Assembly: GCA_000402655.1 (NCBI GenBank)
Contig: AQSI01000002.1
Location: 83,720-147,719, forward strand
Reading direction: 5' to 3'
Source of the DNA: Fidelibacterota bacterium SCGC AAA298-D23
Lineage (GTDB): Bacteria; Fidelibacterota; Marinisomatia; Marinisomatales; Marinisomataceae
Length of the DNA stretch: 64,000 nt
The notes below the pieces were generated by a model, which saw nothing but the letters and a program-made list of their open reading frames with translations, did no database searches and had not been told where the DNA came from. The position numbers and the translations under genes were made by a program. Positions 1 to 64,000 of the stretch are shown here, in pieces (position 1 is the first letter of the stretch; the number at the start of each line of letters is the position of its first letter).

Positions 1-1
1 T

Positions 2-1417
2 CTTGGATTAACAGATGCTGATTTTAGTGAGAATCCATTACGTAGATATAGAGCAACCGCTTTAGATGAAATGGACGCCGATCATTCACAAGTAATGCTT
101 TCTTATGCAGCAAAACTCAATGACAACATGAGTTTAGCTGTTGTTGGATATAGTAATGATTTTGCCAGAAACTGGTATAAATTGAATAAGGTGAATGGTA
201 TGAGTTTAAGTTCTATTACTAAACCTACTGCTGATGGATGGAATGAATTTTACCTACTTATGAATGCTGAAAACAGTGCTGATGATGCTTACAGAATTAA
301 AGCAAATAATAGAGAATATTATTCTTCAGGTATTCAAGCAGTGTTTAATGTATTAGCCGGAGATCACGACATTCAAGCTGGATTAAGAATTCATAGTGAC
401 GAAATGGATAGATTCCAGTGGGAAGATCGTTATGGAATGCAAAGCGGTCAATTAGTAATGACTACTCAAGCAACTAAGGGTTCGGATTCCAATAGAATTG
501 ATTCTGCTGAAGCAACCGCACTCTTTGTAGAGGATAGATTTACAACTGGTGCAATGACTATCACTGCTGGCGCTAGATATGAAGAAATCACAGTCAAAAG
601 AGATGACTGGGGTAAAACTGATCCAGATAGATCTGAAATTCCTTCAAAAAGGGAGCATACAATTGATGTAGTTGTTCCAGGTATTGGCATAGAGTACGCA
701 ATTAATGAATCCCAAACGGTTTCTGTTGGTATTCATAAAGGTTTTGCTCCACCTGGACCTGGTACATCTGGGGTCACAGATAAAGCAGTGGATCCAGAGA
801 CGAGCATGAACACTGAAATTGGATTTAAATCAAATAAAGGTTTAAATAGTCTAGAGTTCACTTTATTTATGAATAGTTATGATAATCTTTTAGGAGCAGA
901 TACCGCTGCTTCTGGTGGTGGTTCTGACGATTTATTCAATGGCGGAGCCGTAGATATTTCAGGATTTGAGCTTTACTTAAGAAGAATACTTGTTGACAAC
1001 GGCAGAATTCAAATGCCATTAGAGTTAGCATGGACAAACACTAATTCTGAGTTTCAGGAATCATTTGATGGATTCTGGGGAGATGTATCAAAGGGAGATG
1101 AATTACCATATCTTCCAGATACAATGATTGCATTAAATCTTGGATTAAATGTTGATAAAATATCTGCTAATATAAGTATGAAGAAGACATCAGAAATGAG
1201 AACAGTTGCTGGCTCTGGAAGTATTTCAGGTTCAAATGCAACTGATGAGTTAACCATTATTGATCTTGGATTAAGATACGCACTCCAAGACAATATTAGA
1301 TTATCAGTTGGTATAAACAATTTCATGGATGATGATGGCGTTGTGTCAAGACGTCCTTACGGCGCAAGACCTACAATGCCACGTAGTTTCTCATTAGGAG
1401 TAGATTATACTTTTTAA
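2..1417 (+). CDS. TonB-dependent outer-membrane receptor, C-terminal part (5' end lies upstream of the window)
   Basis: The frame is open from nt 2 (LGLTDADFSENPLRRY...) into the 71..1417 ORF. Sequence is beta-barrel-like with Gly/Asn/Asp-rich loops and ends in the aromatic terminus ...SFSLGVDYTF typical of TonB-dependent receptors. A hairpin terminator follows. Confidence 0.8.
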   Translation, partial: LGLTDADFSENPLRRYRATALDEMDADHSQVMLSYAAKLNDNMSLAVVGYSNDFARNWYKLNKVNGMSLSSITKPTADGWNEFYLLMNAENSADDAYRIKANNREYYSSGIQAVFNVLAGDHDIQAGLRIHSDEMDRFQWEDRYGMQSGQLVMTTQATKGSDSNRIDSAEATALFVEDRFTTGAMTITAGARYEEITVKRDDWGKTDPDRSEIPSKREHTIDVVVPGIGIEYAINESQTVSVGIHKGFAPPGPGTSGVTDKAVDPETSMNTEIGFKSNKGLNSLEFTLFMNSYDNLLGADTAASGGGSDDLFNGGAVDISGFELYLRRILVDNGRIQMPLELAWTNTNSEFQESFDGFWGDVSKGDELPYLPDTMIALNLGLNVDKISANISMKKTSEMRTVAGSGSISGSNATDELTIIDLGLRYALQDNIRLSVGINNFMDDDGVVSRRPYGARPTMPRSFSLGVDYTF

Positions 1418-1461
1418 GGTTGTCTTCATTGCATTTTACTCTTAGGCCTTTTAAAGTAGCT

Positions 1462-1499
1462 GAACGCCCGACCCTCTGTCAATCGGGCGTTCTCTTTTA
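1462..1499 (+). terminator. Rho-independent terminator after the receptor gene
   Basis: GC-rich inverted repeat GAACGCCCGA (1462-1471) / TCGGGCGTTC (1483-1492) followed by TCTTTT. Confidence 0.75.
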
Positions 1500-1574
1500 A
1501 GGAACTTTTTTAAATTTTTTCAGTCAAATTATTAGTACATTTTTTATACTTTTTTACTTATAATTACATGCCTC

Positions 1575-3800
1575 ATGAATAAATTTTTAATTGTTATAAT
1601 ACTTATCTCAACAATATTCAGTCAATCTTTCAAAGATTTAACTGAAAGACCAACTTACAATCCCATTAAAATTGAAAAACCTATAATATTTGATGGGGTA
1701 GTTGACAATCAAGAATGGTCAAAAGCGCAAATTGCAACAAATTTTAATGGTTCAGGTACTTTCCAAGGTCAACCATCAGATTTACGAACAGAAGCCAGAT
1801 TATTTTATGATGAAAAAAATATTTATGTAGGTTTTATAGCTTATGTTGACAAAGAAGATTTAAGATATAGTATTACTAAAAGAGATAATCTTGATGAAAA
1901 AGACGATAGAGTATGGATAAATATTGACGCATTTGACGATGAGGCATTGACTTATGGTATTGGAGTCAGTGCTGGAGGTGTTCAAATAGATGGTAGAGCA
2001 ACCTATGGTTTTGATAAATCTCTTGATCTTATTTATGAATCAAAAGTATCAGTATTCGATGACAGATACGAAGCAGAGTTAATTATTCCTTTTTCCAGCC
2101 TTCGTTATTCTTTATCTCCAAAACAAACATGGAGAATTGATTTTGGGAGAGGATTCACGCTCTCAGATGAGCTTACAAGATATGTTTATTGGACTTCAAG
2201 AATTGATGGAATTGAGTGTCAAACCTGTCAATTAGCATTTCTTAAAGATATTCAACCTCCCAGGCAACAAAGAGGTGATTTTGAATTTATTCCATCTGTT
2301 GTTGCTGGACAATCTAATGACTTTATTTCAAATACATCTAATTCATCAGATGAAGCTTCATTATTTATGAAATTTCCTGTTTCTTCTGTTGATCTATTAG
2401 AAATAGCCCTTAATCCTGATTTTAGTCAAATAGAGTCTGATGATATTCAAAATGATGTAAACACTGTAAATGCACTATATTTCCAAGAAAAACGACCATT
2501 CTTTAGTCAAGGAGCGGAGCTTTTTCAATTTTCACCCCAAAGAGGGTATATTAATTTATTTTATTCCAGAACTATTAATGATCCGTCAATTACTGCTAAG
2601 TATACTGGTAAAATAGGTCAAACTTCATACGGAATTATCAGTGCTCGTGATGAATCATCACCACTATTACTACCTTTTGAAGAAAATAGTACTGTGGTAA
2701 CATTGGGAAAAAGTACTTCAAATATAATTCGAGCTAAAAGAATGATTGGTGGAAATGGTGGTTCTGTTGGAGCAATTTTAACTAATAGAATTTTTGATAA
2801 TGCTGGAGATATGACTACAGCTGGTCTGGACTTTCATTTACATCCAGGTAGCAATATTCATATAACATTACATGGAACAGCATCAATTCACAATGAATCT
2901 GATAATTTAGAATACATATATGACTCAAGTTCTAATGATTATCCATCAACTTTTGATAATGGTAGATATACAAAGACTTTTGATGGAGAAAAAATAACTG
3001 GTAACGCTCTTGGATTTGCTATTAATTATAGAGATAGAACGGATGATTATGGAGTTGTTTTAAGGTTGAGATCTCCAGGGTTTAGAACAAGTAATGGCTT
3101 CGAAAAAAATAATTCAACAAAATGGTTAAAGGCAGGAAGAGGAAAATCTGTTTACTATGAAAATCATCCAAAGCTTTTGAAAACAAATTATAATATTGAA
3201 ACAATTTATAAAACCAATTACACTGGTGTAATTAAAAAACAAGAATTATCACTATCAACATCATCTGATTTTAAAAATGGTGATTTTTTTAAATTGAGTG
3301 GAGAAGTAGAAAAAGAGAACTTCAGAGGAATTCAATTTGATAATTTATATGAATTTGAATTTGGATATAGAAATCAAATAAATTCAAGTTTAAAAGTTTA
3401 CAACGAATTACAATCAAGAAAAATCATTGTTAGAAACTTAGATAATCCTAGAAGTTCAGGTTTTTATCAAGTGAAATCCTATGTTGAATATAGAATATCT
3501 GATAAATCTAATTTTGGAGTTGGAGTATCATATCAAAAAGCTGAAGATTTCTACGATGGTGTTTTATTGAATGCTCGCATAAATAATTCATTCAATTCAA
3601 AACTTACTTTGAGAACAAAAATCCAATATAGTGATTTTTCAAATTCGTGGTTTGTAGAACCAATGATTACTTATCAGCCAAATGCATTTAGTGCATTATA
3701 TTTTGGGGTAAATGATTTACTCAGAACGGAAGATGGTGTTATTTCAAACTTAACTGAAAGTAAGAGACAAATATTTATTAAATTTCAGTACTTAATTTAG
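1575..3800 (+). CDS. Secreted/outer-membrane protein, carbohydrate-binding-family-9-like N-terminus plus DUF5916-like region (tentative family)
   Basis: 741-aa ORF with signal peptide MNKFLIVIILISTIFSQS. The segment FDGVVDNQEWSKA...RTEARLFYDEKNIYVGF...KRDNLDEKDDRVWINIDAFDD matches my memory of CBM9-like/DUF5916 proteins. It has a beta-strand-like C-terminus (FIKFQYLI). Confidence 0.6.
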   Translation: MNKFLIVIILISTIFSQSFKDLTERPTYNPIKIEKPIIFDGVVDNQEWSKAQIATNFNGSGTFQGQPSDLRTEARLFYDEKNIYVGFIAYVDKEDLRYSITKRDNLDEKDDRVWINIDAFDDEALTYGIGVSAGGVQIDGRATYGFDKSLDLIYESKVSVFDDRYEAELIIPFSSLRYSLSPKQTWRIDFGRGFTLSDELTRYVYWTSRIDGIECQTCQLAFLKDIQPPRQQRGDFEFIPSVVAGQSNDFISNTSNSSDEASLFMKFPVSSVDLLEIALNPDFSQIESDDIQNDVNTVNALYFQEKRPFFSQGAELFQFSPQRGYINLFYSRTINDPSITAKYTGKIGQTSYGIISARDESSPLLLPFEENSTVVTLGKSTSNIIRAKRMIGGNGGSVGAILTNRIFDNAGDMTTAGLDFHLHPGSNIHITLHGTASIHNESDNLEYIYDSSSNDYPSTFDNGRYTKTFDGEKITGNALGFAINYRDRTDDYGVVLRLRSPGFRTSNGFEKNNSTKWLKAGRGKSVYYENHPKLLKTNYNIETIYKTNYTGVIKKQELSLSTSSDFKNGDFFKLSGEVEKENFRGIQFDNLYEFEFGYRNQINSSLKVYNELQSRKIIVRNLDNPRSSGFYQVKSYVEYRISDKSNFGVGVSYQKAEDFYDGVLLNARINNSFNSKLTLRTKIQYSDFSNSWFVEPMITYQPNAFSALYFGVNDLLRTEDGVISNLTESKRQIFIKFQYLI

Positions 3801-3814
3801 GAGTACAATAAAAT

Positions 3815-4270
3815 ATGAATAAAATAGTAATCATCGTTTCTAGCTTTTTGATGTATAGTTGTGTAGTACCAGTATCAATTGGTAATAAATCTATTGCAGA
3901 AGTTGAAGGCCAAAAAACTAATGAAACTAACACAGTTTATACAAAGAATGGAAAGACTATGGTTGCAATCAATTATATACTACCTCAAAGAGCAGGACAA
4001 TTTGAAATGCTTACTAAGACAATAATAATGCCTGCAATAAAAAGAGAAGATATTAATGTTTATAATAGTTTAAAATTTTTAGTTCCTGAAGAGCAAAATG
4101 AAGACGGTAATTTAACATACATGTTTATCGCAGATCCCTACCTTGAAGAAAAGAGCTACGATATTTTTGAAATACTAATGGCTCAGTATGGTAGATCGAG
4201 AGCAGAGGAGTATTTTGATCGTTGGATTAGTTGTTTTGCATATGAGCAAGAAGTCATTTCTTTCAGATGA
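3815..4270 (+). CDS. Hypothetical lipoprotein
   Basis: 151-aa ORF. An AGGAG Shine-Dalgarno lies just upstream. The signal peptide ends in a lipobox-like FLMYSC. Confidence 0.6.
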   Translation: MNKIVIIVSSFLMYSCVVPVSIGNKSIAEVEGQKTNETNTVYTKNGKTMVAINYILPQRAGQFEMLTKTIIMPAIKREDINVYNSLKFLVPEEQNEDGNLTYMFIADPYLEEKSYDIFEILMAQYGRSRAEEYFDRWISCFAYEQEVISFR

Positions 4271-4983
4271 TAAAAACATATCTTTTTGACAGCTTCTATA
4301 TTAAATTTCTTTCAATGAATTCATTGAAAACGTTTTTAAGTACCATTCTTTTAATAAGTATATCGTTTACACAAAGTGCTAGAGATTTTGAAGCTGAAAA
4401 TCCTGCAAGCGATAATTGGCGAGAAAACTACAGATCAATTGAAACAGGTAAATCCAGAGTAAATATTTATTCAAATGCAGCAGTTGCAGATATATTTGTT
4501 TGGAATTACACTTGGTTATCAACTGAGAGAACCTTTCCAGCTATTATGTCACTCCCAACTGATAATAAAGTTTATACTATAAGCTTATATCCTCAGTCTC
4601 AGTTTCAATTTTTAACAAATGAGCTTCAGAATTTCGATTTTGATAATCGTGATATTTCGGAATTTGAATTATTACAAGATGAATTTGAGAGAATGAAATT
4701 AGGTACTAAAAATGTAAGACCCATTCCAGGAACAAGCGAATCTATATTTTTAACTTATTGCGACTCTGATGACACTAATTGTGAGGAAGGTATGCATTGG
4801 TTAGATCAGTTTTATGCAAAATATTATGATAGTAAACAAGAGCAAGTTTTGGCTTCAGATTTGAATGGTTCAGATTTGACAGATTCTGAAAAAGCTCTAG
4901 TAAGAAGACATAGAGTTGGAGTTGCTGGAATGCTAGGTGCTTTCACAATTGCAATTTTTTTAATAGATAACTCTGCCTTGTGA
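4267..4983 (+). CDS. Hypothetical secreted protein
   Basis: 238-aa ORF with an ATGA overlap onto the upstream gene. The internal Met at 4315 starts a typical signal peptide (MNSLKTFLSTILLISISFTQSA) and may be the true start. It has a C-terminal hydrophobic anchor. Confidence 0.55.
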   Translation: MIKTYLFDSFYIKFLSMNSLKTFLSTILLISISFTQSARDFEAENPASDNWRENYRSIETGKSRVNIYSNAAVADIFVWNYTWLSTERTFPAIMSLPTDNKVYTISLYPQSQFQFLTNELQNFDFDNRDISEFELLQDEFERMKLGTKNVRPIPGTSESIFLTYCDSDDTNCEEGMHWLDQFYAKYYDSKQEQVLASDLNGSDLTDSEKALVRRHRVGVAGMLGAFTIAIFLIDNSAL

Positions 4984-6920
4984 GTAATATTTCTATAAAA
5001 ATAAAAGGTTTTGATTCTCAGGAATTCCCAAAGGGTATTACACCACTTCAAATAATGAATGATATTAAAGGAGTTCCAAAAGACACTATAATTTGTAAAG
5101 TTGATGGCCAACTTACGGATTTGTCGTCTAATCTTAACAAAAATTGTGAACTTCAGTTTATGGATGCTAAAAGCAAGGATGGTCACAGTGTATTATTGCA
5201 TAGCACTGCGCACTTAATGGCTCAAGCTGTCAAAAGATTATTTCCAAAAACTAAAGTTACAATTGGACCATTTCTAGAAAATAGATTTTATTATGATTTC
5301 GATGTTAATTCTCCTTTTACCGAAGACGATTTATTAGAAATTGAAAATGAAATGATGAAAATATCAGAAGAGAATCTAGAAATATCTCATCAAGAAAAAT
5401 CTCGAAATGAAGCATTAGCTTTTTTTGAAAAAATTGATGAAAGTTATAAAGTTGAAATTATTAATGATTTAGATAAAGATGAGACTCTAAAGGTTTATTC
5501 TCAAGGAGAATTTACTGATTTATGTAGAGGTCCGCATGTTCATTCAACCGGTCAAATTAAACATTTTAAGATACTTTCTTCATCAGCAGCTTATTGGAGA
5601 GGAGATGAAAAAAATCAAACACTTCAACGAGTTTATGGCACTTCATTTCAAAATAGTAAGGATTTGAAAAAATATCTTCAAATGCTTGAAGAGCAAAAAA
5701 AACGTGATCATAGAAAAATTGGAAAAGAGTTGGACTTGTTTTTCTTCGATGATGAGGTTGGACCTGGATTACCACTTTGGACTCCTTCAGGAACAGTATT
5801 AATCGATGAACTTGAAGCCTTAGCAAAAGAAAAAGAAACTGCTAACGGATATTTAAGAGTCAGAACACCACATTTGACTAAAGGTGACTTATTTTCAAAA
5901 TCAGGTCATTTAGATCATTACATGTCAAGTATGTTTTCTCCGATGGATGTTGATGGAATTGATTATTACATGAAACCAATGAATTGTCCATATCATCATA
6001 AAATTTTTGCTAATACACCAAAAAGCTATCGTGACTTACCATACCGAATTTCCGAATATGGCACATGTTATAGATATGAAAAATCAGGTGAGTTGTTCGG
6101 ATTAATGCGAGTTAGAAGTATGCAAATGAATGATGGACATATTTATTGTACAGCTGAACAATTTAAAGAAGAGTTTATAAACGTATGTAATTTATATATG
6201 GAGTATTTTAAAATTTTTGGTATTGAAAAATATGAAATGAGATTAAGTCTCCATGATCCAGAAGGCTTAGGAGATAAATTTATCGATAACCCAACATTGT
6301 GGAAAAAAACAGAGGAAGACGTTAGAAATGCTCTGAAAGGAGCAAACCTTAAATTCGTTGAATCTGTGGGAGATGCTGCTTTTTATGGACCTAAAATTGA
6401 TGTACAAGTCTGGAGTTCTATTGGAAGAGAATTTACACTAGCTACCAATCAGGTAGATTTTGCCATCCCAGAAAGATTTGATTTGACATATACAGACAAA
6501 GATGGGTCTGCAAAAACTCCATTATGTATTCACAGAGCCCCACTAGGAACTCATGAACGTTTTATTGGATTTTTAATTGAACACTTTGGTGGAAATTTTC
6601 CATTATGGCTTGCTCCAAAACAAATTACTATTCTTCCAGTTTCAGATAAGTTTAATGATTATGCGCAGCAAATAACAACTGACCTTAGAACAATGGGTTT
6701 AAGAGTATCTTTAGACAATAGATCAGAAAAAATTGGTTCAAAAATTAGAGATGCAGAAATGCAAAAAATTAATATTATGGTTATTGTTGGTGAGAAAGAA
6801 GTTGAAAATAAAACCGTAACTGTCAGAAGAAGATTTATTAAAGAACAAAAAGAAATGTCATTGAATGATTTTTCTAATGAAATATTGACTGAAATTAAAG
6901 AAAGGAGAGTTTCGAATTAA
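4980..6920 (+). CDS. thrS: Threonine--tRNA ligase
   Basis: 646 aa with a GTG start. It shows class-II aaRS motifs (YGTCYRYEKSGELFGLMRVRSMQMNDGHIY; HRAPLGTHERFIGFLIEH) and the second-additional-domain HSTAHLMAQA. It sits in the classical position upstream of infC-rpmI-rplT. Confidence 0.95.
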   Translation: MSNISIKIKGFDSQEFPKGITPLQIMNDIKGVPKDTIICKVDGQLTDLSSNLNKNCELQFMDAKSKDGHSVLLHSTAHLMAQAVKRLFPKTKVTIGPFLENRFYYDFDVNSPFTEDDLLEIENEMMKISEENLEISHQEKSRNEALAFFEKIDESYKVEIINDLDKDETLKVYSQGEFTDLCRGPHVHSTGQIKHFKILSSSAAYWRGDEKNQTLQRVYGTSFQNSKDLKKYLQMLEEQKKRDHRKIGKELDLFFFDDEVGPGLPLWTPSGTVLIDELEALAKEKETANGYLRVRTPHLTKGDLFSKSGHLDHYMSSMFSPMDVDGIDYYMKPMNCPYHHKIFANTPKSYRDLPYRISEYGTCYRYEKSGELFGLMRVRSMQMNDGHIYCTAEQFKEEFINVCNLYMEYFKIFGIEKYEMRLSLHDPEGLGDKFIDNPTLWKKTEEDVRNALKGANLKFVESVGDAAFYGPKIDVQVWSSIGREFTLATNQVDFAIPERFDLTYTDKDGSAKTPLCIHRAPLGTHERFIGFLIEHFGGNFPLWLAPKQITILPVSDKFNDYAQQITTDLRTMGLRVSLDNRSEKIGSKIRDAEMQKINIMVIVGEKEVENKTVTVRRRFIKEQKEMSLNDFSNEILTEIKERRVSN

Positions 6921-7425
6921 AAAACAAAGAATAAGGGTAAATGAAAGAATTTATGCTGATGAAGTAAGGCTCATCAGTCAAAACAAAGAACAAATTGGGG
7001 TTGTTAGTGTAAAAGAAGCCTTAATTAAAGCTCAAGAAGCTGGTTTAGATTTAGTAGAAATTTCACCAAATGCCAAACCTCCAGTTTGTAAAATTATGGA
7101 CTTTGGTAAATTTAAATATGAAGAAAAAAAGAAAGCTCAACAAAGCAAAAAAAAGCAACAGACTATCAAAGTAAAAGAACTAAGAATGAGGCCAAATATT
7201 GGTGATCACGATTTAGACAATAAGCTAAAAATGGGTAAAAAGTTTTTATCTGAAGGTTATAAACTAAAGTTAACCCTTATGTATAGAGGTAGAGAAATGT
7301 CTAGACAAGATTTAGGGCAAGAACTAATGCAGCGTGTTTTATCGTCATTAAGTGAGCATGCAGAATTAGAAAAAGATTCTCCTTTGACTGGAAGGAAAAA
7401 ATCTATAATATTAGCCCCGAAATAG
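6916..7425 (+). CDS. infC: Translation initiation factor IF-3, initiating at ATT
   Basis: The ATG ORF 7096..7425 lacks the IF-3 N-domain. The same frame upstream encodes KKQRIRVNERIYADEVRLISQNKEQIGVVSVKEALIKAQEAGLDLVEISPNAKPPVCKIMDFGKFKYE. ATT at 6916 lies 6 nt after the AAAGGAGAG SD and overlaps the thrS TAA. An in-frame stop at 6886-6888 bounds the ORF. Confidence 0.88.
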   Translation: MKKQRIRVNERIYADEVRLISQNKEQIGVVSVKEALIKAQEAGLDLVEISPNAKPPVCKIMDFGKFKYEEKKKAQQSKKKQQTIKVKELRMRPNIGDHDLDNKLKMGKKFLSEGYKLKLTLMYRGREMSRQDLGQELMQRVLSSLSEHAELEKDSPLTGRKKSIILAPK

Positions 7426-7434
7426 GAAATAATT

Positions 7435-7638
7435 ATGCCAAAGCAAAAAACAAGAAAAAGCGTATCAAAAAGATTTAAAGTTACAGGTTCAGGAAAACTG
7501 AAACGTAATAAAGCTGGACATAGCCACATGCTTATTCGTAGAGATAAAGATGTGAAACGTGCTGCTAAAAAAGCTACAGTAGTAGCTCCATCTTTTGAAA
7601 AACGCATGAAAAAAATGATGGCGAAAGCGGGAAGTTAA
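7435..7638 (+). CDS. rpmI: 50S ribosomal protein L35
   Basis: 67-aa basic protein ([33 protein letters not shown]) in the conserved infC-rpmI-rplT order. Confidence 0.95.
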
Positions 7639-7639
7639 G

Positions 7640-7990
7640 ATGCCAAGATCAAATAGTCCAGTTCCAAGACATAGAAGACATCGTAAGATCGTAAAGCTTG
7701 CAAAAGGTTATTTCGGTGCCAGAAGTAGAAATTTTAAAGCAGCTAAAGATGCAGTAACCAAAGCTGGTCTTTATGCTTATCGAGATAGAAGACAGAAAAA
7801 ACGTCAGTTTAGAAGACTTTGGATTGTAAGAATTAACGCTGCATCAAGATTAAATGGTTTATCCTATTCAAATTTTGTACATTTATTGAAGGAGAAAGGG
7901 GTCGATTTAGATAGAAAAGTATTAGCAGATTTAGCTGTTAATAATCCAACTGTCTTCGAAGATCTCGTAAAATACTTAAAGAAAAAATAG
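7640..7990 (+). CDS. rplT: 50S ribosomal protein L20
   Basis: 116 aa ([39 protein letters not shown]...), a typical L20. Confidence 0.95.
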
Positions 7991-7999
7991 AAAAATACG

Positions 8000-8980
8000 A
8001 TGTCACTAGATAAAACCATTAAAGGATTAAAGACATCATTTTCTAAAGAGTTATCCAAATCTAAGACTTCACAAGATCTAGAAAATTTCCGAATTAAATA
8101 CTTAGGTAGAAATGGTCAGCTTGCATCATTATTTGAAGAGTTTAACAAGTTACCAGTTTCCGAAAAACCTCGATTTGGGAAAGAATTAAATATTCTAAAA
8201 AATGAATTAACAAATTTATATCAAAATGCTCTACGTGGTAATAATGAAAATTCTGTTTCAAGCGATATAGATTTTTCATTACCAGGGTATAAATTACCTG
8301 ACGGCAAAATACACCCGTTGGAACAGATTACTTCAGAGATAAAATCTATTTTTCAATCTATAGGATTTTCTGTTGCTTACGGACCTGAAATTGATGATGA
8401 TTATCATAATTTTGAAGCACTTAATGTGCCTAAGCATCATCCGGCAAGAGATATGCAAGATACATTCTTTATCAACCCGAATGCTGTACTCAGAACACAT
8501 ACCTCTAATGTTCAGATTCATTTAATGGAAAATCAAGATCCACCACTAAGACATATCTGTTGTGGTAGAGTATTTAGAAACGAGGCAGTAAGCTACAAAA
8601 GTTTTTGTTTATTTAATCAAGTAGAAGGCTTGGTTATTAATGAAACCTCATCATTTGCCGAGATGAAAGGAACCTTAGAGTATTTTGTTCAAGAAATGTT
8701 TGGAAAAGATACAAAAATGCGTTTTAGGCCAAGTTATTTTCCTTTTACTGAGCCTAGCGCAGAAGTTGATATTTGGAACAGTAAATTAAATCAATGGATG
8801 GAAATTTTAGGCTGTGGAATGGTCAATCCAAATGTTTTATCAAACGTAGGATATGACAATGAAAAATATCAAGGATTTGCTTTTGGGTTGGGAATTGAAA
8901 GAATTGCCATGATTAAATACGGTATTAAAGATATTAGGTTATTTTATCAAAATGATAAACGTTTCTTGGAGCAGTTTTAA
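8000..8980 (+). CDS. pheS: Phenylalanine--tRNA ligase alpha subunit
   Basis: 326 aa with class-II motifs (HPARDMQDTFF; FRPSYFPFTEPSAEVD; GFAFGLGIERIAM). Confidence 0.95.
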   Translation: MSLDKTIKGLKTSFSKELSKSKTSQDLENFRIKYLGRNGQLASLFEEFNKLPVSEKPRFGKELNILKNELTNLYQNALRGNNENSVSSDIDFSLPGYKLPDGKIHPLEQITSEIKSIFQSIGFSVAYGPEIDDDYHNFEALNVPKHHPARDMQDTFFINPNAVLRTHTSNVQIHLMENQDPPLRHICCGRVFRNEAVSYKSFCLFNQVEGLVINETSSFAEMKGTLEYFVQEMFGKDTKMRFRPSYFPFTEPSAEVDIWNSKLNQWMEILGCGMVNPNVLSNVGYDNEKYQGFAFGLGIERIAMIKYGIKDIRLFYQNDKRFLEQF

Positions 8981-11358
8981 TGAAAGTTTCACTTCACTGG
9001 CTAAGAAGGTTTGTCGACTTTGATTTAACTGCCACTGAACTGGCTGAAAAGCTGACTATGAGAGGGTTTGAATCTGAAGTAGTATCTGATTTTGATTCTT
9101 TAGAAAATTTAGTCGTTGGAGACGTTTTAACAGCAAAAAAACATCCAGATGCAGACAAACTTAAATTATGTTCTGTTTCAGATGGATCAGAGACTTTTAG
9201 TGTAGTTTGCGGAGCTCCAAATGTAGATGCTGGTCAAAAAATAGTTTTTGCAAAAGTTGGCGCCGTTCTTCCAGGTAATTTCAAAATAGGAAAAGCAAAA
9301 ATTAGAGGTGTAGAAAGTTTTGGTATGATTTGTTCTGAAAGAGAACTTGGAATTTCAGAAGAACATGACGGTATTATGGTCTTAGATGAATCTTTTAATG
9401 CAGGAACACCGATAAAAGAAGTGTTAGGTCCATTATATAACGCAATTGATATTGAAGTAACTCCAGATAAAGCTTTTGCATTAAGTCATCGAGGGATAGC
9501 TAGGGAAGTAGCAACAATTGTTGGATCAAAACTAAAAACTCCAATAAATAATGTAAAATTAAATCCAAAGACAAAAGACGTTATATCAGTCGAATTAGAT
9601 AAAAAAGGCGGCTGTACACGCTATATAGCAGGTACAATGAAAGGTTTAAAAGTAGGACCTTCTCCAAAATGGCTTGCTGAATATTTAAAATCAGTTGGTC
9701 AGAAGAGTATTAATAATCTTGTTGATATATCGAATTTTATGCTTCTAGAAATTGGTCATCCAACCCATGTATTTGATCTAAAAAAATTAGCCAAACCTGC
9801 AATAAAAGTTTCTTGGGCAAAAAAAGGTGAAAAATTTGATGCTTTGGATGAAGAAACATATGAACTAAGTACAGATCATATGGTAATTACGGATACAAAA
9901 AATACCGTTGCTTTAGCTGGTATTATAGGCGGGATGGATAGCTCTGTTACCGATTCAACCACAGAAGTATTGATTGAGAGCGCTTATTTTGACCCAGTTG
10001 TTATCAGAAAAGGGTCCAAAAAATTAAATTTATTATCTGAGGCATCTAGAAGATTTGAGAGGGGTACAGACTCAAATGCTGCTTTAGAGGCATTCAATAT
10101 GATTGTTCAGCTAATGCAAGAAGTTGCTGGTGGTACTTTAGAGTCTATGATTACTGATGAATGTTCAATGAGCCTTGACAATACTTCTGTTGATTTATCG
10201 TCTGAAAAACTGCTCAAATATGCAGGACAAGAAATTGCTTCAAAAGATATAGATTCTATACTTAAAGGACTTCACATAGATGCTAAAAAAACAAAAACTG
10301 GTTGGAATTGTTCTATTCCTACATTTAGAACTGATCTAAAGGTAGAAACAGACCTTATTGAAGAGGTGTTTAGACTTTATGGTTATGACAATATTAAGTC
10401 TTCTTTTAATTATTCTTCTATTATGCAATATGCGAACGATGAAGAATCTACTATTTCTTCATTAAAACATCATTTATCCTCCTTAGGATTTCATCAATCT
10501 TATAATAATTCACTTGAAGATATTGAAGAAGTGAAGTTGTTTGGAAAAGATGCTGTTAGTGTTATGAATCCTTCGTCCGAAAGAATGAATACTTTGCGAA
10601 CAAATCTTCATTCAGGATTGTTGAAAAATTTAGATTTTAACTATCGTAATGGATCAGCAAATACGTTGATTTATGAATATGGAACAATTTTTGAAGGTAA
10701 GACAGATAAATTAGATGATATAACTCAGAAAAGTAGTTTATCGTGCTTAGTTCACGGTGATTTATTTTCAAAAAATGTACATTTTGATTCTATACCTGCT
10801 TCTTTTTCATTTTTGAAAGGGGTGGCTTCCAATATTTTTGAAGATAAAAGACTGGGTATAAAAGTGAAGTTTTCAGAGCAGAAACATCATTATTGCGATC
10901 CATATTTCTCAATTATTGACGGTAAAAAACAAGTTATTGGTGGTTTAGGTATTATTAAAGATTCATTACTCAAACAATTAGATATAGCTCATAAGCATGA
11001 AGTTGTAATATTTGATATAGATCCAGAGATTTTTACTAATTATGGTAGTTATAGCACGAAGGTAGAGGATATTGTAACCTTCCCAATCGTGCAAAGAGAC
11101 TTAAATTTTAAAATGGACAGCAGTATTCAAGTTGGCGATGTTGTCAAAACAATGAAATCAATCAACCAGTCTATATTACAAAATGTAATTCCGGTTGATA
11201 TTTATCAATCAAAAGACACATCATCCAAGGATATTTTATTTTCATTGAACTTTCAATCAGCTAAAAAAACACTTGAAGACAACGATGTAAATTCAATTAT
11301 TACTGAAATTATAAATATTGTTTCTAAGAAATTTAATGCTAAATTAAGAGATAATTAG
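8980..11358 (+). CDS. pheT: Phenylalanine--tRNA ligase beta subunit
   Basis: 792 aa with a TAATG overlap onto pheS. It has the N-terminal tRNA-binding-domain sequence (VVGDVLTAKKHPDADKLKLCSV), B3/4 and B5 regions, and a C-terminal anticodon-binding-like domain. Confidence 0.93.
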   Translation: MKVSLHWLRRFVDFDLTATELAEKLTMRGFESEVVSDFDSLENLVVGDVLTAKKHPDADKLKLCSVSDGSETFSVVCGAPNVDAGQKIVFAKVGAVLPGNFKIGKAKIRGVESFGMICSERELGISEEHDGIMVLDESFNAGTPIKEVLGPLYNAIDIEVTPDKAFALSHRGIAREVATIVGSKLKTPINNVKLNPKTKDVISVELDKKGGCTRYIAGTMKGLKVGPSPKWLAEYLKSVGQKSINNLVDISNFMLLEIGHPTHVFDLKKLAKPAIKVSWAKKGEKFDALDEETYELSTDHMVITDTKNTVALAGIIGGMDSSVTDSTTEVLIESAYFDPVVIRKGSKKLNLLSEASRRFERGTDSNAALEAFNMIVQLMQEVAGGTLESMITDECSMSLDNTSVDLSSEKLLKYAGQEIASKDIDSILKGLHIDAKKTKTGWNCSIPTFRTDLKVETDLIEEVFRLYGYDNIKSSFNYSSIMQYANDEESTISSLKHHLSSLGFHQSYNNSLEDIEEVKLFGKDAVSVMNPSSERMNTLRTNLHSGLLKNLDFNYRNGSANTLIYEYGTIFEGKTDKLDDITQKSSLSCLVHGDLFSKNVHFDSIPASFSFLKGVASNIFEDKRLGIKVKFSEQKHHYCDPYFSIIDGKKQVIGGLGIIKDSLLKQLDIAHKHEVVIFDIDPEIFTNYGSYSTKVEDIVTFPIVQRDLNFKMDSSIQVGDVVKTMKSINQSILQNVIPVDIYQSKDTSSKDILFSLNFQSAKKTLEDNDVNSIITEIINIVSKKFNAKLRDN

Positions 11359-11366
11359 AGGTTAAA

Positions 11367-11660
11367 ATGGAATCAAATAAAAAACTAGTAAACGTTAGAA
11401 TCTTTGGACAAGAGTATCCAATTAGAGCTTCTTCAAATGAGGATTATATTAAGGAAGTTGCAGCTTATGTAGATAAAAAAATGCATGAAGTTCAACGATC
11501 AGTTCCATCTTCCATGAATGCATCAAAAATAGCTATTTTGGCAGCTATGAATATTTCTGATGAACTATTTGGTGCTCGTAGAGGAGAATACTCATTTAAA
11601 GGTGAGGTTGAGTCCAAAGTTAAATCGTTAATTGAACGAATCGAAGAAATTACAGATTAA
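11367..11660 (+). CDS. zapA: Cell division protein ZapA
   Basis: 97 aa. VNVRIFGQEYPIRASSNEDYIKEVAAYVDKKM is the typical ZapA N-terminus, followed by a C-terminal coiled coil. Confidence 0.8.
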   Translation: MESNKKLVNVRIFGQEYPIRASSNEDYIKEVAAYVDKKMHEVQRSVPSSMNASKIAILAAMNISDELFGARRGEYSFKGEVESKVKSLIERIEEITD

Positions 11661-11672
11661 GAGGATATTGTA

Positions 11673-12542
11673 ATGGAAACGTCTATATTATCTGGCTTAG
11701 AGGCCAGTAAAGCTCTGTATTCTAGTCTCGAAAGCAGAATTAGTGACTTGAAAGATCATGGCATTATTCCTGGGCTTGCTGCAGTATTAGTTGGTAATAA
11801 TCCTGCATCTGAGATATATGTTAAGAATAAGACCAAAAAATTTGAATCTTTGGGACTCAAAACTGATGTATTTCGACTGGAGGAGAAAGTATCGGAAGAC
11901 GAACTATTATCCTTAATAGCCAGGCTAAACAACGATGCTGATTTTCATGGTATTTTAGTACAATTGCCTCTACCAAAACATATTGATAGTGAAAAAGTCC
12001 TTAATGCAATCATTCCAACAAAAGATGTAGATGGGTTTCATCCTGAAAATGCCGGTTTATTGTCAATAGGTAAGCCTAGATTTATACCGTGTACTCCCAA
12101 AGGTATTATGTTTATTTTAAAGCATTTTAACATAGATTTAAATGGCAAGCATGTAGTAGTTATTGGAAGAAGTAATATTGTTGGTAGACCTATTTCTATT
12201 TTAGCTAGCTTAAAAGAGCTTGGAAACGCTACAGTAACGCTGTGCCATAGTGGAACAAAAGATTTAAAGTTTTTTTCAAAACAAGCAGATATTTTAGTTG
12301 CTGCTTTAGGATCACCACAGTTTGTTGACAGTTCTTATATCAAAGAAGGGGCATGTTTAGTTGATGTTGGGATAAACAGAATTGAAGTTGATGGAAAGTC
12401 GAAAATTATTGGTGATGTCAACCAAGACAGTGTAACTGGTATAGCAAGCTCATTAACACCTGTTCCAAAAGGTATTGGACCCATGACGATAGCTATGCTT
12501 GTAGAAAACACCGTTTTATCAGCTGAATTATTGTTAAATTAA
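11673..12542 (+). CDS. folD: Bifunctional methylenetetrahydrofolate dehydrogenase/cyclohydrolase
   Basis: 289 aa with the signatures PGLAAVLVGNNPASEIYVKNK, ILVQLPLP, DVDGFHPEN, VVIGRSNIVGRP and PVPKGIGPMT. Confidence 0.95.
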   Translation: METSILSGLEASKALYSSLESRISDLKDHGIIPGLAAVLVGNNPASEIYVKNKTKKFESLGLKTDVFRLEEKVSEDELLSLIARLNNDADFHGILVQLPLPKHIDSEKVLNAIIPTKDVDGFHPENAGLLSIGKPRFIPCTPKGIMFILKHFNIDLNGKHVVVIGRSNIVGRPISILASLKELGNATVTLCHSGTKDLKFFSKQADILVAALGSPQFVDSSYIKEGACLVDVGINRIEVDGKSKIIGDVNQDSVTGIASSLTPVPKGIGPMTIAMLVENTVLSAELLLN

Positions 12543-12564
12543 TTTTTTATGATCAGGAGATATA

Positions 12565-14349
12565 ATGCTTAAGAAACTTTTTATTTTTGTACCTTTTTTA
12601 TTCTTTTCGTGTACATCTAGTGTCGACGAAAATGAAATCAAAAGAGCCAATCAATTTTTTGAATCAGTTTTTCAAGATGCTGTATTAGATAGTCCAGAAT
12701 TCCAGGCTTCTTTAGGGTATAAATCCAATTATGATAAGTGGGATGATATTACATGGCAAAAATCAAGAACTAAAGCAAAACAATCCATTAATGATTTAAA
12801 GTTTTTAAGAGAGAATATCAACTACGACAAACTAGATGAACCTACAAAAATTAGTTATCGTTTAATGGAAAAAAGGCTTCAAAGAACAATTGATAATGAT
12901 AAGTTTATATTTCATGGATATATGATAACACATAGAGGAGGTAAACACTCCAGTATACCTTCATTTCTTATTAATTATCATAAGATTGATGAAGAACAAG
13001 ATGTCAAAGACTATATTGGTCGTTTGAGAAATATTGAACCATTAATGAATGATTTGATTGATCAATTAAAATTAAGACAAGATGTAAAAAAAATAGCTCC
13101 TGCATTTGTATTTCCTCAAGCAATAAAAACATCAGAAAACATTATTTCAGGATATCCATTTGAAGAAACGGACAAACAAAATGTTATTTATGGCGATTTC
13201 ATGAAAAAATTAAACGCCCTTGACATATCAGATGCTAAAAAATTAAGATATCAAAGCGAAGCAGAAGCAGTATTACTTTCTGTAGTCAATTATTCTTACA
13301 ACAAGTTAATTGATTTTCTTAAAGAACAACAAAAACTAGCAGATAATAATCATGGTGTTTGGAAGTTTGAAGATGGAGCTGAATATTATCAACATACACT
13401 TGACGGTTATACAACACTTGGATTAACTGCAGAAGAAATTCATAAGATTGGTTTGAGTGAAGTAGAAAGAATCCATGGAGAAATCTATGAAATCATGGAG
13501 AAAGTAAACTTTAACGGAACATTAAAAGAATTTTTTGATTTCATGAGAGAGGATGACCAATTTTATTATCCTGAAGGACCTGAGGGCAGACAAATGTACT
13601 TAGATCAGGTACAAGTTGTAGTAGATACGCTGTCTAATCGTATAGAAGAACTGTTTTATGGGTTGCCATCTATTCCGCTTCAAGTTAAGGCTGTAGAAGC
13701 TTATAGAGAGGCATCTGCTGGTATTGCATTCTATCAAAGAGGTCAGGCTGATGGTAGTAGACCTGGAACATATTATGCAAATTTGTACAGAATGAGAGAT
13801 ATGCCAATTTATAAATTAGAAAATTTAGCATATCACGAGGCTATACCTGGACATCATATGCAAATTTCAATTCAACTAGAAGTAGAGGATATGCCAAGTT
13901 TTAGGAAATACGGGGGATACAGCGTATACGCAGAAGGTTGGGCACTATACTCTGAGACTCTTCCAAAAGAAATAGGTTTATATAAAGATCCATACTCAGA
14001 CTTTGGAAGACTTTCAGGAGAACTTTGGCGAGCATGTAGATTAGTAGTCGATACTGGTGTTCATCATTACAAATGGACAAGAGAAGAAGGTATTGATTAC
14101 TATTTGAACAATACAGCTAATCCAGAAGGAGATTGTATTGGAATGGTTGAGAGACATATAGTATGGCCTGCACAGGCAGTTTCATATAAAATTGGCATGA
14201 TAAAAGTTCAAGAACTACGAGCATATGCAGAGCAAGAATTAGGTGATAAATTTTCAATACAAGCATTTCATGATGTAGTCTTAAGAAATGGTAGTGTAAC
14301 CATGGATATTTTAGAAGATATTGTTTATAGTTGGGTTGATAGTCAATAA
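12565..14349 (+). CDS. DUF885 family protein (lipoprotein)
   Basis: 594 aa. The lipobox-like signal is FLFFSC. The YHEAIPGHHMQ motif and overall layout match my memory of DUF885. Confidence 0.75.
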   Translation: MLKKLFIFVPFLFFSCTSSVDENEIKRANQFFESVFQDAVLDSPEFQASLGYKSNYDKWDDITWQKSRTKAKQSINDLKFLRENINYDKLDEPTKISYRLMEKRLQRTIDNDKFIFHGYMITHRGGKHSSIPSFLINYHKIDEEQDVKDYIGRLRNIEPLMNDLIDQLKLRQDVKKIAPAFVFPQAIKTSENIISGYPFEETDKQNVIYGDFMKKLNALDISDAKKLRYQSEAEAVLLSVVNYSYNKLIDFLKEQQKLADNNHGVWKFEDGAEYYQHTLDGYTTLGLTAEEIHKIGLSEVERIHGEIYEIMEKVNFNGTLKEFFDFMREDDQFYYPEGPEGRQMYLDQVQVVVDTLSNRIEELFYGLPSIPLQVKAVEAYREASAGIAFYQRGQADGSRPGTYYANLYRMRDMPIYKLENLAYHEAIPGHHMQISIQLEVEDMPSFRKYGGYSVYAEGWALYSETLPKEIGLYKDPYSDFGRLSGELWRACRLVVDTGVHHYKWTREEGIDYYLNNTANPEGDCIGMVERHIVWPAQAVSYKIGMIKVQELRAYAEQELGDKFSIQAFHDVVLRNGSVTMDILEDIVYSWVDSQ

Positions 14350-14660
14350 TGATAATAATTAAAACTACTACAGATAGTCATAAGGCTATGAAGCTAATTG
14401 CAAATACTCTTCTTAACAAAAAGCTTGCTGCATGCGTAAATATGATTCCTCGAATGAGATCAAAATATATTGTAGATGGAAGAATTACTGAATCTAGAGA
14501 AGTAATTTTATTAATTAAGACTACTAAAAAATTAGAAAATAAAGTTTATAAAACTATTAAAGACCTTCATAATTATGAAATACCTGAAATTTCAACTATT
14601 CAAACCTCAAAAGTCGATAAAAACTTTGAAAATTGGCTAAAGGATTTTGTCGAAAGATAA
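14349..14660 (+). CDS. cutA: Divalent-cation tolerance protein CutA
   Basis: 103 aa with a TAATG overlap onto the upstream gene. It has the KLAACVNM motif and CutA1-like size. Confidence 0.75.
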   Translation: MIIIKTTTDSHKAMKLIANTLLNKKLAACVNMIPRMRSKYIVDGRITESREVILLIKTTKKLENKVYKTIKDLHNYEIPEISTIQTSKVDKNFENWLKDFVER

Positions 14661-14663
14661 TTC

Positions 14664-15764
14664 ATGAGATTGGAAGAGTTATCCGAAAAAAGTGTTTTAA
14701 AATATGTAGTCATATCATTGTTAATAATAATGTTGACAACAATCATAGTTGTTATTTCATTAAATTTTGAGACCTTAAAAAATAATTTCTACGATAAACA
14801 GGTCGAAACTCTAACGGTAATACCTCCAAACGAAAATGATATTTTACGAATTATTTTTACAGGAGTTAGCACACCACTAACTCCGCATATAGCTCAACAA
14901 AGTGTTGTTATATCTATTAATAATAAAAATTATGTTTTTGATGCTGGTTCAAGATCAACTGCTAATTTTGTTTCAGAAGGTTCACTTGAAGCTGCTAATA
15001 TTGAAGCAGTTTTTATAACTCATACTCATTCAGATCATATAGGTAGTTTGGGCGAGCTTATTTTAGCATCTTGGGGACGAGGAAGGACCTCTTCATTACC
15101 TGTTTATGGAGCTGGAAAAGAAATTCAGAATGTCGTAGATGGATTTAATCTTGCATATAAACCTGATAGAGATCACAGAACAGCTCATCATGGTCAAGAA
15201 TTCTTCCTTCCAGAAAATGGTTTGTTAAAAGCACAATTATTCGAAGTCAAAGATAAAGAACTATTAATTTTTGAAGATGTAAATATTCGAGTATATGCTT
15301 TTAATGTTCCTCATGGGCCAATTCATGGTTCTGTTGGATATAAAATTATCTCTGAAGACAGATCAGTTGTAATTTCTGGAGATACTGATGTAATGGACAG
15401 TTATGAATTCGTGAATGGGGTAGATGTTTTGATTCATGAAGCAATTATTGAGCCAGTAAGTACTGCTGTAAGTCAATCAGCCAAAAGATTAGGAAATGAG
15501 CGAATAAGTGAAATTTTTAATGATATTAATGATTATCATGCTAATTTAATTGATTATGAAGATAATCCAGGATTATTATCAAGACTTGAAGGTATTGAAC
15601 TAGGATTGTTAGCTCTTATACATATTATTCCAGATAAGGATAATATCATTGTTAAAAGAGCATTAAAGAAGTTTAGTTCTCAATCCTCACATGATGTTGT
15701 TGTTGCAGAAATAAATATGGTTATTTCATTACCATTAAATTCAAAGGAGATAATAATTAAATGA
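14664..15764 (+). CDS. MBL-fold metallo-hydrolase (RNase Z-like) with N-terminal membrane anchor
   Basis: 366 aa with THTHSDHIG (the HxHxDH metallo-beta-lactamase motif) and an N-terminal TM helix. Confidence 0.75.
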   Translation: MRLEELSEKSVLKYVVISLLIIMLTTIIVVISLNFETLKNNFYDKQVETLTVIPPNENDILRIIFTGVSTPLTPHIAQQSVVISINNKNYVFDAGSRSTANFVSEGSLEAANIEAVFITHTHSDHIGSLGELILASWGRGRTSSLPVYGAGKEIQNVVDGFNLAYKPDRDHRTAHHGQEFFLPENGLLKAQLFEVKDKELLIFEDVNIRVYAFNVPHGPIHGSVGYKIISEDRSVVISGDTDVMDSYEFVNGVDVLIHEAIIEPVSTAVSQSAKRLGNERISEIFNDINDYHANLIDYEDNPGLLSRLEGIELGLLALIHIIPDKDNIIVKRALKKFSSQSSHDVVVAEINMVISLPLNSKEIIIK

Positions 15765-16402
15765 GCATTATCGATAGTTTAAATTGGCGATACGCTACAA
15801 CAAAGTTTGATAGAAATAAAAAAATTTCTGATTCAGATATTTTAAAACTTAAAGAAATTGTTAAGTTATCTCCGTCATCATGGGGATTACAATTTTATAA
15901 AATATTAATTTTTTCAAATCAAGATATTAAAGATAAACTTTTACCCTCTGCATACAGCCAAAAGCAAGTAGCAGATTGTTCTCACTTATTTGTGTTCTGT
16001 TCATTAAAAGTCGTTCACGAAAAAGACATCGATCAAATGATAGACCAATTTCATATTTTAAGATCTAATGATAAAGATTATTCCAAAGAAAGCATTGAAA
16101 ACTATTCAAATGAAGTTAAAAAGAGTGTTTTGGGAATGAATAAACATAAACAGAGTGAATGGCTCAAAAAACAATGTTACATAGCGTTAGGTCAATTAAT
16201 GGTAGGCTGTGCTGACATGAGGATAGATTCATGTCCAATGGAAGGATTTAAATCAAATGAGTTTGATGAAATACTTGATCTAAGTTCACAAAATTTAACA
16301 TCAGTAGTGTTACTTCCTGTTGGATATAGATCAGAAGAAGATAAATATCAGCACAAGACCAAGGTAAGAAAACCTAATAATCTTCTTTTTGTTGATGATT
16401 AA
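15761..16402 (+). CDS. Nitroreductase-family NAD(P)H-dependent oxidoreductase
   Basis: 213 aa. N-terminus LNWRYATTKFDRNKKISDSD and C-terminus PVGYRSEEDKYQHKTKVRKP are typical of this family. Confidence 0.7.
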   Translation: MSIIDSLNWRYATTKFDRNKKISDSDILKLKEIVKLSPSSWGLQFYKILIFSNQDIKDKLLPSAYSQKQVADCSHLFVFCSLKVVHEKDIDQMIDQFHILRSNDKDYSKESIENYSNEVKKSVLGMNKHKQSEWLKKQCYIALGQLMVGCADMRIDSCPMEGFKSNEFDEILDLSSQNLTSVVLLPVGYRSEEDKYQHKTKVRKPNNLLFVDD

Positions 16403-16447
16403 TTACTCTAATATATGAATTATAAATTCTTAAAAGCTGAGGAATGA

Positions 16448-16840
16448 ATGAAAACTGAACTAAACAAAAAAAATAATCAAACAACAGTAGTAATTGATGT
16501 TTCATATGAAGTTGAAAATAATGTTGCTAGAGATTTTGTAAGAGATGAACATGCAACAGTTTTTTTTAATCTTAAGGATAAGGGAATTCATCGATTTGAA
16601 TGGTACTTAAATGAAGAAGATAAAACCGGAACTCTTATTGAAATATTTGAGAATTCTCAAGTTTGGGAAAATGTTGGAAATAAATTAATTGGTTCACCAA
16701 TAAATTTAAGATTAAGAGAATTATTTACAATTGAAAAAATCACTGTTTTGGGAGAAATAAGTGATGAATTCAAGGATAAATTGAAACAAATGTCTTCTCC
16801 TGTTGTCAAATCTTACGTTGGTGGAATTCGTCAAGAGTAA
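16448..16840 (+). CDS. Hypothetical protein
   Basis: 130-aa ORF with a GAGGAA SD and no motif I recognise. Confidence 0.5.
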   Translation: MKTELNKKNNQTTVVIDVSYEVENNVARDFVRDEHATVFFNLKDKGIHRFEWYLNEEDKTGTLIEIFENSQVWENVGNKLIGSPINLRLRELFTIEKITVLGEISDEFKDKLKQMSSPVVKSYVGGIRQE

Positions 16841-16846
16841 ATTGAA

Positions 16847-18004
16847 ATGGAAAGTCTTTTTATATCATCACTTTTTAATATTATTTATGCAATTGCTCTA
16901 GGGATAATTGGTTACATATTGTACGGTATTTCGAAAAATGCTCCAAAAACTTCAGAGGATAAAGAAAATCTTTTGAATGAAAGAGCTAGTAACATTGCAG
17001 TTGATGCCGCAAAAAAGGCTTTAGATGAAGTACTAAAGCAAAATGCTGAACTTCAGAAGAAAGATTGGGATGGGTATAAAAAGGATTTAGATCTTACTCT
17101 AACTCCAGTCAAGAAATCATTAGAGGATCTACAAAAAAATATCTCAGAAGTAGAAAAAGATCGTGTTGAAGATAAGGGTAAACTGGATGAAAAGTTGAAA
17201 GACTTAATTGGTACTACAGAAAGTTTGAGTAGAGCACTTACTTCAAGTTCTGATACTGGAGATTTAGGAGAAACTATTTTACGTAATCTGGTTGAAAAAG
17301 CTGGAATGATTAAATATATCGACTTTATTGAACAGACGTCCTCAGGAGATAGAAGTATTCCTGATATGGTTATTAATTTACCTGGTGGTGGAAAAATACC
17401 TATTGATTCAAAGCTTTCATTGGAAGCATTTGATCAAGCAATGGATACATCTGATAAGTCTCAACGTAAAGCATTAGAAGAAAAGCATGCAAATAACTGC
17501 AGAACACTAATGCGTAACTTATCCAAAAAAGAATATCACAAACAATTTGATGGACCGATTGAGTTTGTAGTAATGTTCATTGGAAGTGAACCAGCTTATC
17601 AAATGGCTTTAAAACATGATGGAAAATTGTTTCTTGATGGTGCAGATAAAAAAGTATTTGTTGTATCTCCATTATCACTATTGCCGTTATTAAGTTTAGT
17701 GTCAGAAGCTTGGAGACAATTTCAACTTAGTACTAATGCAAATCAAGCTATACAAATTGCAAAAGATTTAACTGATCGCTTAAAAATTTATGAGGATAAG
17801 TATCAAGCCGTTGGAAGTAAAATTTTAGCACTAGGTAAAGCATATAACTCGTCCGTTTCATCATATAATGCACGATTAAAACCTTCTGTAAGAAACCTCC
17901 AAAAATTACAAGGACAGCCAGAAGATTTAATTGATATGGAAAGTGTTCCAGTTGATGTAACACCGGTTATTGAATCGTTAGAAGCTGAAAACAAAGAAAA
18001 ATAA
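16847..18004 (+). CDS. rmuC: DNA recombination protein RmuC
   Basis: 385 aa with an N-terminal TM helix and a coiled coil. The RmuC-type core is PDMVINLPGGGKIPIDSKLSLEAF...VVMFIGSEPAY. Confidence 0.85.
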   Translation: MESLFISSLFNIIYAIALGIIGYILYGISKNAPKTSEDKENLLNERASNIAVDAAKKALDEVLKQNAELQKKDWDGYKKDLDLTLTPVKKSLEDLQKNISEVEKDRVEDKGKLDEKLKDLIGTTESLSRALTSSSDTGDLGETILRNLVEKAGMIKYIDFIEQTSSGDRSIPDMVINLPGGGKIPIDSKLSLEAFDQAMDTSDKSQRKALEEKHANNCRTLMRNLSKKEYHKQFDGPIEFVVMFIGSEPAYQMALKHDGKLFLDGADKKVFVVSPLSLLPLLSLVSEAWRQFQLSTNANQAIQIAKDLTDRLKIYEDKYQAVGSKILALGKAYNSSVSSYNARLKPSVRNLQKLQGQPEDLIDMESVPVDVTPVIESLEAENKEK

Positions 18005-18009
18005 TTTCC

Positions 18010-18354
18010 TTAATTAGCTTTAATATAGTTTAAAGCCCAATCATTTAGTTTATCAAGCACTGGAACCAATGACTTACCTTTTTTTGTTAATGAATATTCA
18101 ACTCTTGGAGGAATTTCAGCATAGATCTTTCTAGAAATTATATTATTTTTTTCTAAGTCTCTTAATTCTCTGGTTAACATATTTTTGCTTATACCATCAA
18201 TCCCTCTATGTAAAATACCAAAACGATTAATTTTTTGAGAAATTCTCATAATAATAATCGGTCTCCATTTACCACCAATCATGTTCATTGAATAGGTGAT
18301 AGGACATGACTCTACAGTACATCCACATATATCTTCAAAACATTGTTGTTTCAT
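18010..18354 (-). CDS. HxlR-family transcriptional regulator
   Basis: 114 aa. CPITYSMNMIGGKWRPIII...LTRELRDLEKNNIISRKIYAEIPPRVEYSLTKKG is a canonical HxlR winged helix. Confidence 0.88.
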   Translation of the reverse strand: MKQQCFEDICGCTVESCPITYSMNMIGGKWRPIIIMRISQKINRFGILHRGIDGISKNMLTRELRDLEKNNIISRKIYAEIPPRVEYSLTKKGKSLVPVLDKLNDWALNYIKAN

Positions 18355-18457
18355 TATAATAGTCCTTTTTTTGTTACTATATTAAAAAATAGTGCCTACT
18401 TGTACAATTTAACATTACTTAATAATTTTTCATATCAATTTTTGAAAGGATAAAAAT

Positions 18458-18763
18458 ATGATAAAACAACCATACTTAGTATCGCTTGAAAAAGGTAAAA
18501 GTTACGCATGGTGCGAATGCGCTGGATCTCAGTCGCAACCATTTTGTGATGGAAGTCATACAAAGATTAATAAACAGAGGGAAAATTTAGTAGAGAATCT
18601 CAAAGAAATAAGCTTTATAACAAAAGATTCTCAAAAGTTTGTCCTGTCAGAAACTAAGGAACCACTTGTCTTTACTGCTGAGAATGATACAGAGGTAAGT
18701 TTATGTGGTTGTAAAGAATCAAATAATGCTCCATTTTGTAGTGGGGAACATGCAAATATTTAA
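18458..18763 (+). CDS. CDGSH iron-sulfur domain protein (two motifs)
   Basis: 101 aa with CECAGSQSQPFCDGSH and CGCKESNNAPFCSGEH. Confidence 0.85.
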   Translation: MIKQPYLVSLEKGKSYAWCECAGSQSQPFCDGSHTKINKQRENLVENLKEISFITKDSQKFVLSETKEPLVFTAENDTEVSLCGCKESNNAPFCSGEHANI

Positions 18764-18781
18764 AAAAGAAAGGAAACTGAT

Positions 18782-19009
18782 ATGAGTAATAGAAAAGAAC
18801 CACATGTATTAGATATTAAAAAGGATAAAAATTACGCTTGGTGCCAATGTAGTGAATCTGAAGGCCAACCATTTTGCGATGGTAGTCATGAAAAAACTGA
18901 TCACAAGCCAATAGTTTTTAAGTCAGATACATCAAAAGAAGTAGCACTTTGTGGTTGTAAACAATCAAAAAATGCTCCATACTGTGATGGAACACATTTA
19001 ACATTATAA
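18782..19009 (+). CDS. CDGSH iron-sulfur domain protein (two motifs)
   Basis: 75 aa with CQCSESEGQPFCDGSH and CGCKQSKNAPYCDGTH. Confidence 0.85.
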   Translation: MSNRKEPHVLDIKKDKNYAWCQCSESEGQPFCDGSHEKTDHKPIVFKSDTSKEVALCGCKQSKNAPYCDGTHLTL

Positions 19010-19011
19010 TT

Positions 19012-19377
19012 TTGAGTATAGATTTAACATATTATAGAGCATTTGTTTTATTTATAGCACGCTTAGCATTAGCTGCTATCATTTTCAAAGCCGGTATTAA
19101 CAAGTTACCGGTTTCAGAAGTAGGAGGCTTAGTAAAGCAATTACCTGAATTTCTTCGATATTTGGTTGTATTGTTTGAAATTGTTGGACCTATTTTTCTT
19201 CTAATAGGAATTCAATTTATAAGATTTCAATTACTTGGATCAGCTATGATTGCAGTAGTAATGCTTGGAGCAAGTTACATGAAATATTTTGTTGCTGGAA
19301 GTGCATTCATTTCTAGTGGTACAATGTATCCTTTTGCATTATTTTTATTGGCCTTGATTTTTCTAACGGAAGAATAA
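19012..19377 (+). CDS. Small integral membrane protein, DoxX-like (tentative)
   Basis: 121 aa with a TTG start and four hydrophobic segments. The N-terminus FIARLALAAIIFKAGINKL resembles DoxX family proteins. Confidence 0.5.
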   Translation: MSIDLTYYRAFVLFIARLALAAIIFKAGINKLPVSEVGGLVKQLPEFLRYLVVLFEIVGPIFLLIGIQFIRFQLLGSAMIAVVMLGASYMKYFVAGSAFISSGTMYPFALFLLALIFLTEE

Positions 19378-19415
19378 ATTAATTATTATATTTGCGTTCA
19401 CTAAAAGGGGAAAAT

Positions 19416-19823
19416 GTGAAAAAAACTATCTTATCTGTATTAGTTGTAATTTTATTTGCTGTTTTTGTTCAAGAGAAAATCGTAGAACAAGATATTCGTA
19501 AAGCTATTGTTATTTTTAATGAAAATCCAACATTTACAAAAGAAACAATTGTTGAAGCAGACTTTGAAAACGCCGCAATAACAATGTTTACTGCTACATG
19601 GTGTGGTTTCTGTAAAGGTGCAAAGCAGTTACTTGATGAAAAAGGAATTTCATATTTTGAAGTAGATGTTGAAGAGTACAATATATCAAAGCGCAAGTTG
19701 AAAGAAATTGGTATTGAAGACTTTTTTGTTCCTCAAATATTTGTTGATGGTGTACCGATTGGTGGGTTTTCAGATCTGAAAAAAATCTTTGGCAGTGATA
19801 TGCCAGTTCCAGAAGTTTCATAA
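19416..19823 (+). CDS. Membrane-anchored glutaredoxin-like protein
   Basis: It has a CGFC active site and the VPQIFVDGVPIGGFSDL glutaredoxin signature. I prefer the GTG at 19416, preceded by AAAGGGG, over the TTG at 19392 used in the ORF track. Confidence 0.75.
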   Translation: MKKTILSVLVVILFAVFVQEKIVEQDIRKAIVIFNENPTFTKETIVEADFENAAITMFTATWCGFCKGAKQLLDEKGISYFEVDVEEYNISKRKLKEIGIEDFFVPQIFVDGVPIGGFSDLKKIFGSDMPVPEVS

Positions 19824-19846
19824 AATTAACCTTGGATTTGAAATAA

Positions 19847-19878
19847 AAAAGGCGCCTTTGACTTGGCGCCTTTTTTGT
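19847..19878. terminator. Bidirectional Rho-independent terminator
   Basis: AAAAAAGGCGCC-TTTGACTT-GGCGCCTTTTTT lies between convergent genes. Confidence 0.8.
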
Positions 19879-19899
19879 ATATGAGGTAACTAGAGATAA

Positions 19900-20457
19900 C
19901 TATTTTGAGTTGCTGAAAGCAAGACTTTCATCTTCTTCAACTTGACTAAGTTGAGGTTCAGTTTCATCAATTAAAATATCTTCTACTGCAACTTCGCTCT
20001 GTAAGACATCAAATACTTCATCCACGTAATTAGTTGAATATAGATTTCCGTTCCATTCAAATGTTTGTCCAGGACCTAATTCATTTCTAGCCACTAAAAA
20101 TGCCTCGTTAAAAGAGAGTACAGGGGTAGTTTCAATTACATCTAATGCTTCAACATTATCATGAAATGTTGGCACTGTTTCTGTAGCCATGGCTTCATCA
20201 TTGACTGAATTACCTACGTTGGTGTTATTAACATTCGAGGTAATTTCTACATCCACAGTGCCTTCATTGCTAAAGCTTTCTGAGATATTATCGGATAGTT
20301 CTACTTCATTGGATTGATCCATTAGAAAAAACAAGGAACCGATACTTAAAATTACACCTGCTAATACGAATTTTTCAACATTATTATACATATTTTTAAC
20401 TCCATTTGTTATGCCTCTTAATGTCTCTTTCATATTTTGTATACAATTTGTTTTCAT
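19900..20457 (-). CDS. Hypothetical membrane-anchored protein with C-terminal 'ELGPG' domain
   Basis: 185 aa with one TM helix. The C-terminal block SFNEAFLVARNELGPGQTFEWNGNLYSTNY is paralogous to the one in 21776..22162. Confidence 0.6.
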   Translation of the reverse strand: MKTNCIQNMKETLRGITNGVKNMYNNVEKFVLAGVILSIGSLFFLMDQSNEVELSDNISESFSNEGTVDVEITSNVNNTNVGNSVNDEAMATETVPTFHDNVEALDVIETTPVLSFNEAFLVARNELGPGQTFEWNGNLYSTNYVDEVFDVLQSEVAVEDILIDETEPQLSQVEEDESLAFSNSK

Positions 20458-20487
20458 TTTTGTTTCAAATATTTTATATATTTAACC

Positions 20488-20769
20488 ATGGAAGAAACAA
20501 TAGGCATATCAGCATATCTTTTAGTTTGGGCTATATTAACTATCAAGTCATTTGATTTAGCGCAGTCTTTAAGAGTTGCAATAAATAATGGAGATACAGT
20601 TCGTCCAATTGCTAAAACGTTTACTTCCGTTTTTTGTATTATTGTTGGATTGCTTTTTATGCAAACACATTTATGGTTTGATATTTGGGACCAAGGGTTA
20701 GTTATGGCCATCCATTTATTTATCATTGGTTATCAAATGGTTATGATTTGGTATCCAAAACCTGAGTAA
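20488..20769 (+). CDS. Small integral membrane protein
   Basis: Three hydrophobic segments. The start at ATG 20488 (MEETIG...) avoids the overlap produced by the track's 20437 start. Confidence 0.45.
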   Translation: MEETIGISAYLLVWAILTIKSFDLAQSLRVAINNGDTVRPIAKTFTSVFCIIVGLLFMQTHLWFDIWDQGLVMAIHLFIIGYQMVMIWYPKPE

Positions 20770-20777
20770 TACATAAA

Positions 20778-21773
20778 ATGGAAAAAGTTTTCGTCAGTGG
20801 TGGTTCTGGATTTATATCACTACATCTTATCTCAAAGCTCATTCAAGAGGGCTACAAGGTACGTACATCCCTTCGATCTTTAGATCGCAAGCAAGAAGTG
20901 ATAGATGCAGTTGAAAAAGAGGTATCAACAGAAGGTATGCTCGAATTTTGTGAGCTGGATTTATTAAAAGATGAAGGGTGGGATGAAGCTGTTGCTGGAT
21001 GCGATTATGTGCAGCATATTGCCTCTCCAATACCTACTAGTCATTCCAACGACTACGATATAGTGGTCAAACCAGCTGTAAACGGTATTAAAAGGTGTTT
21101 AGAAGCTGCTTTAAAGAATAATATCAAACGTTTTGTAATGACGTCCTCAGTTGCAGCTGTAGGTGGCTCTAATCATAAAAATGAGTATGATGATTCCGAT
21201 TGGACTGATTTAAGCATGAATGTTGCACCATATCAGACCAGCAAGACTAAAGCTGAACGATTTTTATGGGATTTTATGGAAAAAAATAAAGATAAAACTG
21301 AAATGCAGGCTGTAGCTATTAATCCTTCACTGGTTGTAGGAAAATCTTTATCTAATGATGTCGGAACATCGAATTTAGTGGTCAAGCGTATGATTGATGG
21401 ATCATTGCCATTTGCTGCTAATATTTGTATCAATATTGTTCATATTAAATGTATTGCTGACTTGCATGTGCAAGCAATGACAGATGACAGAGCGGTAGGA
21501 AAACGATTTATAGCATCTACAAGACATATCTGGTTTCCTGAGCTAGCCAAATTATTAAGGAAAAATGGATATAATGCACCTAAAATTGAACTTCCATCAT
21601 TTCTTGTAAGGTTATATGCAATCTTTGATAAGCAGGTAAGACATTTAACAGCAGATATTGATATCACAAGAATTTATCATTCTAACAACGCTAAGAATAT
21701 CCTTGGTTGGAAGCCAAGAAGCGCTGAACAAGGTGTTTTAGAAGCGGCAGCTCAAATAAAACAGCTTTTATAA
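20778..21773 (+). CDS. NAD(P)-dependent epimerase/reductase of the extended SDR family
   Basis: 331 aa with GGSGFISLHL (the GxxGxxG motif) and the YQTSKTKAE (YxxxK) catalytic motif. Confidence 0.8.
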   Translation: MEKVFVSGGSGFISLHLISKLIQEGYKVRTSLRSLDRKQEVIDAVEKEVSTEGMLEFCELDLLKDEGWDEAVAGCDYVQHIASPIPTSHSNDYDIVVKPAVNGIKRCLEAALKNNIKRFVMTSSVAAVGGSNHKNEYDDSDWTDLSMNVAPYQTSKTKAERFLWDFMEKNKDKTEMQAVAINPSLVVGKSLSNDVGTSNLVVKRMIDGSLPFAANICINIVHIKCIADLHVQAMTDDRAVGKRFIASTRHIWFPELAKLLRKNGYNAPKIELPSFLVRLYAIFDKQVRHLTADIDITRIYHSNNAKNILGWKPRSAEQGVLEAAAQIKQLL

Positions 21774-21775
21774 AT

Positions 21776-22162
21776 TCATTTAGTGATTTTATTTAAAAAA
21801 GTATAGTTAATCTCATATTTATCACTGTCCTTATATGATCTAACTGCTACAACATCTCCTAATGTTTCTTCCGAAGCATAAGTTTTTTTATCTTTATTGA
21901 TATCTACAACTTCATCTGCAATGACAATAATGGTTTCATAATAAAAATTGGTAGTAAAGTATCGATTATTCCACATAAAAATTTTACCAGGGCCTAATTC
22001 TTTTCGTGCTTCTCTAAAGGCTTCTGAAAAGGAAATTTGATCTTCATTACGGTATTGTTCTAAATAGTACGTTCGTTCAATCATTCCATCACTATCTATT
22101 CGTTGATTATCATTTAAATCAGAAGAGTAGAAGGCAAGAAAGATATATAGATTTGCTAGCAT
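21776..22162 (-). CDS. Hypothetical protein with 'ELGPG' domain
   Basis: 128 aa. SFSEAFREARKELGPGKIFMWNNRYFTTNF is paralogous to the block in 19900..20457. Confidence 0.55.
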   Translation of the reverse strand: MLANLYIFLAFYSSDLNDNQRIDSDGMIERTYYLEQYRNEDQISFSEAFREARKELGPGKIFMWNNRYFTTNFYYETIIVIADEVVDINKDKKTYASEETLGDVVAVRSYKDSDKYEINYTFLNKITK

Positions 22163-22249
22163 TTAAGCTCCTTTTGAGTTATCCTCAAATTTCTTTCTCA
22201 ACTTCTTAACATTTTAATTGAAATAATGTTCCTTAATTTATAAATTATG

Positions 22250-22340
22250 GAATCATCAGGACGGGAGAAATCCCACCAACCGAGCTTAGGCCACGGTGGT
22301 TTGTCAAGTGACAGATGAGCAGCAATGCTGAAAATATCTG
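22250..22340 (+). other. GC-rich structured leader or small RNA candidate
   Basis: This segment is markedly GC-richer than its flanks. It contains a GGGA-GAAA-TCCC tetraloop hairpin, CCACC...GGTGG pairing and GTCA-AG-TGAC, and ends at the terminator listed next. Confidence 0.3.
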
Positions 22341-22364
22341 AAGCCCTCTGATGAGGGCTTTTTC
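22341..22364 (+). terminator. Rho-independent terminator/attenuator upstream of 22412 gene
   Basis: AAGCCCTC-TGAT-GAGGGCTT followed by TTTC. Confidence 0.6.
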
Positions 22365-22411
22365 ATTTAACACCTGATGTATTGAATTAATATTAATTAA
22401 GGAGGTACATC

Positions 22412-23056
22412 ATGAAACCATATAATTATGGGCAGGGAAGTAAGAAGTTGTGGTACAACGATTATCCCGAGCCGTCTTACAAACTCATCACCATAGACTT
22501 CTCGTATGCTATGGAGCGTTTTACAGTTTATTATCCTTTTGGACAGCGCTTTAAAGAAGATATTCCCTTAAAACGCTTTGAGGAGATTTATCAATGTCAT
22601 AAATGTCATGACTTTTATGGTCGATTAAGCGATTGGGAATATGAAATGAATCCTGAGGTGCGTAAAGTGAATAGTGAATTTTGCAGAGAGTTTCCAGATG
22701 AAGGAGGCTATTGGTTTATCCATTGTCATTGCGAAGGATATTTTTGCTCTAATTGTACTACTAGATTAAGTACGCGTCGTCATTTATCAAATAAGTTAAT
22801 ACTAACTCCAAAGGATAAAGATCAGGACTTTTATATTAGCTTTACAAGTGCTATGTCAATGATGCGACGAAGTGCAAAATTTGACTATCACTTCAATAGT
22901 TGTTTTCGTAAAAAGAAAAAGCAAAAGCATTTTATCGAATGGCGAAAACAATTTCAAAGAGAAAAACACCATAGTTTGATGCGTCATTGGTATTGGAATG
23001 TATGTTCAATCCACTTACAAAATATACTTGAAAGAGAGGTGGGTAGAAATGAGTAG
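22412..23056 (+). CDS. Cys/His-rich hypothetical protein (probable zinc-binding)
   Basis: 214 aa with a strong AAGGAGG SD. It has the clusters CHKCHDFYG and HCHCEGYFCSNC and a basic C-terminal half. Its GC content is higher than its neighbours. Confidence 0.65.
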   Translation: MKPYNYGQGSKKLWYNDYPEPSYKLITIDFSYAMERFTVYYPFGQRFKEDIPLKRFEEIYQCHKCHDFYGRLSDWEYEMNPEVRKVNSEFCREFPDEGGYWFIHCHCEGYFCSNCTTRLSTRRHLSNKLILTPKDKDQDFYISFTSAMSMMRRSAKFDYHFNSCFRKKKKQKHFIEWRKQFQREKHHSLMRHWYWNVCSIHLQNILEREVGRNE

Positions 23057-23291
23057 TCTGATTGTGAGTAAACATTTTATGGAACGATTTTTTGAACGAG
23101 TGTTAAAATCTGAATGTACTTATTGTCGTTATGATGTGTTAAATAAAATGCAAGAAATGATGCATCATTATGAGAGCAATGCTTTTAAAACATTCAAATC
23201 CTCCTCGAAAAAAGTAAAACTACCATTCGGAAAAAAATATCATGCTGTTGTACAAAATAATACGTTGATTACTTGCTATAAGGTCGATTAA
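23049..23291 (+). CDS. Small DUF4258-like protein (possible toxin), paralog of 24115..24363
   Basis: I prefer ATG 23049 (after GAGAGGTGGG), which overlaps the upstream stop. SKHFMERFFERVLK...KLPFGKKYHAVVQNNTLITCY shares both blocks with the 24115 gene. Confidence 0.55.
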   Translation: MSSLIVSKHFMERFFERVLKSECTYCRYDVLNKMQEMMHHYESNAFKTFKSSSKKVKLPFGKKYHAVVQNNTLITCYKVD

Positions 23292-23433
23292 AAGGAAAGA
23301 AAAATGAAATATTATAAAAAAACTTGATTTTAATTTTTAAAAATATTTATTTATTAGTGAGATATTTCTGATTTTTATCACCAATTCTCCGCAATACTTT
23401 AATCAAAAATTAAACAGGGAAAGGAACGCCTAT

Positions 23434-23706
23434 ATGACGCTACATTTATTTAATCCAAATTCAAAAGAATACAAAAAAATAGAACAAATCTATCAGAACA
23501 ATACATGCATGATCTGCAACCTTCCTATGAAGATGCATAGTTTATACTTCTTTTCATTTGACAAGGAAAAGGTAAAAGATGGAGAAATGCATGAAACATA
23601 CCATATTGGATGCAATAATTGCTTTTCGCTATATGACTCAGATTTTGTCTTGGTACAAATTGATATGAGACATTTCATTGGTTATACAATAAGAAATTTA
23701 GCTTAA
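23434..23706 (+). CDS. Small zinc-ribbon protein
   Basis: 90 aa with a GGAAAGGAA SD and two CxxC pairs (CMIC ... CNNC). Confidence 0.5.
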   Translation: MTLHLFNPNSKEYKKIEQIYQNNTCMICNLPMKMHSLYFFSFDKEKVKDGEMHETYHIGCNNCFSLYDSDFVLVQIDMRHFIGYTIRNLA

Positions 23707-23713
23707 CTACATA

Positions 23714-23739
23714 TTAAAATGTATTATATTACATTTTAA
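23714..23739. repeat. Perfect 10-bp inverted repeat (hairpin or operator)
   Basis: TTAAAATGTA (23714-23723) and TACATTTTAA (23730-23739) with a 6-nt loop, 8 nt after the stop of the 23434 gene. A related TACATTTTAAGATGTA sits in the 24051 promoter. Confidence 0.45.
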
Positions 23740-23844
23740 AATATATATAAAAATAACATTTATTTAGATTACGCAGTTTAACAATATAAGACAATTCAAG
23801 AAGAGTAGACGTAAGTATTAGTACTCGTTGCAACCAGCATAGAG

Positions 23845-23960
23845 CGTCGCAACGACTGGACAGTCTACAGTAGCTAAATCGTCGCAACGACTGGACAGTC
23901 TATAGTCGATAAATCGTCGCAACGACTGGAAAAGTCTACAGTCGCTAAAACGTCGCGAGC
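23845..23960. repeat. Three tandem 35/35/36-bp GC-rich direct repeats plus a partial fourth copy
   Basis: Copies are at 23845-23879, 23880-23914 and 23915-23950, and CGTCGC starts again at 23951. The first 23 nt of copies 1 and 2 are identical (CGTCGCAACGACTGGACAGTCTA). Each unit carries the mini-palindromes GTCG-CAA-CGAC and GACTG-GA-CAGTC. Confidence 0.9.
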
Positions 23961-24050
23961 ATGTATCTTAATCAATTAAAATTTGTAAAATCTTAATTTT
24001 TTTTCTCCTCATTAAAATTGTTTTGAAATACTTAAAAATTGAAAAACTAC

Positions 24051-24079
24051 TTGACATACATTTTAAGATGTAGTAAGTT
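24051..24079 (+). promoter_or_regulatory. Candidate sigma70-type promoter of the plus-strand island operon
   Basis: TTGACA (24051-24056), a 17-nt spacer, then TAAGTT (24074-24079). The spacer contains the inverted TACAT/ATGTA. Confidence 0.45.
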
Positions 24080-24114
24080 GATTCATGATTAAAAACTTAA
24101 CAAAGGAACAAAAC

Positions 24115-24363
24115 ATGCAATTATTAAACGGAATAAGAGTTACAAAGCACTTTATAGAACGTTATGCTGAAAGAGTGCTTAAAATTGGTAAATATAATTA
24201 CTCTGCAATGCGAATTAAAGTACTAGAAGATCTTATTGAACGTATGACTATGGTTGAAAAACAAAGCTTTGGTTTATTATGTTCATCTAGAAATTTAAAA
24301 TTTCCCCTTGGTGGAGTCTATAGAATGGTAATTTGTAACAAATCTTTAATAACAATATATTAA
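24115..24363 (+). CDS. Small DUF4258-like protein (possible toxin), paralog of 23049..23291
   Basis: ATG 24115 is preceded by an AAAGGAA SD. The track's ATG 24085 would sit at the predicted transcription start. TKHFIERYAERVLK...KFPLGGVYRMVICNKSLITIY matches the paralog. Confidence 0.6.
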   Translation: MQLLNGIRVTKHFIERYAERVLKIGKYNYSAMRIKVLEDLIERMTMVEKQSFGLLCSSRNLKFPLGGVYRMVICNKSLITIY

Positions 24364-24377
24364 TAATAGGAGTTAAA

Positions 24378-24593
24378 ATGTCATACGATGCAGAAAAAGT
24401 ACAATTAAAAGATATCATTGAAACATTTAAGAGTAAAGTACGTAGATTAAAAGGACTAACAAAATATATGCCTGGATTACTCCATGGAACAGTAGAAATG
24501 ATGGATGCGTTAATTTATAAATATGAAAATGATAAAATTTTAGATGTTGATAGCATACATTTTTATATGAAGGAAAATCATGACAAAAACTAA
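24378..24593 (+). CDS. Hypothetical small protein
   Basis: 71 aa with an AGGAG SD, 14 nt after the preceding stop. Confidence 0.55.
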   Translation: MSYDAEKVQLKDIIETFKSKVRRLKGLTKYMPGLLHGTVEMMDALIYKYENDKILDVDSIHFYMKENHDKN

Positions 24594-25815
24594 CTATTTA
24601 AAGCCAACTCTGCTTAAGACTACTAAAGAATCAAATATATGGTTTGAAAGAGTTTGGAAAGTAGACCCAAGTCTTCATTTGGAGTATACCAAATTACTTT
24701 CTGATATGAAGGAATTTAATAGAGATTCAAGCTTGGTTTACTCAACATTGCTTTCAGTTAATGAAAATGAAAAAAAACATTCGAGCAAAGATATTGATAA
24801 AGTTTTTAACTTAATACCTAATAATCACAATGATGCATGGGAGCAGCTTAATGCAGTTGTAAAAGTTGTTGATTCAAATAAAAAAAAGGCAAAAACATCT
24901 TATGTATTTGGTTCAAGAACTTTCAGAGATCCTTTAAGGAAAAAATTTTTTCTAGCCAAATATAGTGACGGAAAAAACACTTTTTTACATAGCAATCCCG
25001 TTACTAATCATGAAAATAATAAAGATATTGTTATAAATGTTTCACATAATATTAAAACTGACAATCCAACAAAAAAGAAAGGTTTAAATACTTCAAAAGA
25101 ATTATTATCAAAGTATCTTTCTAAAAAACCAATAAAATTCTCAAACTTTAAAAATGAAGAAAATATTGAATATGAGTTTACCTATCCAGTACTTCATTCA
25201 AAAGTTATAACATGTATCAGCTTTATTAAAAGAGCTGTTAGCATTTTTTTTAAATGCCACGGTATTAATTTTTCTTCTATAGATATTGTACCAATCTCAA
25301 ATACAAATTATGAAATATTTATTGCTAGTTCAGAGGCATCTGATGTTAATTCTTTTTGTTCACAGAATTCATATTTCACTTTTAATGGGTATATGGGTCC
25401 TGATGAGGTAGAATGTTCACCACTAGCTAATCATTTTAATTTGTTCTTGAATGAAATTTTTACAAAATCAAATCTCTATTATTTCAATCAAGATCTTTGG
25501 ATTTACTTAACTTTCAATATTTATTCCAGAGATAAATCACTTAGGTTCAATACAATTATGAATAAAAGAATGGAAAGAATAATTAAGACAATTCGATCTC
25601 TAAATAATTTACATCACAAAAATAATTATGAATTTGATAAAAGTGATTTTGATAATTCATATAACAACTTGGATGAAGCAATTAAAGATTATAAAGCTAT
25701 ATATGAACAATGGTTCAAAGATAATGCTATACCAAAATCTCCAGAGGAAGAAATTGAAATGCTAAAAAAAGAATTGGCTGAAAAACAAGAGCTTTTAAAG
25801 AAGTCAAAAAAATAA
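24580..25815 (+). CDS. Hypothetical protein (ORFan, Asn/Lys-rich, C-terminal coiled coil)
   Basis: 411 aa with a 14-nt overlap onto the upstream gene and no motif I recognise. Confidence 0.65.
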   Translation: MTKTNYLKPTLLKTTKESNIWFERVWKVDPSLHLEYTKLLSDMKEFNRDSSLVYSTLLSVNENEKKHSSKDIDKVFNLIPNNHNDAWEQLNAVVKVVDSNKKKAKTSYVFGSRTFRDPLRKKFFLAKYSDGKNTFLHSNPVTNHENNKDIVINVSHNIKTDNPTKKKGLNTSKELLSKYLSKKPIKFSNFKNEENIEYEFTYPVLHSKVITCISFIKRAVSIFFKCHGINFSSIDIVPISNTNYEIFIASSEASDVNSFCSQNSYFTFNGYMGPDEVECSPLANHFNLFLNEIFTKSNLYYFNQDLWIYLTFNIYSRDKSLRFNTIMNKRMERIIKTIRSLNNLHHKNNYEFDKSDFDNSYNNLDEAIKDYKAIYEQWFKDNAIPKSPEEEIEMLKKELAEKQELLKKSKK

Positions 25816-28512
25816 GTGATGAGTAGAATCTTTCCAGACTCAAATTATAATATTTTTGAAGATCTTAATAATCCAAGAAGTAAGAGTGAGTGGGGATATG
25901 GATATGAAAAATCAAGCAATACAGAATTTATTAATTACAAAGAGTTTATAGATAAGCTTGACCAGTATGTTGATTCAAATTTTAAAATATGGCTAGGAAC
26001 TGACCCTTATAACCCTCTTTATTTTTCTGAGATATGCATCTTTGATCAAGAGAACGGAACTTTTCATCTAATTGAATACTTTCCTTTTAAACATCAAGAG
26101 CAAGTTAATTACATTTTCAATCCAAATGCTTTTAAAAGGGGCGTACTTATTAAGGATAGAATTTTTAAAAATAAAAAAAATCCAAAATCTTTTTCAACCA
26201 AAGATCATCATTTGTATCTGAAAAATATTCTTGAACTTAAAAAAATATATGATAACAAGGGTGACAAAGGACAGCTTTCGGACGTTGATGAGAGCAGGAA
26301 AAAAGATATTTTAAATTATAATAATAAGTTTGAAAAACTTTTAAAAGACTATAAGACAATAAAAGATGATCCAGTTAACAGACTGAATAGGTTTTCTTAT
26401 GGAATAACAGATTCCCTAAATATCTCTAACAATGATGCTAAATCATTTAGAGAAAATAACATTTATAAACATTTCTTTTTTGGAAATCTTAACTCAGAAT
26501 ATAAAGAAGATTATTTTATTACATCTGAAGATGAAAAGAAATTTTTTTCATCACAAAAGGCATACAATTACGGAAAAGGTATTAATTATTATGGTAGGGA
26601 AGACTTCCAATTATTGATTGATAAAATAAATAAACAGATAAAAAATCCAATTTGGAATTCCAAAAAACATGTTAAAAAAATAGAATTCAATTTTTTACCT
26701 GTAATAAAAAAAGTTGAAAAGAATAAACCTAAAAAACTTTCAGATATTCAGATAAAACATGTGAATAGAAAAGCTTTTTCAAGTAGGATGAGAATATCAG
26801 GTGTTGCTGGTTCCGGAAAAACTTTTTGTTTAACAACAAGAGCAATGAATTATGCTAATAACGATAAAAATGTTTTGTATACATTCTTTACTTCGTCATT
26901 CAAAAGTTATGTTATACACAACTTAGAAAATCCTGATTTTACCTATAAAAGACGAGTTGGTAATTACAATAAACCGAGTATAGTTGTCAAAAATATTCAT
27001 ATGTTATTTTCAGAAATGATAGACCAATATTATTTACACATTAAGTCTCTAGGTCTTAAAGATGATGAGGGTCTAGATTATAGAAATATCAGAAAAATAA
27101 AGCCCGAAAAAAATAAAAGTTTTGAAGTGGCATTTACAACAAAAATAAATCGTTTAATAAAACATGATGAAAAAGTTTTTTTTGATGCGATGGGAAACGT
27201 TTTTGACTTTGATGCTATAATGGTTGATGAGGGTCAAAATTTTAAAAGCTCATGGTTTTCTGTTTTGCAAAAAGTTTGTTTAAAAAATAGACCAAAAGAA
27301 CAGACTTATGGAGATATGATGGTAGCATTTGATGAAAAACAAAAGCTATTTGGTGATAATGAAGTTGGAGAATCAATAAAGGAACTATCAAAACCCGAAT
27401 TAATAAATGATCCTTTAAATGCGACATATAGAATTCCACCTAATTTGTTTGAAAAGGTAAATATTGTTAGAAAAAAACTTGGTTTGTCAGAAATCGAATA
27501 CATAATTCCTAGTAAAAAAGATTTAGATTTTATGTCTGAAGGAGAATATGAATGGATAAACATACCAAAGAATTTTTCATCTATAGATGATAAATCAGAA
27601 TTTATTGTAAATAATACACTTAAAATAATTAAAAAAAATAGTTTGAAGCTTGGTGACAGTGCTATTATAACAGACGATCATACAATAATGGCTAAAATCC
27701 AAGATTTAATTAACAAGAAAAATCTTCTAGAGAATAATGATGCGCATTTAGAAAAGATTACAGATGAACAAGAAATATTAGATAAAAACAAAAATCACAC
27801 CACTATGATTCTAACAGAATGCCCTGACAAACATAAAGAGAAGCTTCATAATATGCTTTTAAACAGTAATATTGAACCTGGGAAAGATGAATCGTGGTTG
27901 CTACAAGATAATGAATTTAAAATGAAAAGTTATGGAAAGTGGAATCCAGAAACAAGGTCAAGAAAATTAAGAAATGACTACAGCTTGCTTAACACCGATA
28001 AGTATAATTTATTATTCCATTTATATGAGGATGAAGAACAATTACAGGAGTCCATCCTTGATGATTATGAACAGGATATCCCATCTTATGCTATAGATCC
28101 AAAACTTTCAAAAGAAAGTTTAAATTTACTACCTGATGTTAAGTACGAAGTGGCTTACAATTGGAATGAAAATGAGCTAAATACTCATAAAATATCTAGA
28201 AGGGCTCAATGGCTAAATAGGCAATTGAAGGATATTTACGACTTCTCAGATGATAAAGGGTTAATTACTCACACAATAAAAAGCTTTCAAGGACAAGAAT
28301 TACCAAATATTTTTATCTATCTTTCCAGTCAATTCAATAAAGATGGATTAAGAAAAGAGCAAGGAGCTAAATATACATATTGGAAAAGTTCATGGGAATA
28401 TGAAGCTTATGTTAATCAGCTTTTTGTTGCACTTACTAGGTCTAGAAATTCTGCTTGGTTATTTAATGATAGTAGCGAATTAGATTTTATTTCTGAAGAA
28501 TTTAATAGGTGA
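25816..28512 (+). CDS. Superfamily-1 (UvrD/Rep-like) helicase-family ATPase with about 320-aa unknown N-terminal region
   Basis: 898 aa, starting at GTG 25816 or ATG 25819, directly abutting the upstream stop. Motifs are Walker A GVAGSGKTF, motif II IMVDEGQNF, NATYRIP (NYRS-like), IKSFQGQELPNIFIYL and LFVALTRSRNSAWLF. Confidence 0.8.
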   Translation: MMSRIFPDSNYNIFEDLNNPRSKSEWGYGYEKSSNTEFINYKEFIDKLDQYVDSNFKIWLGTDPYNPLYFSEICIFDQENGTFHLIEYFPFKHQEQVNYIFNPNAFKRGVLIKDRIFKNKKNPKSFSTKDHHLYLKNILELKKIYDNKGDKGQLSDVDESRKKDILNYNNKFEKLLKDYKTIKDDPVNRLNRFSYGITDSLNISNNDAKSFRENNIYKHFFFGNLNSEYKEDYFITSEDEKKFFSSQKAYNYGKGINYYGREDFQLLIDKINKQIKNPIWNSKKHVKKIEFNFLPVIKKVEKNKPKKLSDIQIKHVNRKAFSSRMRISGVAGSGKTFCLTTRAMNYANNDKNVLYTFFTSSFKSYVIHNLENPDFTYKRRVGNYNKPSIVVKNIHMLFSEMIDQYYLHIKSLGLKDDEGLDYRNIRKIKPEKNKSFEVAFTTKINRLIKHDEKVFFDAMGNVFDFDAIMVDEGQNFKSSWFSVLQKVCLKNRPKEQTYGDMMVAFDEKQKLFGDNEVGESIKELSKPELINDPLNATYRIPPNLFEKVNIVRKKLGLSEIEYIIPSKKDLDFMSEGEYEWINIPKNFSSIDDKSEFIVNNTLKIIKKNSLKLGDSAIITDDHTIMAKIQDLINKKNLLENNDAHLEKITDEQEILDKNKNHTTMILTECPDKHKEKLHNMLLNSNIEPGKDESWLLQDNEFKMKSYGKWNPETRSRKLRNDYSLLNTDKYNLLFHLYEDEEQLQESILDDYEQDIPSYAIDPKLSKESLNLLPDVKYEVAYNWNENELNTHKISRRAQWLNRQLKDIYDFSDDKGLITHTIKSFQGQELPNIFIYLSSQFNKDGLRKEQGAKYTYWKSSWEYEAYVNQLFVALTRSRNSAWLFNDSSELDFISEEFNR

Positions 28513-28518
28513 CAATTT

Positions 28519-28713
28519 ATGGGCTGCTTTAACACATTATTTTTATTATTACTTGGCGGAATATACTTATTCTGGCCTGATTTAATGCAAGTTGAAGGCT
28601 TTTGGTTTAGTTTTATAGCTGTATGGCTATGTTTTTTTATTTCATGGGCATTATTTGGCGATATAGCAGATGAAATTTCGGGTGTAAATAAATATAAAGA
28701 TGATGAATTCTAA
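28519..28713 (+). CDS. Small two-TM membrane protein
   Basis: 64 aa with two hydrophobic helices and an acidic tail. Confidence 0.55.
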   Translation: MGCFNTLFLLLLGGIYLFWPDLMQVEGFWFSFIAVWLCFFISWALFGDIADEISGVNKYKDDEF

Positions 28714-29077
28714 ATCACTTAATTGGTCTAACTGGAAATTATTACCAAATCCTTCTAAGTCACATAATAGTTTTAGATCGTTAATCATGAAAGCAGTAAG
28801 AAACCCTTCCTATCCAGGAGTTTATCAATTAAAAAACAATGATACGGGTGAATATGTACTTTTTGGGGTAGGTGTTAAGGTAGGAGAGCGTATGTGCTCC
28901 TTAATTCCTAAAGAATACGGTGGTGTTGGACGAAGAAACAACCACTATAAAAGAGATTATGTTTGGAAAAATATAGAATACATTCAGTTTAGAACGATAA
29001 CTACTGAAACACGCAATGAAGCTCTTGAAATAGAAAGATTTTTAAAACATCAAAATATTCATATTTTCAATACATGA
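28700..29077 (+). CDS. GIY-YIG-like nuclease domain protein
   Basis: 125 aa. PGVYQLKNNDTGEYVLFGVG supplies the GIY and YIG elements with the correct spacing. It also has a downstream Arg and the NEALEIERFL catalytic-Glu helix. It overlaps both neighbours. Confidence 0.55.
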   Translation: MMNSKSLNWSNWKLLPNPSKSHNSFRSLIMKAVRNPSYPGVYQLKNNDTGEYVLFGVGVKVGERMCSLIPKEYGGVGRRNNHYKRDYVWKNIEYIQFRTITTETRNEALEIERFLKHQNIHIFNT

Positions 29078-29904
29078 ATTCTAGCGTGAAACCTTTTTTG
29101 AAGTGGGTAGGTGGCAAGTACACTTTAGCAATTGAGCTTAAAAAGCATTTACCAAACAATTTTGATGAGCTTAATTATATTGAACCAATGTTAGGTGGAG
29201 CTGGTATGTTTTTCAATTTGCAACCAAAAAAAGCTATTTTAAGCGATATAAACAAAAAACTTATCATAACCTATCAATCTATCCAAAATAACGTTGAAGG
29301 TGTTATTTCGGAGCTAAAAAAGCATGAATTAAACCACAAAACTAATGAAGATTACTTTTATGATGTAAGAGAGTATTTTAATAAAGGATGTGAAACACGT
29401 GAAGGACTTGCAGCAGCTTTTATATATCTAAATAAAACAAATTTTAATGGATTATATAGAGTTAATAATAAGGGAGAGTTTAATGTTCCAAAGGGAAGAA
29501 CTACCTCGGGTTCTGTTACTATCTGCGATGAAAAAGTATTAAAAAATTGCTCAGATTTGCTTAAAGGTGTTGAACTGTATTGGAAGTCCTATGAAGATGC
29601 TTTAAAAGATTTAAATAAACATTGTTTTGTATATCTAGATCCTCCTTACTTACCACAAACAGATGTCTCATTTACTAAATATTCTAAAGATGGATTTTCA
29701 GTTGAGGATCATCAAATATTATCAAAACATTGTAAAGATTTATCTCAAAGAGGTATAAAGTTTATGATGTCAAATGCTGAAAATGATTATACGTATGAAA
29801 TATATGGTGATTTTTCAATTAAACCACTGACTGTTTATCATTCTCTGGGTCCAGACAAAAAAACAAGAAAAAAGGCAAAGGAATGTATAATTACAAACTA
29901 TTAG
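29074..29904 (+). CDS. Dam-family (alpha-class, D12) N6-adenine DNA methyltransferase
   Basis: 276 aa. PFLKWVGGKY, EPMLGGAGMFF, NFNGLYRVNNKGEFNVP and YLDPPY are collinear with E. coli Dam. Confidence 0.88.
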   Translation: MNSSVKPFLKWVGGKYTLAIELKKHLPNNFDELNYIEPMLGGAGMFFNLQPKKAILSDINKKLIITYQSIQNNVEGVISELKKHELNHKTNEDYFYDVREYFNKGCETREGLAAAFIYLNKTNFNGLYRVNNKGEFNVPKGRTTSGSVTICDEKVLKNCSDLLKGVELYWKSYEDALKDLNKHCFVYLDPPYLPQTDVSFTKYSKDGFSVEDHQILSKHCKDLSQRGIKFMMSNAENDYTYEIYGDFSIKPLTVYHSLGPDKKTRKKAKECIITNY

Positions 29905-29905
29905 T

Positions 29906-30355
29906 TTATTTAGCTGCTTTTTTCATGTAGGAGTAAAGAGTCGTAATTACTTTTTCTTCATCCTCTTGATTTAAAATCTTTAGAAGCTTTTTAATTCCGC
30001 CATTAGCATACTCATGCGAAATATTTTGAATAATTTTTTTATCTTCATCTAAAATTTCAAGCCCTTTTTCTTTAACGGCTATAGATACAATTAAAGCAAC
30101 GGTATTTTTTCGCAAAATAGTGTCAATATTTCCACCTCTTACTTGCTGTAACCAACCGCCATTATTATTTGTGAAAGTTCCTTTTAATTTCAAATTATCT
30201 GTGTAGCCAATAGCTATCGCCATACAAACGACTTGTAATTTATCTATATTATATTTATCAACAATTTCATGTTTAAAAACTTTTTGCCATGTTTCTTCGT
30301 TTTTACTATCAATATAGAAAGCACTTCGTACAAAATTTTGAATATTATTTGCCAT
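29906..30355 (-). CDS. DndE-like / dnd-associated small protein (tentative)
   Basis: 149 aa with a TAATG overlap onto the upstream ATPase. The blocks VVCMAIAIGY ... NNNGGW ... ISHEYANGGIKKLLKIL loosely follow my memory of the DndE pattern. Confidence 0.35.
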   Translation of the reverse strand: MANNIQNFVRSAFYIDSKNEETWQKVFKHEIVDKYNIDKLQVVCMAIAIGYTDNLKLKGTFTNNNGGWLQQVRGGNIDTILRKNTVALIVSIAVKEKGLEILDEDKKIIQNISHEYANGGIKKLLKILNQEDEEKVITTLYSYMKKAAK

Positions 30356-32475
30356 TATATTGTTCTTTTATGGTAGTTAGTCTCAATTGCATTATCTTTA
30401 TCTAAGCTTGAAATTTTTATTTCATAGAAGTTTGAGACATAGGGTTTAATAATCTTGAAAACATCATCAGTGAGTTCAGAGTCAGTAAAAAAGAAGGTAG
30501 TTTGAATATCTTTATCTTTCAAGTTAACAAAATTTTCCATTATTCCTTTTCTGTATTCTAAACTAACCGCACTAAGAGGCGTATCAATAAACATTGGAAA
30601 TCTTAATTCCAAACCTTCTTGCATGGACTGCATGTAACAATATCCTGTAAGAAATTGTTCCCCTGTTGACATGAGAGGAGAACCATTCAATGGAAGTAAA
30701 TTATTATTATTCTTATCACTAACATTTAAGTTGTAATTTTCAGAGATTTTAGCATTCCAAAAACCTTTTTTTAGCGTTGTTGTTTCAATTAATTTTCTAA
30801 ACCTATCATTAGTAACTTTTAAGGCTTCCAGTCTTGTGTCCTCAATAGCTGGCTCTAGAAGATTAATTGATTTTTCAAGAAAATTTAATTGAATATATGC
30901 TTCTGAAGAACTTGATATATTTTTTTTAATATTTTTAATTTCCTCATTGAGTTCTCTTATAAAATCAATATTAGTTTCAACAATAGCTTCTTTTTTAGTT
31001 AAATCTCTATTAGCGACTTTAAGCCTTATTTCTGCCATATCATGTTTTTTTTGAATTTCTTTCATTGACTTTTTATCATAATTTCCAATTTCATTCATAT
31101 GATCTGCTCTTTGTTTATCTAAGTTACTCAGTTTATTTTTAATTTTTTTTAATTCGTCATATGAATTTTTTGCATTCTCGAAGATTATGGTTGGACTGTC
31201 ATTTAAAATTCCAGCTGTAAATTCTTTGGTATGGGTTGCAATATTCGCAATTTGACTTTTTCTTTTTGATGCAACTCCTTGATTATATTCTTTTATTTTA
31301 TCTAGAAATTTTTCCTTATTAAAATTTTTAATCCAATTTATTTTTGCATAAAATTGTTTATCTTTTTTTAATTTTCCATCAATATCTTTAATTACAAGTT
31401 TATCCTCATCAATAATTAAATCTAATATGTCTTCAACATTTTCAAGGGCAGGAGGGGGTAATTCTTTATTTTCAATTTTTTTTGCAATTAATGTATCAAA
31501 ATCATCTATTTCTTTTCTTAGAACAACATTTGCAAATGATTCTAATATATCTGTTTTATACTTATTATCTATTTCGTTGTATTTTTCATTTAATGCTACC
31601 TTTTGAATATCAATTATTTCAACTTTATTATAAATTTTTTCTGTTGCCTCATTTTTTTTTATGATTTCAACGTAGTCATTGATTTCATTCTTAATGCTTA
31701 ATATTTCCTCCTCAAGTTCGCCAATATCATTTACAAGCTTATTACCGAGTTCAATTTTTTCTGTTACAGAATTTTGAGTTCTAACAAGAATAGCTTCTGG
31801 GCTGGTTCCTGTCGATTTTGGTATTTTTTTAACAAGCTCAGATCTTAAATTTTTAAGATTTTTTAAAACACTTGTCATATCAGTAATTCCTGTTAATATG
31901 TTTAAATGAGATTCAATTGAGGATGATTTGTTTGCTTTAACAAAATCTTGAATGTCCTGACCATCAAAAAAGAAGAAGTTTTGAATTGATCCATTGATAA
32001 TATTATTTTCAATATACTGTTCTGCGCTGTCATCCTCTCTGGATTGCAATCCTTCAGAATTATAAAAAGTAACATCTAATTGAGCTTTTTTAGGTAAATA
32101 CTTTAACTCAACTGGTTTTGTGTCCGTCTTATCTTTTATCTTTTGAAAAACTTCTGAACGTTCAACAGTTTTTTCATTATTATTTTCGTCGAGAAATATA
32201 ATTTTTACAGAAACTGTTTCTTCTTCATTAATTAGCATTTGTTGTGCAACTTTAAAATTTAGTCTTTCATTTTGAAATTCTTTTTGTCTGATATTTGATA
32301 ATCTAGGTTCTTTATTAAAAAGGCACCAACTTATTGCCCTGTAAGTACTAGTCTTTCCAAATCCATTATTTCCTAGAATTATGTTAAAAGGCTTATTTTT
32401 TGAAGTGCTCAAATCGAGCTCATGAAAACCCTTATATTGTCTAAAATTATTTAAATGAATTTTTTTAATTTTCAT
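30355..32475 (-). CDS. DndD-like SMC/ABC-type ATPase
   Basis: 706 aa. The N-terminus is MKIKKIHLNNFRQYKG...ILGNNGFGKTS (Walker A), followed by about 400 aa of coiled coil. The C-terminus has the STGEQ signature, then PMFIDTPLS and FFFTDSEL, as in DndD (xIDTPLGRLD...TDxE). Confidence 0.65.
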   Translation of the reverse strand: MKIKKIHLNNFRQYKGFHELDLSTSKNKPFNIILGNNGFGKTSTYRAISWCLFNKEPRLSNIRQKEFQNERLNFKVAQQMLINEEETVSVKIIFLDENNNEKTVERSEVFQKIKDKTDTKPVELKYLPKKAQLDVTFYNSEGLQSREDDSAEQYIENNIINGSIQNFFFFDGQDIQDFVKANKSSSIESHLNILTGITDMTSVLKNLKNLRSELVKKIPKSTGTSPEAILVRTQNSVTEKIELGNKLVNDIGELEEEILSIKNEINDYVEIIKKNEATEKIYNKVEIIDIQKVALNEKYNEIDNKYKTDILESFANVVLRKEIDDFDTLIAKKIENKELPPPALENVEDILDLIIDEDKLVIKDIDGKLKKDKQFYAKINWIKNFNKEKFLDKIKEYNQGVASKRKSQIANIATHTKEFTAGILNDSPTIIFENAKNSYDELKKIKNKLSNLDKQRADHMNEIGNYDKKSMKEIQKKHDMAEIRLKVANRDLTKKEAIVETNIDFIRELNEEIKNIKKNISSSSEAYIQLNFLEKSINLLEPAIEDTRLEALKVTNDRFRKLIETTTLKKGFWNAKISENYNLNVSDKNNNNLLPLNGSPLMSTGEQFLTGYCYMQSMQEGLELRFPMFIDTPLSAVSLEYRKGIMENFVNLKDKDIQTTFFFTDSELTDDVFKIIKPYVSNFYEIKISSLDKDNAIETNYHKRTI

Positions 32476-32672
32476 TTTTTTCTTTTTCTTTGTTTTGAAA
32501 TTTGATTATTTAAAGAATCAATATAGTCTTTTCTGTACTGTGTAATAGTTTGATAGTTTTGAATTGATTGAATATTAATTAAATGCTTTAAAAAGTGGTA
32601 ATTTTCTATATTATCATCCTGTTCAGCTATTTTTTTAATTATTTCTAATCCTTTATCTGAAAATGATTTCAT
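32472..32672 (-). CDS. Small helical protein with basic tail
   Basis: 66 aa with ATGA overlaps on both sides and a C-terminal KQRKRKK. Confidence 0.55.
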   Translation of the reverse strand: MKSFSDKGLEIIKKIAEQDDNIENYHFLKHLINIQSIQNYQTITQYRKDYIDSLNNQISKQRKRKK

Positions 32673-34726
32673 TCTTCAATTTTCCATTCTTCTTTTAAAT
32701 TTTCTATCATGATTGAATTTTCATCATGATTTAACGAAATATGAGAAAATTCATCAATTCTTTCTAGTTGTTTTTTAATTAAGTTTTGTTGCATAAGAAA
32801 TGATATACTTGGATCTGCAGGGGGGATACAAATAAAATCATAAATATCAGCAATTTTTTTAGATTCTTTATATGGTTTTCTAAGGACTCGTCCACGTCTT
32901 TGAATATATTGCTTTGAATTATTTGAGCTAGCAAGTATAATTGCAGTTTCAGCATTTGGAATATCTACACCTTCATCAAGACAATTCATTGCAATAATTG
33001 CATCAAGTTTCTGATTTTTAAATCTGCTCATCATATCCTTTCTAGCTTGTGTTGATGTACCAGATATAAATCTCATATATCTCATACCTTTTTCATTTAA
33101 AATTGACTGTATATTTTCTAAAAAATCTTTTGTGCCGCAATATATAAAACCTCCATTTAAGTCGTAGTTTAATTCGCTAATTAAATTTTCGAATGCCTCA
33201 TATTTATTGTATGCTGTTTTTATTATTTCTGCTCTTTGTAATAATAGATTTTCATAATGTTTCTTAAACTCTGGCTTATCATAAATAGGAGCCATCTTTC
33301 TAGTTAATTCTTTATAATCTTGTAACTCATCATTTGTTAAATCAACAAGATTAATATGATATCTATATGGGCATAGAAAGCCATTTTCAATTCCCCATGC
33401 CAAATCTTTTTCATAAAAACATCCTTCTTTATCAAAATATGTATATATCAAATCACTACCTTCATCATCAAAATATCTTTTTGGTGTTGCGCTTAATGCA
33501 ATGCGACAATCAAAATTATTAATTAAACCTTGTTTCCATTTTGGAGCACCTGCATTATGTACTTCGTCACATATTATAGCCAAAGGTTTTTGACATTCAT
33601 TAATGATTTTTTTATAATCGTCTTTATAGAAAGACTGATAAGTAACTAGACATATTATATTATCTTCAAATTCTATATTAAGATTGGTTATAGCTTGCTG
33701 TAATTCTTTTTTGCTTCTATCTCTTAAAATAAAAGGTTGAATACCTAAAATTTTTTCAATTTCATCAGCCCATTGATAAATTAGCGTTTCACTAGGAACA
33801 ACAATTGAGCAATAGTATGCATTATCAACTGATTTAGCATATTCTTTTAATGCAAAAAGGGAAGTATACGTTTTACCTAATCCAGTCGCTAGCGCAAGAA
33901 TACCTTTGAAATTATTTTGAACAAGTTTATCGATTGCTTCTTGTTGGTACTCACGCGGACCACTTTCCTCAACAATAATTTCTTGTGATTCTGAATTAAT
34001 TTCAATTAAATCTTTTGTCAGTTGATCGCTAGCAACTAATACATCTTGAGTAGTTTTTAGGTCATTATTTATTAACAGTCTTTCTTTGCAAACTTTCGGA
34101 AAATCTACAACTTCAACTTTATCGGCAAGATTATTCCAGTAAATATCAAATTTTCTGAAACTATTTTCTACTCTTTTTTTATCAATTTCGTTATCCCAAG
34201 ATGTAAAAATATTTGCACTCTCAATCTGATTAAGAAGTGAATTTGCTGACTCATTAATTGATCCATTATAATTCAATCTATTTCCATCAGGATCTTCGAA
34301 ATTTCCCCATTTTGAGTGTAACATACCACCATCATCAGGCTTCTTAAATCCAATCTTTATTTCAAGAAAATCATTTGCTATCATCCAGCCTAGTATCTTT
34401 CTTGGATTATCTTTCAACATAAGTTCAAGTTTTTTTATATCATCTAATAGCTCATCATCAAACTGATTTGTATAACCAGCTTTTATAGACTCATAATCTT
34501 CTTCGCTATTAATATGTTTGCTAAAAATAAGTCGATATTTACCTTTATTTTGAATGAATTGAGACATTCCTTCTGCTACAGCTGATAACGATTTAGGACT
34601 AAAATATCCCGCAACTCTATCATACCGCATAGAGTTCTTTAATGCAGGAAGGTAAAAATCGCTCAGAAAATTATCTTCTAAGCCTCCATCAAAATGTTCA
34701 CTAATTTTTAAATTTTTTAAATTCAC
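32669..34726 (-). CDS. PLD-family nuclease domain fused to a DExH (SF2, restriction 'res'-type) helicase
   Basis: 685 aa with a GTG start. It has a single HKD motif (HSKWGNFEDPDGNRLNYNGSINES). Helicase motifs are I ATGLGKTY, II ICDEVHNAG, III LSATPKR, V LDEGVDIPN and VI QRRGRVLR. Confidence 0.8.
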   Translation of the reverse strand: MNLKNLKISEHFDGGLEDNFLSDFYLPALKNSMRYDRVAGYFSPKSLSAVAEGMSQFIQNKGKYRLIFSKHINSEEDYESIKAGYTNQFDDELLDDIKKLELMLKDNPRKILGWMIANDFLEIKIGFKKPDDGGMLHSKWGNFEDPDGNRLNYNGSINESANSLLNQIESANIFTSWDNEIDKKRVENSFRKFDIYWNNLADKVEVVDFPKVCKERLLINNDLKTTQDVLVASDQLTKDLIEINSESQEIIVEESGPREYQQEAIDKLVQNNFKGILALATGLGKTYTSLFALKEYAKSVDNAYYCSIVVPSETLIYQWADEIEKILGIQPFILRDRSKKELQQAITNLNIEFEDNIICLVTYQSFYKDDYKKIINECQKPLAIICDEVHNAGAPKWKQGLINNFDCRIALSATPKRYFDDEGSDLIYTYFDKEGCFYEKDLAWGIENGFLCPYRYHINLVDLTNDELQDYKELTRKMAPIYDKPEFKKHYENLLLQRAEIIKTAYNKYEAFENLISELNYDLNGGFIYCGTKDFLENIQSILNEKGMRYMRFISGTSTQARKDMMSRFKNQKLDAIIAMNCLDEGVDIPNAETAIILASSNNSKQYIQRRGRVLRKPYKESKKIADIYDFICIPPADPSISFLMQQNLIKKQLERIDEFSHISLNHDENSIMIENLKEEWKIEE

Positions 34727-35349
34727 TAAAATATTTCTGTTTGTTCTTTTAAAGATATTTCTTTTGTTTTTTCGTTTATATAAAAACTATCTGGTGCATT
34801 CAAGCCAATTAAAATTATTGGTGTAGGCACGATGCTTTGATATGGCTTAAAATATTCTATAAAGTTCTCAAAAGTTCCAACTGCTCCATCAAAATTGCCA
34901 ATTTTTTTTAAGTTGCTAGTAGCACAAATGATGACACCTAAGCTCGTTTGGATTTCTTTTTTTACATGATTTAGTTCACTAGAAAGTACTGGCTTCATGA
35001 TGTTATGTGAAATTACTGTACTGTGATTGAATGCTACCTCGAGAGCTAGTTCATTTTTTACAAAATCTAAACGCCATTTTCTATTTGTCTTATAAGCTTT
35101 ATCGTAAAAAATAGCAGATTCAGAGCTCCAACCTAGATTAAGTAATTTTTCCTTGAGAATTTGATTTATAGGTTCTGAAAGGCTTTTAATATTTGGCCTT
35201 TCTTGTTTTCTGAAGTTAAACGCATTAATTAGGTCTTTATCAGAAATTGAATTAATTACAGATATTAATTCATCGTAATCTTCTTTATATTTTAAATCAC
35301 TTTTAACTATTTGATCAGAGTGTCTATGATAGTATAGTGTATGTTTCAT
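34726..35349 (-). CDS. BglII/BstYI/BamHI-like type II restriction endonuclease (tentative)
   Basis: 207 aa. WRLDFVKNELALEVAF has the same D-x8-E-x-X spacing as the BglII core IDFGKRDTLVEVQF, and the C-terminal TPIILIGL resembles BglII VPIRLVGL (from memory). It lies adjacent to a C5 methyltransferase. Confidence 0.55.
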   Translation of the reverse strand: MKHTLYYHRHSDQIVKSDLKYKEDYDELISVINSISDKDLINAFNFRKQERPNIKSLSEPINQILKEKLLNLGWSSESAIFYDKAYKTNRKWRLDFVKNELALEVAFNHSTVISHNIMKPVLSSELNHVKKEIQTSLGVIICATSNLKKIGNFDGAVGTFENFIEYFKPYQSIVPTPIILIGLNAPDSFYINEKTKEISLKEQTEIF

Positions 35350-35373
35350 AAATAAATTTATATAATTTAATAA
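35350..35373. promoter_or_regulatory. 24-bp divergent control region between endonuclease operon and methyltransferase
   Basis: The sequence is AAATAAATTTATATAATTTAATAA. TATAAT (35361-35366) ends 7 nt before the methyltransferase ATG, and TATAAA-like elements occur on the other strand. Neither side has an SD. Confidence 0.4.
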
Positions 35374-36579
35374 ATGCCAAAATTAAAAGTAGTAGAATTA
35401 TTTGCCGGAGTAGGAGGGTTTCGATTAGGTCTTGAGAAATCAGGCCATAAAACTGTTTGGGCTAATCAATGGGAACCAAAAACAAAGGTTCAACATGCAT
35501 TTGATTGTTATAGCGCGCATTTTGATGATTCATTTAAAGATTTAAATACTGATATTAACGAAGTTGATTACACTAAAGTGCCCAATCATGACTTACTTGT
35601 TGGCGGATTTCCTTGCCAAGATTACTCAGTTGCTACTGTCCAAGCACAGGGAATAGAAGGGAAAAAGGGAGTATTATGGTGGGCAATTGAGAAGATTTTA
35701 AGAGAAAAAAGACCTAAATATGTACTTCTTGAAAACGTAGATAGATTGCTACGATCTCCAACACAGCAAAGAGGGCGTGATTTTGGTGTTATTTTGTCAT
35801 GTTTGCATAATCTTGGGTATTGTGTTGAGTGGAGAGTTGTTAACGCCGCAGAATATGGATTTCCTCAAAAAAGACGTAGAACTTTCTTTTTTGCAGCTCA
35901 AAAAGGTACAAAGTGGTACAAAAATATGGAAAAAAGGCATTTAGAGCCTGATTTTATCCACAATAAAGGATTTTTTAGTGATGAATTTAAAGTCAAACAG
36001 GACAACACGCTCGAAATCAACCTTTTTGATGAGGTTAAAAATATAGCTGATACGCAATCTATAAGCGACACATTCTCATATCATTTTTTGAATTCTGGCT
36101 TTTTATTTAATACTACAATTAGTACAAAGAAGGTTTTTCCAGATTATAATGGAAAACAGACTGTTTTAGGAGATATATTAGATAAAACTGTTGATGATAA
36201 GTATTTTGTCAGGGATGAAGCACAAATTTGGAAATGGAAAGAACTAAAAGGCGCTAAAAAGAGAAAAGTTAAGCGAAAAGATGGTGGTACATTTTTTTAT
36301 TCAGAAGGTTCAATGCCATTTCCTGAGCCTTTAGAAGCTCCAGCGCGTACAATTATTACATCTGAAGGCGGACAAACGCCAAGTAGATTCAAACATATTA
36401 TCATGGATCCAAAGAAAAATGAATATAGAACGTTAACACCAGATGAAGTTGAAAAAATATGCGGGTTTCCAGCTGGATGGACAAATACTGGAATGCCCGA
36501 TAATTGGAGATATTTTTGTATGGGTAATGCATTGGTTGTAGGTCTTATTGAAAAGATGGGAAAAACTTTATTAAATTAA
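35374..36579 (+). CDS. DNA (cytosine-5)-methyltransferase
   Basis: 401 aa with motifs I ELFAGVGGF, IV GGFPCQDYS, VI LLENVDRLL, VIII FPQKRRRTFF, IX TLTPDEVEKICGFPAGWT and X MGNALVVGL. Confidence 0.93.
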   Translation: MPKLKVVELFAGVGGFRLGLEKSGHKTVWANQWEPKTKVQHAFDCYSAHFDDSFKDLNTDINEVDYTKVPNHDLLVGGFPCQDYSVATVQAQGIEGKKGVLWWAIEKILREKRPKYVLLENVDRLLRSPTQQRGRDFGVILSCLHNLGYCVEWRVVNAAEYGFPQKRRRTFFFAAQKGTKWYKNMEKRHLEPDFIHNKGFFSDEFKVKQDNTLEINLFDEVKNIADTQSISDTFSYHFLNSGFLFNTTISTKKVFPDYNGKQTVLGDILDKTVDDKYFVRDEAQIWKWKELKGAKKRKVKRKDGGTFFYSEGSMPFPEPLEAPARTIITSEGGQTPSRFKHIIMDPKKNEYRTLTPDEVEKICGFPAGWTNTGMPDNWRYFCMGNALVVGLIEKMGKTLLN

Positions 36580-36646
36580 ATCTGCTGTTATCACGCTGTT
36601 TATCAGTGTTTTACGCATAATATATATTATGTATAATTAGATAAAT

Positions 36647-37318
36647 ATGAGAAAAAACTTAGGAAAAAATACAAGAAAATTTATACTATCCTTCCTCGGT
36701 AGTCTTACTACTGCAGCTATTTTTTATGGTGGTGGTAATTACATTAATAAACAAACACCCTACTATAATTTCTTTTCTAACTTTATAAGCGATTTAGGAA
36801 GAACTACTAGCCATTCTGGTGACGATAATACTATATCTCTATCTTTTTTCATAATTGGTATGCTCATTCAAGTTTTTGGTGCTTTCTATTTTTTATATAA
36901 TGCTGCAGATTATTTTAAAAGTGATAAACCAAAAGTAACTATTTTAGCTAAGATTTCTGCTGCAATTGGATCTATTAGCTTACTTGGAGTCATCTTAACC
37001 CCTGCAGATGTCCCTTCATTGTATTTTCTTCATATTTTATTCGCAAATTCGGTGTTTAATTGCTCTTTTGTCACTTTAAGCATATATGGTTATCTTTTTT
37101 ATACAAAAGGCCTAAAAAACGTTACTTACTCCCTTTTATTATGCTCGATTGTTGTTTTAGGATATATAGTATTCCTTGAAATAGGACCTGCTCCTTGGAA
37201 ATCTATTGAAGCACTAACTCTTCACGCTACATATCAAAAAGTTGCTGTATTAAGTTTACTCGGTACAATCTGGATAATGTCAAAAGGAACTGATTTACTG
37301 AACAACGAAATTGAGTAA
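36647..37318 (+). CDS. Integral membrane protein of unknown function
   Basis: 223 aa with about six hydrophobic helices. Its 3' end overlaps the leuS 3' end by 24 nt. Confidence 0.6.
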
Positions 37319-39736
37319 TCTATTTGGAACATAGATCGTTTTAACTATGTTTCCATCGGAAGTAAATTTTTTAACATTTTCTAATGACATTGCTTCAGAT
37401 ATAACATCTGATTCGTTCGAATCTTTAGAAACATTAATGTTAGCTCTTAACTTACCATTTACCTGAACAGCAATAGTAACTTCATCTAATTGTATTAAAT
37501 CCTCACTATACTGTGGCCATGACTGATATGAAATGGTTTGAGAATGTCCTAATAAACTCCAAAACTCTTCTGCGATGTGTGGAACAAATGGGCTTAATAT
37601 AATAACTAATTCTTCAATAAGTTTTTTAGAAACTGTATTACATTTTTGTAAATGATTACAATAAATCATGAGTTGAGATACTGCAGTATTAAAATGCAAG
37701 TCTTCGATATCTTCACCTAATTTTTTAATTGTCTGATGGTGTAAAAATAATGTGTCTTTATCCCCTTCGTCATTATCGACAATCTTTTTTGACAAATTAC
37801 CATTTTCATCTACAATAATTGACCACAATTTATTTACAAATCTATAACAACCTTGTAATCCTTTTGTACTCCAAGGTTTTGATTTATTTAAGGGACCCAT
37901 AAACATTTCATAAAGCCTCATCGAATCCGCTCCATACTCATCTATAATCTCTTCAGGATTTATTACATTTCCTCGAGATTTACTCATTTTTGTACCATCA
38001 TCACCTAAAATCATTCCTTGATTATAGAGTTTTTTAAATGGTTCTTTTGTTGATACTAGACCTAAATCATATAAAACATGATTCCAAAATCTCGAGTATA
38101 ATAAATGAAGCACTGCATGCTCTTGTCCACCAATATACAAATCTACTGGCATCCAATAGTTTTCTTTTTCTTTTGACCAAGCTTCATTGTCATTTTTAGG
38201 GTCTGTAAATCTTAGAAAATACCAACAAGATCCAGCCCATTGGGGCATAGTATTTGTTTCTCTAAGTCCAATAATATTACCACTTTCATCTTTTACTTCA
38301 ACCCAATTTTTAACTAATGATAATGGAGATTTACCATCATCTGATGGCTTATAATTTTCTACTTCAGGAAGCATTACTGGTAAATCTTTTTCTTGTATTA
38401 ACTCCACTGAATCATCTTTGTGAATTAATGGAAAAGGCTCTCCCCAATATCTTTGTCTAGAAAATAACCAATCTCTTAATTTGTAATTAACTGTGGCTCT
38501 TCCTATTGAATTTTTTTCTATAAATGAAATTGCTTCCTTAATAGCTCTATCTACAGTCAAACCATCCATAGATAAAGTTTTATCGTTTGAAGAATTTATA
38601 ATTTTTGCGTCACCTTTTGCAGTAAATGCAGCTTTAGACACATCTCCGCCCTCAACAACTTCTACTATAGGGAGATTATATTTTGATGCAAACTCCCAAT
38701 CTCTTTCGTCATGACCAGGAACAGCCATAATAGCGCCAGTTCCATAACTTATTAACACATAGTCAGCTATCCATATTTCAATTTTTTCTTTGCTAAAAGG
38801 ATTTATTGCATAGCTTCCAGTAAAAACACCAGTTTTATCCTTATTAACTTCTGTTCTATCAAAATCTGATTTCTTTTTTGTTTCATCTATATAAGCTTCC
38901 ACTTTTGATCTTTGCTCATCAGTGACAATTGAATGAATTAAGGTATGCTCAGGAGCTAAAACCATATAAGATGCACCAAAAAGAGTATCAGGCCTTGTAG
39001 TATAAACATTGATTGTATCATTATGCCCATCAATTTCAAACCCTAACTCTACACCTTCTGATTTACCGATCCAATTTTTTTGAAGTTCTTTAATATTTTC
39101 AGGCCAATCTAAATCATCTAATCCATCAAGTAATGACTCTGCATAATCAGTAATCTTTAAAATCCACTGTCTCATTGGTAGTCTTACAACTGGATGTCCA
39201 CCTATATCAGACTTTCCATTAACAACTTCTTCATTAGCAAGAACTGCTTTTAGTTCAGGACACCAATTAACAGCAACCTCCTGTTCATAAGCTATACCTT
39301 TATTATAAAGTTGCATGAAAATCCATTGAGTCCATTTATAGTAATTTGGATCTGTAGTATTAATCTCTCTTGACCAATCGTAAGAGAATCCAAGGCTATT
39401 TATCTGTTTTTTGAAATTTGAAACATTTTGTTGAGTTGTTTCTTTTGGATGAGTACCTGTTTTTATCGCATATTGCTCTGCTGGAAGACCAAACGCATCC
39501 CAACCCATAGGATGAAGCACATTAAAACCTTTCATGCGCTTGTAACGTGCCACAATATCTGTTGCTACATATCCCAAAGCATGACCAACATGCAGACCTG
39601 CTCCTGAGGGATACGGAAACATATCTAAAACATAATATTTAGGCTTATTGACAGAGATATCTTCAGACTTAAAAGTTTGATTTTCTAACCAAAATTTTTG
39701 CCATATGCTCTCTATAGATTTATGATCGTAGCTCAA
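37295..39736 (-). CDS. leuS: Leucine--tRNA ligase
   Basis: 813 aa with a HIGH-type motif ([16 protein letters not shown]), the KMSKS motif ([10 protein letters not shown]) and a CP1 editing domain. Confidence 0.96.
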
Positions 39737-39738
39737 AT

Positions 39739-40260
39739 TTAATAAAAGTTCTTAATTTGCTTCATCCAATCAAGAATGATGGCATTAACATCTATGGGTT
39801 GATCAGTAGTAGAACCATACCCCATACTATTAGATGTTGTACTTCCAAAAGCATTTGTCATAGGACCACTATACTCATCATCTGCAAGCACTTGATTAGC
39901 TTGAAACTTTGCTAAAACTTTTTTGGTTTTAGGGTCTCTAAAAATTATATGTGATGTTTTAGGATCTGCTGTTGAACCATAATATGGATCAAAAGTAAAA
40001 TCTTCAAAATTGATAATAACTTCCATATCTCCATCAGTTTCAGGAGGAAGAATTTCAAAACCAATCTTTACTAATTCGGATTGCAATGATTGAATGTGCT
40101 CGACCATGAACGGATCTTGGATGTAGTCATTAATAAATTCTTCAATTTTATTTGTTTGACTAAGTTTTACTTTTTTTCTTCTAAATTGTCCATAAAGGTC
40201 AGTTGCAAAAACAAATAACATTATAAAAGTTAATAAATAAGTGAATTTCTTTAGTTTCAT
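39739..40260 (-). CDS. Hypothetical secreted protein
   Basis: I prefer ATG 40260 (GGAGA SD, signal peptide [19 protein letters not shown]) over the track's 40284, which overlaps msrA. Confidence 0.55.
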
Positions 40261-40271
40261 TGTATTCTCCA

Positions 40272-40814
40272 TTAAATAGCGCATCCGTCAATTCCTCTTT
40301 TTTTGTAATAATCTTGATGATAATCTTCAGCATTATAAAAATCTGAAATTGCTTCAATTTCAGTTACTATTCTAGATTTAAATTTTCCAGATTCATTTAA
40401 TGCATTTATTTTGCTTTCAATAATTTGCTTTTCATCGTCATTAGAAAAATATGCAGCTGAACGATACTGTGTCCCTATATCTGGACCTTGTCGATTTAAA
40501 GTTGTAGGATCATGAAGCTCGAAAAAGGTATCTAACAATTTTTCGAATGAAACCTCATTTGGATTATATTCAATTTCCACAGCTTCAGCATGACCAGTTA
40601 ATCCGGTACAAACAAGTTCATAAGAAGGATTTTTTACTTTTCCTCCTATATAACCAACCGTTGTTGATTTTACTCCGTCCATTTGTTGAAAAGTAGACTC
40701 TACTCCCCAAAAACACCCTGCTGCAAATACAGCTTTTTTATTTTCAGCATCATTTGCCATCATAAACCCCGTTATTGAAATTAAAATAATTAAAAATTTT
40801 TTAATCTTTATCAT
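40272..40814 (-). CDS. msrA: Peptide-methionine (S)-S-oxide reductase, secreted/anchored form
   Basis: 180 aa with a signal peptide followed by the AAGCFWGVE catalytic motif. Confidence 0.92.
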   Translation of the reverse strand: MIKIKKFLIILISITGFMMANDAENKKAVFAAGCFWGVESTFQQMDGVKSTTVGYIGGKVKNPSYELVCTGLTGHAEAVEIEYNPNEVSFEKLLDTFFELHDPTTLNRQGPDIGTQYRSAAYFSNDDEKQIIESKINALNESGKFKSRIVTEIEAISDFYNAEDYHQDYYKKRGIDGCAI

Positions 40815-40938
40815 AAGTATAGTAAAAATATGCTCCTATTAAACTCATTGGTATTGCAACTACAGCACCTATAACAGGTATTAAAAAAGATGCAAAAAAG
40901 ATACCAATACCAACTAATATTGTATTGAAAATACGCAC
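40801..40938 (-). CDS. Possible 45-aa hydrophobic peptide (below ORF-track cutoff)
   Basis: A GTG-initiated ORF encoding VRIFNTILVGIGIFFASFLIPVIGAVVAIPMSLIGAYFYYTYDKD. Its stop overlaps the msrA start and its SD is weak. Confidence 0.25.
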   Translation of the reverse strand: MRIFNTILVGIGIFFASFLIPVIGAVVAIPMSLIGAYFYYTYDKD

Positions 40939-41020
40939 AATTAATCTTTCTTAATAAAAAATCTTTTAATATTTCGCATTTTCACATAAAAAATTAACAA
41001 AAAAAATATATTTATTAAAT

Positions 41021-41047
41021 AAAAAAGCCTCCCAAAATGAGAGGCTT
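41021..41047 (-). terminator. Rho-independent terminator after the MerR-family gene
   Basis: AGCCTC...GAGGCT hairpin with an A-run on the plus strand, which is a U-run on the minus strand. Confidence 0.7.
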
Positions 41048-41075
41048 TGTTGGCTACCATAATAAGCTCTTACCC

Positions 41076-41423
41076 TTAATGCCTATTCAAAATATTTAAA
41101 ATGTTTTTTAATTCATTTTTTATTTCACTTAATGCTGAAATTTGAGAAGATGACAATATTTTTTCTTCAACAGGATTTTTAGATCTGTTTTTTAACTCTT
41201 CAACTGCACCTTTAATTGTGAACTTTTTCTGGTAAAGTAATTTCTTAATATCAAGTATTACTTGAATGTCTTGCTTTTTATAGGTTCTATTTCCAGCTCT
41301 ATTTTTAGATGGTTTTAAAGACGGAAATTCGGACTCCCAATATCTTAAAACATAAGGTTTAAGTTCTGTCATTTCACTTACTTCTTTAATACTGTAATAT
41401 AATTTTTTATTTGATTCAAGCAT
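41076..41423 (-). CDS. MerR-family transcriptional regulator
   Basis: 115 aa. YSIKEVSEMTELKPYVLRYWESEF is the MerR-type HTH. Confidence 0.85.
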   Translation of the reverse strand: MLESNKKLYYSIKEVSEMTELKPYVLRYWESEFPSLKPSKNRAGNRTYKKQDIQVILDIKKLLYQKKFTIKGAVEELKNRSKNPVEEKILSSSQISALSEIKNELKNILNILNRH

Positions 41424-41475
41424 TGCTTTAACAATATATAAAAAATATGATTAAAGTGATACTTTAATTAGAAAA

Positions 41476-42573
41476 TTATAGTGATTTAGGATCAGAATAA
41501 TCTAAGGAATGAGCTATAGCAACTTCTTCGTTTGTAATCTTACCCTCATATGTATTTAAAGCCATTAACAACTTTTCATCTTCAAATAATCCATTTAATC
41601 CAGAATTGGCAAATTTGAGAATAAAAGGTTTTGTTGCCTCATTAAGTGCATTAGTTGCTGTAAAAGGTACAGCAGATGGAATATTTCTCACACAATAATG
41701 AATAATATTGTCAACCTCATAGGTTGGATCTCCGTGAGTAGTAGCTTTAGAAGTCTCAAAACAACCTCCTTGGTCGATTGAAACGTCAGATAAAATTGTT
41801 TTTGGCTCCATTAAACTTAACATATCTCTTGAGATAACTATTGGTGGTTTACCGCCAGGAGTTAAAACAGCTCCCACAACGACATCAACCATTGGTAAAA
41901 TATTTTCAATAACTTGCCTAGAAGACTCAGCCACATTAACAGCAGGATATTTAGCTTTTATATCTGCAAGTAAATCATTATTAACATCAAGCAATGTTGT
42001 GCTTGCTCCAAGCCCTAAACTCATTTGCATAGCATTCAAACCAACAATTCCCCCGCCAATTATTAATACATTTGCTGGTTCAACTAAACTTGTACCAGCA
42101 ATAAGTTTTCCTTTACCACCTTTACTCTTTTTTAACAGTTCAATACTATCGAGCAAAGATAATCTACCAGCAATCTCACTCATAGGCTTAAGCATTGGTG
42201 TTTCATTGTTTATGACTACCGTCTCGTAAGCTAACCCTGTAACATTACAATCAAGAAGTTTTTGAGTTAATTCTTTAGATGAGCTTAAGTGTAAGTAGGT
42301 AAAAATAGCTTTATTAGAAAGCATTTCAACTTCATCAAAGGAAGGTTCTTTAACTTTTACTATTAATTCAGATCTATCAAACACTTCAGAAGCAGTTTCT
42401 ACAATTATACAGCCAAGAGCTGAGTATTCTTCATCTGAAAAACCACTATCAATTCCAGCACCCGATTGAATAAATAGCTCATGAGAACTTTGTAACAGCA
42501 TTTTGGCTGTTTCAGGATTGACCGAAACACGATATTCTTGAGAAAGAATTTCTTTTGGAATACCAATTTTCAT
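41476..42573 (-). CDS. ald: Alanine dehydrogenase
   Basis: 365 aa with MKIGIPKEI...YRVSV, VKVKEP, FTYLHL and the IIGGGIVG Rossmann motif. Confidence 0.88.
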   Translation of the reverse strand: MKIGIPKEILSQEYRVSVNPETAKMLLQSSHELFIQSGAGIDSGFSDEEYSALGCIIVETASEVFDRSELIVKVKEPSFDEVEMLSNKAIFTYLHLSSSKELTQKLLDCNVTGLAYETVVINNETPMLKPMSEIAGRLSLLDSIELLKKSKGGKGKLIAGTSLVEPANVLIIGGGIVGLNAMQMSLGLGASTTLLDVNNDLLADIKAKYPAVNVAESSRQVIENILPMVDVVVGAVLTPGGKPPIVISRDMLSLMEPKTILSDVSIDQGGCFETSKATTHGDPTYEVDNIIHYCVRNIPSAVPFTATNALNEATKPFILKFANSGLNGLFEDEKLLMALNTYEGKITNEEVAIAHSLDYSDPKSL

Positions 42574-42579
42574 ATCAAA

Positions 42580-44658
42580 TTATTCAGGTTTTTCAGTGAG
42601 GAGTTTAATGCTAAAGTTTAGACGACCTTGTTTGTCAATTTCAAATAGCTTTATCTTGACTTCATCTCCCTCTGAAAGTACATCTTCAACTTTGTTAACA
42701 CGTTCCCATGCTAGTTGTGAAATGTGAACCAACCCTTCTCTTCCAGGAGCAAATTCAACAAAAGCACCAAAGTCTAAAATTTTAGTCACTTTACCATCAA
42801 AAACAGTTCCAACTTCTGGATCTTGCACAACAGCTTTGATTTGAGAAATTGCGATGTCCAATTTTGCTTTGTTTTCTGCTGATACACTGACAGTACCATC
42901 ATCTTCAATATTAATAACACATTCTGCGTTCTCCTGAAGAGCCTTAATATTTTTACCTCCGGGGCCTATCAATGCTCCAATTTTATCTTTGTCTATCTTG
43001 AAAGATTCAATTTGGGGTGCATATGGAGACAGTGCATTCGGTTTATCAATTGCTTTATTCATTTCACCTAAAATATGCAATCTACCTTTATTTGCTTGTT
43101 CAAGTGCATTTGATAAAACATCCATAGAAAGACCAGGAACTTTTAAATCAAGTTGAATTGCACTAATTCCATCTTTTGTACCAGCTACCTTGAAATCCAT
43201 GTCTCCAAGAAAGTCTTCGGTACCTAAGATGTCACTTAAAACTGCGTAATTATCATCATCTTCCATGATTAAACCCATAGCAATACCTGCCACATGTTCT
43301 TTTATAGGAACACCAGCATTCATCATTGCTAATGAACCGCCACAAACAGATGCCATCGAGGAAGAACCGTTTGATTCGGTAATTTCAGATACTATACGAA
43401 CTGTATATGGAAATTCATCTGAAGATGGCAATATAGGTTTTAGCGATCTTTCAGCTAAATGACCATGACCAATTTCACGTCTATTAGTAAAACCAATTCT
43501 TCCAACTTCTCCTACACAATATGGAGGAAAGTTATAATGCAATAAGAATGATTTTTTGTAATCACTAGCCATTGAATCAATAATTTGCTCATCTCTACTA
43601 GACCCTAGGGTTAAAGCAGCAATAGACTGAGTTTCCCCACGAGTAAACAATGCAGATCCATGTACTCTTGGAAGGATAGATTCTACAACACTGATATCTC
43701 TAATATCTTCCAATCCTCTTCCATCAACTCTAACTTTTTTATCTAAAACAGTTTTTCTAACTGTGTTTTTGAACATGTTTTTAATATGATTTTTAACTTC
43801 AGGATACATTTCCTCATCTTCAAGATATGGTTCTAATGCTTCTTTTTCAATTGCATTAAATTCATCGTCTCTTGCTTGTTTGGTATCCAAATCAAATATC
43901 TTTTCCATTTTTGATAAGTAAGCATCATCTAAAGACTTTTCAACATCTTCAGTTATAACTTTTGTATCAATAACTTCATAAGAGTTGTCAAAATGTTCTG
44001 AAAACTCCATTTGAAGATCAACAATATCGTTAATTCCATCCATTGCTACATCTAATGCTTCTAAAATTGTTTTTTCCGGAACAAAATTAGATCCACCTTC
44101 AATCATACAAATTTTATCTTTCTTTCCAGTAACCATTAAGTCTAAATCTGACGATTCCATTTGTTCATGCGTTGGATTTAAAACATATTCTCCGTCAATT
44201 AAACCAACTTTTACAGAAGCAATAGGACCATCGAATGGTACTGGTGACAATAATAAGGCTGCTGAAGCTCCAATAGCAGCGACAACATCTGGTGTATTTA
44301 CACCATCATATGACATTGTAGTTAACATAATTTGTAATTCATGCCTGTAATTCTTAGGTATTAAGGGTCTAATAGGTCTATCTGTAAGACGTGAAGTTAG
44401 TACCTCAGCATCTGTAGGTTTAGCCTCTCTTTTAAAGAACCCTCCAGGTATTTTTCCACCCGCATAATGTTTTTCTCTGTATTCAACCTGCATTGGTAAA
44501 AAATCAATGCCTTCTCTTGGTTCAGATGAACAACATACTGTTGCTAAAATTGCTGTTTCTCCATAACTAATAAATACGGAACCACCAGCTTGCCTAGCGA
44601 TTTGTCCAGATTCTATTTTAAGCGGTCTTCCCGCTATATTCTTTTCTACTTTTATCAT
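42580..44658 (-). CDS. pnp: Polyribonucleotide nucleotidyltransferase (PNPase)
   Basis: 692 aa with two RNase PH domains plus KH and S1 domains. It follows rpsO. Confidence 0.96.
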   Translation of the reverse strand: MIKVEKNIAGRPLKIESGQIARQAGGSVFISYGETAILATVCCSSEPREGIDFLPMQVEYREKHYAGGKIPGGFFKREAKPTDAEVLTSRLTDRPIRPLIPKNYRHELQIMLTTMSYDGVNTPDVVAAIGASAALLLSPVPFDGPIASVKVGLIDGEYVLNPTHEQMESSDLDLMVTGKKDKICMIEGGSNFVPEKTILEALDVAMDGINDIVDLQMEFSEHFDNSYEVIDTKVITEDVEKSLDDAYLSKMEKIFDLDTKQARDDEFNAIEKEALEPYLEDEEMYPEVKNHIKNMFKNTVRKTVLDKKVRVDGRGLEDIRDISVVESILPRVHGSALFTRGETQSIAALTLGSSRDEQIIDSMASDYKKSFLLHYNFPPYCVGEVGRIGFTNRREIGHGHLAERSLKPILPSSDEFPYTVRIVSEITESNGSSSMASVCGGSLAMMNAGVPIKEHVAGIAMGLIMEDDDNYAVLSDILGTEDFLGDMDFKVAGTKDGISAIQLDLKVPGLSMDVLSNALEQANKGRLHILGEMNKAIDKPNALSPYAPQIESFKIDKDKIGALIGPGGKNIKALQENAECVINIEDDGTVSVSAENKAKLDIAISQIKAVVQDPEVGTVFDGKVTKILDFGAFVEFAPGREGLVHISQLAWERVNKVEDVLSEGDEVKIKLFEIDKQGRLNFSIKLLTEKPE

Positions 44659-44666
44659 TTTCTTCT

Positions 44667-44936
44667 TTATCTTCCTCTTATCGATAGTTTTTTAATTAAT
44701 TCATCATAACTATCTAGTTTAGTTTTTCTTAAATATTTCAATAGCTTCTTTCGCTGTGACACTAACTTAACTAAACCATGTTTTGAATGAACATCTTTAT
44801 TGTGCATCTTTACATGCTCTGTCAATGATCTAATTCGATCAGTTAGAAGTGCAATTTGCGCTTCACTACTACCGACATTCTTTGCATCAAGACCTGCGTC
44901 TTGAAGAAGTGTACTTGTTTCTTTACTATATTTCAT
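44667..44936 (-). CDS. rpsO: 30S ribosomal protein S15
   Basis: 89 aa with GSSEAQIALLTDRIRSLTEHVKMHNKDVHSKHGL. Confidence 0.95.
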   Translation of the reverse strand: MKYSKETSTLLQDAGLDAKNVGSSEAQIALLTDRIRSLTEHVKMHNKDVHSKHGLVKLVSQRKKLLKYLRKTKLDSYDELIKKLSIRGR

Positions 44937-45876
44937 ATTTCTCCTTAAAAGTATCTATTAATTCAATACATACTTCTTTATCTTTTTCAATTTGTTTGAT
45001 TAATAATTCTTTACTATCAAACTTTTTTTCATCTCGAATTTTATCTAAAAACTCGATATAAAAATTTTTATCGTATAGATGGCCGAATTTATCAGATAAA
45101 ATGTGAACTTCCATAACAAATTTTTTTTCATTAAAAGTTGGTCTAACACCTGCATTCATCATTCCAAAATAGGATTTTCCGTCTAAGAAAACCTTAGTTA
45201 AATATACTCCAGTACTAGGAAGTAACTGATTTTCGAAAGTTGGAATAAAGTTTGCAGTTGGATAATTCATTTTTTTTCCGCGATTTGAACCCGAAACAAC
45301 AGTTGCATTAAATCCATAAAATCTTCCTAAATAATCATATACCTTACTTGAGTTTCCATCTAAAATCAGTGATCTAATTAAGCTACTAGATATGGTACTA
45401 CCCATATGCTTTCTCATATCAGGCGTATGAAGTTCTATATTATTGTCACTACAAAAAGCTTTTAAAAATTCAAAATTTCCTTCTTTTTTATGTCCAAAAT
45501 AGTGATTTGTACCTACAGAAATTAAAGTTGGATTAAATAAATCTTTTAAGACAGTATCTGCAAACATTTGAGCTGGCATTAATGAAAACTCTTTGTCAAA
45601 TGGTATTATTAACACAATATCTAAACCTATCTCTTTTAAAGTTTTCAATTTTTCATCTAAACTTTGGAGATTTATGGAATCTGGTTTATTAGAAAGCACA
45701 TAAAAAGGATTCGGATCAAACGTAATTAGGCAAGACGGTATATTTCTTTTTTTACCCTCTTCAACAATATAAGATAGCACATCATGATGACCTTTATGAA
45801 TACCGTCGTAATTACCAACAGTTATAACTGAATTTGATAACTTTTTGAAATCTTTTAATGAGGTTATGATTTCCAT
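44926..45876 (-). CDS. ribF: Bifunctional riboflavin kinase/FMN adenylyltransferase
   Basis: 316 aa with TVGNYDGIHKGH and GFNATVVSGSNRGKKMNYPTANF. Confidence 0.92.
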   Translation of the reverse strand: MEIITSLKDFKKLSNSVITVGNYDGIHKGHHDVLSYIVEEGKKRNIPSCLITFDPNPFYVLSNKPDSINLQSLDEKLKTLKEIGLDIVLIIPFDKEFSLMPAQMFADTVLKDLFNPTLISVGTNHYFGHKKEGNFEFLKAFCSDNNIELHTPDMRKHMGSTISSSLIRSLILDGNSSKVYDYLGRFYGFNATVVSGSNRGKKMNYPTANFIPTFENQLLPSTGVYLTKVFLDGKSYFGMMNAGVRPTFNEKKFVMEVHILSDKFGHLYDKNFYIEFLDKIRDEKKFDSKELLIKQIEKDKEVCIELIDTFKEKYEI

Positions 45877-46505
45877 TTTTCCTCAAATTTTTCTATTGTA
45901 ACCGATTCATCCAATTTATATTCACCAACACTTAATCGTGTTAAGCTTATCAAATGACCTACAGTACCTAAATATTCTGCTATCTCCTCTGCTAACACCC
46001 TTATATAAGTCCCTGATGAACAATCAACAGTGATTTTTAAGGTATTTTCATCTAATGAATCAATTTTTAAGCTCTTGATAGTTATTAACTTTGGATTTGT
46101 TTTGATTTCAATATTTTTTCTTGCAAGCTTATATAGTCGAACTCCATTAATTTTCCTTGCTGAGTACATAGGAGTTCTTTGTAGTAATTGTCCTAAAAAC
46201 TTATTTTCGCAATCAATCAAATTCTGTTCGGTAATTTCACAAACTTCTTTTTCTTCAACAATGTTACCTGTTAAATCCATTGAATCAGTTTTTTCTCCTA
46301 ATTTGATTATACCTTCATAAGTCTTATCGAATTGAATAATATTTGATAATTTTTTAGTCGATTTTCCAACACCTAACACTAATACTCCATCTGCAAATGG
46401 ATCTAACGTACCTGAGTGTCCAACTTTTTCCTTAGTAATATTTTTTACTTTTTTAACAATTGAAAAGGAAGACAAATCTTTTGGTTTATATATGTTGTAA
46501 ATCAT
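45864..46505 (-). CDS. truB: tRNA pseudouridine(55) synthase
   Basis: 213 aa with the GHSGTLDPFADGVL catalytic motif. Confidence 0.92.
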   Translation of the reverse strand: MIYNIYKPKDLSSFSIVKKVKNITKEKVGHSGTLDPFADGVLVLGVGKSTKKLSNIIQFDKTYEGIIKLGEKTDSMDLTGNIVEEKEVCEITEQNLIDCENKFLGQLLQRTPMYSARKINGVRLYKLARKNIEIKTNPKLITIKSLKIDSLDENTLKITVDCSSGTYIRVLAEEIAEYLGTVGHLISLTRLSVGEYKLDESVTIEKFEEKWKS

Positions 46506-46506
46506 A

Positions 46507-46854
46507 CTAATCTATTTTTTTTATTAGCTTATCAATTTTTTCAAATTGCTCAAATGAATCATCATAGAAAAATTTTAATGTTGGAGTAGATCTTAAATTT
46601 AAAGATGCTGACAAAAATTTTCTAAAAACCGGCACAAGCAAGTTAAGTTCTTCGTTAATAATTTCTATCTTTTTAGTAGGATTTAATACACTATAATATA
46701 AAGTTGCATGTTTTAAATCAGCTGTCATTTTAACTGAAGAAAAAGTGATAAAACCATATTTTCTTAAATCCATCTCTCTGGTTAAGATATCATTAATGGT
46801 TTTTAAAACTTGTTGTGATACTCTCTCTGATCTTGAAAAAGGTTTATTATTCAA
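46507..46854 (-). CDS. rbfA: Ribosome-binding factor A
   Basis: 115 aa with the N-terminus RSERVSQQVLKTINDIL, positioned after infB. Confidence 0.9.
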   Translation of the reverse strand: MNNKPFSRSERVSQQVLKTINDILTREMDLRKYGFITFSSVKMTADLKHATLYYSVLNPTKKIEIINEELNLLVPVFRKFLSASLNLRSTPTLKFFYDDSFEQFEKIDKLIKKID

Positions 46855-49199
46855 CTGTCTGCTAATGTTCTCTTAATTTCATTTATTTTATACGCAATAA
46901 TTCTATCACCTTCAAAATACTTTTTCACACCTTCAACGGAAATACCACATTCCATACCCGAATCAACAGATGCTACATCGTCTTTAAAGCGCTTTAATGA
47001 GGTAATTGAACCTTTTGAAACAAGCTCTTCTTCTTCGCGAATAAGCCTAACAAAACAATCACGTGTAATTTTACCAGATTCTACTTGAGATCCAGCTATA
47101 AAACCAATTTTAGGAATTTTAAATGACTCTTTAACTATTGCCTCACCAATAACCTCTTCAACCATATCAGGTTTTAGTAATCCTTCAACAGCCATCTTAA
47201 CGTCTTCAACGATTTGATAAATAATACTATATGCTCTAATTTCTACGTTATTTTGACTTGCTAAGAGCTTTGTATTTGACGGAATTTGAACTCCAAAACC
47301 TATTATAATAGCTTGTGATGCCTGAGCTAGTAATACATCAGATTCAGTCACATTTCCAACACCTTTATGTACAATATCTACACCAACTTCGTCATTATTG
47401 ATTTTTTCGATACTTTGAATTAAAGCTTCAATTGATCCATCTGAATCAGCCTTAATAATAATATTCAAATTATTCATATCACCTTCTTTAATTTGAGCTG
47501 ATATACTGTCTAAAGATGTTTTTTGAACCATTTGAAGATCAATTTCTCGTTTAATTCTTTGACGTTCGTTAGCAATTTTCTTTAAATCAGATTCATTTTC
47601 AACTTCTGCAAAAATATCTCCAGCTTGAGGAACAGTATCAAAACCAAGAATTTGAACTGGATCTGATGGTCTTGCCTCTAAAATTCTTTCATTATTTTCA
47701 TTCATTATCGCTCGAACCTTACCAGGGTGATTATTGCAAATGAATGGTGTTCCTATACTTAAGGTACCTTTTTGAATTAAAACTGTGGCAACAGGCCCTA
47801 ATCCTTTATCCAGTCTAGAATCAATTACAATACCTTTACAATCAATATCTTGATTAGCTTTTAAATCTAAAACTTCAGCCTCAAGTAAAATTGCTTCCAT
47901 AAGATCATCTATACCTTCACCCGTTTTTGCAGAAGTGTGTACAGATTGAATCTTTCCTCCCCAATCTTCAACTAAAATATCTTTTTCAGATAACTCTCTT
48001 TTAACTACATCTGGATTAGCACCTTGTTTGTCAATTTTGTTAATTGCTACAACAATGGGCACTTCCGCAGCTTTTGCATGATTAATAGCTTCAATTGTTT
48101 GAGGCATAACACTATCATCGGCAGCAACGACTAGAATAACTATATCAGTTGATTGAGCACCTCTTGCCCTCATAGCAGTAAAGGCTTCATGTCCAGGTGT
48201 ATCTAAAAAAGTAATTTTATTGTCGTTATGTAAAACCTGATAAGCTCCAACTCTCTGCGTAATTCCACCCGATTCGCCTGCTGCAACCTTTGTTTCTCTA
48301 ATAAAATCTAAAATGGATGTTTTACCATGGTCTACATGACCCATAATTGTTACTACCGGAGCTCTTTCTGTAGCATTTGAAAGCTCTTGTTCTGAATGCG
48401 ATGTTACAAACAAATCATCAACAACTTCTTCATATTTTTTTAATTCAACGTCATATTCACCAGCAATTAATTCTATGACATCCCATTCGAGTCTTTGATT
48501 TACGGTAGCTAAAATACCCATTTGTAAGCATTTACCAATAACCTCACTGGTTGATACATCTAAAACTTTTGCTATTTCGTCAATGCTAGCATATTCAGCA
48601 AGCTCGATTGTTCTTTTTTGATCTACGTCATCTAACCCATCATCTTTTTTAGTTTTCTTATATGACTTCTTCTTTGGGCTTGAATCCATAGAAGCAAGGG
48701 TCTTTTTCAATCTTTTTACAGCAGAGCTATCTTTTTTCAGTTCATCTTTATGTTTTTTTGCCTGCTTTTTATCCTCTGCCTTTTCTGGTTCACGTAAAGA
48801 GATTTTTCTCAATTTTTTCTTTGGTTTTTTCTCAACAGGAGCTTCTTTTTTGATCTTTGTCTTTTTACTGTCTTTTTCTTCCTTAACTGGCGCTTCAACT
48901 TTTTTCTTCTCTGATTTACGTTGATCTTCAACAGACATAATTTTGAACTTTTTAACAGACTTAGTTTTCATCACAACTTTTGAGTCATGAATTTCTTTTC
49001 TGACCTGCTCTTTTCTGTCCCTTTCTGCTGATTGACGGTCTTTAGCAAACTCAGTATATACTATTTGCTGTGTTTTACCATCAATGGGAGACATATGACT
49101 TGAGACAGATATGTCTTTTGACTTTAAAAAGTCTAAAATATCATTATGTGATATGTTTAGCTCTTTTGCTAGTTGGAATATTCTTATTGAATCAGACAT
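46851..49199 (-). CDS. infB: Translation initiation factor IF-2
   Basis: 782 aa with a Lys-rich N-region and G motifs GHVDHGKTS, DTPGHEAF and NKID. Confidence 0.96.
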   Translation of the reverse strand: MSDSIRIFQLAKELNISHNDILDFLKSKDISVSSHMSPIDGKTQQIVYTEFAKDRQSAERDRKEQVRKEIHDSKVVMKTKSVKKFKIMSVEDQRKSEKKKVEAPVKEEKDSKKTKIKKEAPVEKKPKKKLRKISLREPEKAEDKKQAKKHKDELKKDSSAVKRLKKTLASMDSSPKKKSYKKTKKDDGLDDVDQKRTIELAEYASIDEIAKVLDVSTSEVIGKCLQMGILATVNQRLEWDVIELIAGEYDVELKKYEEVVDDLFVTSHSEQELSNATERAPVVTIMGHVDHGKTSILDFIRETKVAAGESGGITQRVGAYQVLHNDNKITFLDTPGHEAFTAMRARGAQSTDIVILVVAADDSVMPQTIEAINHAKAAEVPIVVAINKIDKQGANPDVVKRELSEKDILVEDWGGKIQSVHTSAKTGEGIDDLMEAILLEAEVLDLKANQDIDCKGIVIDSRLDKGLGPVATVLIQKGTLSIGTPFICNNHPGKVRAIMNENNERILEARPSDPVQILGFDTVPQAGDIFAEVENESDLKKIANERQRIKREIDLQMVQKTSLDSISAQIKEGDMNNLNIIIKADSDGSIEALIQSIEKINNDEVGVDIVHKGVGNVTESDVLLAQASQAIIIGFGVQIPSNTKLLASQNNVEIRAYSIIYQIVEDVKMAVEGLLKPDMVEEVIGEAIVKESFKIPKIGFIAGSQVESGKITRDCFVRLIREEEELVSKGSITSLKRFKDDVASVDSGMECGISVEGVKKYFEGDRIIAYKINEIKRTLADS

Positions 49200-49202
49200 A
49201 AA

Positions 49203-50669
49203 TTATTCTTCTTTTTCCTCTATATTTTGTGAATCTTGTTCAGAATCAACAACTTCTTCTGGCAACTCTACGTCTTCAGCTGGTTTTTCATCTGATGAGT
49301 CAACATCTTCAATAATTTCTTCAACAGCTTCAATATTTTGTTCTTCTACAATTGAATCTAGCTCGATATTCTCTTCAGTATTTTCAATTGTCTCTTCAAC
49401 TTCTTCTTCTTTATTGTGCGTATTTTCTATAAATGAATTTACTGCATCACTTACTGAAGATACCTCTTTATCATTAAGCTCTAACTCTTCAGTTAGAACA
49501 TATTTTTTTATGTTTAAATAATCTGCAACTGAAACAATATCTGCTTTTGAAAGTTTATTACTCAAAGTTTTTGTAATTCCATCTAATGACTCGAGACTTG
49601 TTTTCTGATTTATAAGCACTTCATCATATTCTGATTTTGTGTACGCATCAATCGTATATCCTGTTAGTTTTGAAGCAAGATTAATATTGACACCGCTTCT
49701 ACCGACAGCATTTTCAAGACCACCTTCGTCAAAAATTGCAACACAATATTTTCTATCGTCATCTATATACAAATCAACTGGTTTTGCAGGAGAAAGTGCT
49801 CGAGTAATGAACACCTCAGATTTTTCCGTAAAGTTAACAATATCAATCTTTTCATTGTTTAATTCTCTAACAACTGATTGAATTCTGCTTCCTCTCATAC
49901 CAACACAAGCACCTACAGCATCAATTCGTTTGTCAACAGAATGGACAATAATCTTACTTCTTTCTCCCGGTTTTCTTGCAATCCCTTTAATTTCAATAAT
50001 ACCATCTTCGATTTCTGGAACTTCCATTTCAAAAAGTTTGTAAAGAAAAAGATCGTCACTTCTTGATATTAAAATATCTGGACCTTTTGCAGTCACTTCA
50101 ACTGATTTAACCAAAGCTCTAATAGTATCACCTCTTCTAAATCTTTCAGAAAAGATTTGCTCATTTCTTGGCATTCTCAGTTCTGTTTGCTCAATGTTTA
50201 CAAATGTATTTTCTCGATGTACTTGGTGAACAGTACCAATAATAACTTCTCCTATTCTTTGAACATAATCCTCGTAAATATATTGTTGTTGAACTTCTCT
50301 TGTTCTTTTGTTTAAAAATTGTCTCGCATTTGCAACTAATCTTCTACCAAAACGTGCAGGATCAATAACCTCAACAAAAGTATCTCCCAATTTTAATTCA
50401 CCATCTAAATCTGGTTCAAGCTCAATAGCCCTATCTAGGGTAATATCAAAATGATCGTCATCAACTTCATCGACAATTGTTTTCTCAACATATATTTCAA
50501 TTTCACCTTTATCTAAATTAACAATGACACTACAGTTATCAGACTCGCCAGTTTCTTTTTCAATAATGAACAAAAATAATTGTTCAATTATAGTACCAAG
50601 CTCGGAACGCTCAATGTTCTTTTCCCTAGCTAATTCAATAAAAATTTCAATTAAATCTCTATTAATCAT
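49203..50669 (-). CDS. nusA: Transcription termination/antitermination factor NusA
   Basis: 488 aa with the N-terminal domain, S1 and two KH regions (GACVGMRGSRIQ; AVGRSGVNINLA), plus a long acidic C-terminal tail. Confidence 0.94.
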   Translation of the reverse strand: MINRDLIEIFIELAREKNIERSELGTIIEQLFLFIIEKETGESDNCSVIVNLDKGEIEIYVEKTIVDEVDDDHFDITLDRAIELEPDLDGELKLGDTFVEVIDPARFGRRLVANARQFLNKRTREVQQQYIYEDYVQRIGEVIIGTVHQVHRENTFVNIEQTELRMPRNEQIFSERFRRGDTIRALVKSVEVTAKGPDILISRSDDLFLYKLFEMEVPEIEDGIIEIKGIARKPGERSKIIVHSVDKRIDAVGACVGMRGSRIQSVVRELNNEKIDIVNFTEKSEVFITRALSPAKPVDLYIDDDRKYCVAIFDEGGLENAVGRSGVNINLASKLTGYTIDAYTKSEYDEVLINQKTSLESLDGITKTLSNKLSKADIVSVADYLNIKKYVLTEELELNDKEVSSVSDAVNSFIENTHNKEEEVEETIENTEENIELDSIVEEQNIEAVEEIIEDVDSSDEKPAEDVELPEEVVDSEQDSQNIEEKEE

Positions 50670-50694
50670 AATTACCCTTTAATTTTTTTCATTA

Positions 50695-50720
50695 TAACAA
50701 AAATGGGCCGTAGCCCATTA
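50695..50720 (-). terminator. Rho-independent terminator upstream of nusA
   Basis: AATGGGC-CGTA-GCCCATT hairpin with an A-run on the plus strand, which is a U-run on the minus strand. Confidence 0.65.
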
Positions 50721-50764
50721 AATTCATTGGAATATATTTAATTAATATCGTTTTAACAAGTATC

Positions 50765-51400
50765 TTAGTTAATACTTAGTACAAAGCCATACACTTCTTC
50801 AAAAAGTTGATTGTAAGCAGGATTATCAGCATCTAAAGACTCAAGAAGCTTCATTGACTGGATTAAATCGCCGTTTTGAGCTAGTTTTTTAGCTTTGAGA
50901 ATGCTAATGTATTTAATTTCATTATCAGATTCAGTAAATTTCATAGCCTTATCGAACATTTTCGTATCGTTTTCTAGTTCAGCAAGCATGATATATCCTT
51001 CCTTTTTAAGATTATCATATCTCATTTTTGAAACGCTTTCAGATAAATAAACAAGCGCCTTATCATTGTTACCATTTATAAATGCAGTTCTTCCAAGATA
51101 AAACTTTGCTTGATGAGCAGCTTTAGAACCTGAGAAATTATCAACAACAGATTCAAGCTGTAGCACAGCATTATCAAAATCCCCTTTTTCGAAATAAATC
51201 ATTGCATTACTAAGAGCTGTATCGGAAGCAGATGGTTTTACATCATCATTCAAAGAGAAAGCTTGATAAGTTACTAGAAAAACAAGTAAAGCTAAAATAA
51301 TAGGATTCAATATAAAATTTTCAATTGGAGTATAATCTGATCTATCCTTGTAACTAACCTTAATAGGTTTCAACATGAAATTTTTAATTTTTTCTATCAT
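50765..51400 (-). CDS. Membrane-anchored TPR-like protein
   Basis: I prefer the start at Met 51400, which avoids the overlap with trhO. It has one TM helix followed by TPR-like repeats (AMIYFEKGDFDNAVLQLESV..., YLGRTAFINGNNDKALVYL). Confidence 0.6.
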   Translation of the reverse strand: MIEKIKNFMLKPIKVSYKDRSDYTPIENFILNPIILALLVFLVTYQAFSLNDDVKPSASDTALSNAMIYFEKGDFDNAVLQLESVVDNFSGSKAAHQAKFYLGRTAFINGNNDKALVYLSESVSKMRYDNLKKEGYIMLAELENDTKMFDKAMKFTESDNEIKYISILKAKKLAQNGDLIQSMKLLESLDADNPAYNQLFEEVYGFVLSIN

Positions 51401-51407
51401 AATTATA

Positions 51408-52445
51408 TTATTCCCAGTAATTAAATAGTTTATAAAGTTTTGGCCTAAATTTACTTGATAATTTAGCACTTGTAACCTTTTTATTTTTATCTTTTCTTAA
51501 TTTTTTTTGTGTTTCTAAATCAAGTTGTAAAAATTGATTACAAGGTTCAGAACAACAATCATTATATTTTTTAGCACATTGATTGCATTGAATAAATAAT
51601 ATATGACATGCTTGGTTTTTACAATTCTTATGATTGTCTGATGGTGATTTACATTGGTGACATTGTCCTACAATGTCGCTTGTCACGCGTTCTCCCATCC
51701 TATCATCAAACACAAAATTTTTTCCTATAAATTCAGACTCTAAATCATTTTTTTTCATATCATGTGCATATTGAATTATTCCACCTTCAAGTTGATATAC
51801 CTCTTTAAAACCCTTTTTTATAAGATAAGAGCTAGCTTTTTCACATCGTATACCACCTGTACAATATAAATGTACTTTCTTATCTTCATTTCCATTTAAA
51901 ATCTCTGCAACCTTTGGGAGCAATTCTTTTGAAAAATGTGCATTAGGTATAATTGCATTTTTAAATCTTCCTACTTCACTTTCATAATAGTTTCTCATGT
52001 CAACCACAACTGAATCCTTTTCTTTTATTGAACGATGAAAATCAATTGGTTTTAAATGAACTCCAATTTTTTTCATGTCATAAGAGTCTTTAGGTATTTT
52101 ATATGCAACAATTTCATTGCGAACTAAAATCTTTAACTTTGAGAATGATGTCCCTTCTTCTATGGCATGTTTAAATTTTATATCGCTAAAGAAATCAATT
52201 GAATGTATATAAGATTTAAAGACTTCTAAATTATGTTTAGGAATGCATACTTGAGCATTAATTCCTTCTTCTGAAACATAAATTCTACCAATAATTTCTA
52301 ATTTGATTAAATCAAAATATAGTTTGTTTCGTAGATTCTTTGGATTATCAATTAGACAATACTTATAAAAAGAGAGATTAAGCCTTTCAAAATCCTCGTG
52401 TTCTAGGTTTTTTTTAAGTTCAATTTTAGACTTTTTATTATGCAT
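51408..52445 (-). CDS. trhO: Rhodanese-domain tRNA uridine(34) hydroxylase (UPF0176/YceA family)
   Basis: 345 aa with the rhodanese loop YCTGGIRCEKAS and a Cys-rich C-terminal extension. Confidence 0.8.
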   Translation of the reverse strand: MHNKKSKIELKKNLEHEDFERLNLSFYKYCLIDNPKNLRNKLYFDLIKLEIIGRIYVSEEGINAQVCIPKHNLEVFKSYIHSIDFFSDIKFKHAIEEGTSFSKLKILVRNEIVAYKIPKDSYDMKKIGVHLKPIDFHRSIKEKDSVVVDMRNYYESEVGRFKNAIIPNAHFSKELLPKVAEILNGNEDKKVHLYCTGGIRCEKASSYLIKKGFKEVYQLEGGIIQYAHDMKKNDLESEFIGKNFVFDDRMGERVTSDIVGQCHQCKSPSDNHKNCKNQACHILFIQCNQCAKKYNDCCSEPCNQFLQLDLETQKKLRKDKNKKVTSAKLSSKFRPKLYKLFNYWE

Positions 52446-52462
52446 ATTGAAATGTTAGTAGA

Positions 52463-52502
52463 AAAAGAGCCTATTAACAATAAATAATAGGCTCTTTTTT
52501 CT
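52463..52502. terminator. Long hairpin terminator (A- and T-runs on both sides)
   Basis: AAAGAGCCTATT...AATAGGCTCTTT flanked by AAAA and TTTT. Confidence 0.7.
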
Positions 52503-52526
52503 TTAAATAACAAAATGTTGATCAAA

Positions 52527-53240
52527 TTAGTTACTTAAGTCAGGTCTATGAACTGAAACTTGACTAATACCATTCCAAGCGCTTTGACCCCAAGTTGATT
52601 CCCAATCAGGCATTCTTTTGCTCATTTCGCCAAGCAATGTAAGAAAGGCAGATTGATCTAAGGCCTCTGAGAGTGTATCATGTCCTGAAACAAATAAATA
52701 CTCATTGAAAGGTTGACCAGTATTTGAAACCATACAGACGAAATGTTCATCTGATCCTAATTCGTCTCTAATTTCATTTGCCAATTTAAAAATTGATTCT
52801 GCGCTAGATTGACCACCTTGTCTTACATTCCATTTACTTTGTCTAAGGTATTTCCAAGTTTTCACTTGAGGATTGTAACTTAAGTCAGGTCTTAAAGTAT
52901 AAAACACAGTTCCATTTCTCCCCTCAACCATTTTCCCGTCGAATTTGTCATAAGGAACAGGATCATGATTTTGCCATTCATTAAAGACTGCATCAATCAT
53001 ATCTGCTGAAGTAAATATAGATTTTGGCATTCTAATATAATCTCCGGCATCTGGACCATTGATAATTTGGTAAGTAGTTGCAGCACCAAGATCTGTTGCA
53101 TGTGCCTTATTGTGTTGTATCATAGCTTTTTCATAATCAGCAACTTTTACGCCGTCTTTAACACCAATTTGAATTTGCATATTGTATGTTTGTGAAAAAG
53201 CTAAAGTTGAAAAAACTATCATTAATAAGATTTTTTTCAT
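52527..53240 (-). CDS. Hypothetical secreted protein
   Basis: 237 aa with signal peptide MKKILLMIVFSTLAFSQ. Confidence 0.6.
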   Translation of the reverse strand: MKKILLMIVFSTLAFSQTYNMQIQIGVKDGVKVADYEKAMIQHNKAHATDLGAATTYQIINGPDAGDYIRMPKSIFTSADMIDAVFNEWQNHDPVPYDKFDGKMVEGRNGTVFYTLRPDLSYNPQVKTWKYLRQSKWNVRQGGQSSAESIFKLANEIRDELGSDEHFVCMVSNTGQPFNEYLFVSGHDTLSEALDQSAFLTLLGEMSKRMPDWESTWGQSAWNGISQVSVHRPDLSN

Positions 53241-53304
53241 TTTCCCTCCATTTAATTAATATTATATAATATTAATTATTTTTTATCAGAAAAGTGTTAG
53301 ATAA

Positions 53305-54234
53305 TTATAATTTTAGTATTTGACCAAACTCTGAGATATTAAATCCATTATAAATAACTTTTTTATACTCATCAGAATCCTTATTTAATGCAGGATTTGT
53401 ATGATTTAAGTGTATAAAATAAATAGAATCTTTTTTATCAGAATTTTTAAACAAATTCATTGTTTCAATTATGAATGCATGAGGAATTTCTGACATATCC
53501 CTTCCAGGAAGTTCATTAATATCATAAAAAGTACCATCCAATATACTATAATCCGAATTTTCAACAATATCTGTAATACTAATTTTCCATTTATTCCATT
53601 TATCAATATCTGGAATAAATACTAATGACTTTGACGGACCCTCAATTTTAAACCCTACTGTTTCAGAAAATTCATCTCTATGAGGAACTTGAAAAGGTGT
53701 TATTGATAATTTCGAATTTAATTGTACTGTTTTGTTATTTTTTAAGCCTTTGAGCGTTATATTATTCAATCTAACTAATTGACTCCATGGTCCATTATTT
53801 CTTAAGAATTCTTCCATTTTTGGCATAACATTTACTATCGTATTTTTTGAGCCCATTACCTCTCTTCCTAAGTGCATTAGTCCAGTGTAATGGCCAATGT
53901 GTGCATGTGTAATAAAAATCCCTTTAAGAACTCTATCATTATTATTCGTAAGTAAATGAAGTTGTTCTGCAAAATCAGGTGTTGCATCAATCATCCATAC
54001 ATCATTTGATTCAGGATCAACAATTCCAATACTAGATACTTTTTTGTGAAGACTGGAATCAATCCACTTATCTAAACAACAGACTTTTTGACAAGCTGCG
54101 TGAGGAGCTCCTCCATCTTGTGCGGTTCCTAAAATAATTACGTAGGGTGATTTTTCATTATCTGAAAAACTAATAAGACTAATTGCAAAAAAAAGTATAA
54201 ATACTATTCTAACCAAATAGTTGACCTTCGTCAT
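53305..54234 (-). CDS. MBL-fold metallo-hydrolase (PqqB-like)
   Basis: It has the FITHAHIGHYTGL motif. I prefer Met 54234, which begins the signal/anchor MTKVNYLVRIVFILFFAISL. Confidence 0.7.
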   Translation of the reverse strand: MTKVNYLVRIVFILFFAISLISFSDNEKSPYVIILGTAQDGGAPHAACQKVCCLDKWIDSSLHKKVSSIGIVDPESNDVWMIDATPDFAEQLHLLTNNNDRVLKGIFITHAHIGHYTGLMHLGREVMGSKNTIVNVMPKMEEFLRNNGPWSQLVRLNNITLKGLKNNKTVQLNSKLSITPFQVPHRDEFSETVGFKIEGPSKSLVFIPDIDKWNKWKISITDIVENSDYSILDGTFYDINELPGRDMSEIPHAFIIETMNLFKNSDKKDSIYFIHLNHTNPALNKDSDEYKKVIYNGFNISEFGQILKL

Positions 54235-56080
54235 CCGTAGCAACTTTTGGTAAATCTTTAGCATTATACATAGCATCAATTTCTGCTTTATGTTTTTCTA
54301 TAACAACTTTTCGCTTAATCGACATTTTTGGAGTTAATTCCCCTTTATCAACAGTCCATTCTTCAGCGATTAGGACAAATTTTCTAACTGATTCATATCT
54401 AGAAAAATTGGTCATAACTGTCTTAACAATCGCATCGTAATGCTCGTATGTTTGATCATGTGCACAAAGAGCATCATAATCTAAACTTGCTAAGCCTTGT
54501 TCTTCAGCCCAAGCTAAAAGATTCTCTTTGCTTGGAACTATTAAAGCTGAAATAAAATTTCTATCATCGCCAACAATATTACATTGCTCAATATATTTGT
54601 TTGATGTAAGTGACACCTCCATAGGTTGAGGAGCAACATTTTTACCCCCAGATGTTACAATTAAACTCTTTTTTCTATCTGTAATTCGCAACAAACCATC
54701 TTCATCAAATTCACCAATATCTCCTGAATGAAACCATCCATCGATAATTGCTTCATTAGTAGCTTCTTCATTTTTGTAATAACCCATCATAACATTATGA
54801 CCTCTACATACAATTTCACCATCAGGTTGGATTTTTACTTCAACTCCAGGTATTGGTTTTCCAACAGTTCCAAATTTAAAGAAGTCTGAATGTCCAACTG
54901 TCATTACTGGACTAGTTTCAGTTAGTCCATATCCTTCGATTATCGTAATACCAATTCCACAGAAAAATGAACCCACTTCTTTTGATAATGCAGATCCTCC
55001 AGAAGAACATGCTCTGACTTTTCCACCCAAGGCAGCCCTAAATTTGTTAAGTACTAACTTATCAGCAATCTTATATTTTAGTCCAAGCATAAATGGTAAA
55101 TCTTGACTTTTTTGACGATAAGGAACTGTTTGTAAGCCAACAGCAATCGACCAGTCGGCAAGCTTTCTTTTGACACCAGTCATTGTTGATACAGAATCTA
55201 AAATTTTAGCATGAATTTTTTCAAAAATTCTTGGTACTGCTGTTAAAAAAGTTGGTCGAACTTCTCTAATATTTTCAAAAAGAATTTCTGGAGTAAAATT
55301 CATTTCAGCGTAATAAATAGATGTTCCAATGCTAAATATATAATAGTGACCTCCAACTCTTTCAAAACTATGACTTATAGGTAAGAACGAAACAAATCTT
55401 TCTATTCCATCAGCTGGTTTTAATTCAGGGTTGAGCTCCATGGCAGCTTCCATGTTGCCGTTGATAGAAAGTAGATTATTGCAAATATTAGAATGGCTAA
55501 GCATAACTCCTTTTGGATTTCCTGTTGTTCCACTAGTATAAATGAGGGTTAATAAATCATTTTCTTCAACAGTTGCAGAAATTGCTTTAATATCATGCTG
55601 AGTATCTTTCATATTGAATACATCATTAAATTTGATAATATTCTCTTTTCCACCATTATAATTATTATCCATAATTATAATTGTGTGCAAATTGGAATTT
55701 GCATCATTAATAAGTGGGTAAACTTTGTCTAACTGCACCTCATCTTGAACAATAGCAATTTTACTCTCTGAGTGCATTACAACATATTGAGATTGAGCTG
55801 GAATTAGAGTTGGATAAACTGGAACAGATACAGCTCTAATATGAGCAATTGCATAATCAGATATTGACCATTTACGGGAATTTGCGCCAATAATTGCAAC
55901 TTTATCATTATCGTTTATTCCTAAATTTTTTAATCCATTTGCAAAATCTTCAACCATCACTTGAAGATCAGCTAATTCTATACCCTCCCAGCCGTTTTCA
56001 GTTTTTGTATAAAAAGTTTTTAAGGAAGGTTTTTCACTTACTACATGTTGAAACATCTGTGGTACTGTTTTGAATGACAC
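54209..56080 (-). CDS. Long-chain acyl-CoA ligase (AMP-forming)
   Basis: 623 aa with the AMP-binding motif YTSGTTGNPKGVMLSH, GYGLTET and the C-terminal TPKMSIKR. Confidence 0.88.
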   Translation of the reverse strand: MSFKTVPQMFQHVVSEKPSLKTFYTKTENGWEGIELADLQVMVEDFANGLKNLGINDNDKVAIIGANSRKWSISDYAIAHIRAVSVPVYPTLIPAQSQYVVMHSESKIAIVQDEVQLDKVYPLINDANSNLHTIIIMDNNYNGGKENIIKFNDVFNMKDTQHDIKAISATVEENDLLTLIYTSGTTGNPKGVMLSHSNICNNLLSINGNMEAAMELNPELKPADGIERFVSFLPISHSFERVGGHYYIFSIGTSIYYAEMNFTPEILFENIREVRPTFLTAVPRIFEKIHAKILDSVSTMTGVKRKLADWSIAVGLQTVPYRQKSQDLPFMLGLKYKIADKLVLNKFRAALGGKVRACSSGGSALSKEVGSFFCGIGITIIEGYGLTETSPVMTVGHSDFFKFGTVGKPIPGVEVKIQPDGEIVCRGHNVMMGYYKNEEATNEAIIDGWFHSGDIGEFDEDGLLRITDRKKSLIVTSGGKNVAPQPMEVSLTSNKYIEQCNIVGDDRNFISALIVPSKENLLAWAEEQGLASLDYDALCAHDQTYEHYDAIVKTVMTNFSRYESVRKFVLIAEEWTVDKGELTPKMSIKRKVVIEKHKAEIDAMYNAKDLPKVATDDEGQLFG

Positions 56081-56147
56081 TTTAAACTCCTTTTAATATT
56101 GGTTATTGACAAACTACATACTTTATCTGAAATTTGTCAACATCTTT

Positions 56148-56231
56148 GCCGGGGTGGCGGAATTGGTAGACGCGCTGGTCTCAAACACCAGTGAGAGTAA
56201 TCTCATGTCGGTTCGAGCCCGACCCTCGGTA
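56148..56231 (+). tRNA. tRNA-Leu (anticodon CAA)
   Basis: It folds by hand into a cloverleaf: acceptor GCCGGGG/CCTCGGT (two G-U pairs), D-arm GCGGAATTGGTAGACGC, anticodon stem-loop CTGGT-CTCAAAC-ACCAG, a long variable arm and T-arm GTCGG-TTCGAGC-CCGAC. CCA is not encoded. Confidence 0.85.
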
Positions 56232-56232
56232 C

Positions 56233-56263
56233 AAAAAAAGGGCTTAAAAAAGCCCTTTTTTTT
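56233..56263. terminator. Bidirectional terminator after tRNA-Leu
   Basis: AAAAAAAGGGCTT-AAAA-AAGCCCTTTTTTTT. Confidence 0.8.
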
Positions 56264-56280
56264 AAAAAAACAATTATCAC

Positions 56281-56757
56281 TTACTCCTCTTCTGGAGGGA
56301 AGACCTCATTATTAAGAGCTTTTAGCTGCTTCTTAATATCAGACAAATCTCTTCTCGTTCTACGTTTTTCAGAATCAAAATTATCTTCTAAACCTTCAAG
56401 ATCACGTTGAACATTTTTAATTCTTTTAGTTAAGTCTCTATCAACCCTTTTTATTTCATAAGCTAAATCATCAATTAAATTTCCAAGAGAGTCAGCTTTA
56501 GCATAAATTAGTTTTGTGTTAGCTAAAATCATATCTTGACCTCTTTTAATTTCTTTACCTTGTCCAATATTTTCTAACTCAACTGCTTTAACTCTTTGTT
56601 TAAATTCTTTATTAACCATATCAACATGCTCTGCTTGTTCACTTCTTAATTGTGCCATTTCATCCATAGCTGAACCATATTGTATTAAAGAAAAACCTAC
56701 TGCTAGAGTTAAGGCAAGAACAACAACGCTTAAAATTTTTTCTGTACTAGATAACAT
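56281..56757 (-). CDS. Membrane-anchored coiled-coil protein, unknown function
   Basis: 158 aa with an N-terminal TM helix followed by a charged heptad-like sequence. Confidence 0.6.
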   Translation of the reverse strand: MLSSTEKILSVVVLALTLAVGFSLIQYGSAMDEMAQLRSEQAEHVDMVNKEFKQRVKAVELENIGQGKEIKRGQDMILANTKLIYAKADSLGNLIDDLAYEIKRVDRDLTKRIKNVQRDLEGLEDNFDSEKRRTRRDLSDIKKQLKALNNEVFPPEEE

Positions 56758-56830
56758 AATTTAAATACCTCAATTGTTTTTTTAGTCCACTGAAACTAAT
56801 GAATGAAATATCAATATGAAAACATTTTTT

Positions 56831-57805
56831 TTATTTGGGGATATTTCCAATTCTAGAAAGTCTAGGTAAATAATTATCTAAATCTAATGAAAACCAAGTG
56901 ACCACTGGCTGTCCAAGAACATGACTTTTAGGAACTAAACCCCAAAATCTCGAATCCTCGCTATTATCCCTATTATCTCCCATCATCCAAAAATAATCTT
57001 GCTTCAAAGTATATGTATTTATTTCACTTATATCTTTATCATTTATTTTTAAATATTTTAAGTATTCTTTTTTCATTAACGACATCCATGGATTAATTAA
57101 TGAAGCATTAGGTTGGGGAACATAATTATCAAATACTTTTCTATCACCCGTTCTTCTAAACAGGTCATACGGATCTTCGTTGGTAAATATTAGCTTTTGA
57201 TCGTTAACAACCAATTCAACTTTATTCCCTTCAAATAATAGTAAAGGAATAATTAGCTCCCAATTCATATCTTCGTTGATTATAAATGTATCACCTTTTT
57301 TAGGAATTTGAAGCTCTTTCATATTATCTTTATTTCCAAGATTCATAAATATACTGTCATCAATATAGGATTCTGATGAGGGTTCTTGAGATAAAAATTG
57401 ACCACCTTCAGGTAATAAATACTCTTCATTATTAACAAACACTTTTCGATTTTCAATTCTAACATTATCACCAGGCAAACCGATACATCTTTTTACATAT
57501 TTATATACATTATCTCTAGGATATTCGAAAACTACTACATCTCCTCTTTCTACATCTTTAAATGCAGGAAATCTATAATCAGGAAGAAATGTAGGAATAC
57601 TTACAGCTGTAAATGGAACCCAAATTTTTTGAGGAACTTTCATACCATAGATGTATCTACTTCCAACAAGCATGTCTCCTCTTAATATATTCTTTTCCAT
57701 ACTACTTGTTGGCACTATATATAGCTCTACAACCGTTTCTTTTAAGAAAAGGATGGCCAAGATTAAAACAGAAAGTGATTTTATTTCTTTAATAAAGTTT
57801 TGCAT
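56831..57805 (-). CDS. lepB: Signal peptidase I
   Basis: 324 aa with the catalytic Ser box PTSSMEKNILRGD and the GDNRDNSEDSRFWG box. Confidence 0.9.
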   Translation of the reverse strand: MQNFIKEIKSLSVLILAILFLKETVVELYIVPTSSMEKNILRGDMLVGSRYIYGMKVPQKIWVPFTAVSIPTFLPDYRFPAFKDVERGDVVVFEYPRDNVYKYVKRCIGLPGDNVRIENRKVFVNNEEYLLPEGGQFLSQEPSSESYIDDSIFMNLGNKDNMKELQIPKKGDTFIINEDMNWELIIPLLLFEGNKVELVVNDQKLIFTNEDPYDLFRRTGDRKVFDNYVPQPNASLINPWMSLMKKEYLKYLKINDKDISEINTYTLKQDYFWMMGDNRDNSEDSRFWGLVPKSHVLGQPVVTWFSLDLDNYLPRLSRIGNIPK

Positions 57806-58356
57806 TATTTAATATTAGATGATATTGGTTTGAAGGTTAGTCTGTGAATTGGTGTAAATGAGTATTTTTTTAATGCTTCTAAATGTTTTTTTGTTCCGTA
57901 TCCATTATTTGATTTAAAATCATATTCTGGATAAATATAATGAAACGATCGCATTATTTCATCTCTTGTTACTTTTGCAATAATTGAGGCAGCCATAATT
58001 TGATGATATTTTTGATCGCCTTTTATAATACCCTCATTTTCAATTTGGATGTCTAATGAAAATCCATCAACTAAAACTTTATCTGGCCTCACTTTTAATG
58101 AGCTTATTGCATCTTTCATAGCATCTTCAGATGCTACTTTAATATTATGCTTATCAATATAGTCATTCCACTTCATTCCAACTGCAACTGAGGTAGCATT
58201 CTCTAAAATCTCGCTATATAAAACTTCTCTTTTCCTTTTTGACAATTTCTTAGAATCGTTTAGTGAATTAATAGAATCATTTAAAATTACTGCTGCAGCT
58301 ACCACCGGACCAGCTAAACAGCCTCTACCTACTTCATCTACACCCGCGATAATCAT
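57805..58356 (-). CDS. rnhB: Ribonuclease HII
   Basis: 183 aa with IAGVDEVGRGCLAGPVVAAAV. Confidence 0.92.
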   Translation of the reverse strand: MIIAGVDEVGRGCLAGPVVAAAVILNDSINSLNDSKKLSKRKREVLYSEILENATSVAVGMKWNDYIDKHNIKVASEDAMKDAISSLKVRPDKVLVDGFSLDIQIENEGIIKGDQKYHQIMAASIIAKVTRDEIMRSFHYIYPEYDFKSNNGYGTKKHLEALKKYSFTPIHRLTFKPISSNIK

Positions 58357-58418
58357 TTTTTAAATTAATAATAAAAAATCAATGTACATCTTTTAAAAAA
58401 AATAATTAATATTTGTTC

Positions 58419-59996
58419 ATGTCAAAAAATCAGTATACGCTTCTAGTTTTTTCAATTATAGGAATTTTACTGTTGATTCCAGGATACGGAGTTCACTTTT
58501 TTGAACAGATTTGGAATTTTCCAGGAAATCTCTTTTCAGATGATTTTAAAGAATCTTTTCCTTTAGCTACAATACCCCTAATGGTTATTTCTCTTTTAGG
58601 AACTGGTATGTATATGACGTTTAAACTAGGATTTCCTCAATTGACTCGTATAATACATGGTATTAAAGTTACTCGCGGTGATTACGATAGTACGGAAGAT
58701 GAAGGAGACTTAAATCATTTCAAAGCTCTTTCAACTGCTTTAGCAGCTACTGTTGGTATTGGAAATATTGCCGGAGTAGCTATTGCAATTCAAATTGGAG
58801 GTCCAGGTGCATTATTCTGGATGTGGATTACAGCTTTTTTTGGAACTGCTTTAAAGTATGCTGAATGTACTCTTGCTGTTGAATACAGGGAAACAGATTC
58901 ACAAGGAAATACTGCTGGTGGACCAATGTATACTATAGAAAATGGTTTAGGTCCTAAATGGCGATGGTTAGCTGTATTTTTTGCATGTTTTACAATCATT
59001 TGTTCCTTTTTCACAGGAAATGCAATTCAATCGAATACACTTACACAACAACTTTACAGTCAGCTAGCTTCTATTTTTGGAACAGATAATTTTTTGATGT
59101 CTACGACAGATGTTGCTTTGTTGGGTGATATTTCAAGTATATCTATAATGCATGTTGCTATTGGTTTAGTTTGTGCATCTATCGTAGGGTCAGTTATTTT
59201 AGGTGGTATAAAAAGAATTGGTAATTTTACAAGTTTTCTTGTTCCAATTATGGCTGCAATTTATGTTTTTTGTGCCTTATTCATTGTAATTACAAATTTT
59301 GATCAAGTCGGACATTCTTTCAATACAATATTTACAATGGCTTTTAATCCACCGTCCTTGTTAGTTCCTGCCACAGGTGTTGCTTCAGGTGCATTTATAG
59401 CATTTTTAAATACAATGTTAATGGGTGTCAAAAGAGGTTTATTCTCAAGTGAATCTGGTCAAGGTTCAGCTGCTATTGCTCATTCAACAGCTAAAACACC
59501 ATATTCAACAAGAGAAGGTGTTGTAGCATTATTAGAGCCATATATTGATACAATAATAATTTGTACTTTAACTGGTTTAGTAATTATGGTAACTGGTTCA
59601 TGGAAATTTACCGAGTTTTATTCCTTAAGAATTGATTCATCAATTGTTGAATTAAAAGAAGGTGTATTACTTACTAGCTTTGCCTTTTCTCAAGGAATTC
59701 CATTTGGTAGTGAAATGGTTACAATTGCTGTAGTTCTCTTTGCTCTTTCAACTGCTATTAGTTGGTCATTTTATGGAGATAGAGCAACTGAGTATTTATT
59801 TGGGTCTAGTTATATTAAATATTATAGATATATTTATGTATTGATGGTTTTTTTTGGTTCTTTATTGACTTTAAAACAAGTTTGGAATCTTGGTGATGCT
59901 GCCCTAGCTTTTATGACTTTTCCTAACCTAATTGCGATTATTCTTTTAAGTACAAAATTAAAAGAAATTTCATCTAGATACTTTGAAAAGTACTAA
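58419..59996 (+). CDS. Alanine/glycine:cation symporter (AGCS family)
   Basis: It has the ALSTALAATVGIGNIAGVAIAIQIGGPGALFWMW signature and about 11 TM segments. I prefer ATG 58419 over TTG 58413. Confidence 0.88.
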   Translation: MSKNQYTLLVFSIIGILLLIPGYGVHFFEQIWNFPGNLFSDDFKESFPLATIPLMVISLLGTGMYMTFKLGFPQLTRIIHGIKVTRGDYDSTEDEGDLNHFKALSTALAATVGIGNIAGVAIAIQIGGPGALFWMWITAFFGTALKYAECTLAVEYRETDSQGNTAGGPMYTIENGLGPKWRWLAVFFACFTIICSFFTGNAIQSNTLTQQLYSQLASIFGTDNFLMSTTDVALLGDISSISIMHVAIGLVCASIVGSVILGGIKRIGNFTSFLVPIMAAIYVFCALFIVITNFDQVGHSFNTIFTMAFNPPSLLVPATGVASGAFIAFLNTMLMGVKRGLFSSESGQGSAAIAHSTAKTPYSTREGVVALLEPYIDTIIICTLTGLVIMVTGSWKFTEFYSLRIDSSIVELKEGVLLTSFAFSQGIPFGSEMVTIAVVLFALSTAISWSFYGDRATEYLFGSSYIKYYRYIYVLMVFFGSLLTLKQVWNLGDAALAFMTFPNLIAIILLSTKLKEISSRYFEKY

Positions 59997-60765
59997 TCAC
60001 ATCCTTGATATTGCCTTAGAAATTTCAGATCAGGCTGCTGAACTTATTCGTTTATCTTCTCAAAAAATTAAATCTTTCAAGTCAAAGGGAGAAGTTTCAA
60101 ATCTTGTAACTCAAACTGATATTGAAGTTGATAAACTTATAGCTGGAAAAATTAAAGAATCTTTCCCTGAACATAATGTGGTTTCAGAAGAATTAGGATC
60201 AAAAAATTTAAGCTCGGAGTATACATGGTATATAGATCCAATTGATGGTACCAATAATTTTGTACATAATTATCCTTCTTTTGCTGTTTCTATTGGTGTT
60301 TATTTAAGAAGTAAACCAATAGTCGGAGTTGTTTATGACATTCCAAATAATGAAAAATTTTTTGCTTTAAAAGATGGTGGTTCTTTTAGTAATGATTCTA
60401 AAATATCAGTTTCAAATAAAGATCGTTTTAGCGAAGGTTTGTACGTTACCGGTTTTATACCATATGATGAAAATTATATTGAAAAAAATTTGCAAGTTAT
60501 AAAGAACATAAATCTTAATTCTCACGGGGTAAGAAGATTAGGAGCAGCTTCCTTAGATATGTGTCATGTAGCAAAAGGTATTGTTGAAGGTTTTTGGGAA
60601 TACAATTTACAGCCATGGGATACAGCAGCCGGTAATATTATCGTTACTGAAGCAGGTGGCACTGTTTCAAATGAGAACGGAAGTCAATATAATTTTGATA
60701 AATGTATAGTTGTATCAAACAATAAAGTGCATAAAGATTTTTTAAAAATTATTAATGAATCTTAA
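59983..60765 (+). CDS. Inositol monophosphatase family protein
   Basis: 260 aa with [12 protein letters not shown] and WDTAAG motifs and a TTG start. Confidence 0.85.
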
Positions 60766-61751
60766 CTCAGTTCTAAATAATCTTTAACATCAGATAATAC
60801 GCTCTTCATAAGTTTATCATCTGTTTCAAGTAAAGTTTTAACCTTTTCACGTCCTTGAGCAATCTTTTCACCTTTGTAAGAGAACCAGGATCCCATTTTT
60901 TCAACAACGCCTCCCTGTAAAGCTAAATCAAGTAAATCTCCAGCATATGAAATTCCTTTACCGTACATGATATCAAATTCTGTCATTTTAAAAGGTGGAG
61001 CTACTTTATTCTTTACAACTTTTACTCTGGTTCTATTTCCAGTCATATCAGTTCCTTCTTTAATAGCAGCTATTCTTCTAATATCCAATCTTACTGATGA
61101 ATAAAATTTTAATGCTCTTCCTCCTGGAGTAGTTTCTGGACTACCAAACATTACACCAATTTTTTCTCTAATTTGATTAATAAAAACTACACATGTTCTG
61201 GATTTATTTATTGGACCAGAAAGCTTTCTGAGAGCTTGTGACATCAACCTTGCCTGCAAACCAACGGTAACATCACCAATTTGTCCATCAAGCTCAGCTT
61301 TTGGCACTAATGCTGCTACAGAGTCAATAACAATAACATCCAAGGCAGCTGTTTCTAACAACTTTTGAAGAATATCGAGTGCTTGCTCTCCAGAATCTGG
61401 CTGAGAAACCAATAAGTCTTCAGCATTACATCCAAGATTTTTTGCATATTCAGGATCTAATGCATTTTCTGCATCAATGAATGCTGCTTTTCCACCATTT
61501 TTTTGACATTCAGCAACAATGTGTAAAGCCAGAGTAGTTTTTCCAGAAGATTCAGGACCAAATACTTCAATAATTCTTCCTTTTGGTACACCACCAACAC
61601 CTAGAGCCATGTCTAATGAAAGACACCCAGTTGAAATTGCTTCAACATCAAGAGTAGCGGTTCCACCCAATCTCATGATAGAGCCATCTCCATACTCTTT
61701 ATTAATATCTAATTGAACTGCTTCTAACGCTTTATCTACATTTTTTGCCAT
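60762..61751 (-). CDS. recA: Recombinase A
   Basis: 329 aa with Walker [30 protein letters not shown] and [22 protein letters not shown]. Confidence 0.97.
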
Positions 61752-61770
61752 TATGACTTTCCTTTGATTT

Positions 61771-63051
61771 TTATGAATTTCTTAAAATTTTTCGTATTTC
61801 ATTAAGACACAAGGTAACAGTTAATTCACGATTTGTGATTCTGTCAGGTGTTAAATTATACTTCTTAATATATAAATTATTTTTGTAAAATATTCCAACA
61901 AATACTAATCCAACTGGTTTTTTTTCTGTCCCACCATCTGGGCCAGCTATTCCCGTAATTCCAATTCCCAAATCAGTATTATTTTTTTGAGCAATATTTT
62001 TTGCTAAAGATTTTGCAACTTCCTCGCTTACAGCGCCATACCTTTCAATCAAATCCTTATCGATGCCGATGTCATTAATTTTTAACTCATTACTATAACA
62101 AACACTTCCACCTTTAAAATACTGTGAGCTTCCAGGCACATCTGTTAATCTTGAAGCTAGTAAACCTGAAGTACATGACTCAGCCGTACTTATTGTAAGA
62201 TTATTTTTAATAAGAAGATCTGCTATTACTTGCTCTAACTTATCGTTATCATAACCATAGACATATTTTTTTATCCTTGGAACTATCTCATTAATTAAAT
62301 CTTCAACCAATTGATTATTTGACGATGTTAAACGTATATCAACTCCTAACATTCTGTGAGGTAAGAACGCAATATCACATTTTTCATTATTAGCATTGAT
62401 TATATCAGTAATCTTTTCTTGAAGAATGGACTCGGGAACTCCTGTAGTTCTAATGCTTTTACAAACAACCTTATTTTTTAAGGATTTTTCAATTTCCGGC
62501 AAAACATAATTTGTAAACATGGATTTCATTTCTTTAGGAACTCCAGGAAGTGCGAAAAAATTAACCTTATTTTTACTACCTTTTATTAAACCCTTAACAC
62601 TTTTTAAAACTGATTGATGTTTTTTTGTATAATGCAACCCTCTTGCAGTACCAACTAAGTTTGGAATCATTATTCCTCTTTTTGATTTGTATGCCTGATT
62701 TTTATTGAGATTTGGCATTTTGAAGTTTAATCTTTTAAATCTTTCAGACAAAATGTCCCAATATTCCTTATCAAATTCATGTGAATCGTCAAAGTATTCA
62801 AGAAATGAAGAAACTGTAATATCATCAACAGTTGGTCCAAGACCTCCTGTAACAATAATTTGATCACACTCCCATTCACTATATTGATTTTCTAACGTAT
62901 CATAAATAACACCTAAATCATCTGGTATAGTATGATGGATATTAACTTTAATTCCTGAAGAAAGTAATTGTTGCCCTATCCAAGCAGCATTACGATCTAA
63001 AGTAAAGCCACTTAATAGCTCATTTCCAATTGTTATAATTCCAACATTCAT
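61771..63051 (-). CDS. cinA: CinA-family protein (MoCF-binding domain plus nicotinamide-nucleotide amidohydrolase PncC domain)
   Basis: 426 aa with the N-terminus [11 protein letters not shown] and the C-terminus [21 protein letters not shown]. It is upstream of recA, as in many bacteria. Confidence 0.88.
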
Positions 63052-63572
63052 TGCATTACATATAAGTTAACACTTAAAAAAAATATTACAACAATTATGG
63101 ACAAAATTGCTGCCATAATATCATCACCTACAACCCTTATGTATGCTTTTTCCTGTTGATTATTTTCAATCCATCCGACTGGACCAATTTTAGAAATATC
63201 AAAAAATCTAAAGAAAATAAATGTTAGTATGAAAAGCTCTCCTACAGCAGATATTGATTCTATAAAATCAAATGAAAATTGATCAAATATTCTTGTGAAA
63301 ATATAGACTCCAGAAATAGCAATACCCATTCCTATAACTTCATCTAAAACATATTCTTTAGGATCTTCTGAATCAAAGAGTGCAGTTAGCTTTCTGTAGG
63401 CATTTGGACCAATGATTAAAGACAAAAAAGCTATAAATGAGGCCGTTTCTGCGCTTTGTTCATACAATGCAATAATTAATACAAAAAGGGAAGCCCAAGT
63501 GCCTCCTCCTGGAATTTTTCCGATGCCAAACAATGTGGCAAGCTGAACATTAAACCCTTTACTTAAATCCAT
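63048..63572 (-). CDS. pgpA: Phosphatidylglycerophosphatase A
   Basis: It has LATLFGIGKIPGGGTWASL and DDIMAA motifs. I prefer the start at Met 63572. Confidence 0.8.
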   Translation of the reverse strand: MDLSKGFNVQLATLFGIGKIPGGGTWASLFVLIIALYEQSAETASFIAFLSLIIGPNAYRKLTALFDSEDPKEYVLDEVIGMGIAISGVYIFTRIFDQFSFDFIESISAVGELFILTFIFFRFFDISKIGPVGWIENNQQEKAYIRVVGDDIMAAILSIIVVIFFLSVNLYVMQ

Positions 63573-64000
63573 TTTTAACAAAATAATGAATTCCAGTTGC
63601 AGCAGCATAAATTGCATTAATATTTACTATAAAATCAACCACAGCTTGTGATGGATTTACAAGCAATATTATTAAAACCATGCCATGCTGAAATACTGTT
63701 TTTAACTTTCCAAATTTTGATGTTTCAAGCGGTTTATTTTTCGCAATCAAATAGTTTCTATATATCGTTATAATAATATCTCTACCTATAATAATTATAA
63801 AGGGCAAAAACTGTATTATATCTAAAAACAATAATGCTGATAATACTCCTATCATTAAAACTTTATCAGCCAGTGGGTCCATATAATTACCATGACCTGA
63901 AACCAAATCATACCTTCTAGCAATTTTACCATCAGCTAAATCACTAAAACTGCAATATGCAAATATTATACCAGCATAGATAAAGTTATCATTTAAAAGA
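63559..64000 (-). CDS. pgsA: CDP-diacylglycerol--glycerol-3-phosphate 3-phosphatidyltransferase (5' end beyond window)
   Basis: The frame stays open upstream of the track's Met to the window edge (…SDLADGKIARRYDLVSGHGNYMDPLADKVL). This gives the CDP-alcohol phosphatidyltransferase motif DG..AR...G..LDP.ADK. Confidence 0.85.
   Translation of the reverse strand, partial: LLNDNFIYAGIIFAYCSFSDLADGKIARRYDLVSGHGNYMDPLADKVLMIGVLSALLFLDIIQFLPFIIIIGRDIIITIYRNYLIAKNKPLETSKFGKLKTVFQHGMVLIILLVNPSQAVVDFIVNINAIYAAATGIHYFVKNGFK

Follow-up and report, generated by a model that had tools for sequence, protein, structure and literature searches.

What kind of unit is the AT-rich string of seven tightly packed genes at 24085-29904? 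The first-pass annotation had read it as one candidate module built around a helicase, for defence or for satellite replication. The window (the whole analysed stretch of 64,000 nucleotides) was therefore compared with about 20 related marine loci. Most of these loci come from a single lineage and are short contigs of metagenomes, and L001 and L002 are fragmented by assembly errors. On balance, the comparison favours, with moderate confidence, a co-directional string of separable cassettes that are swapped between strains and species within a chromosomal defence hot spot.

Gene content of the cluster

ORF calling reproduced the seven ORFs with the coordinates listed below, except that gp1 and gp4 were called as 24085-24363 and 25816-28512. 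The start of gp1 is probably ATG 24115 (82 aa) rather than 24085 (92 aa); a start is called there in every relative, and AGGA lies 7 nt upstream. For gp4, ATG 25819 (897 aa) is the probable start rather than 25816 because MSRIFPDS opens all relatives.

24115-24363, plus strand: gp1, 82 aa, motifs TKHFIERYAERVL ... SLITIY; dN/dS 0.15
24378-24593, plus strand: gp2, 71 aa; dN/dS 0.05
24580-25815, plus strand: gp3, 411 aa, orphan with an exchangeable N-terminal cassette and a constant C-terminal part
25819-28512, plus strand: gp4, 897 aa, SF1 helicase with a NERD+UvrD clade motor, about 320 N-terminal residues and extra insertions
28519-28713, plus strand: gp5, 64 aa, two hydrophobic helices
28700-29077, plus strand: gp6, 125 aa, probable GIY-YIG-type mini-nuclease (invariant residues, weak profile matches)
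29074-29904, plus strand: gp7, Dam-family (D12 class) N6-adenine DNA methyltransferase (TIGR00571, PF02086, PADLOC MTase_II)

The junctions are as first described (14-nt gap, 14-nt overlap, abutment, 6-nt gap, 14-nt overlap, 4-nt overlap), and the AT-richness is confirmed by a GC content of 25-28% at 24-28 kb versus about 31-35% in the backbone. Purifying selection acts on every gene; since dN/dS against the relatives is 0.05-0.42 with substantial dS, gp1 to gp7 are real genes.

The earlier label of gp1 as DUF4258-like is unsupported, as no HMM matched at any threshold and searches of Pfam, PADLOC, PHROG, NCBIfam and the PDB returned nothing. Family searches with gp2 also gave no match; of the seven genes it is under the strongest constraint, with 83-100% identity across all Marinimicrobia loci. 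In gp3, alignment and sliding identity delimit a variable cassette (residues about 8-310, 24.60-25.51 kb; dN/dS 0.42) from a constant part (residues about 311-411; dN/dS 0.12) that carries the motif RDKSLRF...SLNNLHHKNNYEF and a coiled coil. An exhaustive HMMER search of 1.84 billion representatives recovered 32 relatives, the distant ones matching the C-terminal half only. This C-terminal domain family of 32 proteins had no match in Pfam, and the AF2 model of gp3 (pLDDT 67) had none in the PDB or BFVD with Foldseek. Judged by these searches, gp3 is an orphan family.

The SF1 motifs reported for gp4 were recovered at residues 331-335 (GSGKT), 470-473 (DEGQ) and about 871-876 (ALTRSR) in the 897-aa numbering. 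Its Pfam matches are all weak (Viral_helicase1, UvrD_C_2, AAA_19, UvrD-helicase). The best and essentially sole PADLOC model matched is PDLC01087 'NERD+UvrD' (3.2e-20), hhalign pairs gp4 with an Acinetobacter NERD helicase (98.2%, E 5.4e-14), and plasmid matches are to annotated NERD/UvrD helicases only. Profile similarity places the core in the NERD+UvrD (Nhi-like) clade, and because these proteins are its closest counterparts, the resemblance to nuclease-helicase immunity proteins suggested at first reading was a good lead towards Nhi-like proteins. Known members are the C3a187 family associated with CRISPR type III (Shah et al. 2018, PMC6546367) and the single-gene defence proteins Nhi and 'Nhi-like'. 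The literature describes nuclease-helicases of the Nhi type and the presence of NERD in Nhi-like systems (PMC10732053, PMC10952713), the second source listing NERD for Nhi-like. With them, gp4 shares a UvrD-type SF1 motor in which Walker A, DEGQ and motif VI are intact, a location in a defence island (the Acinetobacter homolog lies inside a type I R-M operon) and the ability to stand without gp3, as in L004. However, it is about 300-400 residues longer, does not match the PADLOC Nhi model and is embedded among orphan partners in most loci.

The N-terminal 320 residues of gp4 matched no NERD model, and the similarity to NERD amounts to 23 columns at 40% probability. Since a canonical D...ExK is not evident in this region, gp4 may be without a nuclease. 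The segment put forward earlier as a weak candidate for a PD-(D/E)xK/NERD-like core is ICIFDQENGTFHLIEYFPFK. Residues 1-100 are strongly constrained (dS 1.5, dN 0.11), and from about residue 30 to its end the protein forms a second exchangeable cassette with two allele types that are 54-60% identical. The AF2 model was unusable (pLDDT 40).

Two hydrophobic segments were found in gp5, in line with the two-transmembrane claim. The protein is 83-100% identical in all loci regardless of the downstream gene, a pattern that identifies it as the constant left border of variable methylase/restriction cargo. The assignment of gp6 to the GIY-YIG nucleases is probable and draws on the invariant residues Y42, Y52, G56, R64, E112 and N124, a Tyr-Tyr-Gly-Arg-Glu-Asn series spaced as in the GIY-YIG core. 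Known GIY-YIG nucleases include the UvrC N-terminal domain, free-standing homing endonucleases and restriction enzymes of the Eco29kI/Hpy188I type. The profile matches all stay below family thresholds: the gp6-like protein of L022 reaches E 0.014 against PF01541 (16.1 bits, under the 22.6 cutoff), the gp6 profile reaches E 0.6-1 against the UvrC domains 1yd6/1yd3, and the window protein itself had no Pfam match and reached no GIY-YIG threshold. In contrast to the known GIY-YIG nucleases, gp6 has only 125 aa, has no DNA-binding domain and is not tied to one methylase. The identification of gp7 as a Dam methyltransferase was borne out by TIGR00571 (1.1e-77), PF02086 (3.9e-58), PADLOC MTase_II (2e-85) and a DPPY motif at residue 189.

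Setting in a defence island

The cluster sits inside a defence island that spans 14.4 kb (about 22.2-36.6 kb) in an uncultured marine Marinimicrobia (SAR406) genome, in a hot spot bounded by epimerase/u128 genes and u223/LeuRS genes.

22248-22346, plus strand: SAM-I/IV riboswitch aptamer (Rfam RF01725, 46.8 bits, gathering score 41.1)
22340-22361, plus strand: terminator hairpin (terminator scan)
22412-23056, plus strand: gp0a, Cys/His-rich, 214 aa
22998/23049-23291, plus strand: gp0b, gp1 paralog with 35-39% identity to gp1 homologs
23434-23706, plus strand: gp0c, 90 aa, zinc-ribbon-like
23845-23956, no strand: 35-bp tandem repeat, 3.2 copies (TRF score 180)
24051-24079, plus strand: promoter-like element, TTGACA, spacer TACATTTTAAGATGTAG, TAAGTT; function inferred
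29906-30355, minus strand: PbeD, convergent with gp7
30355-32475, minus strand: PbeC (PADLOC 1.2e-34)
32472-32672, minus strand: PbeB, part of the Pbe gene set
32669-34726, minus strand: PbeA (PADLOC 4.4e-196)
34726-35349, minus strand: BglII-like restriction endonuclease (PF09195, 5.6e-09)
35374-36579, plus strand: C5 cytosine methyltransferase (PF00145, 2e-68)

The riboswitch and terminator form the left edge of the island directly upstream of gp0a, and L006, L016 and L017 have them at the corresponding position. Family searches with gp0a, gp0b and gp0c gave no match; gp0c is kept at 89-97% in L006, L007, L012, L013 and L016. The promoter proposed at 24051 is a candidate: it has a perfect TTGACA and is kept in all related loci (L001, L002, L006, L007 and L008, with a diverged form in L009/L010), but its -10 element is poor and it is absent from the consensus-scan list. 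Its spacer holds the palindrome TACAT-N6-ATGTA at 24057-24072, and the only perfect palindromes within the window are this one and another at 23708.

The defence setting suggested for the cluster is supported by the PbeABCD genes directly downstream, followed by the BglII-like endonuclease and the C5 methyltransferase. Their family matches mark the last two as a type II R-M pair of its own, which forms the right end of the island; in L006, a MutH-family nuclease takes the place of the BglII-like endonuclease. Alternative cargo in relatives also consists of defence genes, namely a Mza-like set (MzaC 8.7e-100) and a PD-Lambda-5_A-like protein with an SF2 helicase. The defence role of the cluster itself is inferred through guilt by association.

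PbeABCD is likely the restriction partner of the gp7 methylase. Xiong et al. 2019 (PMC6459918) found that 155 of 320 solitary pbeAC adjoin MTases and raised the possibility that PbeABCD has a methyltransferase, rather than Dnd phosphorothioation, as its partner. Likewise, the solitary pbeABCD of the window directly adjoins a DNA methyltransferase, and the window contains no dnd genes. The adjacency is the same in L003, L007 and L008, and in a second species (L006) it is retained despite an inversion that makes Pbe co-directional with the methylase and a Pbe set only 32-44% identical to that of the window. Unlike the published pairing, the methylase here ends a longer string that includes a two-transmembrane protein and a mini-nuclease, and sister loci join the same gp5-gp6-MTase head to non-Pbe restriction modules. 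A functional coupling of gp7 and Pbe is proposed from this gene order.

Separable and exchangeable cassettes

Across the related loci, gp1, gp2, gp5 and gp6 are near-constant, whereas gp3 (residues about 8-310) and the helicase occur as alleles that are 45-60% identical. All four combinations of the gp3/gp4 allele types are present among the window, L006, L007 and L002, and sliding identity gives sharp cassette edges at about 24.60/25.51 kb and 25.9/28.5 kb. The co-occurrence check for gp3 and the helicase had a mixed outcome. They are found together in nine related loci, but in four others (L009, L010, L011, L013) gp3 is followed by a Cys-rich protein of 369-381 aa in slot 4 with no helicase, and in L004 the helicase stands without gp3 directly beside the backbone gene u185. 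The Cys-rich protein is unrelated to the helicase (hhalign probability 0.1%). The gp5-gp6-MTase segment is found without gp1-gp4 in L016-L019 and L021, and gp5 without gp6/gp7 in L002, L009 and L013. Synteny among close relatives may be partly inherited rather than functional.

The exchange also crosses species. L006 belongs to another species (backbone 71-76% nt identical, epimerase dS 1.35), while its gp4-gp6 segment is 99.0-99.2% nt identical to that of the window (gp4 dS 0.027). Since the backbone is 76% but the helicase 99.2% identical, the inter-species exchange is recent.

P2/P4 hot spots and the defence islands of E. coli and Vibrio have conserved framing genes and exchangeable cargo. 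The cluster resembles them in its fixed site, its conserved short framing genes, the swapping of whole cassettes with sharp edges and near-identical segments across species. It differs in that the island has no integrase or prophage/satellite backbone, the exchange units include gene parts (the N-terminal three quarters of gp3), and its left border carries a SAM riboswitch.

Alternative explanations

An unlikely alternative is an ancient, undescribed core of three genes, for a gp1-like protein, one resembling gp3 and a mini-nuclease of GIY-YIG-like or HNH type, here split by later insertions of gp2, the helicase and gp5. In that case, the helicase would be an accessory motor that the core can do without, and the Dam/Pbe genes would be neighbours unrelated to it. 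Recurrence of this trio in two distant lineages, together with the 32-protein family defined by the gp3 C-terminal domain, hints at such a core. L022, a locus from a distant genome, has three overlapping genes (gp1-like, 33% identity; gp3-like, 32% over the C-terminal half; gp6-like, 48%) beside two tRNA genes, with a DEDDh exonuclease next in order. In L023, a gp1-like C-terminus precedes a gp3-like gene, an HNH_3 nuclease (3e-16) and an ORF that begins with a P-loop of SF1 type (GFAGTGKT); here, nuclease and helicase have both undergone non-orthologous displacement. However, the comparison covers three independent contexts. Within Marinimicrobia, gp6 occurs without gp1/gp3 (L016-L021) and gp3 without gp6 (L002, L009, L013), and in L020 a gp6-like gene stands alone beside a housekeeping gene. 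The trio on its own in L022 does not respect the proposed cassette boundaries and is suggestive of a functional unit that lies deeper than the cassettes.

The main reading of the first-pass annotation, one integrated helicase-centred defence system of seven obligate partners, is improbable. The packed and overlapping genes, the apparently common, conserved promoter-like element and the retention of the full set in L006 and L007/L008 are consistent with it. However, gp3, the helicase and gp5-gp6-MTase are each found apart, each component occurs away from the others in some relative, the gp3/gp4 alleles reassort in all combinations, and the helicase slot may hold an unrelated protein. Because about 20 related marine loci show separable, reassorting parts, the seven genes are not one obligate system. 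The view that the set belongs to no named system did stand, as none of the models in PADLOC, Pfam, NCBIfam and PHROG gives gp1-gp6 a system name. The exclusion of Gabija (GajA OLD/TOPRIM nuclease and GajB UvrD-like helicase) and Hachiman also held. The cluster shares with Gabija a UvrD-like helicase, a separate nuclease gene and a defence island, but it has no OLD/TOPRIM ATPase-nuclease, its candidate nuclease is the 125-aa GIY-YIG-like protein, and the GajB models do not match gp4 of allele type A and match type B at E 0.013 only.

Very doubtful is an ordinary type II R-M pair of gp6 (GIY-YIG endonuclease) and gp7 (Dam-type methylase), with gp1-gp5 as unrelated neighbours. GIY-YIG restriction enzymes such as Eco29kI and Hpy188I exist, the reading frames of gp6 and gp7 share 4 nt, and the window has fewer GATC sites than expected (158 versus 207 +/- 14). 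Nevertheless, gp6 is 88% identical in L016 and L021 although the methylase next to it reaches only 43-44% identity, gp6-like genes occur without any methylase in L022 and L020, and gp6 has no recognisable DNA-recognition domain.

Least probable is the reading in which a satellite, plasmid-like or homing element has the cluster as its core for replication or mobility and the defence genes as cargo; the 35-bp repeats would then be iterons, gp3 the initiator, gp4 the helicase and gp6 a homing-type nuclease. The tandem repeats upstream, the 99%-identical segments common to two species, the tRNA genes beside L022, the typical homing role of small GIY-YIG/HNH nucleases and the match of the L022 gp6-like protein to the PADLOC 'HEase' model (E 0.016) fit it. 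However, no integrase, Rep, relaxase or att-like boundary was found, the island occupies the same chromosomal site in all relatives, and gp6 lacks the DNA-binding domain that known free-standing homing endonucleases carry. Searches of IMG/VR, GenBank phages and plasmids yielded no relatives beyond remote helicase cores in plasmids. The repeats are an array of variable copy number, not conserved iterons (3.2 copies here, 6.8 in L001, one unit in most loci, including L006, L002 and L007/L008), and the satellite-replication claim is unsupported.

Proposed organisation and working

In the favoured reading of exchangeable cassettes, the first cassette would comprise gp1-gp2-gp3, two small constrained proteins and an orphan with swappable N-terminal three quarters. 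The second would be a 'slot 4' effector, the divergent SF1 helicase here and the Cys-rich protein elsewhere, and the third gp5 with its two transmembrane helices and gp6, the probable mini-nuclease. The fourth would be the Dam-family methyltransferase travelling with the restriction-type module downstream of it, PbeABCD here and a DUF7226/SF2-helicase/PD-Lambda-5_A-like set elsewhere.

As regards function, gp1/gp2 may be a small regulatory or toxin-antitoxin-like pair, and the variable part of gp3 could act as a specificity or sensor subunit that docks via the constant C-terminus. The gp4 helicase would engage replicating foreign DNA, as Nhi-type nuclease-helicases do, with cleavage by its constrained N-terminal domain and/or gp6. 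Methylation of host DNA by gp7 would provide the self-mark for the neighbouring Pbe module.

Gene string and island context

The seven plus-strand genes (gp1-gp7) and six junctions described in the first-pass annotation were reproduced exactly in the ORF list. Two of the starts probably need revision: gp1 probably begins at the ATG at 24115 (82 aa), because all relatives are called in this way and an AGGA is located 7 nt upstream, and gp4 probably begins at the ATG at 25819 (897 aa), because every relative opens with MSRIFPDS. Nowhere else in the window is the AT content as high as in the string, where GC amounts to 25-28 %. Nei-Gojobori comparisons with relatives gave dN/dS values of 0.05-0.42 for every gene at sizeable dS, and all seven are therefore regarded as real, constrained coding genes. 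No matches to gp1, gp2, gp3, gp5 or gp6 were found in Pfam, PADLOC, NCBIfam or PHROGs, and gp7 is the only clearly named gene of the string. The string and its neighbours in the island are arranged as follows.

22412-23706: upstream island genes gp0a, gp0b and gp0c
24085-29904, plus strand: gp1 (small protein), gp2 (71 aa), gp3 (411-aa orphan), gp4 (SF1 helicase), gp5 (two hydrophobic helices), gp6 (mini-nuclease candidate) and gp7 (Dam-type methylase)
29906-34726, minus strand: complete PbeABCD set
34726-36579: BglII-like endonuclease (minus strand) and C5 methyltransferase (plus strand)

The flanks consist of housekeeping genes, with an epimerase on the left and the backbone gene u223 and LeuRS on the right. 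Due to these flanks and the Pbe and restriction-modification neighbours, the cluster is placed in a defence island that measures about 14.4 kb. Among genome records, a Candidatus Neomarinimicrobiota MAG is the nearest. The cumulative GC skew reaches its maximum at about 30 kb and the gene orientation flips from plus to minus at about 29-30 kb, and the island is located at a skew switch that resembles a replication terminus.

Allele exchange between related loci

Protein searches among 5.8 billion clusters revealed only five helicase and nine gp3 relatives, all from marine metagenomes or MAGs. About 20 related loci were collected from the contigs of these protein relatives, one metagenome scan with gp2 and the contexts of gp6 relatives. 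Wherever they are present, gp0c, gp1, gp2, gp5 and gp6 are 83-100 % identical. The gp3 alleles share 47-84 % identity, and gp4 occurs in two types, A and B, which are 54-60 % identical to each other. The alleles of gp3 and gp4 are paired in all combinations, namely A/A in the window, B/A in locus L006, A'/B in L007 and B/B in L002.

The sliding identity between the window and L006 is 91-99 % up to 24.6 kb, drops to 45-65 % from 24.62 to 25.5 kb, corresponding to gp3 residues ~8-310, and returns to 93-100 % as far as 29.1 kb. Compared to L007, the divergent block spans 25.9-28.5 kb and corresponds to gp4. The edges of these cassettes are sharp. L006 belongs to another species. While its epimerase is only 76 % identical to that of the window at the nucleotide level (dS 1.35), gp4-gp6 are 99.0-99.2 % identical, with a dS of 0.027 for gp4, and the exchange was therefore recent. 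The reading preferred here, held with slightly better than even confidence, is that the string is a composite of exchangeable cassettes with a role in defence.

In two low-coverage metagenome contigs (L002 2044-4631 and L001 1051-4950), the helicase is distributed over at least two ORFs, and the gp3 gene of L001 is split as well. This is probably due to assembly errors, with real pseudogenisation as the alternative.

The gp3 family and its three-gene context

The AlphaFold2 model of gp3, of moderate confidence (pLDDT 67), shows a helical hairpin together with one part rich in beta structure and another of alpha/beta type, and its C-terminal helices are long. Foldseek found no match for this model in the PDB (best E 0.44) or BFVD (best E 0.78), and sequence and profile searches of the PDB returned nothing significant. 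When 1.84 billion representatives were searched exhaustively with HMMER, 32 relatives emerged. The distant ones have only the C-terminal half in common (YPxLHPxV..., SIDIxP, RDKSLRF...SLNxLHxxxNYxF), and no Pfam domain was found in them.

Two distant contexts were inspected. In L022, beside two tRNA genes, overlapping gp1-like (33 %), gp3-like and gp6-like (48 %) genes are followed by a DEDDh exonuclease. In L023, a gp1-like C-terminus and a gp3-like gene precede the gene of an HNH_3 nuclease (3e-16), after which comes an ORF that begins with a P-loop of SF1 type. Together with the window, these contexts provide a lead, from three lineages only, that a small protein, a gp3-like protein and a mini-nuclease recur together while the type of nuclease is displaced. 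That this trio core is the real functional unit is rather unlikely. A fuller form of the idea is put forward as a tentative possibility. The gp1-like protein, the gp3-like protein as the representative of a new domain family (C-terminal signature RDKSLRF...LNxLHxxxNYxF), and an interchangeable GIY-YIG-like or HNH mini-nuclease might form an undescribed immunity (or selfish) module of at least three marine lineages, sometimes accompanied by an SF1 helicase or DEDDh exonuclease. In SAR406, the sensor-like gp3 residues ~8-310 and the helicase would be traded between species as allelic cassettes, in a hot spot bordered on the left by a SAM riboswitch.

The small protein gp1 was initially described as DUF4258-like. 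This assignment was dropped, as gp1, its upstream paralog gp0b and the homolog in L022 lack any HMM signal at a threshold as loose as E<=10, and a search of gp1 against the PDB gave no match. The paralog gp0b (80-97 aa; region 22998-23706) is 35-39 % identical to gp1 and is followed by gp0c, a 90-aa protein with a CxxC...CxxC pattern that is 89-97 % conserved across loci. Both may constitute a second small-protein pair like gp1/gp2.

Variation in gene content

A single seven-gene system, in which all members of the string act together, is improbable. The co-occurrence of the 411-aa and 898-aa genes, proposed earlier as a check that could refute their association, gave a half-way answer: the two are found together in nine related loci, but each of them was also found without the other. 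In L004, a type-B helicase directly adjoins the backbone gene u185 with no gp1-gp3 upstream. In L009, L010, L011 and L013, the position of gp4 is held by an unrelated Cys-rich protein of 369-381 aa; this protein is regarded neither as a truncated helicase nor as a helicase N-terminus, since hhalign against the helicase profile gave a probability of 0.1 %. L016-L019 and L021 lack gp1-gp4 and carry, in this order, gp5-gp6, a Dam-like methylase with 43-44 % identity and a DUF7226/SF2-helicase/PD-Lambda-5_A-like module, which in L021 make up the entire island.

Further cargo was found after gp5. A C5 methylase takes this place in L009 and L002; in L009 (3958-12335), it is accompanied by HATPase_c_3, Z1 (PADLOC MzaC 8.7e-100), DUF4420 and AIPR (3e-75) genes, which makes this cargo a candidate Mza-type system. 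In L013, gp5 is directly followed by a HATPase_c_3 gene resembling that of L009. A different, unannotated module occupies the place of gp1-gp4 in L016 (4539-9697) as well as in L017 and L018. It encodes a 413-aa protein, an HSP70/MreB-like ATPase (544 aa), an M48 peptidase with a weak PADLOC match to capP (4.4e-05), proteins of 134 and 211 aa, a DUF6804 protein and a 62-aa protein, and is a candidate for another defence system in the same socket.

The helicase gp4

The SF1 UvrD-type core reported for gp4 was recovered, with GSGKT at 331-335, DEGQ at 470-473 and ALTRSR at ~871-876 kept in both allele types. The Pfam matches to UvrD, AAA_19 and Viral_helicase1 are weak. The one PADLOC match, PDLC01087 ('C3a187 NERD+UvrD', 3.2e-20), covers residues 284-517 only, and either type matches over the helicase part (3.2e-20 / 1.2e-20). 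In contrast, the full length of genuine NERD helicases is covered by this profile (6e-110 and 2e-62), and their matches start at profile position 7 or 14 compared to 174 for gp4. The PADLOC Nhi model (PDLC02372) matched neither gp4 type at E<=0.1, whereas a Bacillus NERD helicase matched with 1.1e-07. Gabija was excluded, in agreement with the first-pass annotation, as no match to GajA, its OLD-family ATPase/TOPRIM nuclease, exists in 22-37 kb and none of the GajB models recognises type A of gp4.

Matches of gp4 in plasmid records are exclusively annotated NERD-domain/UvrD helicases with 21-25 % identity. In an hhalign comparison with one of them, an Acinetobacter NERD helicase (98.2 % probability, E 5.4e-14), residues 41-551 were aligned to 25-443. 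This alignment begins inside the NERD domain, with YKEFIDKLDQYVD opposite EKKFIDYLDQHLP, and the position of the ExK motif corresponds to P-F-K in gp4. On these profile comparisons, the motor of gp4 belongs to the NERD+UvrD (Nhi-like) clade. The N-terminus is at most a candidate nuclease head. Residues 1-320 gave no Pfam or PADLOC match (E<=1 / 0.1), including NERD (PF08378), and the N-terminus alone reached an hhalign probability of 39.7 % over 23 columns only against the Acinetobacter protein and nothing against the Bacillus helicase. Nevertheless, residues ~1-100 are the most constrained part between the allele types (dS 1.5, dN 0.11) and are therefore functionally important. The AlphaFold2 model of gp4, based on a 7-row alignment, has a pLDDT of 40, and sequence and profile searches against the PDB found nothing significant.

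NERD helicases were also seen next to restriction-modification or endonuclease genes on plasmids. In an Acinetobacter pittii plasmid (L024, NZ_CP135160.1, 2636-11173), the canonical NERD-UvrD helicase compared above is located between hsdS and an hsdR-like gene of a type I restriction-modification operon, and in a Bacillus plasmid (L025) an HNH endonuclease follows the NERD helicase. NERD-UvrD helicases may be recurrent additions to restriction-modification systems.

Methylase, mini-nuclease and restriction neighbours

The assignment of gp7 to the Dam family is firm, with matches to TIGR00571 (1.1e-77, 261.3 bits, cutoff 114.85), PF02086 (3.9e-58, 197.6 bits) and PADLOC MTase_II (2e-85). The catalytic motif DPPY is located at residue 189, and the glycine loop for SAM binding reads GGAG at residue 41. 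Beside it lies the complete pbeA-D set, in which PbeA (4.4e-196) and PbeC (1.2e-34) were identified by PADLOC and the positions of PbeB and PbeD are held by a 66-aa and a 149-aa gene. This adjacency is kept in L003, L007 and L008, and in L006 in the other orientation. Across the related loci, a restriction-type module invariably comes after the methylase. The retention of a co-directional PbeABCD set beside the methylase in L006, despite only 32-44 % identity to that of the window, argues for a functional pairing of methylase and Pbe. Of 320 solitary pbeAC, 155 adjoin methyltransferases, and the possibility of such a pairing has been raised before (Xiong et al. 2019, PMC6459918). GATC is scarce in the whole window, with 158 sites compared to 207 +/- 14 expected from dinucleotide-preserving shuffles, all 100 of which had more sites. 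This deficit would fit restriction pressure directed at GATC, whether past or present.

The earlier identification of gp6 as a GIY-YIG nuclease was upheld in part: the residues occur in canonical order and weak matches exist, but these stay below the gathering score of PF01541. The window protein had no match to this family at E<=0.1, and the L022 homolog (48 % identical) reached E 0.014 and 16.1 bits (cutoff 22.6) over profile positions 2-72 of 78. Y42, Y52, G56, R64, E112 and N124 are invariant in 11 gp6 homologs, down to 56 % identity; the L022 homolog retains E112 and has D in place of N124. We take these residues to be the GIY and YIG tyrosines, the Arg, the catalytic Glu and the Asn of the family. 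UvrC GIY-YIG chains were the sole nuclease matches of the gp6 profile in the PDB (E 0.6-1), and gp6 is probably a GIY-YIG domain. A simple type II restriction-modification pair of gp6 and gp7 is highly improbable, and gp7 does not have its cognate endonuclease in gp6: in L016 and L021, gp6 remains 88 % identical although the methylase beside it shares only 43-44 % identity, and L022 and L020 contain gp6-like genes but no accompanying methylase.

Left border and the question of mobility

Several non-coding elements were found at the left border and ahead of the string.

22248-22361: SAM-I/IV riboswitch with terminator hairpin at the left border (RF01725, 46.8 bits, gathering score 41.1); in relatives at L006 8200-8302, L016 3586-3684 and L017 2041-2139
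23708-23723: perfect palindrome TACAT-N6-ATGTA, just past the gp0c stop
23730-23745: one-mismatch copy of the palindrome
23845-23956: 35-bp GC-rich tandem repeat, 3.2 copies in the window, 6.8 in L001 as the closest relative and only one unit each in L006, L002 and L007/L008
24057-24072: second perfect palindrome, in the spacer of gp1's conserved promoter-like element (TTGACA)

The riboswitch directly precedes the first island gene, which is non-homologous between loci: a 214-aa Cys/His-rich protein (gp0a) in the window and 120-126-aa proteins in L006 and L016. Between the window and L016, the aptamer is 96.6 % identical and the backbone about 70 %. A SAM-sensing switch fronts defence-island genes next to SAM-dependent methylases. 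The two perfect palindromes are the only ones in the 64 kb, and the motif looks like a putative operator for some regulator. Replication iterons were rejected as an explanation for the 35-bp repeats, since these form a variable-number array with one copy in most relatives.

The suggestion of a satellite or replication module did not hold, and a mobile element is very unlikely. Family searches of the region revealed neither integrase nor Rep nor relaxase domains, and the island is located at the same chromosomal site in all relatives. A phage or satellite origin was rejected as well: four gp3-family queries found no relatives in IMG/VR, and gp3, gp4, gp6 and a distant gp3-family protein had none in GenBank phages. 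The plasmid collection, searched with gp4 only, contained remote helicase-core matches and nothing closer.

Discussion

Beyond the observed gene order, conservation, allele exchange, domain assignments and defence neighbourhood, a possible mode of action can be outlined for a composite of exchangeable defence cassettes. Here, gp7 would mark host DNA as self for the Pbe module, and gp4 would act on replicating foreign DNA like Nhi-type nuclease-helicases, for which a model has been summarised (PMC10732053). Cleavage could come from the N-terminal domain of gp4 or from gp6. The exchangeable part of gp3 might set the specificity and its constant coiled coil might dock the protein, and gp1 and gp2 may be regulators. 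The hint at a possible single-gene anti-phage role of gp4 is purely contextual, namely the occurrence of the helicase without gp1-gp3 in L004.

The first-pass observation holds, and its interpretation is borne out in part. The locus combines known kinds, namely an Nhi-like helicase, a methylase with Pbe and a defence hot spot, with a lead to a new three-gene module that is credible but based on thin sampling. Several candidates for experiments result from it. These are a very divergent Nhi-like helicase with a strongly constrained, unassigned N-terminal domain, the orphan gp3 family found repeatedly between a small protein and a mini-nuclease, and the SAM riboswitch ahead of the island genes. 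Another is a natural case for adenine methylation replacing phosphorothioation as the self-mark of PbeABCD, a question left by Xiong et al. 2019 (PMC6459918).

At base-pair resolution, the locus reveals a fixed chromosomal 'socket' whose defence cassettes, some of them parts of genes, are exchanged between species. SAR406/Marinimicrobia are abundant, uncultured ocean bacteria, and to our knowledge almost nothing is known about their anti-virus genes. If the trio of gp1, gp3 and nuclease is a system, it would add a new family to the defence catalogue; otherwise, the locus is an ordinary, well-documented mosaic defence island.

Follow-up and report, generated by a model that had tools for sequence, protein, structure and literature searches.

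Does a run of five overlapping genes in the genome of a marine Marinimicrobia (SAR406) bacterium encode an undescribed defence system, or are known systems joined there in an unusual way? A preliminary description of the window (the whole 64-kb stretch of DNA analysed here) had taken the first view, on the grounds that five overlapping minus-strand genes, diverging from a C5 methyltransferase across 24 bp, matched no named combination. The architecture itself was read correctly: re-reading gave the same coordinates, lengths and junctions for all open reading frames, and the spacer is indeed 24 bp long. The features are as follows.

35374..36579, plus strand: C5 cytosine DNA methyltransferase, 401 aa (PF00145, TIGR00675, PADLOC MTase_II)
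35350..35373, no strand: 24-bp divergent spacer between the start codons of methyltransferase and nuclease
34726..35349, minus strand: BglII/BstYI/BamHI-fold type II restriction endonuclease, 207 aa, operon gene 1 (PF09195, AF2/Foldseek)
32669..34726, minus strand: PbeA, single-HKD (PLD) nuclease with SF2 DExH translocase/helicase, 685 aa, GTG start (PADLOC PDLC02707)
32472..32672, minus strand: PbeB, small fast-evolving protein, 66 aa (position and size)
30355..32475, minus strand: PbeC, coiled-coil ABC ATPase of the DndD/CxC clade, 706 aa, no zinc hook (PADLOC PbeC, AAA_23)
29906..30355, minus strand: PbeD, small predicted DNA-binding partner of PbeC and putative remote DndE relative, 149 aa (position, size, family motif)
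29074..29904, plus strand: Dam-family (D12 class) N6-adenine methyltransferase, 276 aa (TIGR00571, PF02086)
28700..29077, plus strand: 125-aa ORF, only possibly associated, sharing 4 nt with the start of the Dam gene

The five-gene operon is real. All five genes are intact and neighbours overlap by 1 or 4 nt throughout, the junctions from nuclease through pbeA, pbeB and pbeC to pbeD reading TAGTG (1 nt), ATGA (4 nt), ATGA (4 nt) and TAATG (1 nt). Beyond pbeD lies the convergent dam gene, the two stop codons being one base apart. The same layout, with its flanking methyltransferases, recurs in the related contigs L089 and L099 and is therefore no accident of assembly. Promoter and terminator scans around the divergent spacer stayed at chance level.

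Genes 2–5 of the operon are the known anti-virus system PbeABCD, described by Xiong et al. (2019, Nat Commun 10:1688; PMC6459918) and alternatively named the CxC-ABC-ATPase/DndE-anchored system (Krishnan et al. 2020; Rakesh, Aravind & Krishnan 2024, PMC10853773). With this identification, the locus can no longer be called an undescribed combination: an existing system model covers four of the five genes. The PbeA model spans the protein at full length (PDLC02707, 4.4e-196, residues 3-670 on model positions 2-668 of 672), and TIGR04095 (dnd_restrict_1) scores 360 bits, under that model's cutoff. The HKD motif residues H137, K139, D145, N158 and E159 and the helicase motifs are invariant in alignment A1, SF2 motifs I, II, III and VI are intact, and the nearest solved relative is a 953-aa PLD-helicase (PDB 7clg, 1e-10, over PbeA residues 136-667). 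PbeB gave no profile matches and has sequence homologs only inside the Marinimicrobia clade (27-69% identity); about 60 loci nevertheless have a gene of 45-85 aa between A and C, and the prototype PbeB is likewise 66 aa long, the prototype PbeD being 152 aa (PMC6459918). The A-B-C-D order and the sizes seen in the window (685/66/706/149 aa) are matched in about 70 loci from many phyla of bacteria and archaea.

The 706-aa ATPase, PbeC, matches PADLOC PbeC at 1.2e-34, PADLOC DndD at 3.9e-32 and AAA_23 at 9e-16, and scores 85.7 bits on TIGR03185 against a cutoff of 245.85; Walker A (G35-K41-T42), signature (S603-Q607) and Walker B (D631) motifs can be read from its sequence. Its only cysteines are Cys51 and Cys613, whereas all 66 distant PbeC homologs carry a mid-protein zinc hook (CxC in 41, CxxC in 25); the Marinimicrobia-clade proteins (5/5) lack both forms and have a conserved 'ADIKWxKxFxKxKF' insert in its place. 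A PbeC without the Cys zinc hook in this clade appears to be new. The near-equal scores on the PbeC and DndD models, together with the missing clade-defining hook, count against the explanation that we favour below. For the 149-aa PbeD, there was no Pfam, PDB or PADLOC match, and the AF2 model (pLDDT 45) was too poor to use. It has the motif (E/H)EYANGG, with G120 invariant, in common with 56 other proteins at the PbeD position, and its 36% identical counterpart in clade member L087 bears the precomputed label PF27807 DNA_S_mod_dnd_assoc_4; an hhalign comparison with a DndE family built from the loci (55% probability, P 1.2e-4, 108 columns) weakly supports homology to DndE, and this weakness likewise counts against the favoured explanation. 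Among the domain calls first made for this locus, those of a BglII-like nuclease, a PLD-helicase, a DndD-like ATPase and a C5 methyltransferase are borne out by profile matches and motifs, and that of a DndE-like protein only weakly, by the hhalign result.

Gene 1 is an ordinary type II enzyme that pairs with the C5 methyltransferase and is separable from Pbe. It exceeds the cutoff of Pfam Endonuc-BglII (PF09195, 36.4 bits, GA 26), and its AF2 model is of high confidence (pLDDT 91.7); with this model, the top 16 Foldseek matches in the PDB are all BglII, BstYI, BamHI or OkrAI (E 1.5e-8 to 2.7e-4), the next match having E 0.37. D95 and E104 are invariant in a family alignment of 57 sequences, in which conservation reaches 90% or more at K98, V105 and A106, and all five are invariant in a 12-sequence subset. 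The 401-aa protein matches PF00145 (2e-68), TIGR00675 (1e-72) and PADLOC MTase_II (1.5e-155) and shows PCQ and ENV motifs. Very conserved within the lineage (clustering at 90% identity gives a group of 111 members), it shares 97% identity with the enzyme of L003, the partner there being a MutH-family nuclease, and 50% with that of L060; it supplies the modification half of the pair and is a candidate writer of a self-mark. The proposal of a type II restriction-modification (R-M) pair holds, and the pair occurs by itself in L092-L098.

Among related loci, co-conservation of the five genes breaks down at the nuclease. A MutH-family gene occupies the slot of the nuclease in L002-L004; in L001, the methyltransferase diverges directly from pbeA and the nuclease is absent, as it is in L005 and L087. 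Conversely, L092-L095 have, at the same leuS-side site, an 89% identical methyltransferase and a 74% identical nuclease with no Pbe, the nuclease gene of L092 overlapping by 1 nt a different downstream gene (for a MORN-repeat protein), and L096-L098, from a Flavobacteriales MAG, have the R-M pair alone. With the nuclease swapped or absent beside Pbe and the pair alone elsewhere, the modules are separable. Farther afield, phmmer found no homologs of the window's nuclease across 80 distant Pbe loci. A Pfam scan of the genes immediately upstream of pbeA, 50 in all, gave a single MutH-family nuclease, that of clade member L003; no type II nuclease family was among the top 25 families listed, and MTaX1 occupied this position in 4 of 50 other loci. 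Because genes 2–5 are PbeABCD and gene 1 is a separable restriction enzyme, the locus is a variant of a known system and not a new one.

One thing that sets the locus apart is its frame of methyltransferases. The Dam-family enzyme (TIGR00571 1e-77, PF02086 4e-58) is 98% identical to that of L002-L004, and the Pbe proteins in between are 47-63% identical; at the DNA level, the C5 and Dam methyltransferase genes forming the cassette edges are 93-99% identical and the interior 47-75%. The variable block stops exactly at these two genes, with nuclease and Pbe both inside, and such a hypervariable cassette bounded by two conserved methyltransferase genes appears to be new. A Dam-class methyltransferase also adjoins Pbe in L005, L044, L060, L099 and L100; the 125-aa ORF next to dam recurs in L100 (92% identity), is absent in L003 and has no Pfam or PADLOC match even at E<=10. 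Of the seven distinct Pbe loci in the Marinimicrobia clade, six (the window, L089/L099, L001, L003, L005 and L087) have a C5 methyltransferase beside the cassette. In the seventh, L086, Pbe is convergent with nuclease and MORN genes; the contig stops with just the partner nuclease in view and no C5 methyltransferase seen, and the 10 kb upstream show neither a Dam nor any other recognisable methyltransferase. In an unrelated lineage, an Acholeplasmataceae MAG (L060), a C5 methyltransferase, a double MutH (Sau3AI-like) nuclease, PbeABCD and a Dam::DUF7226 gene make up one same-strand overlapping operon, an arrangement that appears to be new and hints at a link to GATC methylation.

We think it likely, on comparative grounds, that the locus is a three-module composite within a defence island, in which methylation probably serves as a self-mark and the nuclease is an add-on. 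The first module would be a conventional type II R-M pair; the second, PbeABCD, is fused to the 3' end of the nuclease gene, with PbeA the putative effector and PbeB possibly a small regulator; and the third, the Dam-family methyltransferase, closes the far side in convergent orientation. Methylation of bases by the flanking enzymes probably replaces phosphorothioate as the mark that spares host DNA from Pbe. The nuclease gene would be a swappable part and no obligate fifth subunit, co-transcription would couple its expression to that of Pbe, and both together probably provide a layered defence against unmethylated incoming DNA. The recognition site most likely contains GATC, since the solved nuclease relatives BglII, BstYI, BamHI and OkrAI all cut NGATCN, the 97% identical methyltransferase of L003 pairs with a MutH/Sau3AI-family nuclease, the second methyltransferase is Dam-family, and GATC (158 observed vs 227 expected) is depleted more than any other 4-mer palindrome in the window. 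The reported absence of sulfur-transfer genes fits the inspection of the window, where tblastn found no DndA/DndC/SspB-type genes. In the prototype, protection requires each of the four pbe genes as well as modification of the host DNA (PMC6459918); phosphorothioation-free variants with cytosine methylases are already described (PMC6459918; PMC10853773), a methyltransferase lies within 10 kb of 155 of 320 solitary pbeAC loci (PMC6459918), and cytosine methylation has been suggested to stand in for phosphorothioate in the methylase-linked variants (PMC10853773). The model of the preliminary description, in which the methyltransferase would mark self DNA and the Pbe module would attack unmodified DNA, coincides with this published hypothesis.

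It is unlikely, in our view, that the R-M pair, PbeABCD and Dam are three independent systems gathered in a hot spot flanked by leuS and an epimerase gene, with the 1-nt nuclease/pbeA overlap an incidental result of insertion and Pbe reading no DNA modification but sensing, for instance, foreign DNA ends or replication intermediates in the manner of Rad50/Lamassu. The separability of the modules and the comparable 1-nt overlap in L092 would suit such a history, as would the content of the leuS–epimerase island, which differs in every strain examined; the C5 methyltransferase occupies a fixed chromosomal site also without Pbe, so that adjacency may reflect island geography and not function. The methyltransferases (97-98% conserved) do not co-vary with PbeC and PbeD (down to 47-55%), which is not what reader/writer co-evolution predicts and speaks against the composite with a methylation self-mark; PbeC matches LmuB models weakly (1.7e-15), and of 553 published pbeAC loci, 165 lack both dnd genes and a nearby methyltransferase (PMC6459918). 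Chance neighbourhood is, however, difficult to reconcile with a C5 methyltransferase or its partner nuclease adjoining all seven clade loci in three different arrangements, with the single operon of the same module types in another phylum, with the modification dependence of the prototype, or with methyltransferase genes as the exact ends of the variable block. Finally, an undescribed, obligate five-component machine of nuclease, PLD-helicase and DndD/E-like module, as originally suggested, is highly improbable: the overlaps joining all five genes, their recurrence in L089 and L099, the shared variable block and the nuclease–Pbe operon of L060 are in its favour, but four of the genes belong to a system that already has a name and a model, and the nuclease is absent or replaced by another fold in parts of the clade, occurs with its methyltransferase alone, and has neither phmmer homologs in the 80 distant loci nor type II counterparts among the top 25 families listed upstream of pbeA.

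Compared with known systems, the R-M pair resembles the BglII/BstYI/BamHI/OkrAI family in nuclease fold and in a nuclease gene divergent or convergent with the methyltransferase, and the sister strains, pairing the same methyltransferase with a MutH-fold nuclease, resemble Sau3AI/LlaKR2I-type systems. It differs in its C5 partner, M.BglII and M.BamHI being N4-cytosine enzymes, in an Ala at the third catalytic position (E104-V-A106) instead of Gln/Glu, and in the translational joining of the nuclease gene to pbeA. PbeA combines a PLD/HKD nuclease with an SF2 translocase, as do SauUSI-type enzymes (PDB 7clg) and DISARM DrmA/DrmC, but it lacks a C-terminal modified-base reader domain, the locus lacks DUF1998 (the noted absence of DISARM and BREX genes stands), and its partners are an ABC ATPase/DndE-like pair. 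Lamassu (LmuA-LmuB-LmuC) likewise joins an SMC/Rad50-like ATPase to a small partner and a nuclease effector; the LmuB match of PbeC is far exceeded by its PbeC and DndD scores, and in effector, gene order and small proteins the locus follows Pbe. With PbeABCD, the locus shares order and sizes, the HKD nuclease–SF2 helicase fusion, the AAA_23 coiled-coil ATPase, a small, fast-evolving B and a small, DndE-like D; it departs in having no dndCDEA/ssp phosphorothioation genes in the 64 kb (vs 47 of 80 distant loci within 10 kb), no CxC/CxxC hook, a type II nuclease gene fused to the operon head, and C5 and Dam methyltransferase genes on its flanks. Closest are the methylase-linked CxC-ABC/DndE systems (Fig. 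4A-iv in PMC10853773; 'solitary pbeAC with MTase' in PMC6459918), in which a phosphorothioation-free Pbe likewise stands beside a cytosine-5 methylase; where the published examples have C5 and/or N4 cytosine methylases alongside a gene with an MTaX1 domain, the window's locus, without MTaX1, brings together C5 and Dam-class N6-adenine methyltransferases and a BglII-fold nuclease.

A type II restriction-modification (R-M) pair and an intact PbeABCD cassette lie together in the window, co-oriented and overlapping, with two methyltransferase genes at their flanks. The ORF table places the genes as follows:

34726-35349, minus strand: gene of the 207-aa nuclease
32669-34726, minus strand: pbeA, 685 aa, GTG start
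32472-32672, minus strand: pbeB, 66 aa
30355-32475, minus strand: pbeC, 706 aa
29906-30355, minus strand: pbeD, 149 aa
35374-36579, plus strand: C5 methyltransferase gene, 401 aa

These values reproduce exactly the coordinates and overlaps that the preliminary description gave for the five minus-strand genes. Read from the sequence, the operon junctions are, in gene order, TAGTG, ATGA, ATGA and TAATG, and the divergent spacer between the nuclease and C5 methyltransferase genes measures 24 bp, as had been reported. Homologs of the 685-aa protein align from its first residue, which supports the GTG start of its gene. Between 28.4 and 37.4 kb, promoter-like sites are at chance level (54 vs. 50 ± 6 expected), as are terminator-like sites (2 vs. 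3.4 expected); the gene overlaps are therefore the sole basis for the operon structure. The same five-gene arrangement is repeated in two independent contigs of the Marinimicrobia clade (L089 and L099). At the far end, the stop codons of dam (plus strand) and pbeD (minus strand) are one base apart (29904-29906), and in L003, another locus of the clade, they share 11 nt; with no space between them for terminators, the convergent transcripts must overlap.

The four genes after the nuclease have the order and form of PbeABCD: on one strand and closely spaced, A is followed by a small B, the ABC ATPase C and a small D. The 685-aa protein matches the PADLOC model of PbeA over its full length (4.4e-196) and combines a single HKD (PLD) nuclease domain with an SF2 helicase; Pfam and NCBIfam give ResIII, Helicase_C and a C-terminal 'dnd_restrict_1' domain, sub-threshold. 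In an alignment of 24 homologs, H137, K139 and D145 of the HKD motif and N158/E159 are invariant, as are helicase motifs I, II, III and VI. The 706-aa protein belongs to the DndD/CxC clade of coiled-coil ABC ATPases: residues 1-672 match positions 1-638 of the 651 in the PADLOC PbeC model (1.2e-34), with PADLOC DndD close behind (3.9e-32), Pfam gives AAA_23 (9e-16), and Walker A (K41), the ABC signature (S603-Q607) and Walker B (D631) can be read from its sequence.

The two small proteins, the 66-aa PbeB and the 149-aa PbeD, have no match in the profile libraries even at E<=10. In the PbeABCD system as described, PbeD is a cognate of DndE built of two ribbon-helix-helix domains. The motif (E/H)EYANGG is common to 57 PbeD-position proteins, and hhalign aligns this family with the DndE family (19 loci) over 108 columns, nearly full length, at 55% probability (P = 1.2e-4); the alignment is consistent with the published claim of remote homology, though short of proof. 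Pfam DndE matches none of the 57 members, the PbeD family profile returned only noise against PDB sequences and Pfam, and an AF2 model of PbeD, built from an alignment of six near-identical sequences, has a pLDDT of 45. A word-indexed search yielded five relatives of PbeD and an exhaustive representative search seven, and these two sources thus provide too few for a deep profile. As the PADLOC PbeD model matches just one of the 57 family members, its miss in the window is uninformative.

The PbeC of the window departs from its family in one respect. The CxC zinc hook at the coiled-coil apex, the feature that names the clade, is missing, and the protein's only cysteines are Cys51 and Cys613. 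Among the matches listed, 41 of 70 PbeC-position proteins have a mid-protein CxC and 25 of 70 a CxxC; the distant homologs listed have the hook without exception (66 of 66; 41 CxC and 25 CxxC). Those with neither, four of the 70 together with the window, L086 and L087, every one belong to the Marinimicrobia clade, and in the window PbeC and four clade relatives an insert, 'ADIKWxKxFxKxKF', is conserved at the hook position. From the hook-less PbeC it follows that the family can do without the 'CxC' feature.

The 207-aa nuclease is a separable type II enzyme, with a BglII-type fold and catalytic motif and an adjacent, co-inherited methyltransferase. It matches Endonuc-BglII (PF09195) above the Pfam gathering cutoff, and all 182 of its 182 homologs carry this domain; the AF2 model (pLDDT 91.7, from a 57-sequence alignment) has 16 significant Foldseek matches in the PDB, all of them BglII, BstYI, BamHI or OkrAI, with the next at E = 0.37. 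D95 and E104 are invariant, and at the third catalytic position a conserved Ala106 takes the place of the Gln/Glu of the Asp...Glu-x-(Gln/Glu) motif. A C5 methyltransferase adjoins homologs of the nuclease (50-97% identical) in every context examined. In L089 and L099, the nuclease is 91-97% identical to that of the window. At the same msrA-leuS site but without Pbe, L092-L095 have a 74%-identical nuclease with an 89%-identical C5 methyltransferase, and a MORN-repeat gene follows the nuclease gene, again with a 1-nt overlap; in a Flavobacteriales MAG (L096-L098), a 59%-identical nuclease is convergent with a C5 methyltransferase, with nothing else. Searching 85 Pbe loci, 80 of them distant, with the window nuclease (phmmer) gave no homolog. 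The protein identities proposed from the sequence alone hold up: the BglII-like nuclease by PF09195 above threshold and the Foldseek family matches, the PLD-DExH helicase by the PADLOC PbeA match and the invariant HKD and helicase motifs, and the canonical C5 methyltransferase by the PF00145/dcm match of the 401-aa protein.

Pbe, for its part, is widespread. With the PbeA alignment as query, a scan of one genome per species gave at least 80 loci of 27-34% identity in many bacterial and archaeal phyla, the window's own lineage not being among the loci listed; a metagenome scan with PbeA alone gave six. Under crude ORF calling, and among the matches listed, about 70 of 80-85 loci have the order A (~690-760 aa), B (45-85), C (640-730) and D (125-200). 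Dnd- or Ssp-type phosphorothioation genes lie within 10 kb in 47 of the 80 distant loci, again among the matches listed. In a Pfam scan of 50 loci, the genes directly upstream of pbeA included cysteine desulfurases (11), MTaX1 (4), N6_N4 methyltransferases (3), DndE (2) and DndC (2), and a MutH-family nuclease in L003 only. About 20 of the 80 distant loci, among the matches listed (L009, L018, L021, L023, L024, L026, L029-L033, L039, L040, L042, L053, L057 and L084), carry directly upstream of pbeA a trio consisting of DUF4007 (~290 aa), an unannotated ~1200-aa protein and a class-V aminotransferase (~380 aa), which resembles a phosphorothioation module of Ssp rather than Dnd type, paired here with Pbe.

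The close homologs of PbeA come from the same lineage as the window, which clusters of housekeeping proteins (90% identity or more) assign to Marinimicrobia/SAR406. In L001 (PbeA 63% identical), the C5 methyltransferase gene is directly divergent from pbeA across a 76-bp gap and there is no nuclease; in L002-L004 (63%), a 263-aa MutH-family nuclease occupies the slot; in L005 (52%) and L087 (44%), the C5 methyltransferase gene is convergent, downstream of pbeD, with a PDDEXK_11 nuclease and Dam in addition in L005; and in L086 (40%), Pbe is convergent with MORN and nuclease genes, the opposite relative orientation. The five genes thus do not form a co-conserved unit: with the nuclease absent or replaced in clade Pbe loci and paired without Pbe in L092-L098, the co-conservation on which the preliminary description depended did not materialise. 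The main rival explanation takes the modules to be fully independent neighbours in a defence island; against it, a C5 methyltransferase or the partner nuclease adjoins every Pbe locus of the Marinimicrobia clade.

Comparison of close relatives reveals how the segment varies. Between the window and L003, DNA identity is 90-97% in the C5 methyltransferase gene, 47-75% in the Pbe genes and 93-99% in the Dam gene, the nuclease slot is unalignable, and the transitions in identity fall at gene boundaries; the corresponding protein identities are 97% for the methyltransferase, 98% for Dam, 63% for PbeA, 49% for PbeB, 47% for PbeC and 55% for PbeD. The nuclease and Pbe block, diverged where its two flanking methyltransferase genes are conserved, thus behaves as a hypervariable cassette. 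The window and L099 are about 90-97% identical throughout except in pbeC (window 30400-32550 vs. L099 3251-5356), where identity is ~72% in DNA and 71% in protein, pbeD being at 91%. This drop, confined to pbeC, points to gene-level allele replacement inside the cassette and shows PbeC and PbeD uncoupled in the window/L099 comparison, contrary to the published idea of their co-evolution.

The surroundings are variable as well. From the epimerase gene (20778-21773) to leuS (37295-39736) extends a strain-variable Marinimicrobia defence island, spanning 20778-37318, with conserved flanks and a different content in every contig examined (L002, L005, L086 and L092). At 24580-28512 on the plus strand, a 411-aa ORF (stop at 25815) abuts the gene of an 898-aa protein (start at 25816), which matches the PADLOC candidate 'C3a187 NERD+UvrD' (3e-20) and, weakly, UvrD/AAA_19 of Pfam; these two genes probably make up a defence system of their own within the island, and L005, L087 and L092 have other large NERD/DEAD/UvrD-like genes in their place. 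L086 is the most divergent locus of the clade; ahead of its pbeA and on the same strand lie two unannotated genes (8133-9972) for proteins of 434 and 180 aa, and the 434-aa protein is a distant relative of the 411-aa ORF product (24580-25815; 33% over 200 aa). A 125-aa ORF (28700-29077, plus strand) overlaps the dam start by 4 nt and is present in L100 and absent from L003; by eye it appeared GIY-YIG-like ('GVYQL...YVLFGVG...R...E'), an assignment dropped as it had no PADLOC match and no Pfam match even at E<=10. Upstream of a 214-aa ORF without a Pfam match (22412-23056) there is a SAM-I/IV riboswitch (22248-22346, plus strand), which scores 46.8 bits and exceeds the gathering score.

Several observations concern the sequence that the enzymes may recognise. 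To our knowledge, all solved relatives of the nuclease recognise NGATCN. The nuclease in the slot beside the 97%-identical methyltransferase of L003 is of the MutH/Sau3AI family, and the second flanking methyltransferase is of the Dam family. Relative to a maximal-order Markov model, GATC is the most under-represented palindromic tetranucleotide in the window (158 observed vs. 227 expected, ratio 0.70), followed by CATG (ratio 0.81). From these four converging lines of indirect evidence, the solved relatives, the MutH-family swap, Dam and the depletion of GATC, we infer a GATC-containing site. A similar set of modules occurs far from the window's lineage. In an Acholeplasmataceae MAG (L060; JBAZCK010000025.1, 6702-16248), one operon of overlapping genes on the same strand opens with a C5 methyltransferase that shares 50% identity with that of the window, followed by a double-MutH (Sau3AI-like) nuclease of 461 aa and a 124-aa ORF, and ends with PbeABCD, Dam fused to DUF7226 and a separate DUF7226 gene. 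Its PbeA is ~30% identical to the window's and falls outside the Marinimicrobia clade in an NJ tree, a crude one (BLOSUM distances, no support values) used for this placement only. In Oceanobacillus piezotolerans (L044, 6695-9840), Pbe is paired with Dam and DUF7226 proteins. The recurrence in L060 and L044, few loci as they are, is the strongest evidence for selection, rather than accident, behind the association of Pbe with methylation and restriction of GATC type. DUF7226 is repeatedly fused to or beside Dam-class methyltransferases next to the Pbe cassettes of L060 and L044, the region directly upstream of pbeA in L044 containing DUF6996-DUF6997-DUF7226 and a free DUF7226; the domain may be a reader or adaptor for methylation-linked Pbe systems.

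Overall, the locus consists of a methylase-linked PbeABCD cassette that lacks phosphorothioation genes and, joined to it, a type II R-M pair that is separable. We envisage that the C5 methyltransferase, and perhaps Dam too, would mark host DNA at a GATC-containing site, and that unmarked DNA would be cut by the BglII-fold nuclease; PbeC and PbeD, scanning the DNA, would give the PbeA translocase/HKD nuclease licence to act on unmarked molecules, with PbeB as a putative regulator. The R-M and Pbe layers would then be co-expressed, their interdependence not being obligate. A more ambitious reading makes the nuclease slot, PbeABCD and both methyltransferases one integrated, GATC-centred supersystem, which we regard as unlikely. 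Pbe would here read m5C and/or m6A at GATC instead of phosphorothioate, a nuclease of BglII or MutH/Sau3AI fold would provide the first cut or an entry site for the PbeA translocase-nuclease, and the conserved methyltransferase genes would serve as recombination anchors for strains swapping diversified nuclease and Pbe cassettes; the single-operon module set of L060 would reflect selection for the combination, and the hook-less PbeC would dimerise, or close the ATPase ring, in a way of its own.

PbeABCD is among the least understood of the modification-linked defence systems, the only experiments being those on one phosphorothioate-dependent haloarchaeal system. The methylase-linked cassette and R-M pair described here form, with their relatives, a compact test set supplied by nature, in which the same methyltransferases accompany different nucleases and diverged Pbe alleles, Pbe occurs either with the nuclease or without it, and the R-M pair either with Pbe or without it. 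If methylation at a GATC-type site is indeed the self-mark, reconstitution would be possible in E. coli, in which dam/dcm genetics are easy, and the dependence on modification could be tested directly.

Among the known systems, Dpd is rejected on model scores and missing components, and no DrmB (DUF1998), PglZ or BrxC match was found among the nine proteins scanned, which excludes DISARM and BREX as the preliminary description had done; the matches to these are generic only (PbeA to BrxHI, E 6e-4 and above; the C5 methyltransferase to DrmMII). For Lamassu, the LmuB models reach 55 bits where PbeC reaches 118, with no match to LmuA or LmuC, and for canonical DndABCDE, TIGR03185 stays at 85.7 bits, below its cutoff of 245.85, with no PF08870 match and no DndC. 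By tblastn of the 64-kb window (E<=0.1), queries of DndC, DndE, DndA, SspB and Ssp-1209 found nothing and the DndD query matched PbeC only, in keeping with the absence of DndA/DndC-type sulfur-transfer genes noted earlier. The proposal of an undescribed system is not supported: given the published definition of PbeABCD and the PADLOC matches to PbeA and PbeC, the combination to which no name had been put is a named and modelled system.

PbeABCD was defined with PbeA as a PLD and helicase protein, PbeB of 66 aa, PbeC as an AAA_23 ATPase and PbeD of 152 aa (Xiong et al. 2019, PMC6459918). Protection of a haloarchaeon against virus SNJ1 took the whole set of four genes and was phosphorothioate-dependent, and cleavage of viral DNA was not detected (PMC6459918). 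According to the literature, Pbe blocks viral DNA replication and needs the host modification. Whether it cleaves DNA is disputed between Xiong et al. 2019 (PMC6459918) and Rakesh, Aravind and Krishnan 2024 (PMC10853773), who argue that the HKD domain implies cleavage. The latter name Pbe the 'CxC ABC ATPase-DndE anchored system', with PbeB as a fast-evolving small protein and PbeD as the DndE cognate, and find cytosine methylases in place of phosphorothioation genes in many such systems, often with an MTaX1 gene (PMC10853773). In the counts of Xiong et al., dndCD is absent from 320 of 553 pbeAC loci, and a methyltransferase lies within 10 kb in 155 of those 320 (PMC6459918). The methylase-linked form of Pbe is thus already described, computationally only. 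PbeABCD as originally defined is linked to dndCDEA or another phosphorothioation module, whereas the window has none. What stands out as new here, incrementally, is the hook-less PbeC, the methyltransferase-bounded hypervariable cassette, in which the nuclease slot is swappable, and the recurrence of a module set of GATC type; beyond the hook-less PbeC and the value of the locus and its relatives as a test set, this is an ordinary defence-island segment.

What the first reader, a model, noticed from the sequence alone, without database searches (positions are those of the whole stretch)
29906..32475. DndD-like and DndE-like genes in dnd order but without any phosphorothioation (DndA/B/C) genes
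The 706-aa ATPase starts MKIKKIHLNNFRQYKG with Walker A GNNGFGKTS. It has a long coiled coil. Its C-terminus has STGEQ...PMFIDTPLS...FFFTDSEL, which matches my memory of the DndD-specific C-terminus (IDTPLGRLD...TDxE). The next gene (149 aa, TAATG-coupled) loosely follows the DndE pattern and sits where dndE follows dndD. In Dnd systems, DndD is described as an ATPase with DNA-nicking-related activity. DndE is described as a binder of nicked DNA that supports sulfur insertion by DndA/C. Here no cysteine desulfurase or PAPS-reductase-like gene is present anywhere in the 64 kb. The pair may therefore have been co-opted for a function independent of sulfur modification.
Basis: partly seen in the sequence, partly recalled or inferred. 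Interest (0 to 1): 0.7.

Follow-up and report, generated by a model that had tools for sequence, protein, structure and literature searches.

The report
PbeABCD defence operon flanked by methylases
The two "DndD-like/DndE-like" genes are the last two genes of a known four-gene anti-virus system (PbeABCD), here without sulfur-modification genes and sitting between two DNA methylase genes, a situation already described in the literature, so it is a tidy example rather than a new kind of system.

Summary
A 706-aa coiled-coil ABC ATPase and a TAATG-coupled 149-aa protein lie at 29906-32475 on the minus strand. No cysteine desulfurase, DndC/PAPS-reductase, DndE or Ssp gene occurs in any frame of the 64 kb.

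The pair is not an orphan. It is pbeC-pbeD, the end of a translationally coupled five-gene operon: a BglII/BstYI-family restriction endonuclease, PbeA (HKD nuclease plus SF2 helicase), PbeB (66 aa), PbeC and PbeD.
- PbeA matches PADLOC PbeA at 4e-196.
- The ATPase scores 260 bits to a PbeC profile and 139 bits to a DndD profile.
- The 149-aa protein matches canonical PbeD (hhalign 99.2%). Its link to classical DndE is only weak and structural.

A C5 methylase and a Dam methylase bracket the operon.

Solitary and methylase-linked PbeABCD ("CxC ABC ATPase-DndE") systems are already published (Xiong 2019; Rakesh 2024).

Local peculiarities:
- The CxC zinc hook of PbeC is replaced by L-V-I.
- The endonuclease slot is swapped among Marinimicrobia relatives while the methylases stay 97-98% identical.
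- All linked enzymes point to GATC, and GATC is the most depleted palindrome.

Verdict: a new member of a known kind, of modest interest.

The parts
35374..36579 (+). C5 cytosine DNA methyltransferase (Dcm-type), transcribed divergently from the operon with a 24-bp gap
   Evidence: Pfam PF00145 at 2e-68, TIGR00675 at 1e-72, PADLOC MTase_II at 1.5e-155. It is 97% identical to the methylase next to a Sau3AI-like enzyme in L001. It is 46% identical to the dcm paired with a BglII/BstYI enzyme on plasmid pPB01.
34726..35349 (-). BglII/BstYI-family type II restriction endonuclease (207 aa), first gene of the operon; its TAG stop overlaps the GTG start of pbeA (TAGTG)
   Evidence: Pfam PF09195 at 5.6e-9, above the curated cutoff. 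It is 43-47% identical to plasmid genes annotated as BglII/BstYI family endonuclease. The D-x8-E-x motif LDFVKNELALEVAF lies at aa 94-107. Junction sequence.
32669..34726 (-). PbeA: HKD (phospholipase-D family) nuclease domain plus SF2 helicase (685 aa)
   Evidence: PADLOC PbeA at 4.4e-196; TIGR04095 dnd_restrict_1 at 1.6e-107; ResIII and Helicase_C domains. H137, K139, D145 and G155-S-x-N158 are invariant in five homologues. Helicase motifs I, II and VI were located.
32472..32672 (-). PbeB: 66-aa small protein, ATGA-coupled to pbeA and to pbeC
   Evidence: It has the position and size of H. jeotgali PbeB (66 aa, PMC6459918). Homologues occur only in the Marinimicrobia clade. A 52-84 aa ORF occupies this slot in most of the metagenome PbeA loci where pbeC is present. 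Junction sequences.
30355..32475 (-). PbeC: Rad50/SMC-like coiled-coil ABC ATPase of the 'CxC' clade (706 aa), lacking the CxC motif
   Evidence: PADLOC PbeC at 1.2e-34. A profile of 55 PbeA-adjacent PbeCs gives 259.8 bits, against 139.3 bits for a DndD profile. AF2 model and Rad50/SMC/JetC fold matches.
31384..31410 (-). Coiled-coil apex of PbeC (aa 356-364, DEDKLVIKD), where canonical PbeCs carry C-x-C
   Evidence: In the alignment, CLC (L013) and CIC (L017) align with LVI (window), ITL (L001) and LVI (L004). PbeC has only two cysteines, at positions 51 and 613. In the AF2 model, residues 359-361 form a short strand of low confidence.
29906..30355 (-). PbeD: 149-aa protein, TAATG-coupled to pbeC; the putative DNA-binding partner of PbeC (clade-2 DndE cognate according to PMC10853773)
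   Evidence: A profile of 46 canonical PbeDs gives 38.7 bits, E 7e-13. hhalign gives 99.2% probability, E 1.3e-19 over 128 columns. AF2 model pLDDT is 79.6. The best PDB fold hits are DndE 5wtu and 4lrv, but with E>=1.4.
29074..29904 (+). Dam-family N6-adenine methyltransferase, convergent with pbeD (1 bp between the two stop codons)
   Evidence: TIGR00571 at 1.1e-77 and PF02086 at 3.9e-58. The closest solved relatives are all GATC enzymes: DpnM at 1.3e-48, E. coli Dam and T4 Dam. It holds the same position in L001 (98% identical), L002/L003 and L004.

Best explanation
Shown: the region is a PbeABCD-type anti-invader operon (also called the CxC-ABC-ATPase/DndE-anchored system). It lies in a variable defence island of a Marinimicrobia (SAR406)-like chromosome, between an epimerase gene and leuS. 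The gene order is BglII/BstYI-family endonuclease, PbeA, PbeB, PbeC, PbeD, with every junction overlapping by one to four bases. No phosphorothioation gene lies nearby. A C5 methylase and a Dam methylase bracket the operon. Inferred mechanism, from the family literature and the anatomy: a PbeC dimer acts as a Rad50/SMC-like ATP-driven clamp. Together with the small DNA-binding PbeD it scans DNA for a short motif and reads its modification state. On unmarked, foreign DNA it engages PbeA, whose helicase translocates and whose intact HKD site nicks or cuts the DNA or blocks replication. PbeB acts as a small regulator. Inferred for this locus: the self-mark is not phosphorothioate but base methylation of GATC, either GAT(m5C) from the Dcm gene, G(m6A)TC from the Dam gene, or both. 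The co-transcribed type II endonuclease adds a classical restriction activity protected by the same methylation.
For: Identity: PbeA matches PADLOC PbeA at 4.4e-196 and PbeC is the best PADLOC hit for the ATPase. My PbeC profile scores 260 bits against 139 bits for my DndD profile. PbeD matches canonical PbeD by hhalign at 99.2%. The 66-aa and 149-aa sizes match H. jeotgali PbeB (66 aa) and PbeD (152 aa) (PMC6459918). The gene junctions are TAGTG, ATGA, ATGA and TAATG.

Functional integrity: Walker A, signature and Walker B motifs, the HKD site and the helicase motifs are all present. dN/dS is 0.08-0.10 for all four pbe genes against L002.

No phosphorothioation genes in any frame of the window, and none in the flanks of four syntenic relatives.

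Methylation link: Dcm lies beside the operon in the window, L001, L002 and L005, and a different C5 methylase does so in L004. Dam lies beside pbeD wherever that side is visible. In L005, Dcm abuts pbeA with no endonuclease between them.

The same Dcm (97% identical) is paired with a Sau3AI/MutH-like enzyme in L001 and a BglII/BstYI-like enzyme here. Both enzyme families cut GATC-core sites. Dam's solved relatives are all GATC enzymes.

GATC is the most depleted palindrome in the window (158 observed vs 227 expected, z -4.6) and in L001, L004 and L005.

The only characterised Pbe systems pair with GpsATC phosphorothioation (PMC6459918). Published surveys already report methylase-linked solitary Pbe/CxC systems.
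Against: Adjacency in a defence island does not prove functional coupling. Dcm plus a BglII/BstYI endonuclease is a self-sufficient type II cassette, found in the same divergent layout on a Bacillota plasmid without pbeBCD. Dcm and Dam do not co-diverge with Pbe: between the window and L001 they are 97-98% identical while the Pbe proteins are 47-63% identical. That fits conserved flanks around a swappable core as well as it fits coupling. In the one experimental system, PbeABCD needed phosphorothioate and did not visibly cut DNA (PMC6459918). The rest of this genome is unseen. GATC specificity of Dcm, and any specificity of PbeD, are inferences only. The five syntenic loci are related, so they are not independent observations.
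Confidence: 0.55

Rival explanations
1. A phosphorothioate-dependent PbeABCD whose dndCDEA or sspABCD partner lies elsewhere in the genome, outside the 64-kb window. The neighbouring methylases would belong to unrelated restriction-modification systems.
For: In H. jeotgali, PbeABCD lost its activity when PT was abolished (PMC6459918). In my sample of 24 metagenome PbeA loci with at least 3 kb on both sides, 18 carry Dnd- or Ssp-type genes next door. Xiong et al. found that dndCD and pbeAC evolve independently, so linkage in trans is conceivable.
Against: No PT gene occurs in the window or in the held flanks of L001-L005. All Pbe-adjacent modification genes in this clade are methylases. In the metagenome sample, PbeCs without the CxC motif (0 of 5) never sit next to PT genes, whereas 27 of 50 CxC-bearing ones do. 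The whole genome could not be searched.
Confidence: 0.2
2. A modification-independent, abortive-infection-type system. The PbeCD complex or the small PbeB senses a phage cue (for example loss or cleavage of PbeB) and releases the PbeA HKD nuclease on any DNA, self included. The methylases serve only the type II endonuclease.
For: Rakesh et al. propose this as an alternative, with the small protein as a negative regulator (PMC10853773). PbeB and PbeC are the most diverged parts of the operon, as expected for parts that meet phage proteins: 80% and 71% identity against L002, where the neighbours are 93-97% identical. One metagenome locus had no modification gene detected by my motif and seed screen; a later Pfam scan found a C5 methylase there.
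Against: The high divergence of pbeB and pbeC comes with high dS (1.2-2.1) and a dN/dS of about 0.1. That points to recombination rather than positive selection. In the characterised system, PT-modified virus escaped, which shows self/non-self discrimination by modification (PMC6459918). A methylase sits next to the cassette in all clade members seen.
Confidence: 0.15
3. An inactive relic: a solitary Pbe cassette stranded without its modification partner and no longer doing anything.
For: Xiong et al. raise this possibility for the 320 of 553 solitary pbeAC pairs. The zinc-hook cysteines of PbeC are lost.
Against: All ORFs are intact with coupled junctions. The catalytic motifs are retained. 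dN/dS is about 0.1 against L002 and 0.14-0.54 against L001. The four-gene layout persists down to 37% PbeC identity in L004.
Confidence: 0.05
4. One reading: a genuine DndD-DndE modification pair that lost DndA/B/C and was co-opted on its own.
For: DndD models hit the ATPase over its full length (PADLOC DndD 3.9e-32; TIGR03185 2.6e-24). DndE chains are the best, though weak, fold matches of the 149-aa protein.
Against: The TIGR03185 score of 85.7 is far below its cutoff of 245.85. The PbeC profile beats the DndD profile by 120 bits. The 149-aa protein has no Pfam DndE hit, and hhalign to bona fide DndE gives 1-2% probability. The pair is preceded by coupled pbeA and pbeB.
Confidence: 0.03

Closest known systems
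PbeABCD of Haloterrigena jeotgali A29 (Xiong et al. 2019, Nat Commun 10:1688, PMC6459918)
   Same: The same four genes in the same order. The domain content matches: PLD/HKD plus ResIII and Helicase_C; a 66-aa protein; an AAA_23-type coiled-coil ATPase; a protein of about 150 aa. It forms one transcription-unit-like block. Solitary copies near methylases were counted in that paper (155 of 320 solitary pbeAC).
   Different: Here there is no adjacent dndCDEA. The host is bacterial (Marinimicrobia-like) and AT-rich. A type II endonuclease gene is coupled in front of pbeA. Dcm and Dam genes flank the cassette. PbeC is about 40 aa longer and lacks the CxC motif. Sequence identity to other PbeA-linked loci is only about 30-36% for PbeA.
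CxC-clade ABC ATPase / clade-2 DndE anchored systems with cytosine methylases (Rakesh, Aravind et al. 2024, NAR 52:1005, PMC10853773)
   Same: An HKD plus SF2-helicase protein, a small fast-evolving protein, an ABC ATPase and a DndE cognate. PT genes are absent and a C5 methylase is next door. NERD-type and other nucleases lie at the borders (a NERD plus UvrD-like 898-aa protein at 25816-28512).
   Different: The name-giving CxC zinc hook is replaced by L-V-I. The paper's text does not mention a Dam-type methylase, or a BglII/BstYI-like or MutH/Sau3AI-like endonuclease within the operon. No MTaX1 domain gene was seen here.
DndD-DndE of canonical DndABCDE phosphorothioation systems
   Same: A coiled-coil ABC ATPase followed by a small, probably DNA-binding partner. 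Walker A, signature and Walker B motifs have similar spacing. The two are sister clades according to PMC10853773.
   Different: The score falls below the DndD family cutoff. The small protein does not match the DndE Pfam model. There is no DndC or DndA. The pair is linked to a nuclease-helicase rather than to modification enzymes.
Rad50-Mre11/SbcCD and Wadjet JetABCD
   Same: These are the best fold matches of the PbeC model (Rad50 at 1.5e-18; JetC and SMC at about 1e-11). They share the logic of a coiled-coil ABC ATPase clamp that hands DNA to an associated nuclease.
   Different: There is no sequence-level family membership. The partners differ (HKD-helicase and PbeD instead of Mre11 or JetA/B/D). 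The coiled coil is shorter (about 350 aa). There is no zinc hook or hinge.

Membership tests
PbeABCD (Xiong 2019) | Four co-directional genes in the order pbeA-pbeB-pbeC-pbeD, forming one unit | tested here: met
   The ORFs are 32669-34726, 32472-32672, 30355-32475 and 29906-30355, all on the minus strand. Their junctions overlap as ATGA, ATGA and TAATG. The same order is seen in the metagenome PbeA loci where the contig extends past pbeA.
PbeABCD (Xiong 2019) | PbeA is a PLD/HKD domain plus a ResIII/DEAD helicase plus Helicase_C | tested here: met
   PADLOC PbeA matches at 4.4e-196 over residues 3-670. ResIII matches at 3.9e-27 and Helicase_C at 4.6e-19. NF042964 (PLD-like anti-phage protein) covers residues 22-335. 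The HKD residues are invariant. The Pfam PLDc model itself gave no hit at E<=0.01.
PbeABCD (Xiong 2019) | PbeB is a small protein of about 60-70 aa between pbeA and pbeC | tested here: met
   The ORF is 66 aa, the same length as in H. jeotgali. There is no profile hit; homology is detectable only inside the clade.
PbeABCD (Xiong 2019) | PbeC-type ATPase, closer to PbeC than to DndD | tested here: met
   It scores 259.8 bits to a profile of 55 PbeA-adjacent PbeCs that includes none from this clade. It scores 139.3 and 94.1 bits to two DndD profiles. In PADLOC it scores 118.1 bits to PbeC and 110 bits to DndD.
PbeABCD (Xiong 2019) | PbeD family protein directly after pbeC | tested here: met
   A profile of 46 canonical PbeDs gives E 7.1e-13. 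hhalign gives 99.2% probability, E 1.3e-19.
PbeABCD (Xiong 2019) | Antiviral activity that depends on DNA phosphorothioation, with adjacent dndCDEA | tested here: not met
   No dnd or ssp gene occurs in 64 kb. Adjacency is absent in 58% of published pbeAC pairs, so it does not define the gene family. The dependence of activity on PT cannot be tested with these tools.
CxC-clade ABC ATPase (Rakesh 2024) | [quoted passage not shown] | tested here: not met
   The aligned apex reads K-L-V-I-K, where L013 and L017 read C-L-C and C-I-C. There is no cysteine between residues 52 and 612. In my metagenome sample, 50 of 55 PbeA-linked PbeCs have CxC and 5 lack it. The protein is therefore a hook-less offshoot of the clade by sequence, not a typical member by motif.
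DndD (TIGR03185) | Score above the curated equivalog cutoff | tested here: not met
   The score is 85.7 bits against a cutoff of 245.85.
DndE (Pfam PF08870; two ribbon-helix-helix repeats) | Sequence match to the DndE model | tested here: not met
   No Pfam hit was found for any of 11 clade members at E<=10. My DndE HMM, built from Pfam-verified DndE domains, gives E 0.084 and 2.8 bits. hhalign gives 0.2-1.8% probability.
DndE (Pfam PF08870; two ribbon-helix-helix repeats) | DndE-like fold | tested here: inconclusive
   The AF2 model has pLDDT 79.6. DndE chains 5wtu_B and 4lrv are the top and recurrent PDB matches (8 of 38 hits; TM 0.47-0.56 by target; rmsd about 5 A). But E is 1.4-9.9 and the probability is at most 0.38. 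DSSP finds no strands in the monomer model. The assignment of PbeD to 'clade-2 DndE' rests on PMC10853773.
Type II restriction-modification (BglII/BstYI endonuclease plus C5 methylase) | Cognate endonuclease-methylase gene pair | tested here: met
   PF09195 and PF00145 both match, and the genes are divergent and 24 bp apart. An orthologous pair (47% and 46% identical) has the same layout on plasmid pPB01. Enzyme activity and recognition site cannot be tested.

The most novel reading that the evidence does not exclude
In this Marinimicrobia lineage the Pbe machine has switched its self-mark from GpsATC phosphorothioate to methylated GATC (m5C from Dcm, m6A from Dam, or both). The two conserved methylase genes act as fixed 'modification bookends'. 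Between them, alternative restriction cores are swapped by recombination: divergent pbeABCD alleles, and BglII-like, Sau3AI-like or no endonuclease. Loss of the PbeC zinc hook would accompany the PT-independent mode. In my small sample hook-less PbeCs never neighbour PT genes, and elsewhere they neighbour a B12-radical-SAM gene instead.
Probability: 0.3. Interest if true: 0.6.

Novelty: new member of a known kind. Interest (0 to 1): 0.3.

Why it matters
What solitary PbeABCD cassettes do without phosphorothioation is an open question. More than half of all known copies are solitary, and both papers on the family raise the question. This locus and its syntenic relatives form a compact natural experiment. 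The same two methylases surround cassettes that differ in Pbe allele and in the endonuclease. Every specificity clue converges on GATC, which is also the motif phosphorothioated in the only Pbe system studied experimentally. Cloning about 7.5 kb (29074-36579), with and without each methylase, would test directly whether Pbe can read base methylation. Beyond that, the finding is an ordinary instance of a catalogued defence system.

Tried and rejected
- Pfam, NCBIfam and PADLOC gave no hit for the 66-aa and 149-aa proteins, even at lenient thresholds and for all clade members.
- The word-indexed homologue search found only 5 close relatives of PbeD and 8 of PbeC. The exhaustive phmmer search of 1.8 billion proteins found only 7 PbeD relatives. 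The link to canonical PbeD had to be made through loci fetched with PbeA.
- A PbeD profile searched against PDB sequences found no DndE.
- Looking up the window's own PbeC by exact sequence found no source contig, so the rest of the genome could not be examined for dnd or ssp genes.
- The genome-contig scan with the PbeC alignment returned mostly Bacteroidota DndC-DndD-(DndE fusion) loci, not Pbe loci. These were useful only as a source of bona fide DndC, DndD and DndE sequences.
- The promoter and terminator scan was uninformative in this AT-rich DNA: 51 promoter-like sites against 45.6 expected.
- No tRNA gene lies near the island, and no integrase was seen.
- I considered and rejected LmuB (Lamassu) for the ATPase: PADLOC gives 55 bits against 118 for PbeC. 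I also rejected a plain SMC or Rad50 assignment, which holds at the fold level only.
- I considered faster evolution of PbeC by positive selection. It is rejected because dS is also high and dN/dS is about 0.1.
Full report
**Observation.** All quoted motifs are present: Walker A GNNGFGKTS at aa 35-43, STGEQ at 603-607, PMFIDTPLS at 627-635 and FFFTDSEL at 661-668. The genes overlap as TAATG. An AlphaFold2 model (pLDDT 77.5) shows a split ABC head joined by helices 226-335 and 387-567. Its best PDB fold matches are Rad50 (1.5e-18), SMC proteins and JetC.

No phosphorothioation gene is in the window.
- Pfam scans of the ORFs of 250 aa or more, and of the island's small ORFs, show housekeeping genes on both sides (thrS, pheS, folD, leuS, nusA and others). 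No Aminotran_5 or PAPS_reduct domain appears.
- My own DndC and DndE profiles, and cysteine-desulfurase and SspB-like seeds taken from fetched loci, found nothing in any six-frame segment at E<=1.

**What it is.** The pair is the tail of a longer operon. Upstream on the same strand lie three genes:
- a 66-aa ORF (32472-32672);
- a 685-aa protein (32669-34726);
- a 207-aa BglII/BstYI-family endonuclease (34726-35349).

The junctions read TAGTG, ATGA, ATGA and TAATG.

The 685-aa protein matches PADLOC PbeA at 4.4e-196 over its full length and TIGR04095 ('DNA phosphorothioation system restriction enzyme') at 1.6e-107. Its HKD nuclease residues (H137, K139, D145, G155-S-x-N158) are invariant across five homologues, and helicase motifs I, II and VI are intact.

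The ATPase's best PADLOC hits are PbeC models (1.2e-34), narrowly ahead of DndD (3.9e-32). It scores 85.7 bits to TIGR03185 DndD, far below the cutoff of 245.85.

To separate the two clades I fetched 80 metagenome loci with a PbeA alignment. From them I built a profile of 55 full-length ATPases lying directly after pbeA-pbeB. I built DndD profiles from Bacteroidota DndC-DndD-DndE loci, verified by Pfam. The window's ATPase scores 259.8 bits to PbeC, against 139.3 and 94.1 bits to DndD.

The 149-aa protein has no hit in Pfam, NCBIfam or PADLOC. But a profile of 46 proteins encoded directly after canonical PbeCs finds it at 7e-13. Profile-profile alignment gives 99.2% probability, E 1.3e-19 over 128 columns, with a shared EEYANGG motif. 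The sizes 66 aa and 149 aa match H. jeotgali PbeB (66 aa) and PbeD (152 aa) (PMC6459918). The locus is therefore pbeABCD.

**Is PbeD 'DndE-like'?** Sequence does not show it here. No Pfam DndE hit was found for 11 clade members. Profile-profile probability against bona fide DndE domains is 0.2-1.8%. The PDB sequence search is negative.

Fold gives a hint only. The AF2 model (pLDDT 79.6) has DndE chains 5wtu_B and 4lrv as its top and recurrent Foldseek matches (TM 0.47-0.56 by target). But E is at least 1.4 and probability is at most 0.38. Rakesh et al. 2024 assign PbeD to 'clade-2 DndE' and PbeC to the 'CxC' sister clade of DndD (PMC10853773). I rely on them for that step.

**Surroundings.** A C5 methylase (35374-36579) is transcribed divergently, 24 bp from the endonuclease gene. 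A Dam-family methylase (29074-29904) ends 1 bp from the pbeD stop. The block lies in an island of about 14 kb (roughly 22.4-36.6 kb). The island is low in G+C and sits between an epimerase gene and leuS.

The nearest genome locus is Marinimicrobia SCGC AAA160-I06 (L004). It has the same flanks (epimerase and LeuS, both 77% identical) and a pbeABCD with only 37% PbeC identity.

Five syntenic loci show a mosaic:

| Locus | Gene in front of pbeA | C5 methylase | Dam | PbeA/B/C/D identity to window |
|---|---|---|---|---|
| L002/L003 | BglII-like endonuclease (97% identical) | Dcm 96% (L002; off-contig in L003) | 89-91% (partial gene) | 94 / 82 / 71 / 93% |
| L001 | Sau3AI/MutH-like endonuclease (PF02976; PDB Sau3AI 4.4e-13) | Dcm 97% | 98% | 63 / 49 / 47 / 55% |
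| L005 | none; Dcm abuts pbeA | Dcm 92% | side not visible | PbeA 63%, PbeB 48% |
| L004 | two helicase-like genes | a different C5 methylase plus a PD-(D/E)XK nuclease, between pbeD and Dam | 55% | 52 / 49 / 37 / 45% |

The housekeeping epimerase is only 77% identical between the window and L001.

All pbe genes are under purifying selection: dN/dS is 0.08-0.10 against L002. However, pbeB and pbeC have dS of 1.2-2.1, against 0.3-0.5 for pbeA, pbeD and the endonuclease. That indicates recombination inside the operon.

**Specificity clues.**
- Dam's solved relatives (DpnM, E. coli Dam, T4 Dam) all methylate GATC.
- One and the same Dcm is paired with a Sau3AI-like enzyme in L001 and a BglII/BstYI-like enzyme here. 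Both families cut GATC-core sites. Established knowledge of these families is that Sau3AI is blocked by GAT(m5C). The simplest inference is that Dcm makes GAT(m5C).
- An orthologous dcm plus BglII/BstYI pair (46% and 47% identical) has the same layout on Psychrobacillus plasmid pPB01. This shows the pair is also a stand-alone type II cassette.
- GATC is the most under-represented palindrome in the window: 158 observed against 226.8 expected, z -4.6. It remains so without the island. It is also the most depleted in L001, L004 and L005 separately (combined z -5.3).
- In all four haloarchaea with DndCDEA-PbeABCD, the PT motif is GpsATC (PMC6459918).

**Peculiarity of PbeC.** Canonical PbeCs carry C-x-C at the mid-point of the coiled coil: CLC in L013, CIC in L017, and 50 of 55 metagenome PbeCs. 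The window and its clade have L-V-I or I-T-L at the aligned position, and no cysteine anywhere in the coiled coil.

The five hook-less metagenome PbeCs have no PT gene in their flanks, whereas 27 of 50 hook-bearing ones do. They are instead followed by a B12-binding radical SAM gene. The sample is small and the contigs are short, so this is a lead and not a result.

**Mechanism.** Shown here: gene content, intact catalytic motifs, operon coupling, purifying selection, absence of PT genes in cis, and methylase bracketing.

Inferred from the literature on the family and on Rad50/SMC/Wadjet-type machines:
- A PbeC dimer with PbeD scans DNA and reads a motif's modification state.
- PbeA translocates, and then nicks or cuts the DNA or blocks replication.
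- PbeB regulates.

Inferred for this locus: methylated GATC replaces GpsATC as the self-mark, and the co-transcribed endonuclease adds classical restriction under the same protection. My confidence is above 0.9 for the identity and about 0.4 for the methylation-reading step.

Rivals:
- PT genes lie elsewhere in the genome (0.2).
- A modification-independent abortive-infection mode, with PbeB as sensor (0.15).
- An inactive relic (0.05).
- A true DndDE pair (0.03).

**Comparison with what is known, and novelty.** Xiong et al. reported that 320 of 553 pbeAC pairs lack nearby dndCD and that 155 of those lie near methylases. They proposed pairing with methylation. Rakesh et al. described CxC-ATPase/DndE systems with an HKD-helicase, a small protein and C5 methylases instead of PT genes.

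Not described in those texts, as far as my searches show:
- the hook-less PbeC;
- a type II endonuclease coupled into the operon and swapped among relatives;
- the Dam and Dcm 'bookends';
- the convergence on GATC.

I rate the locus a new member of a known kind, with interest 0.3.

Noticed in passing
L090:5766-7130, L125:8879-9976, L137:6674-7933, L143:5394-6701 (also L103:5907-7187, L109:10746-12110): A sub-branch of metagenome pbeABCD loci carries a 365-454 aa B12-binding radical SAM gene directly after pbeD on the same strand (PF02310 plus PF04055 in the four proteins scanned by Pfam; L103 and L109 are assigned by their shared N-terminal motif only). Five of the six have a PbeC without the CxC motif, and none shows dnd, ssp or methylase genes in the flanks held. 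This could be a third kind of modification partner. The main text of PMC10853773 mentions 'radical SAM' only for DndC.
   Followed up: partly
L013:619-6270 and about 20 gut-metagenome loci (e.g. L114, L116, L123, L126): Many pbeABCD cassettes sit next to an Ssp-like set rather than dndCDEA. The set comprises a DUF4007-like 292-aa protein, a 1200-aa protein, a cysteine desulfurase and a PAPS-reductase-like protein.
   Followed up: no
window 29906-36579 compared with L002 and L001: The operon is a mosaic. Against L002, pbeB and pbeC have dS of 1.2-2.1, whereas pbeA, pbeD and the endonuclease have 0.3-0.5, all at dN/dS of about 0.1. Against L001, Dam (dS 0.15, 98% aa identity) and Dcm (97%) are far more similar than the housekeeping epimerase (dS 1.7, 77%). 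The methylase genes look recently shared, and the core between them looks exchanged.
   Followed up: partly
whole window; L001, L004, L005: GATC is the most depleted palindrome. The observed/expected ratio is 0.70 in the window and 0.58-0.66 in three related loci (z -4.6, and -5.3 combined). This indicates long-standing GATC-directed restriction pressure in the lineage.
   Followed up: yes
window 24580-28512 (+): A 411-aa protein with no family hit is followed by an 898-aa protein that matches the PADLOC candidate 'C3a187, NERD+UvrD' (3.2e-20) and weakly matches SF1 helicase motifs. It is probably a separate defence gene pair in the same island. The island relatives L001 and L004 lack it.
   Followed up: no
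window 22998-23291 and 24085-24363 (+): Two small paralogous ORFs (97 and 92 aa) share a KHF(I/M)ER(Y/F)(A/F)ERVLK motif and have no family hit. A 90-aa ORF (23434-23706) and a 64-aa membrane ORF (28519-28713) are 91-94% identical in L001. They travel with the Dam gene.
   Followed up: no
L006:8658-13637 and about 48 other Bacteroidota loci (L007-L083): These loci share a conserved DndC (PAPS_reduct) - DndD - 525-aa protein layout. The last protein is a DndE domain (PF08870, 7e-19) fused to a HerA/FtsK-like ATPase (AAA_10, HerA_C).
   Followed up: no
L165 (plasmid pPB01, NZ_CP031224.1) 85-3154: The orthologous dcm and BglII/BstYI endonuclease pair on this Bacillota plasmid has a 333-aa 'phospholipase D family protein' gene between the two. 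It is not similar in sequence to PbeA (E 0.83). It is another HKD protein in the same slot.
   Followed up: partly
L017:8455-12380 (Thermoplasmata MAG): This pbe cassette has a PbeA of only 448 aa, which is the helicase part without the HKD nuclease domain. It is followed by a 68-aa PbeB, a CxC-bearing PbeC and a 139-aa PbeD.
   Followed up: no
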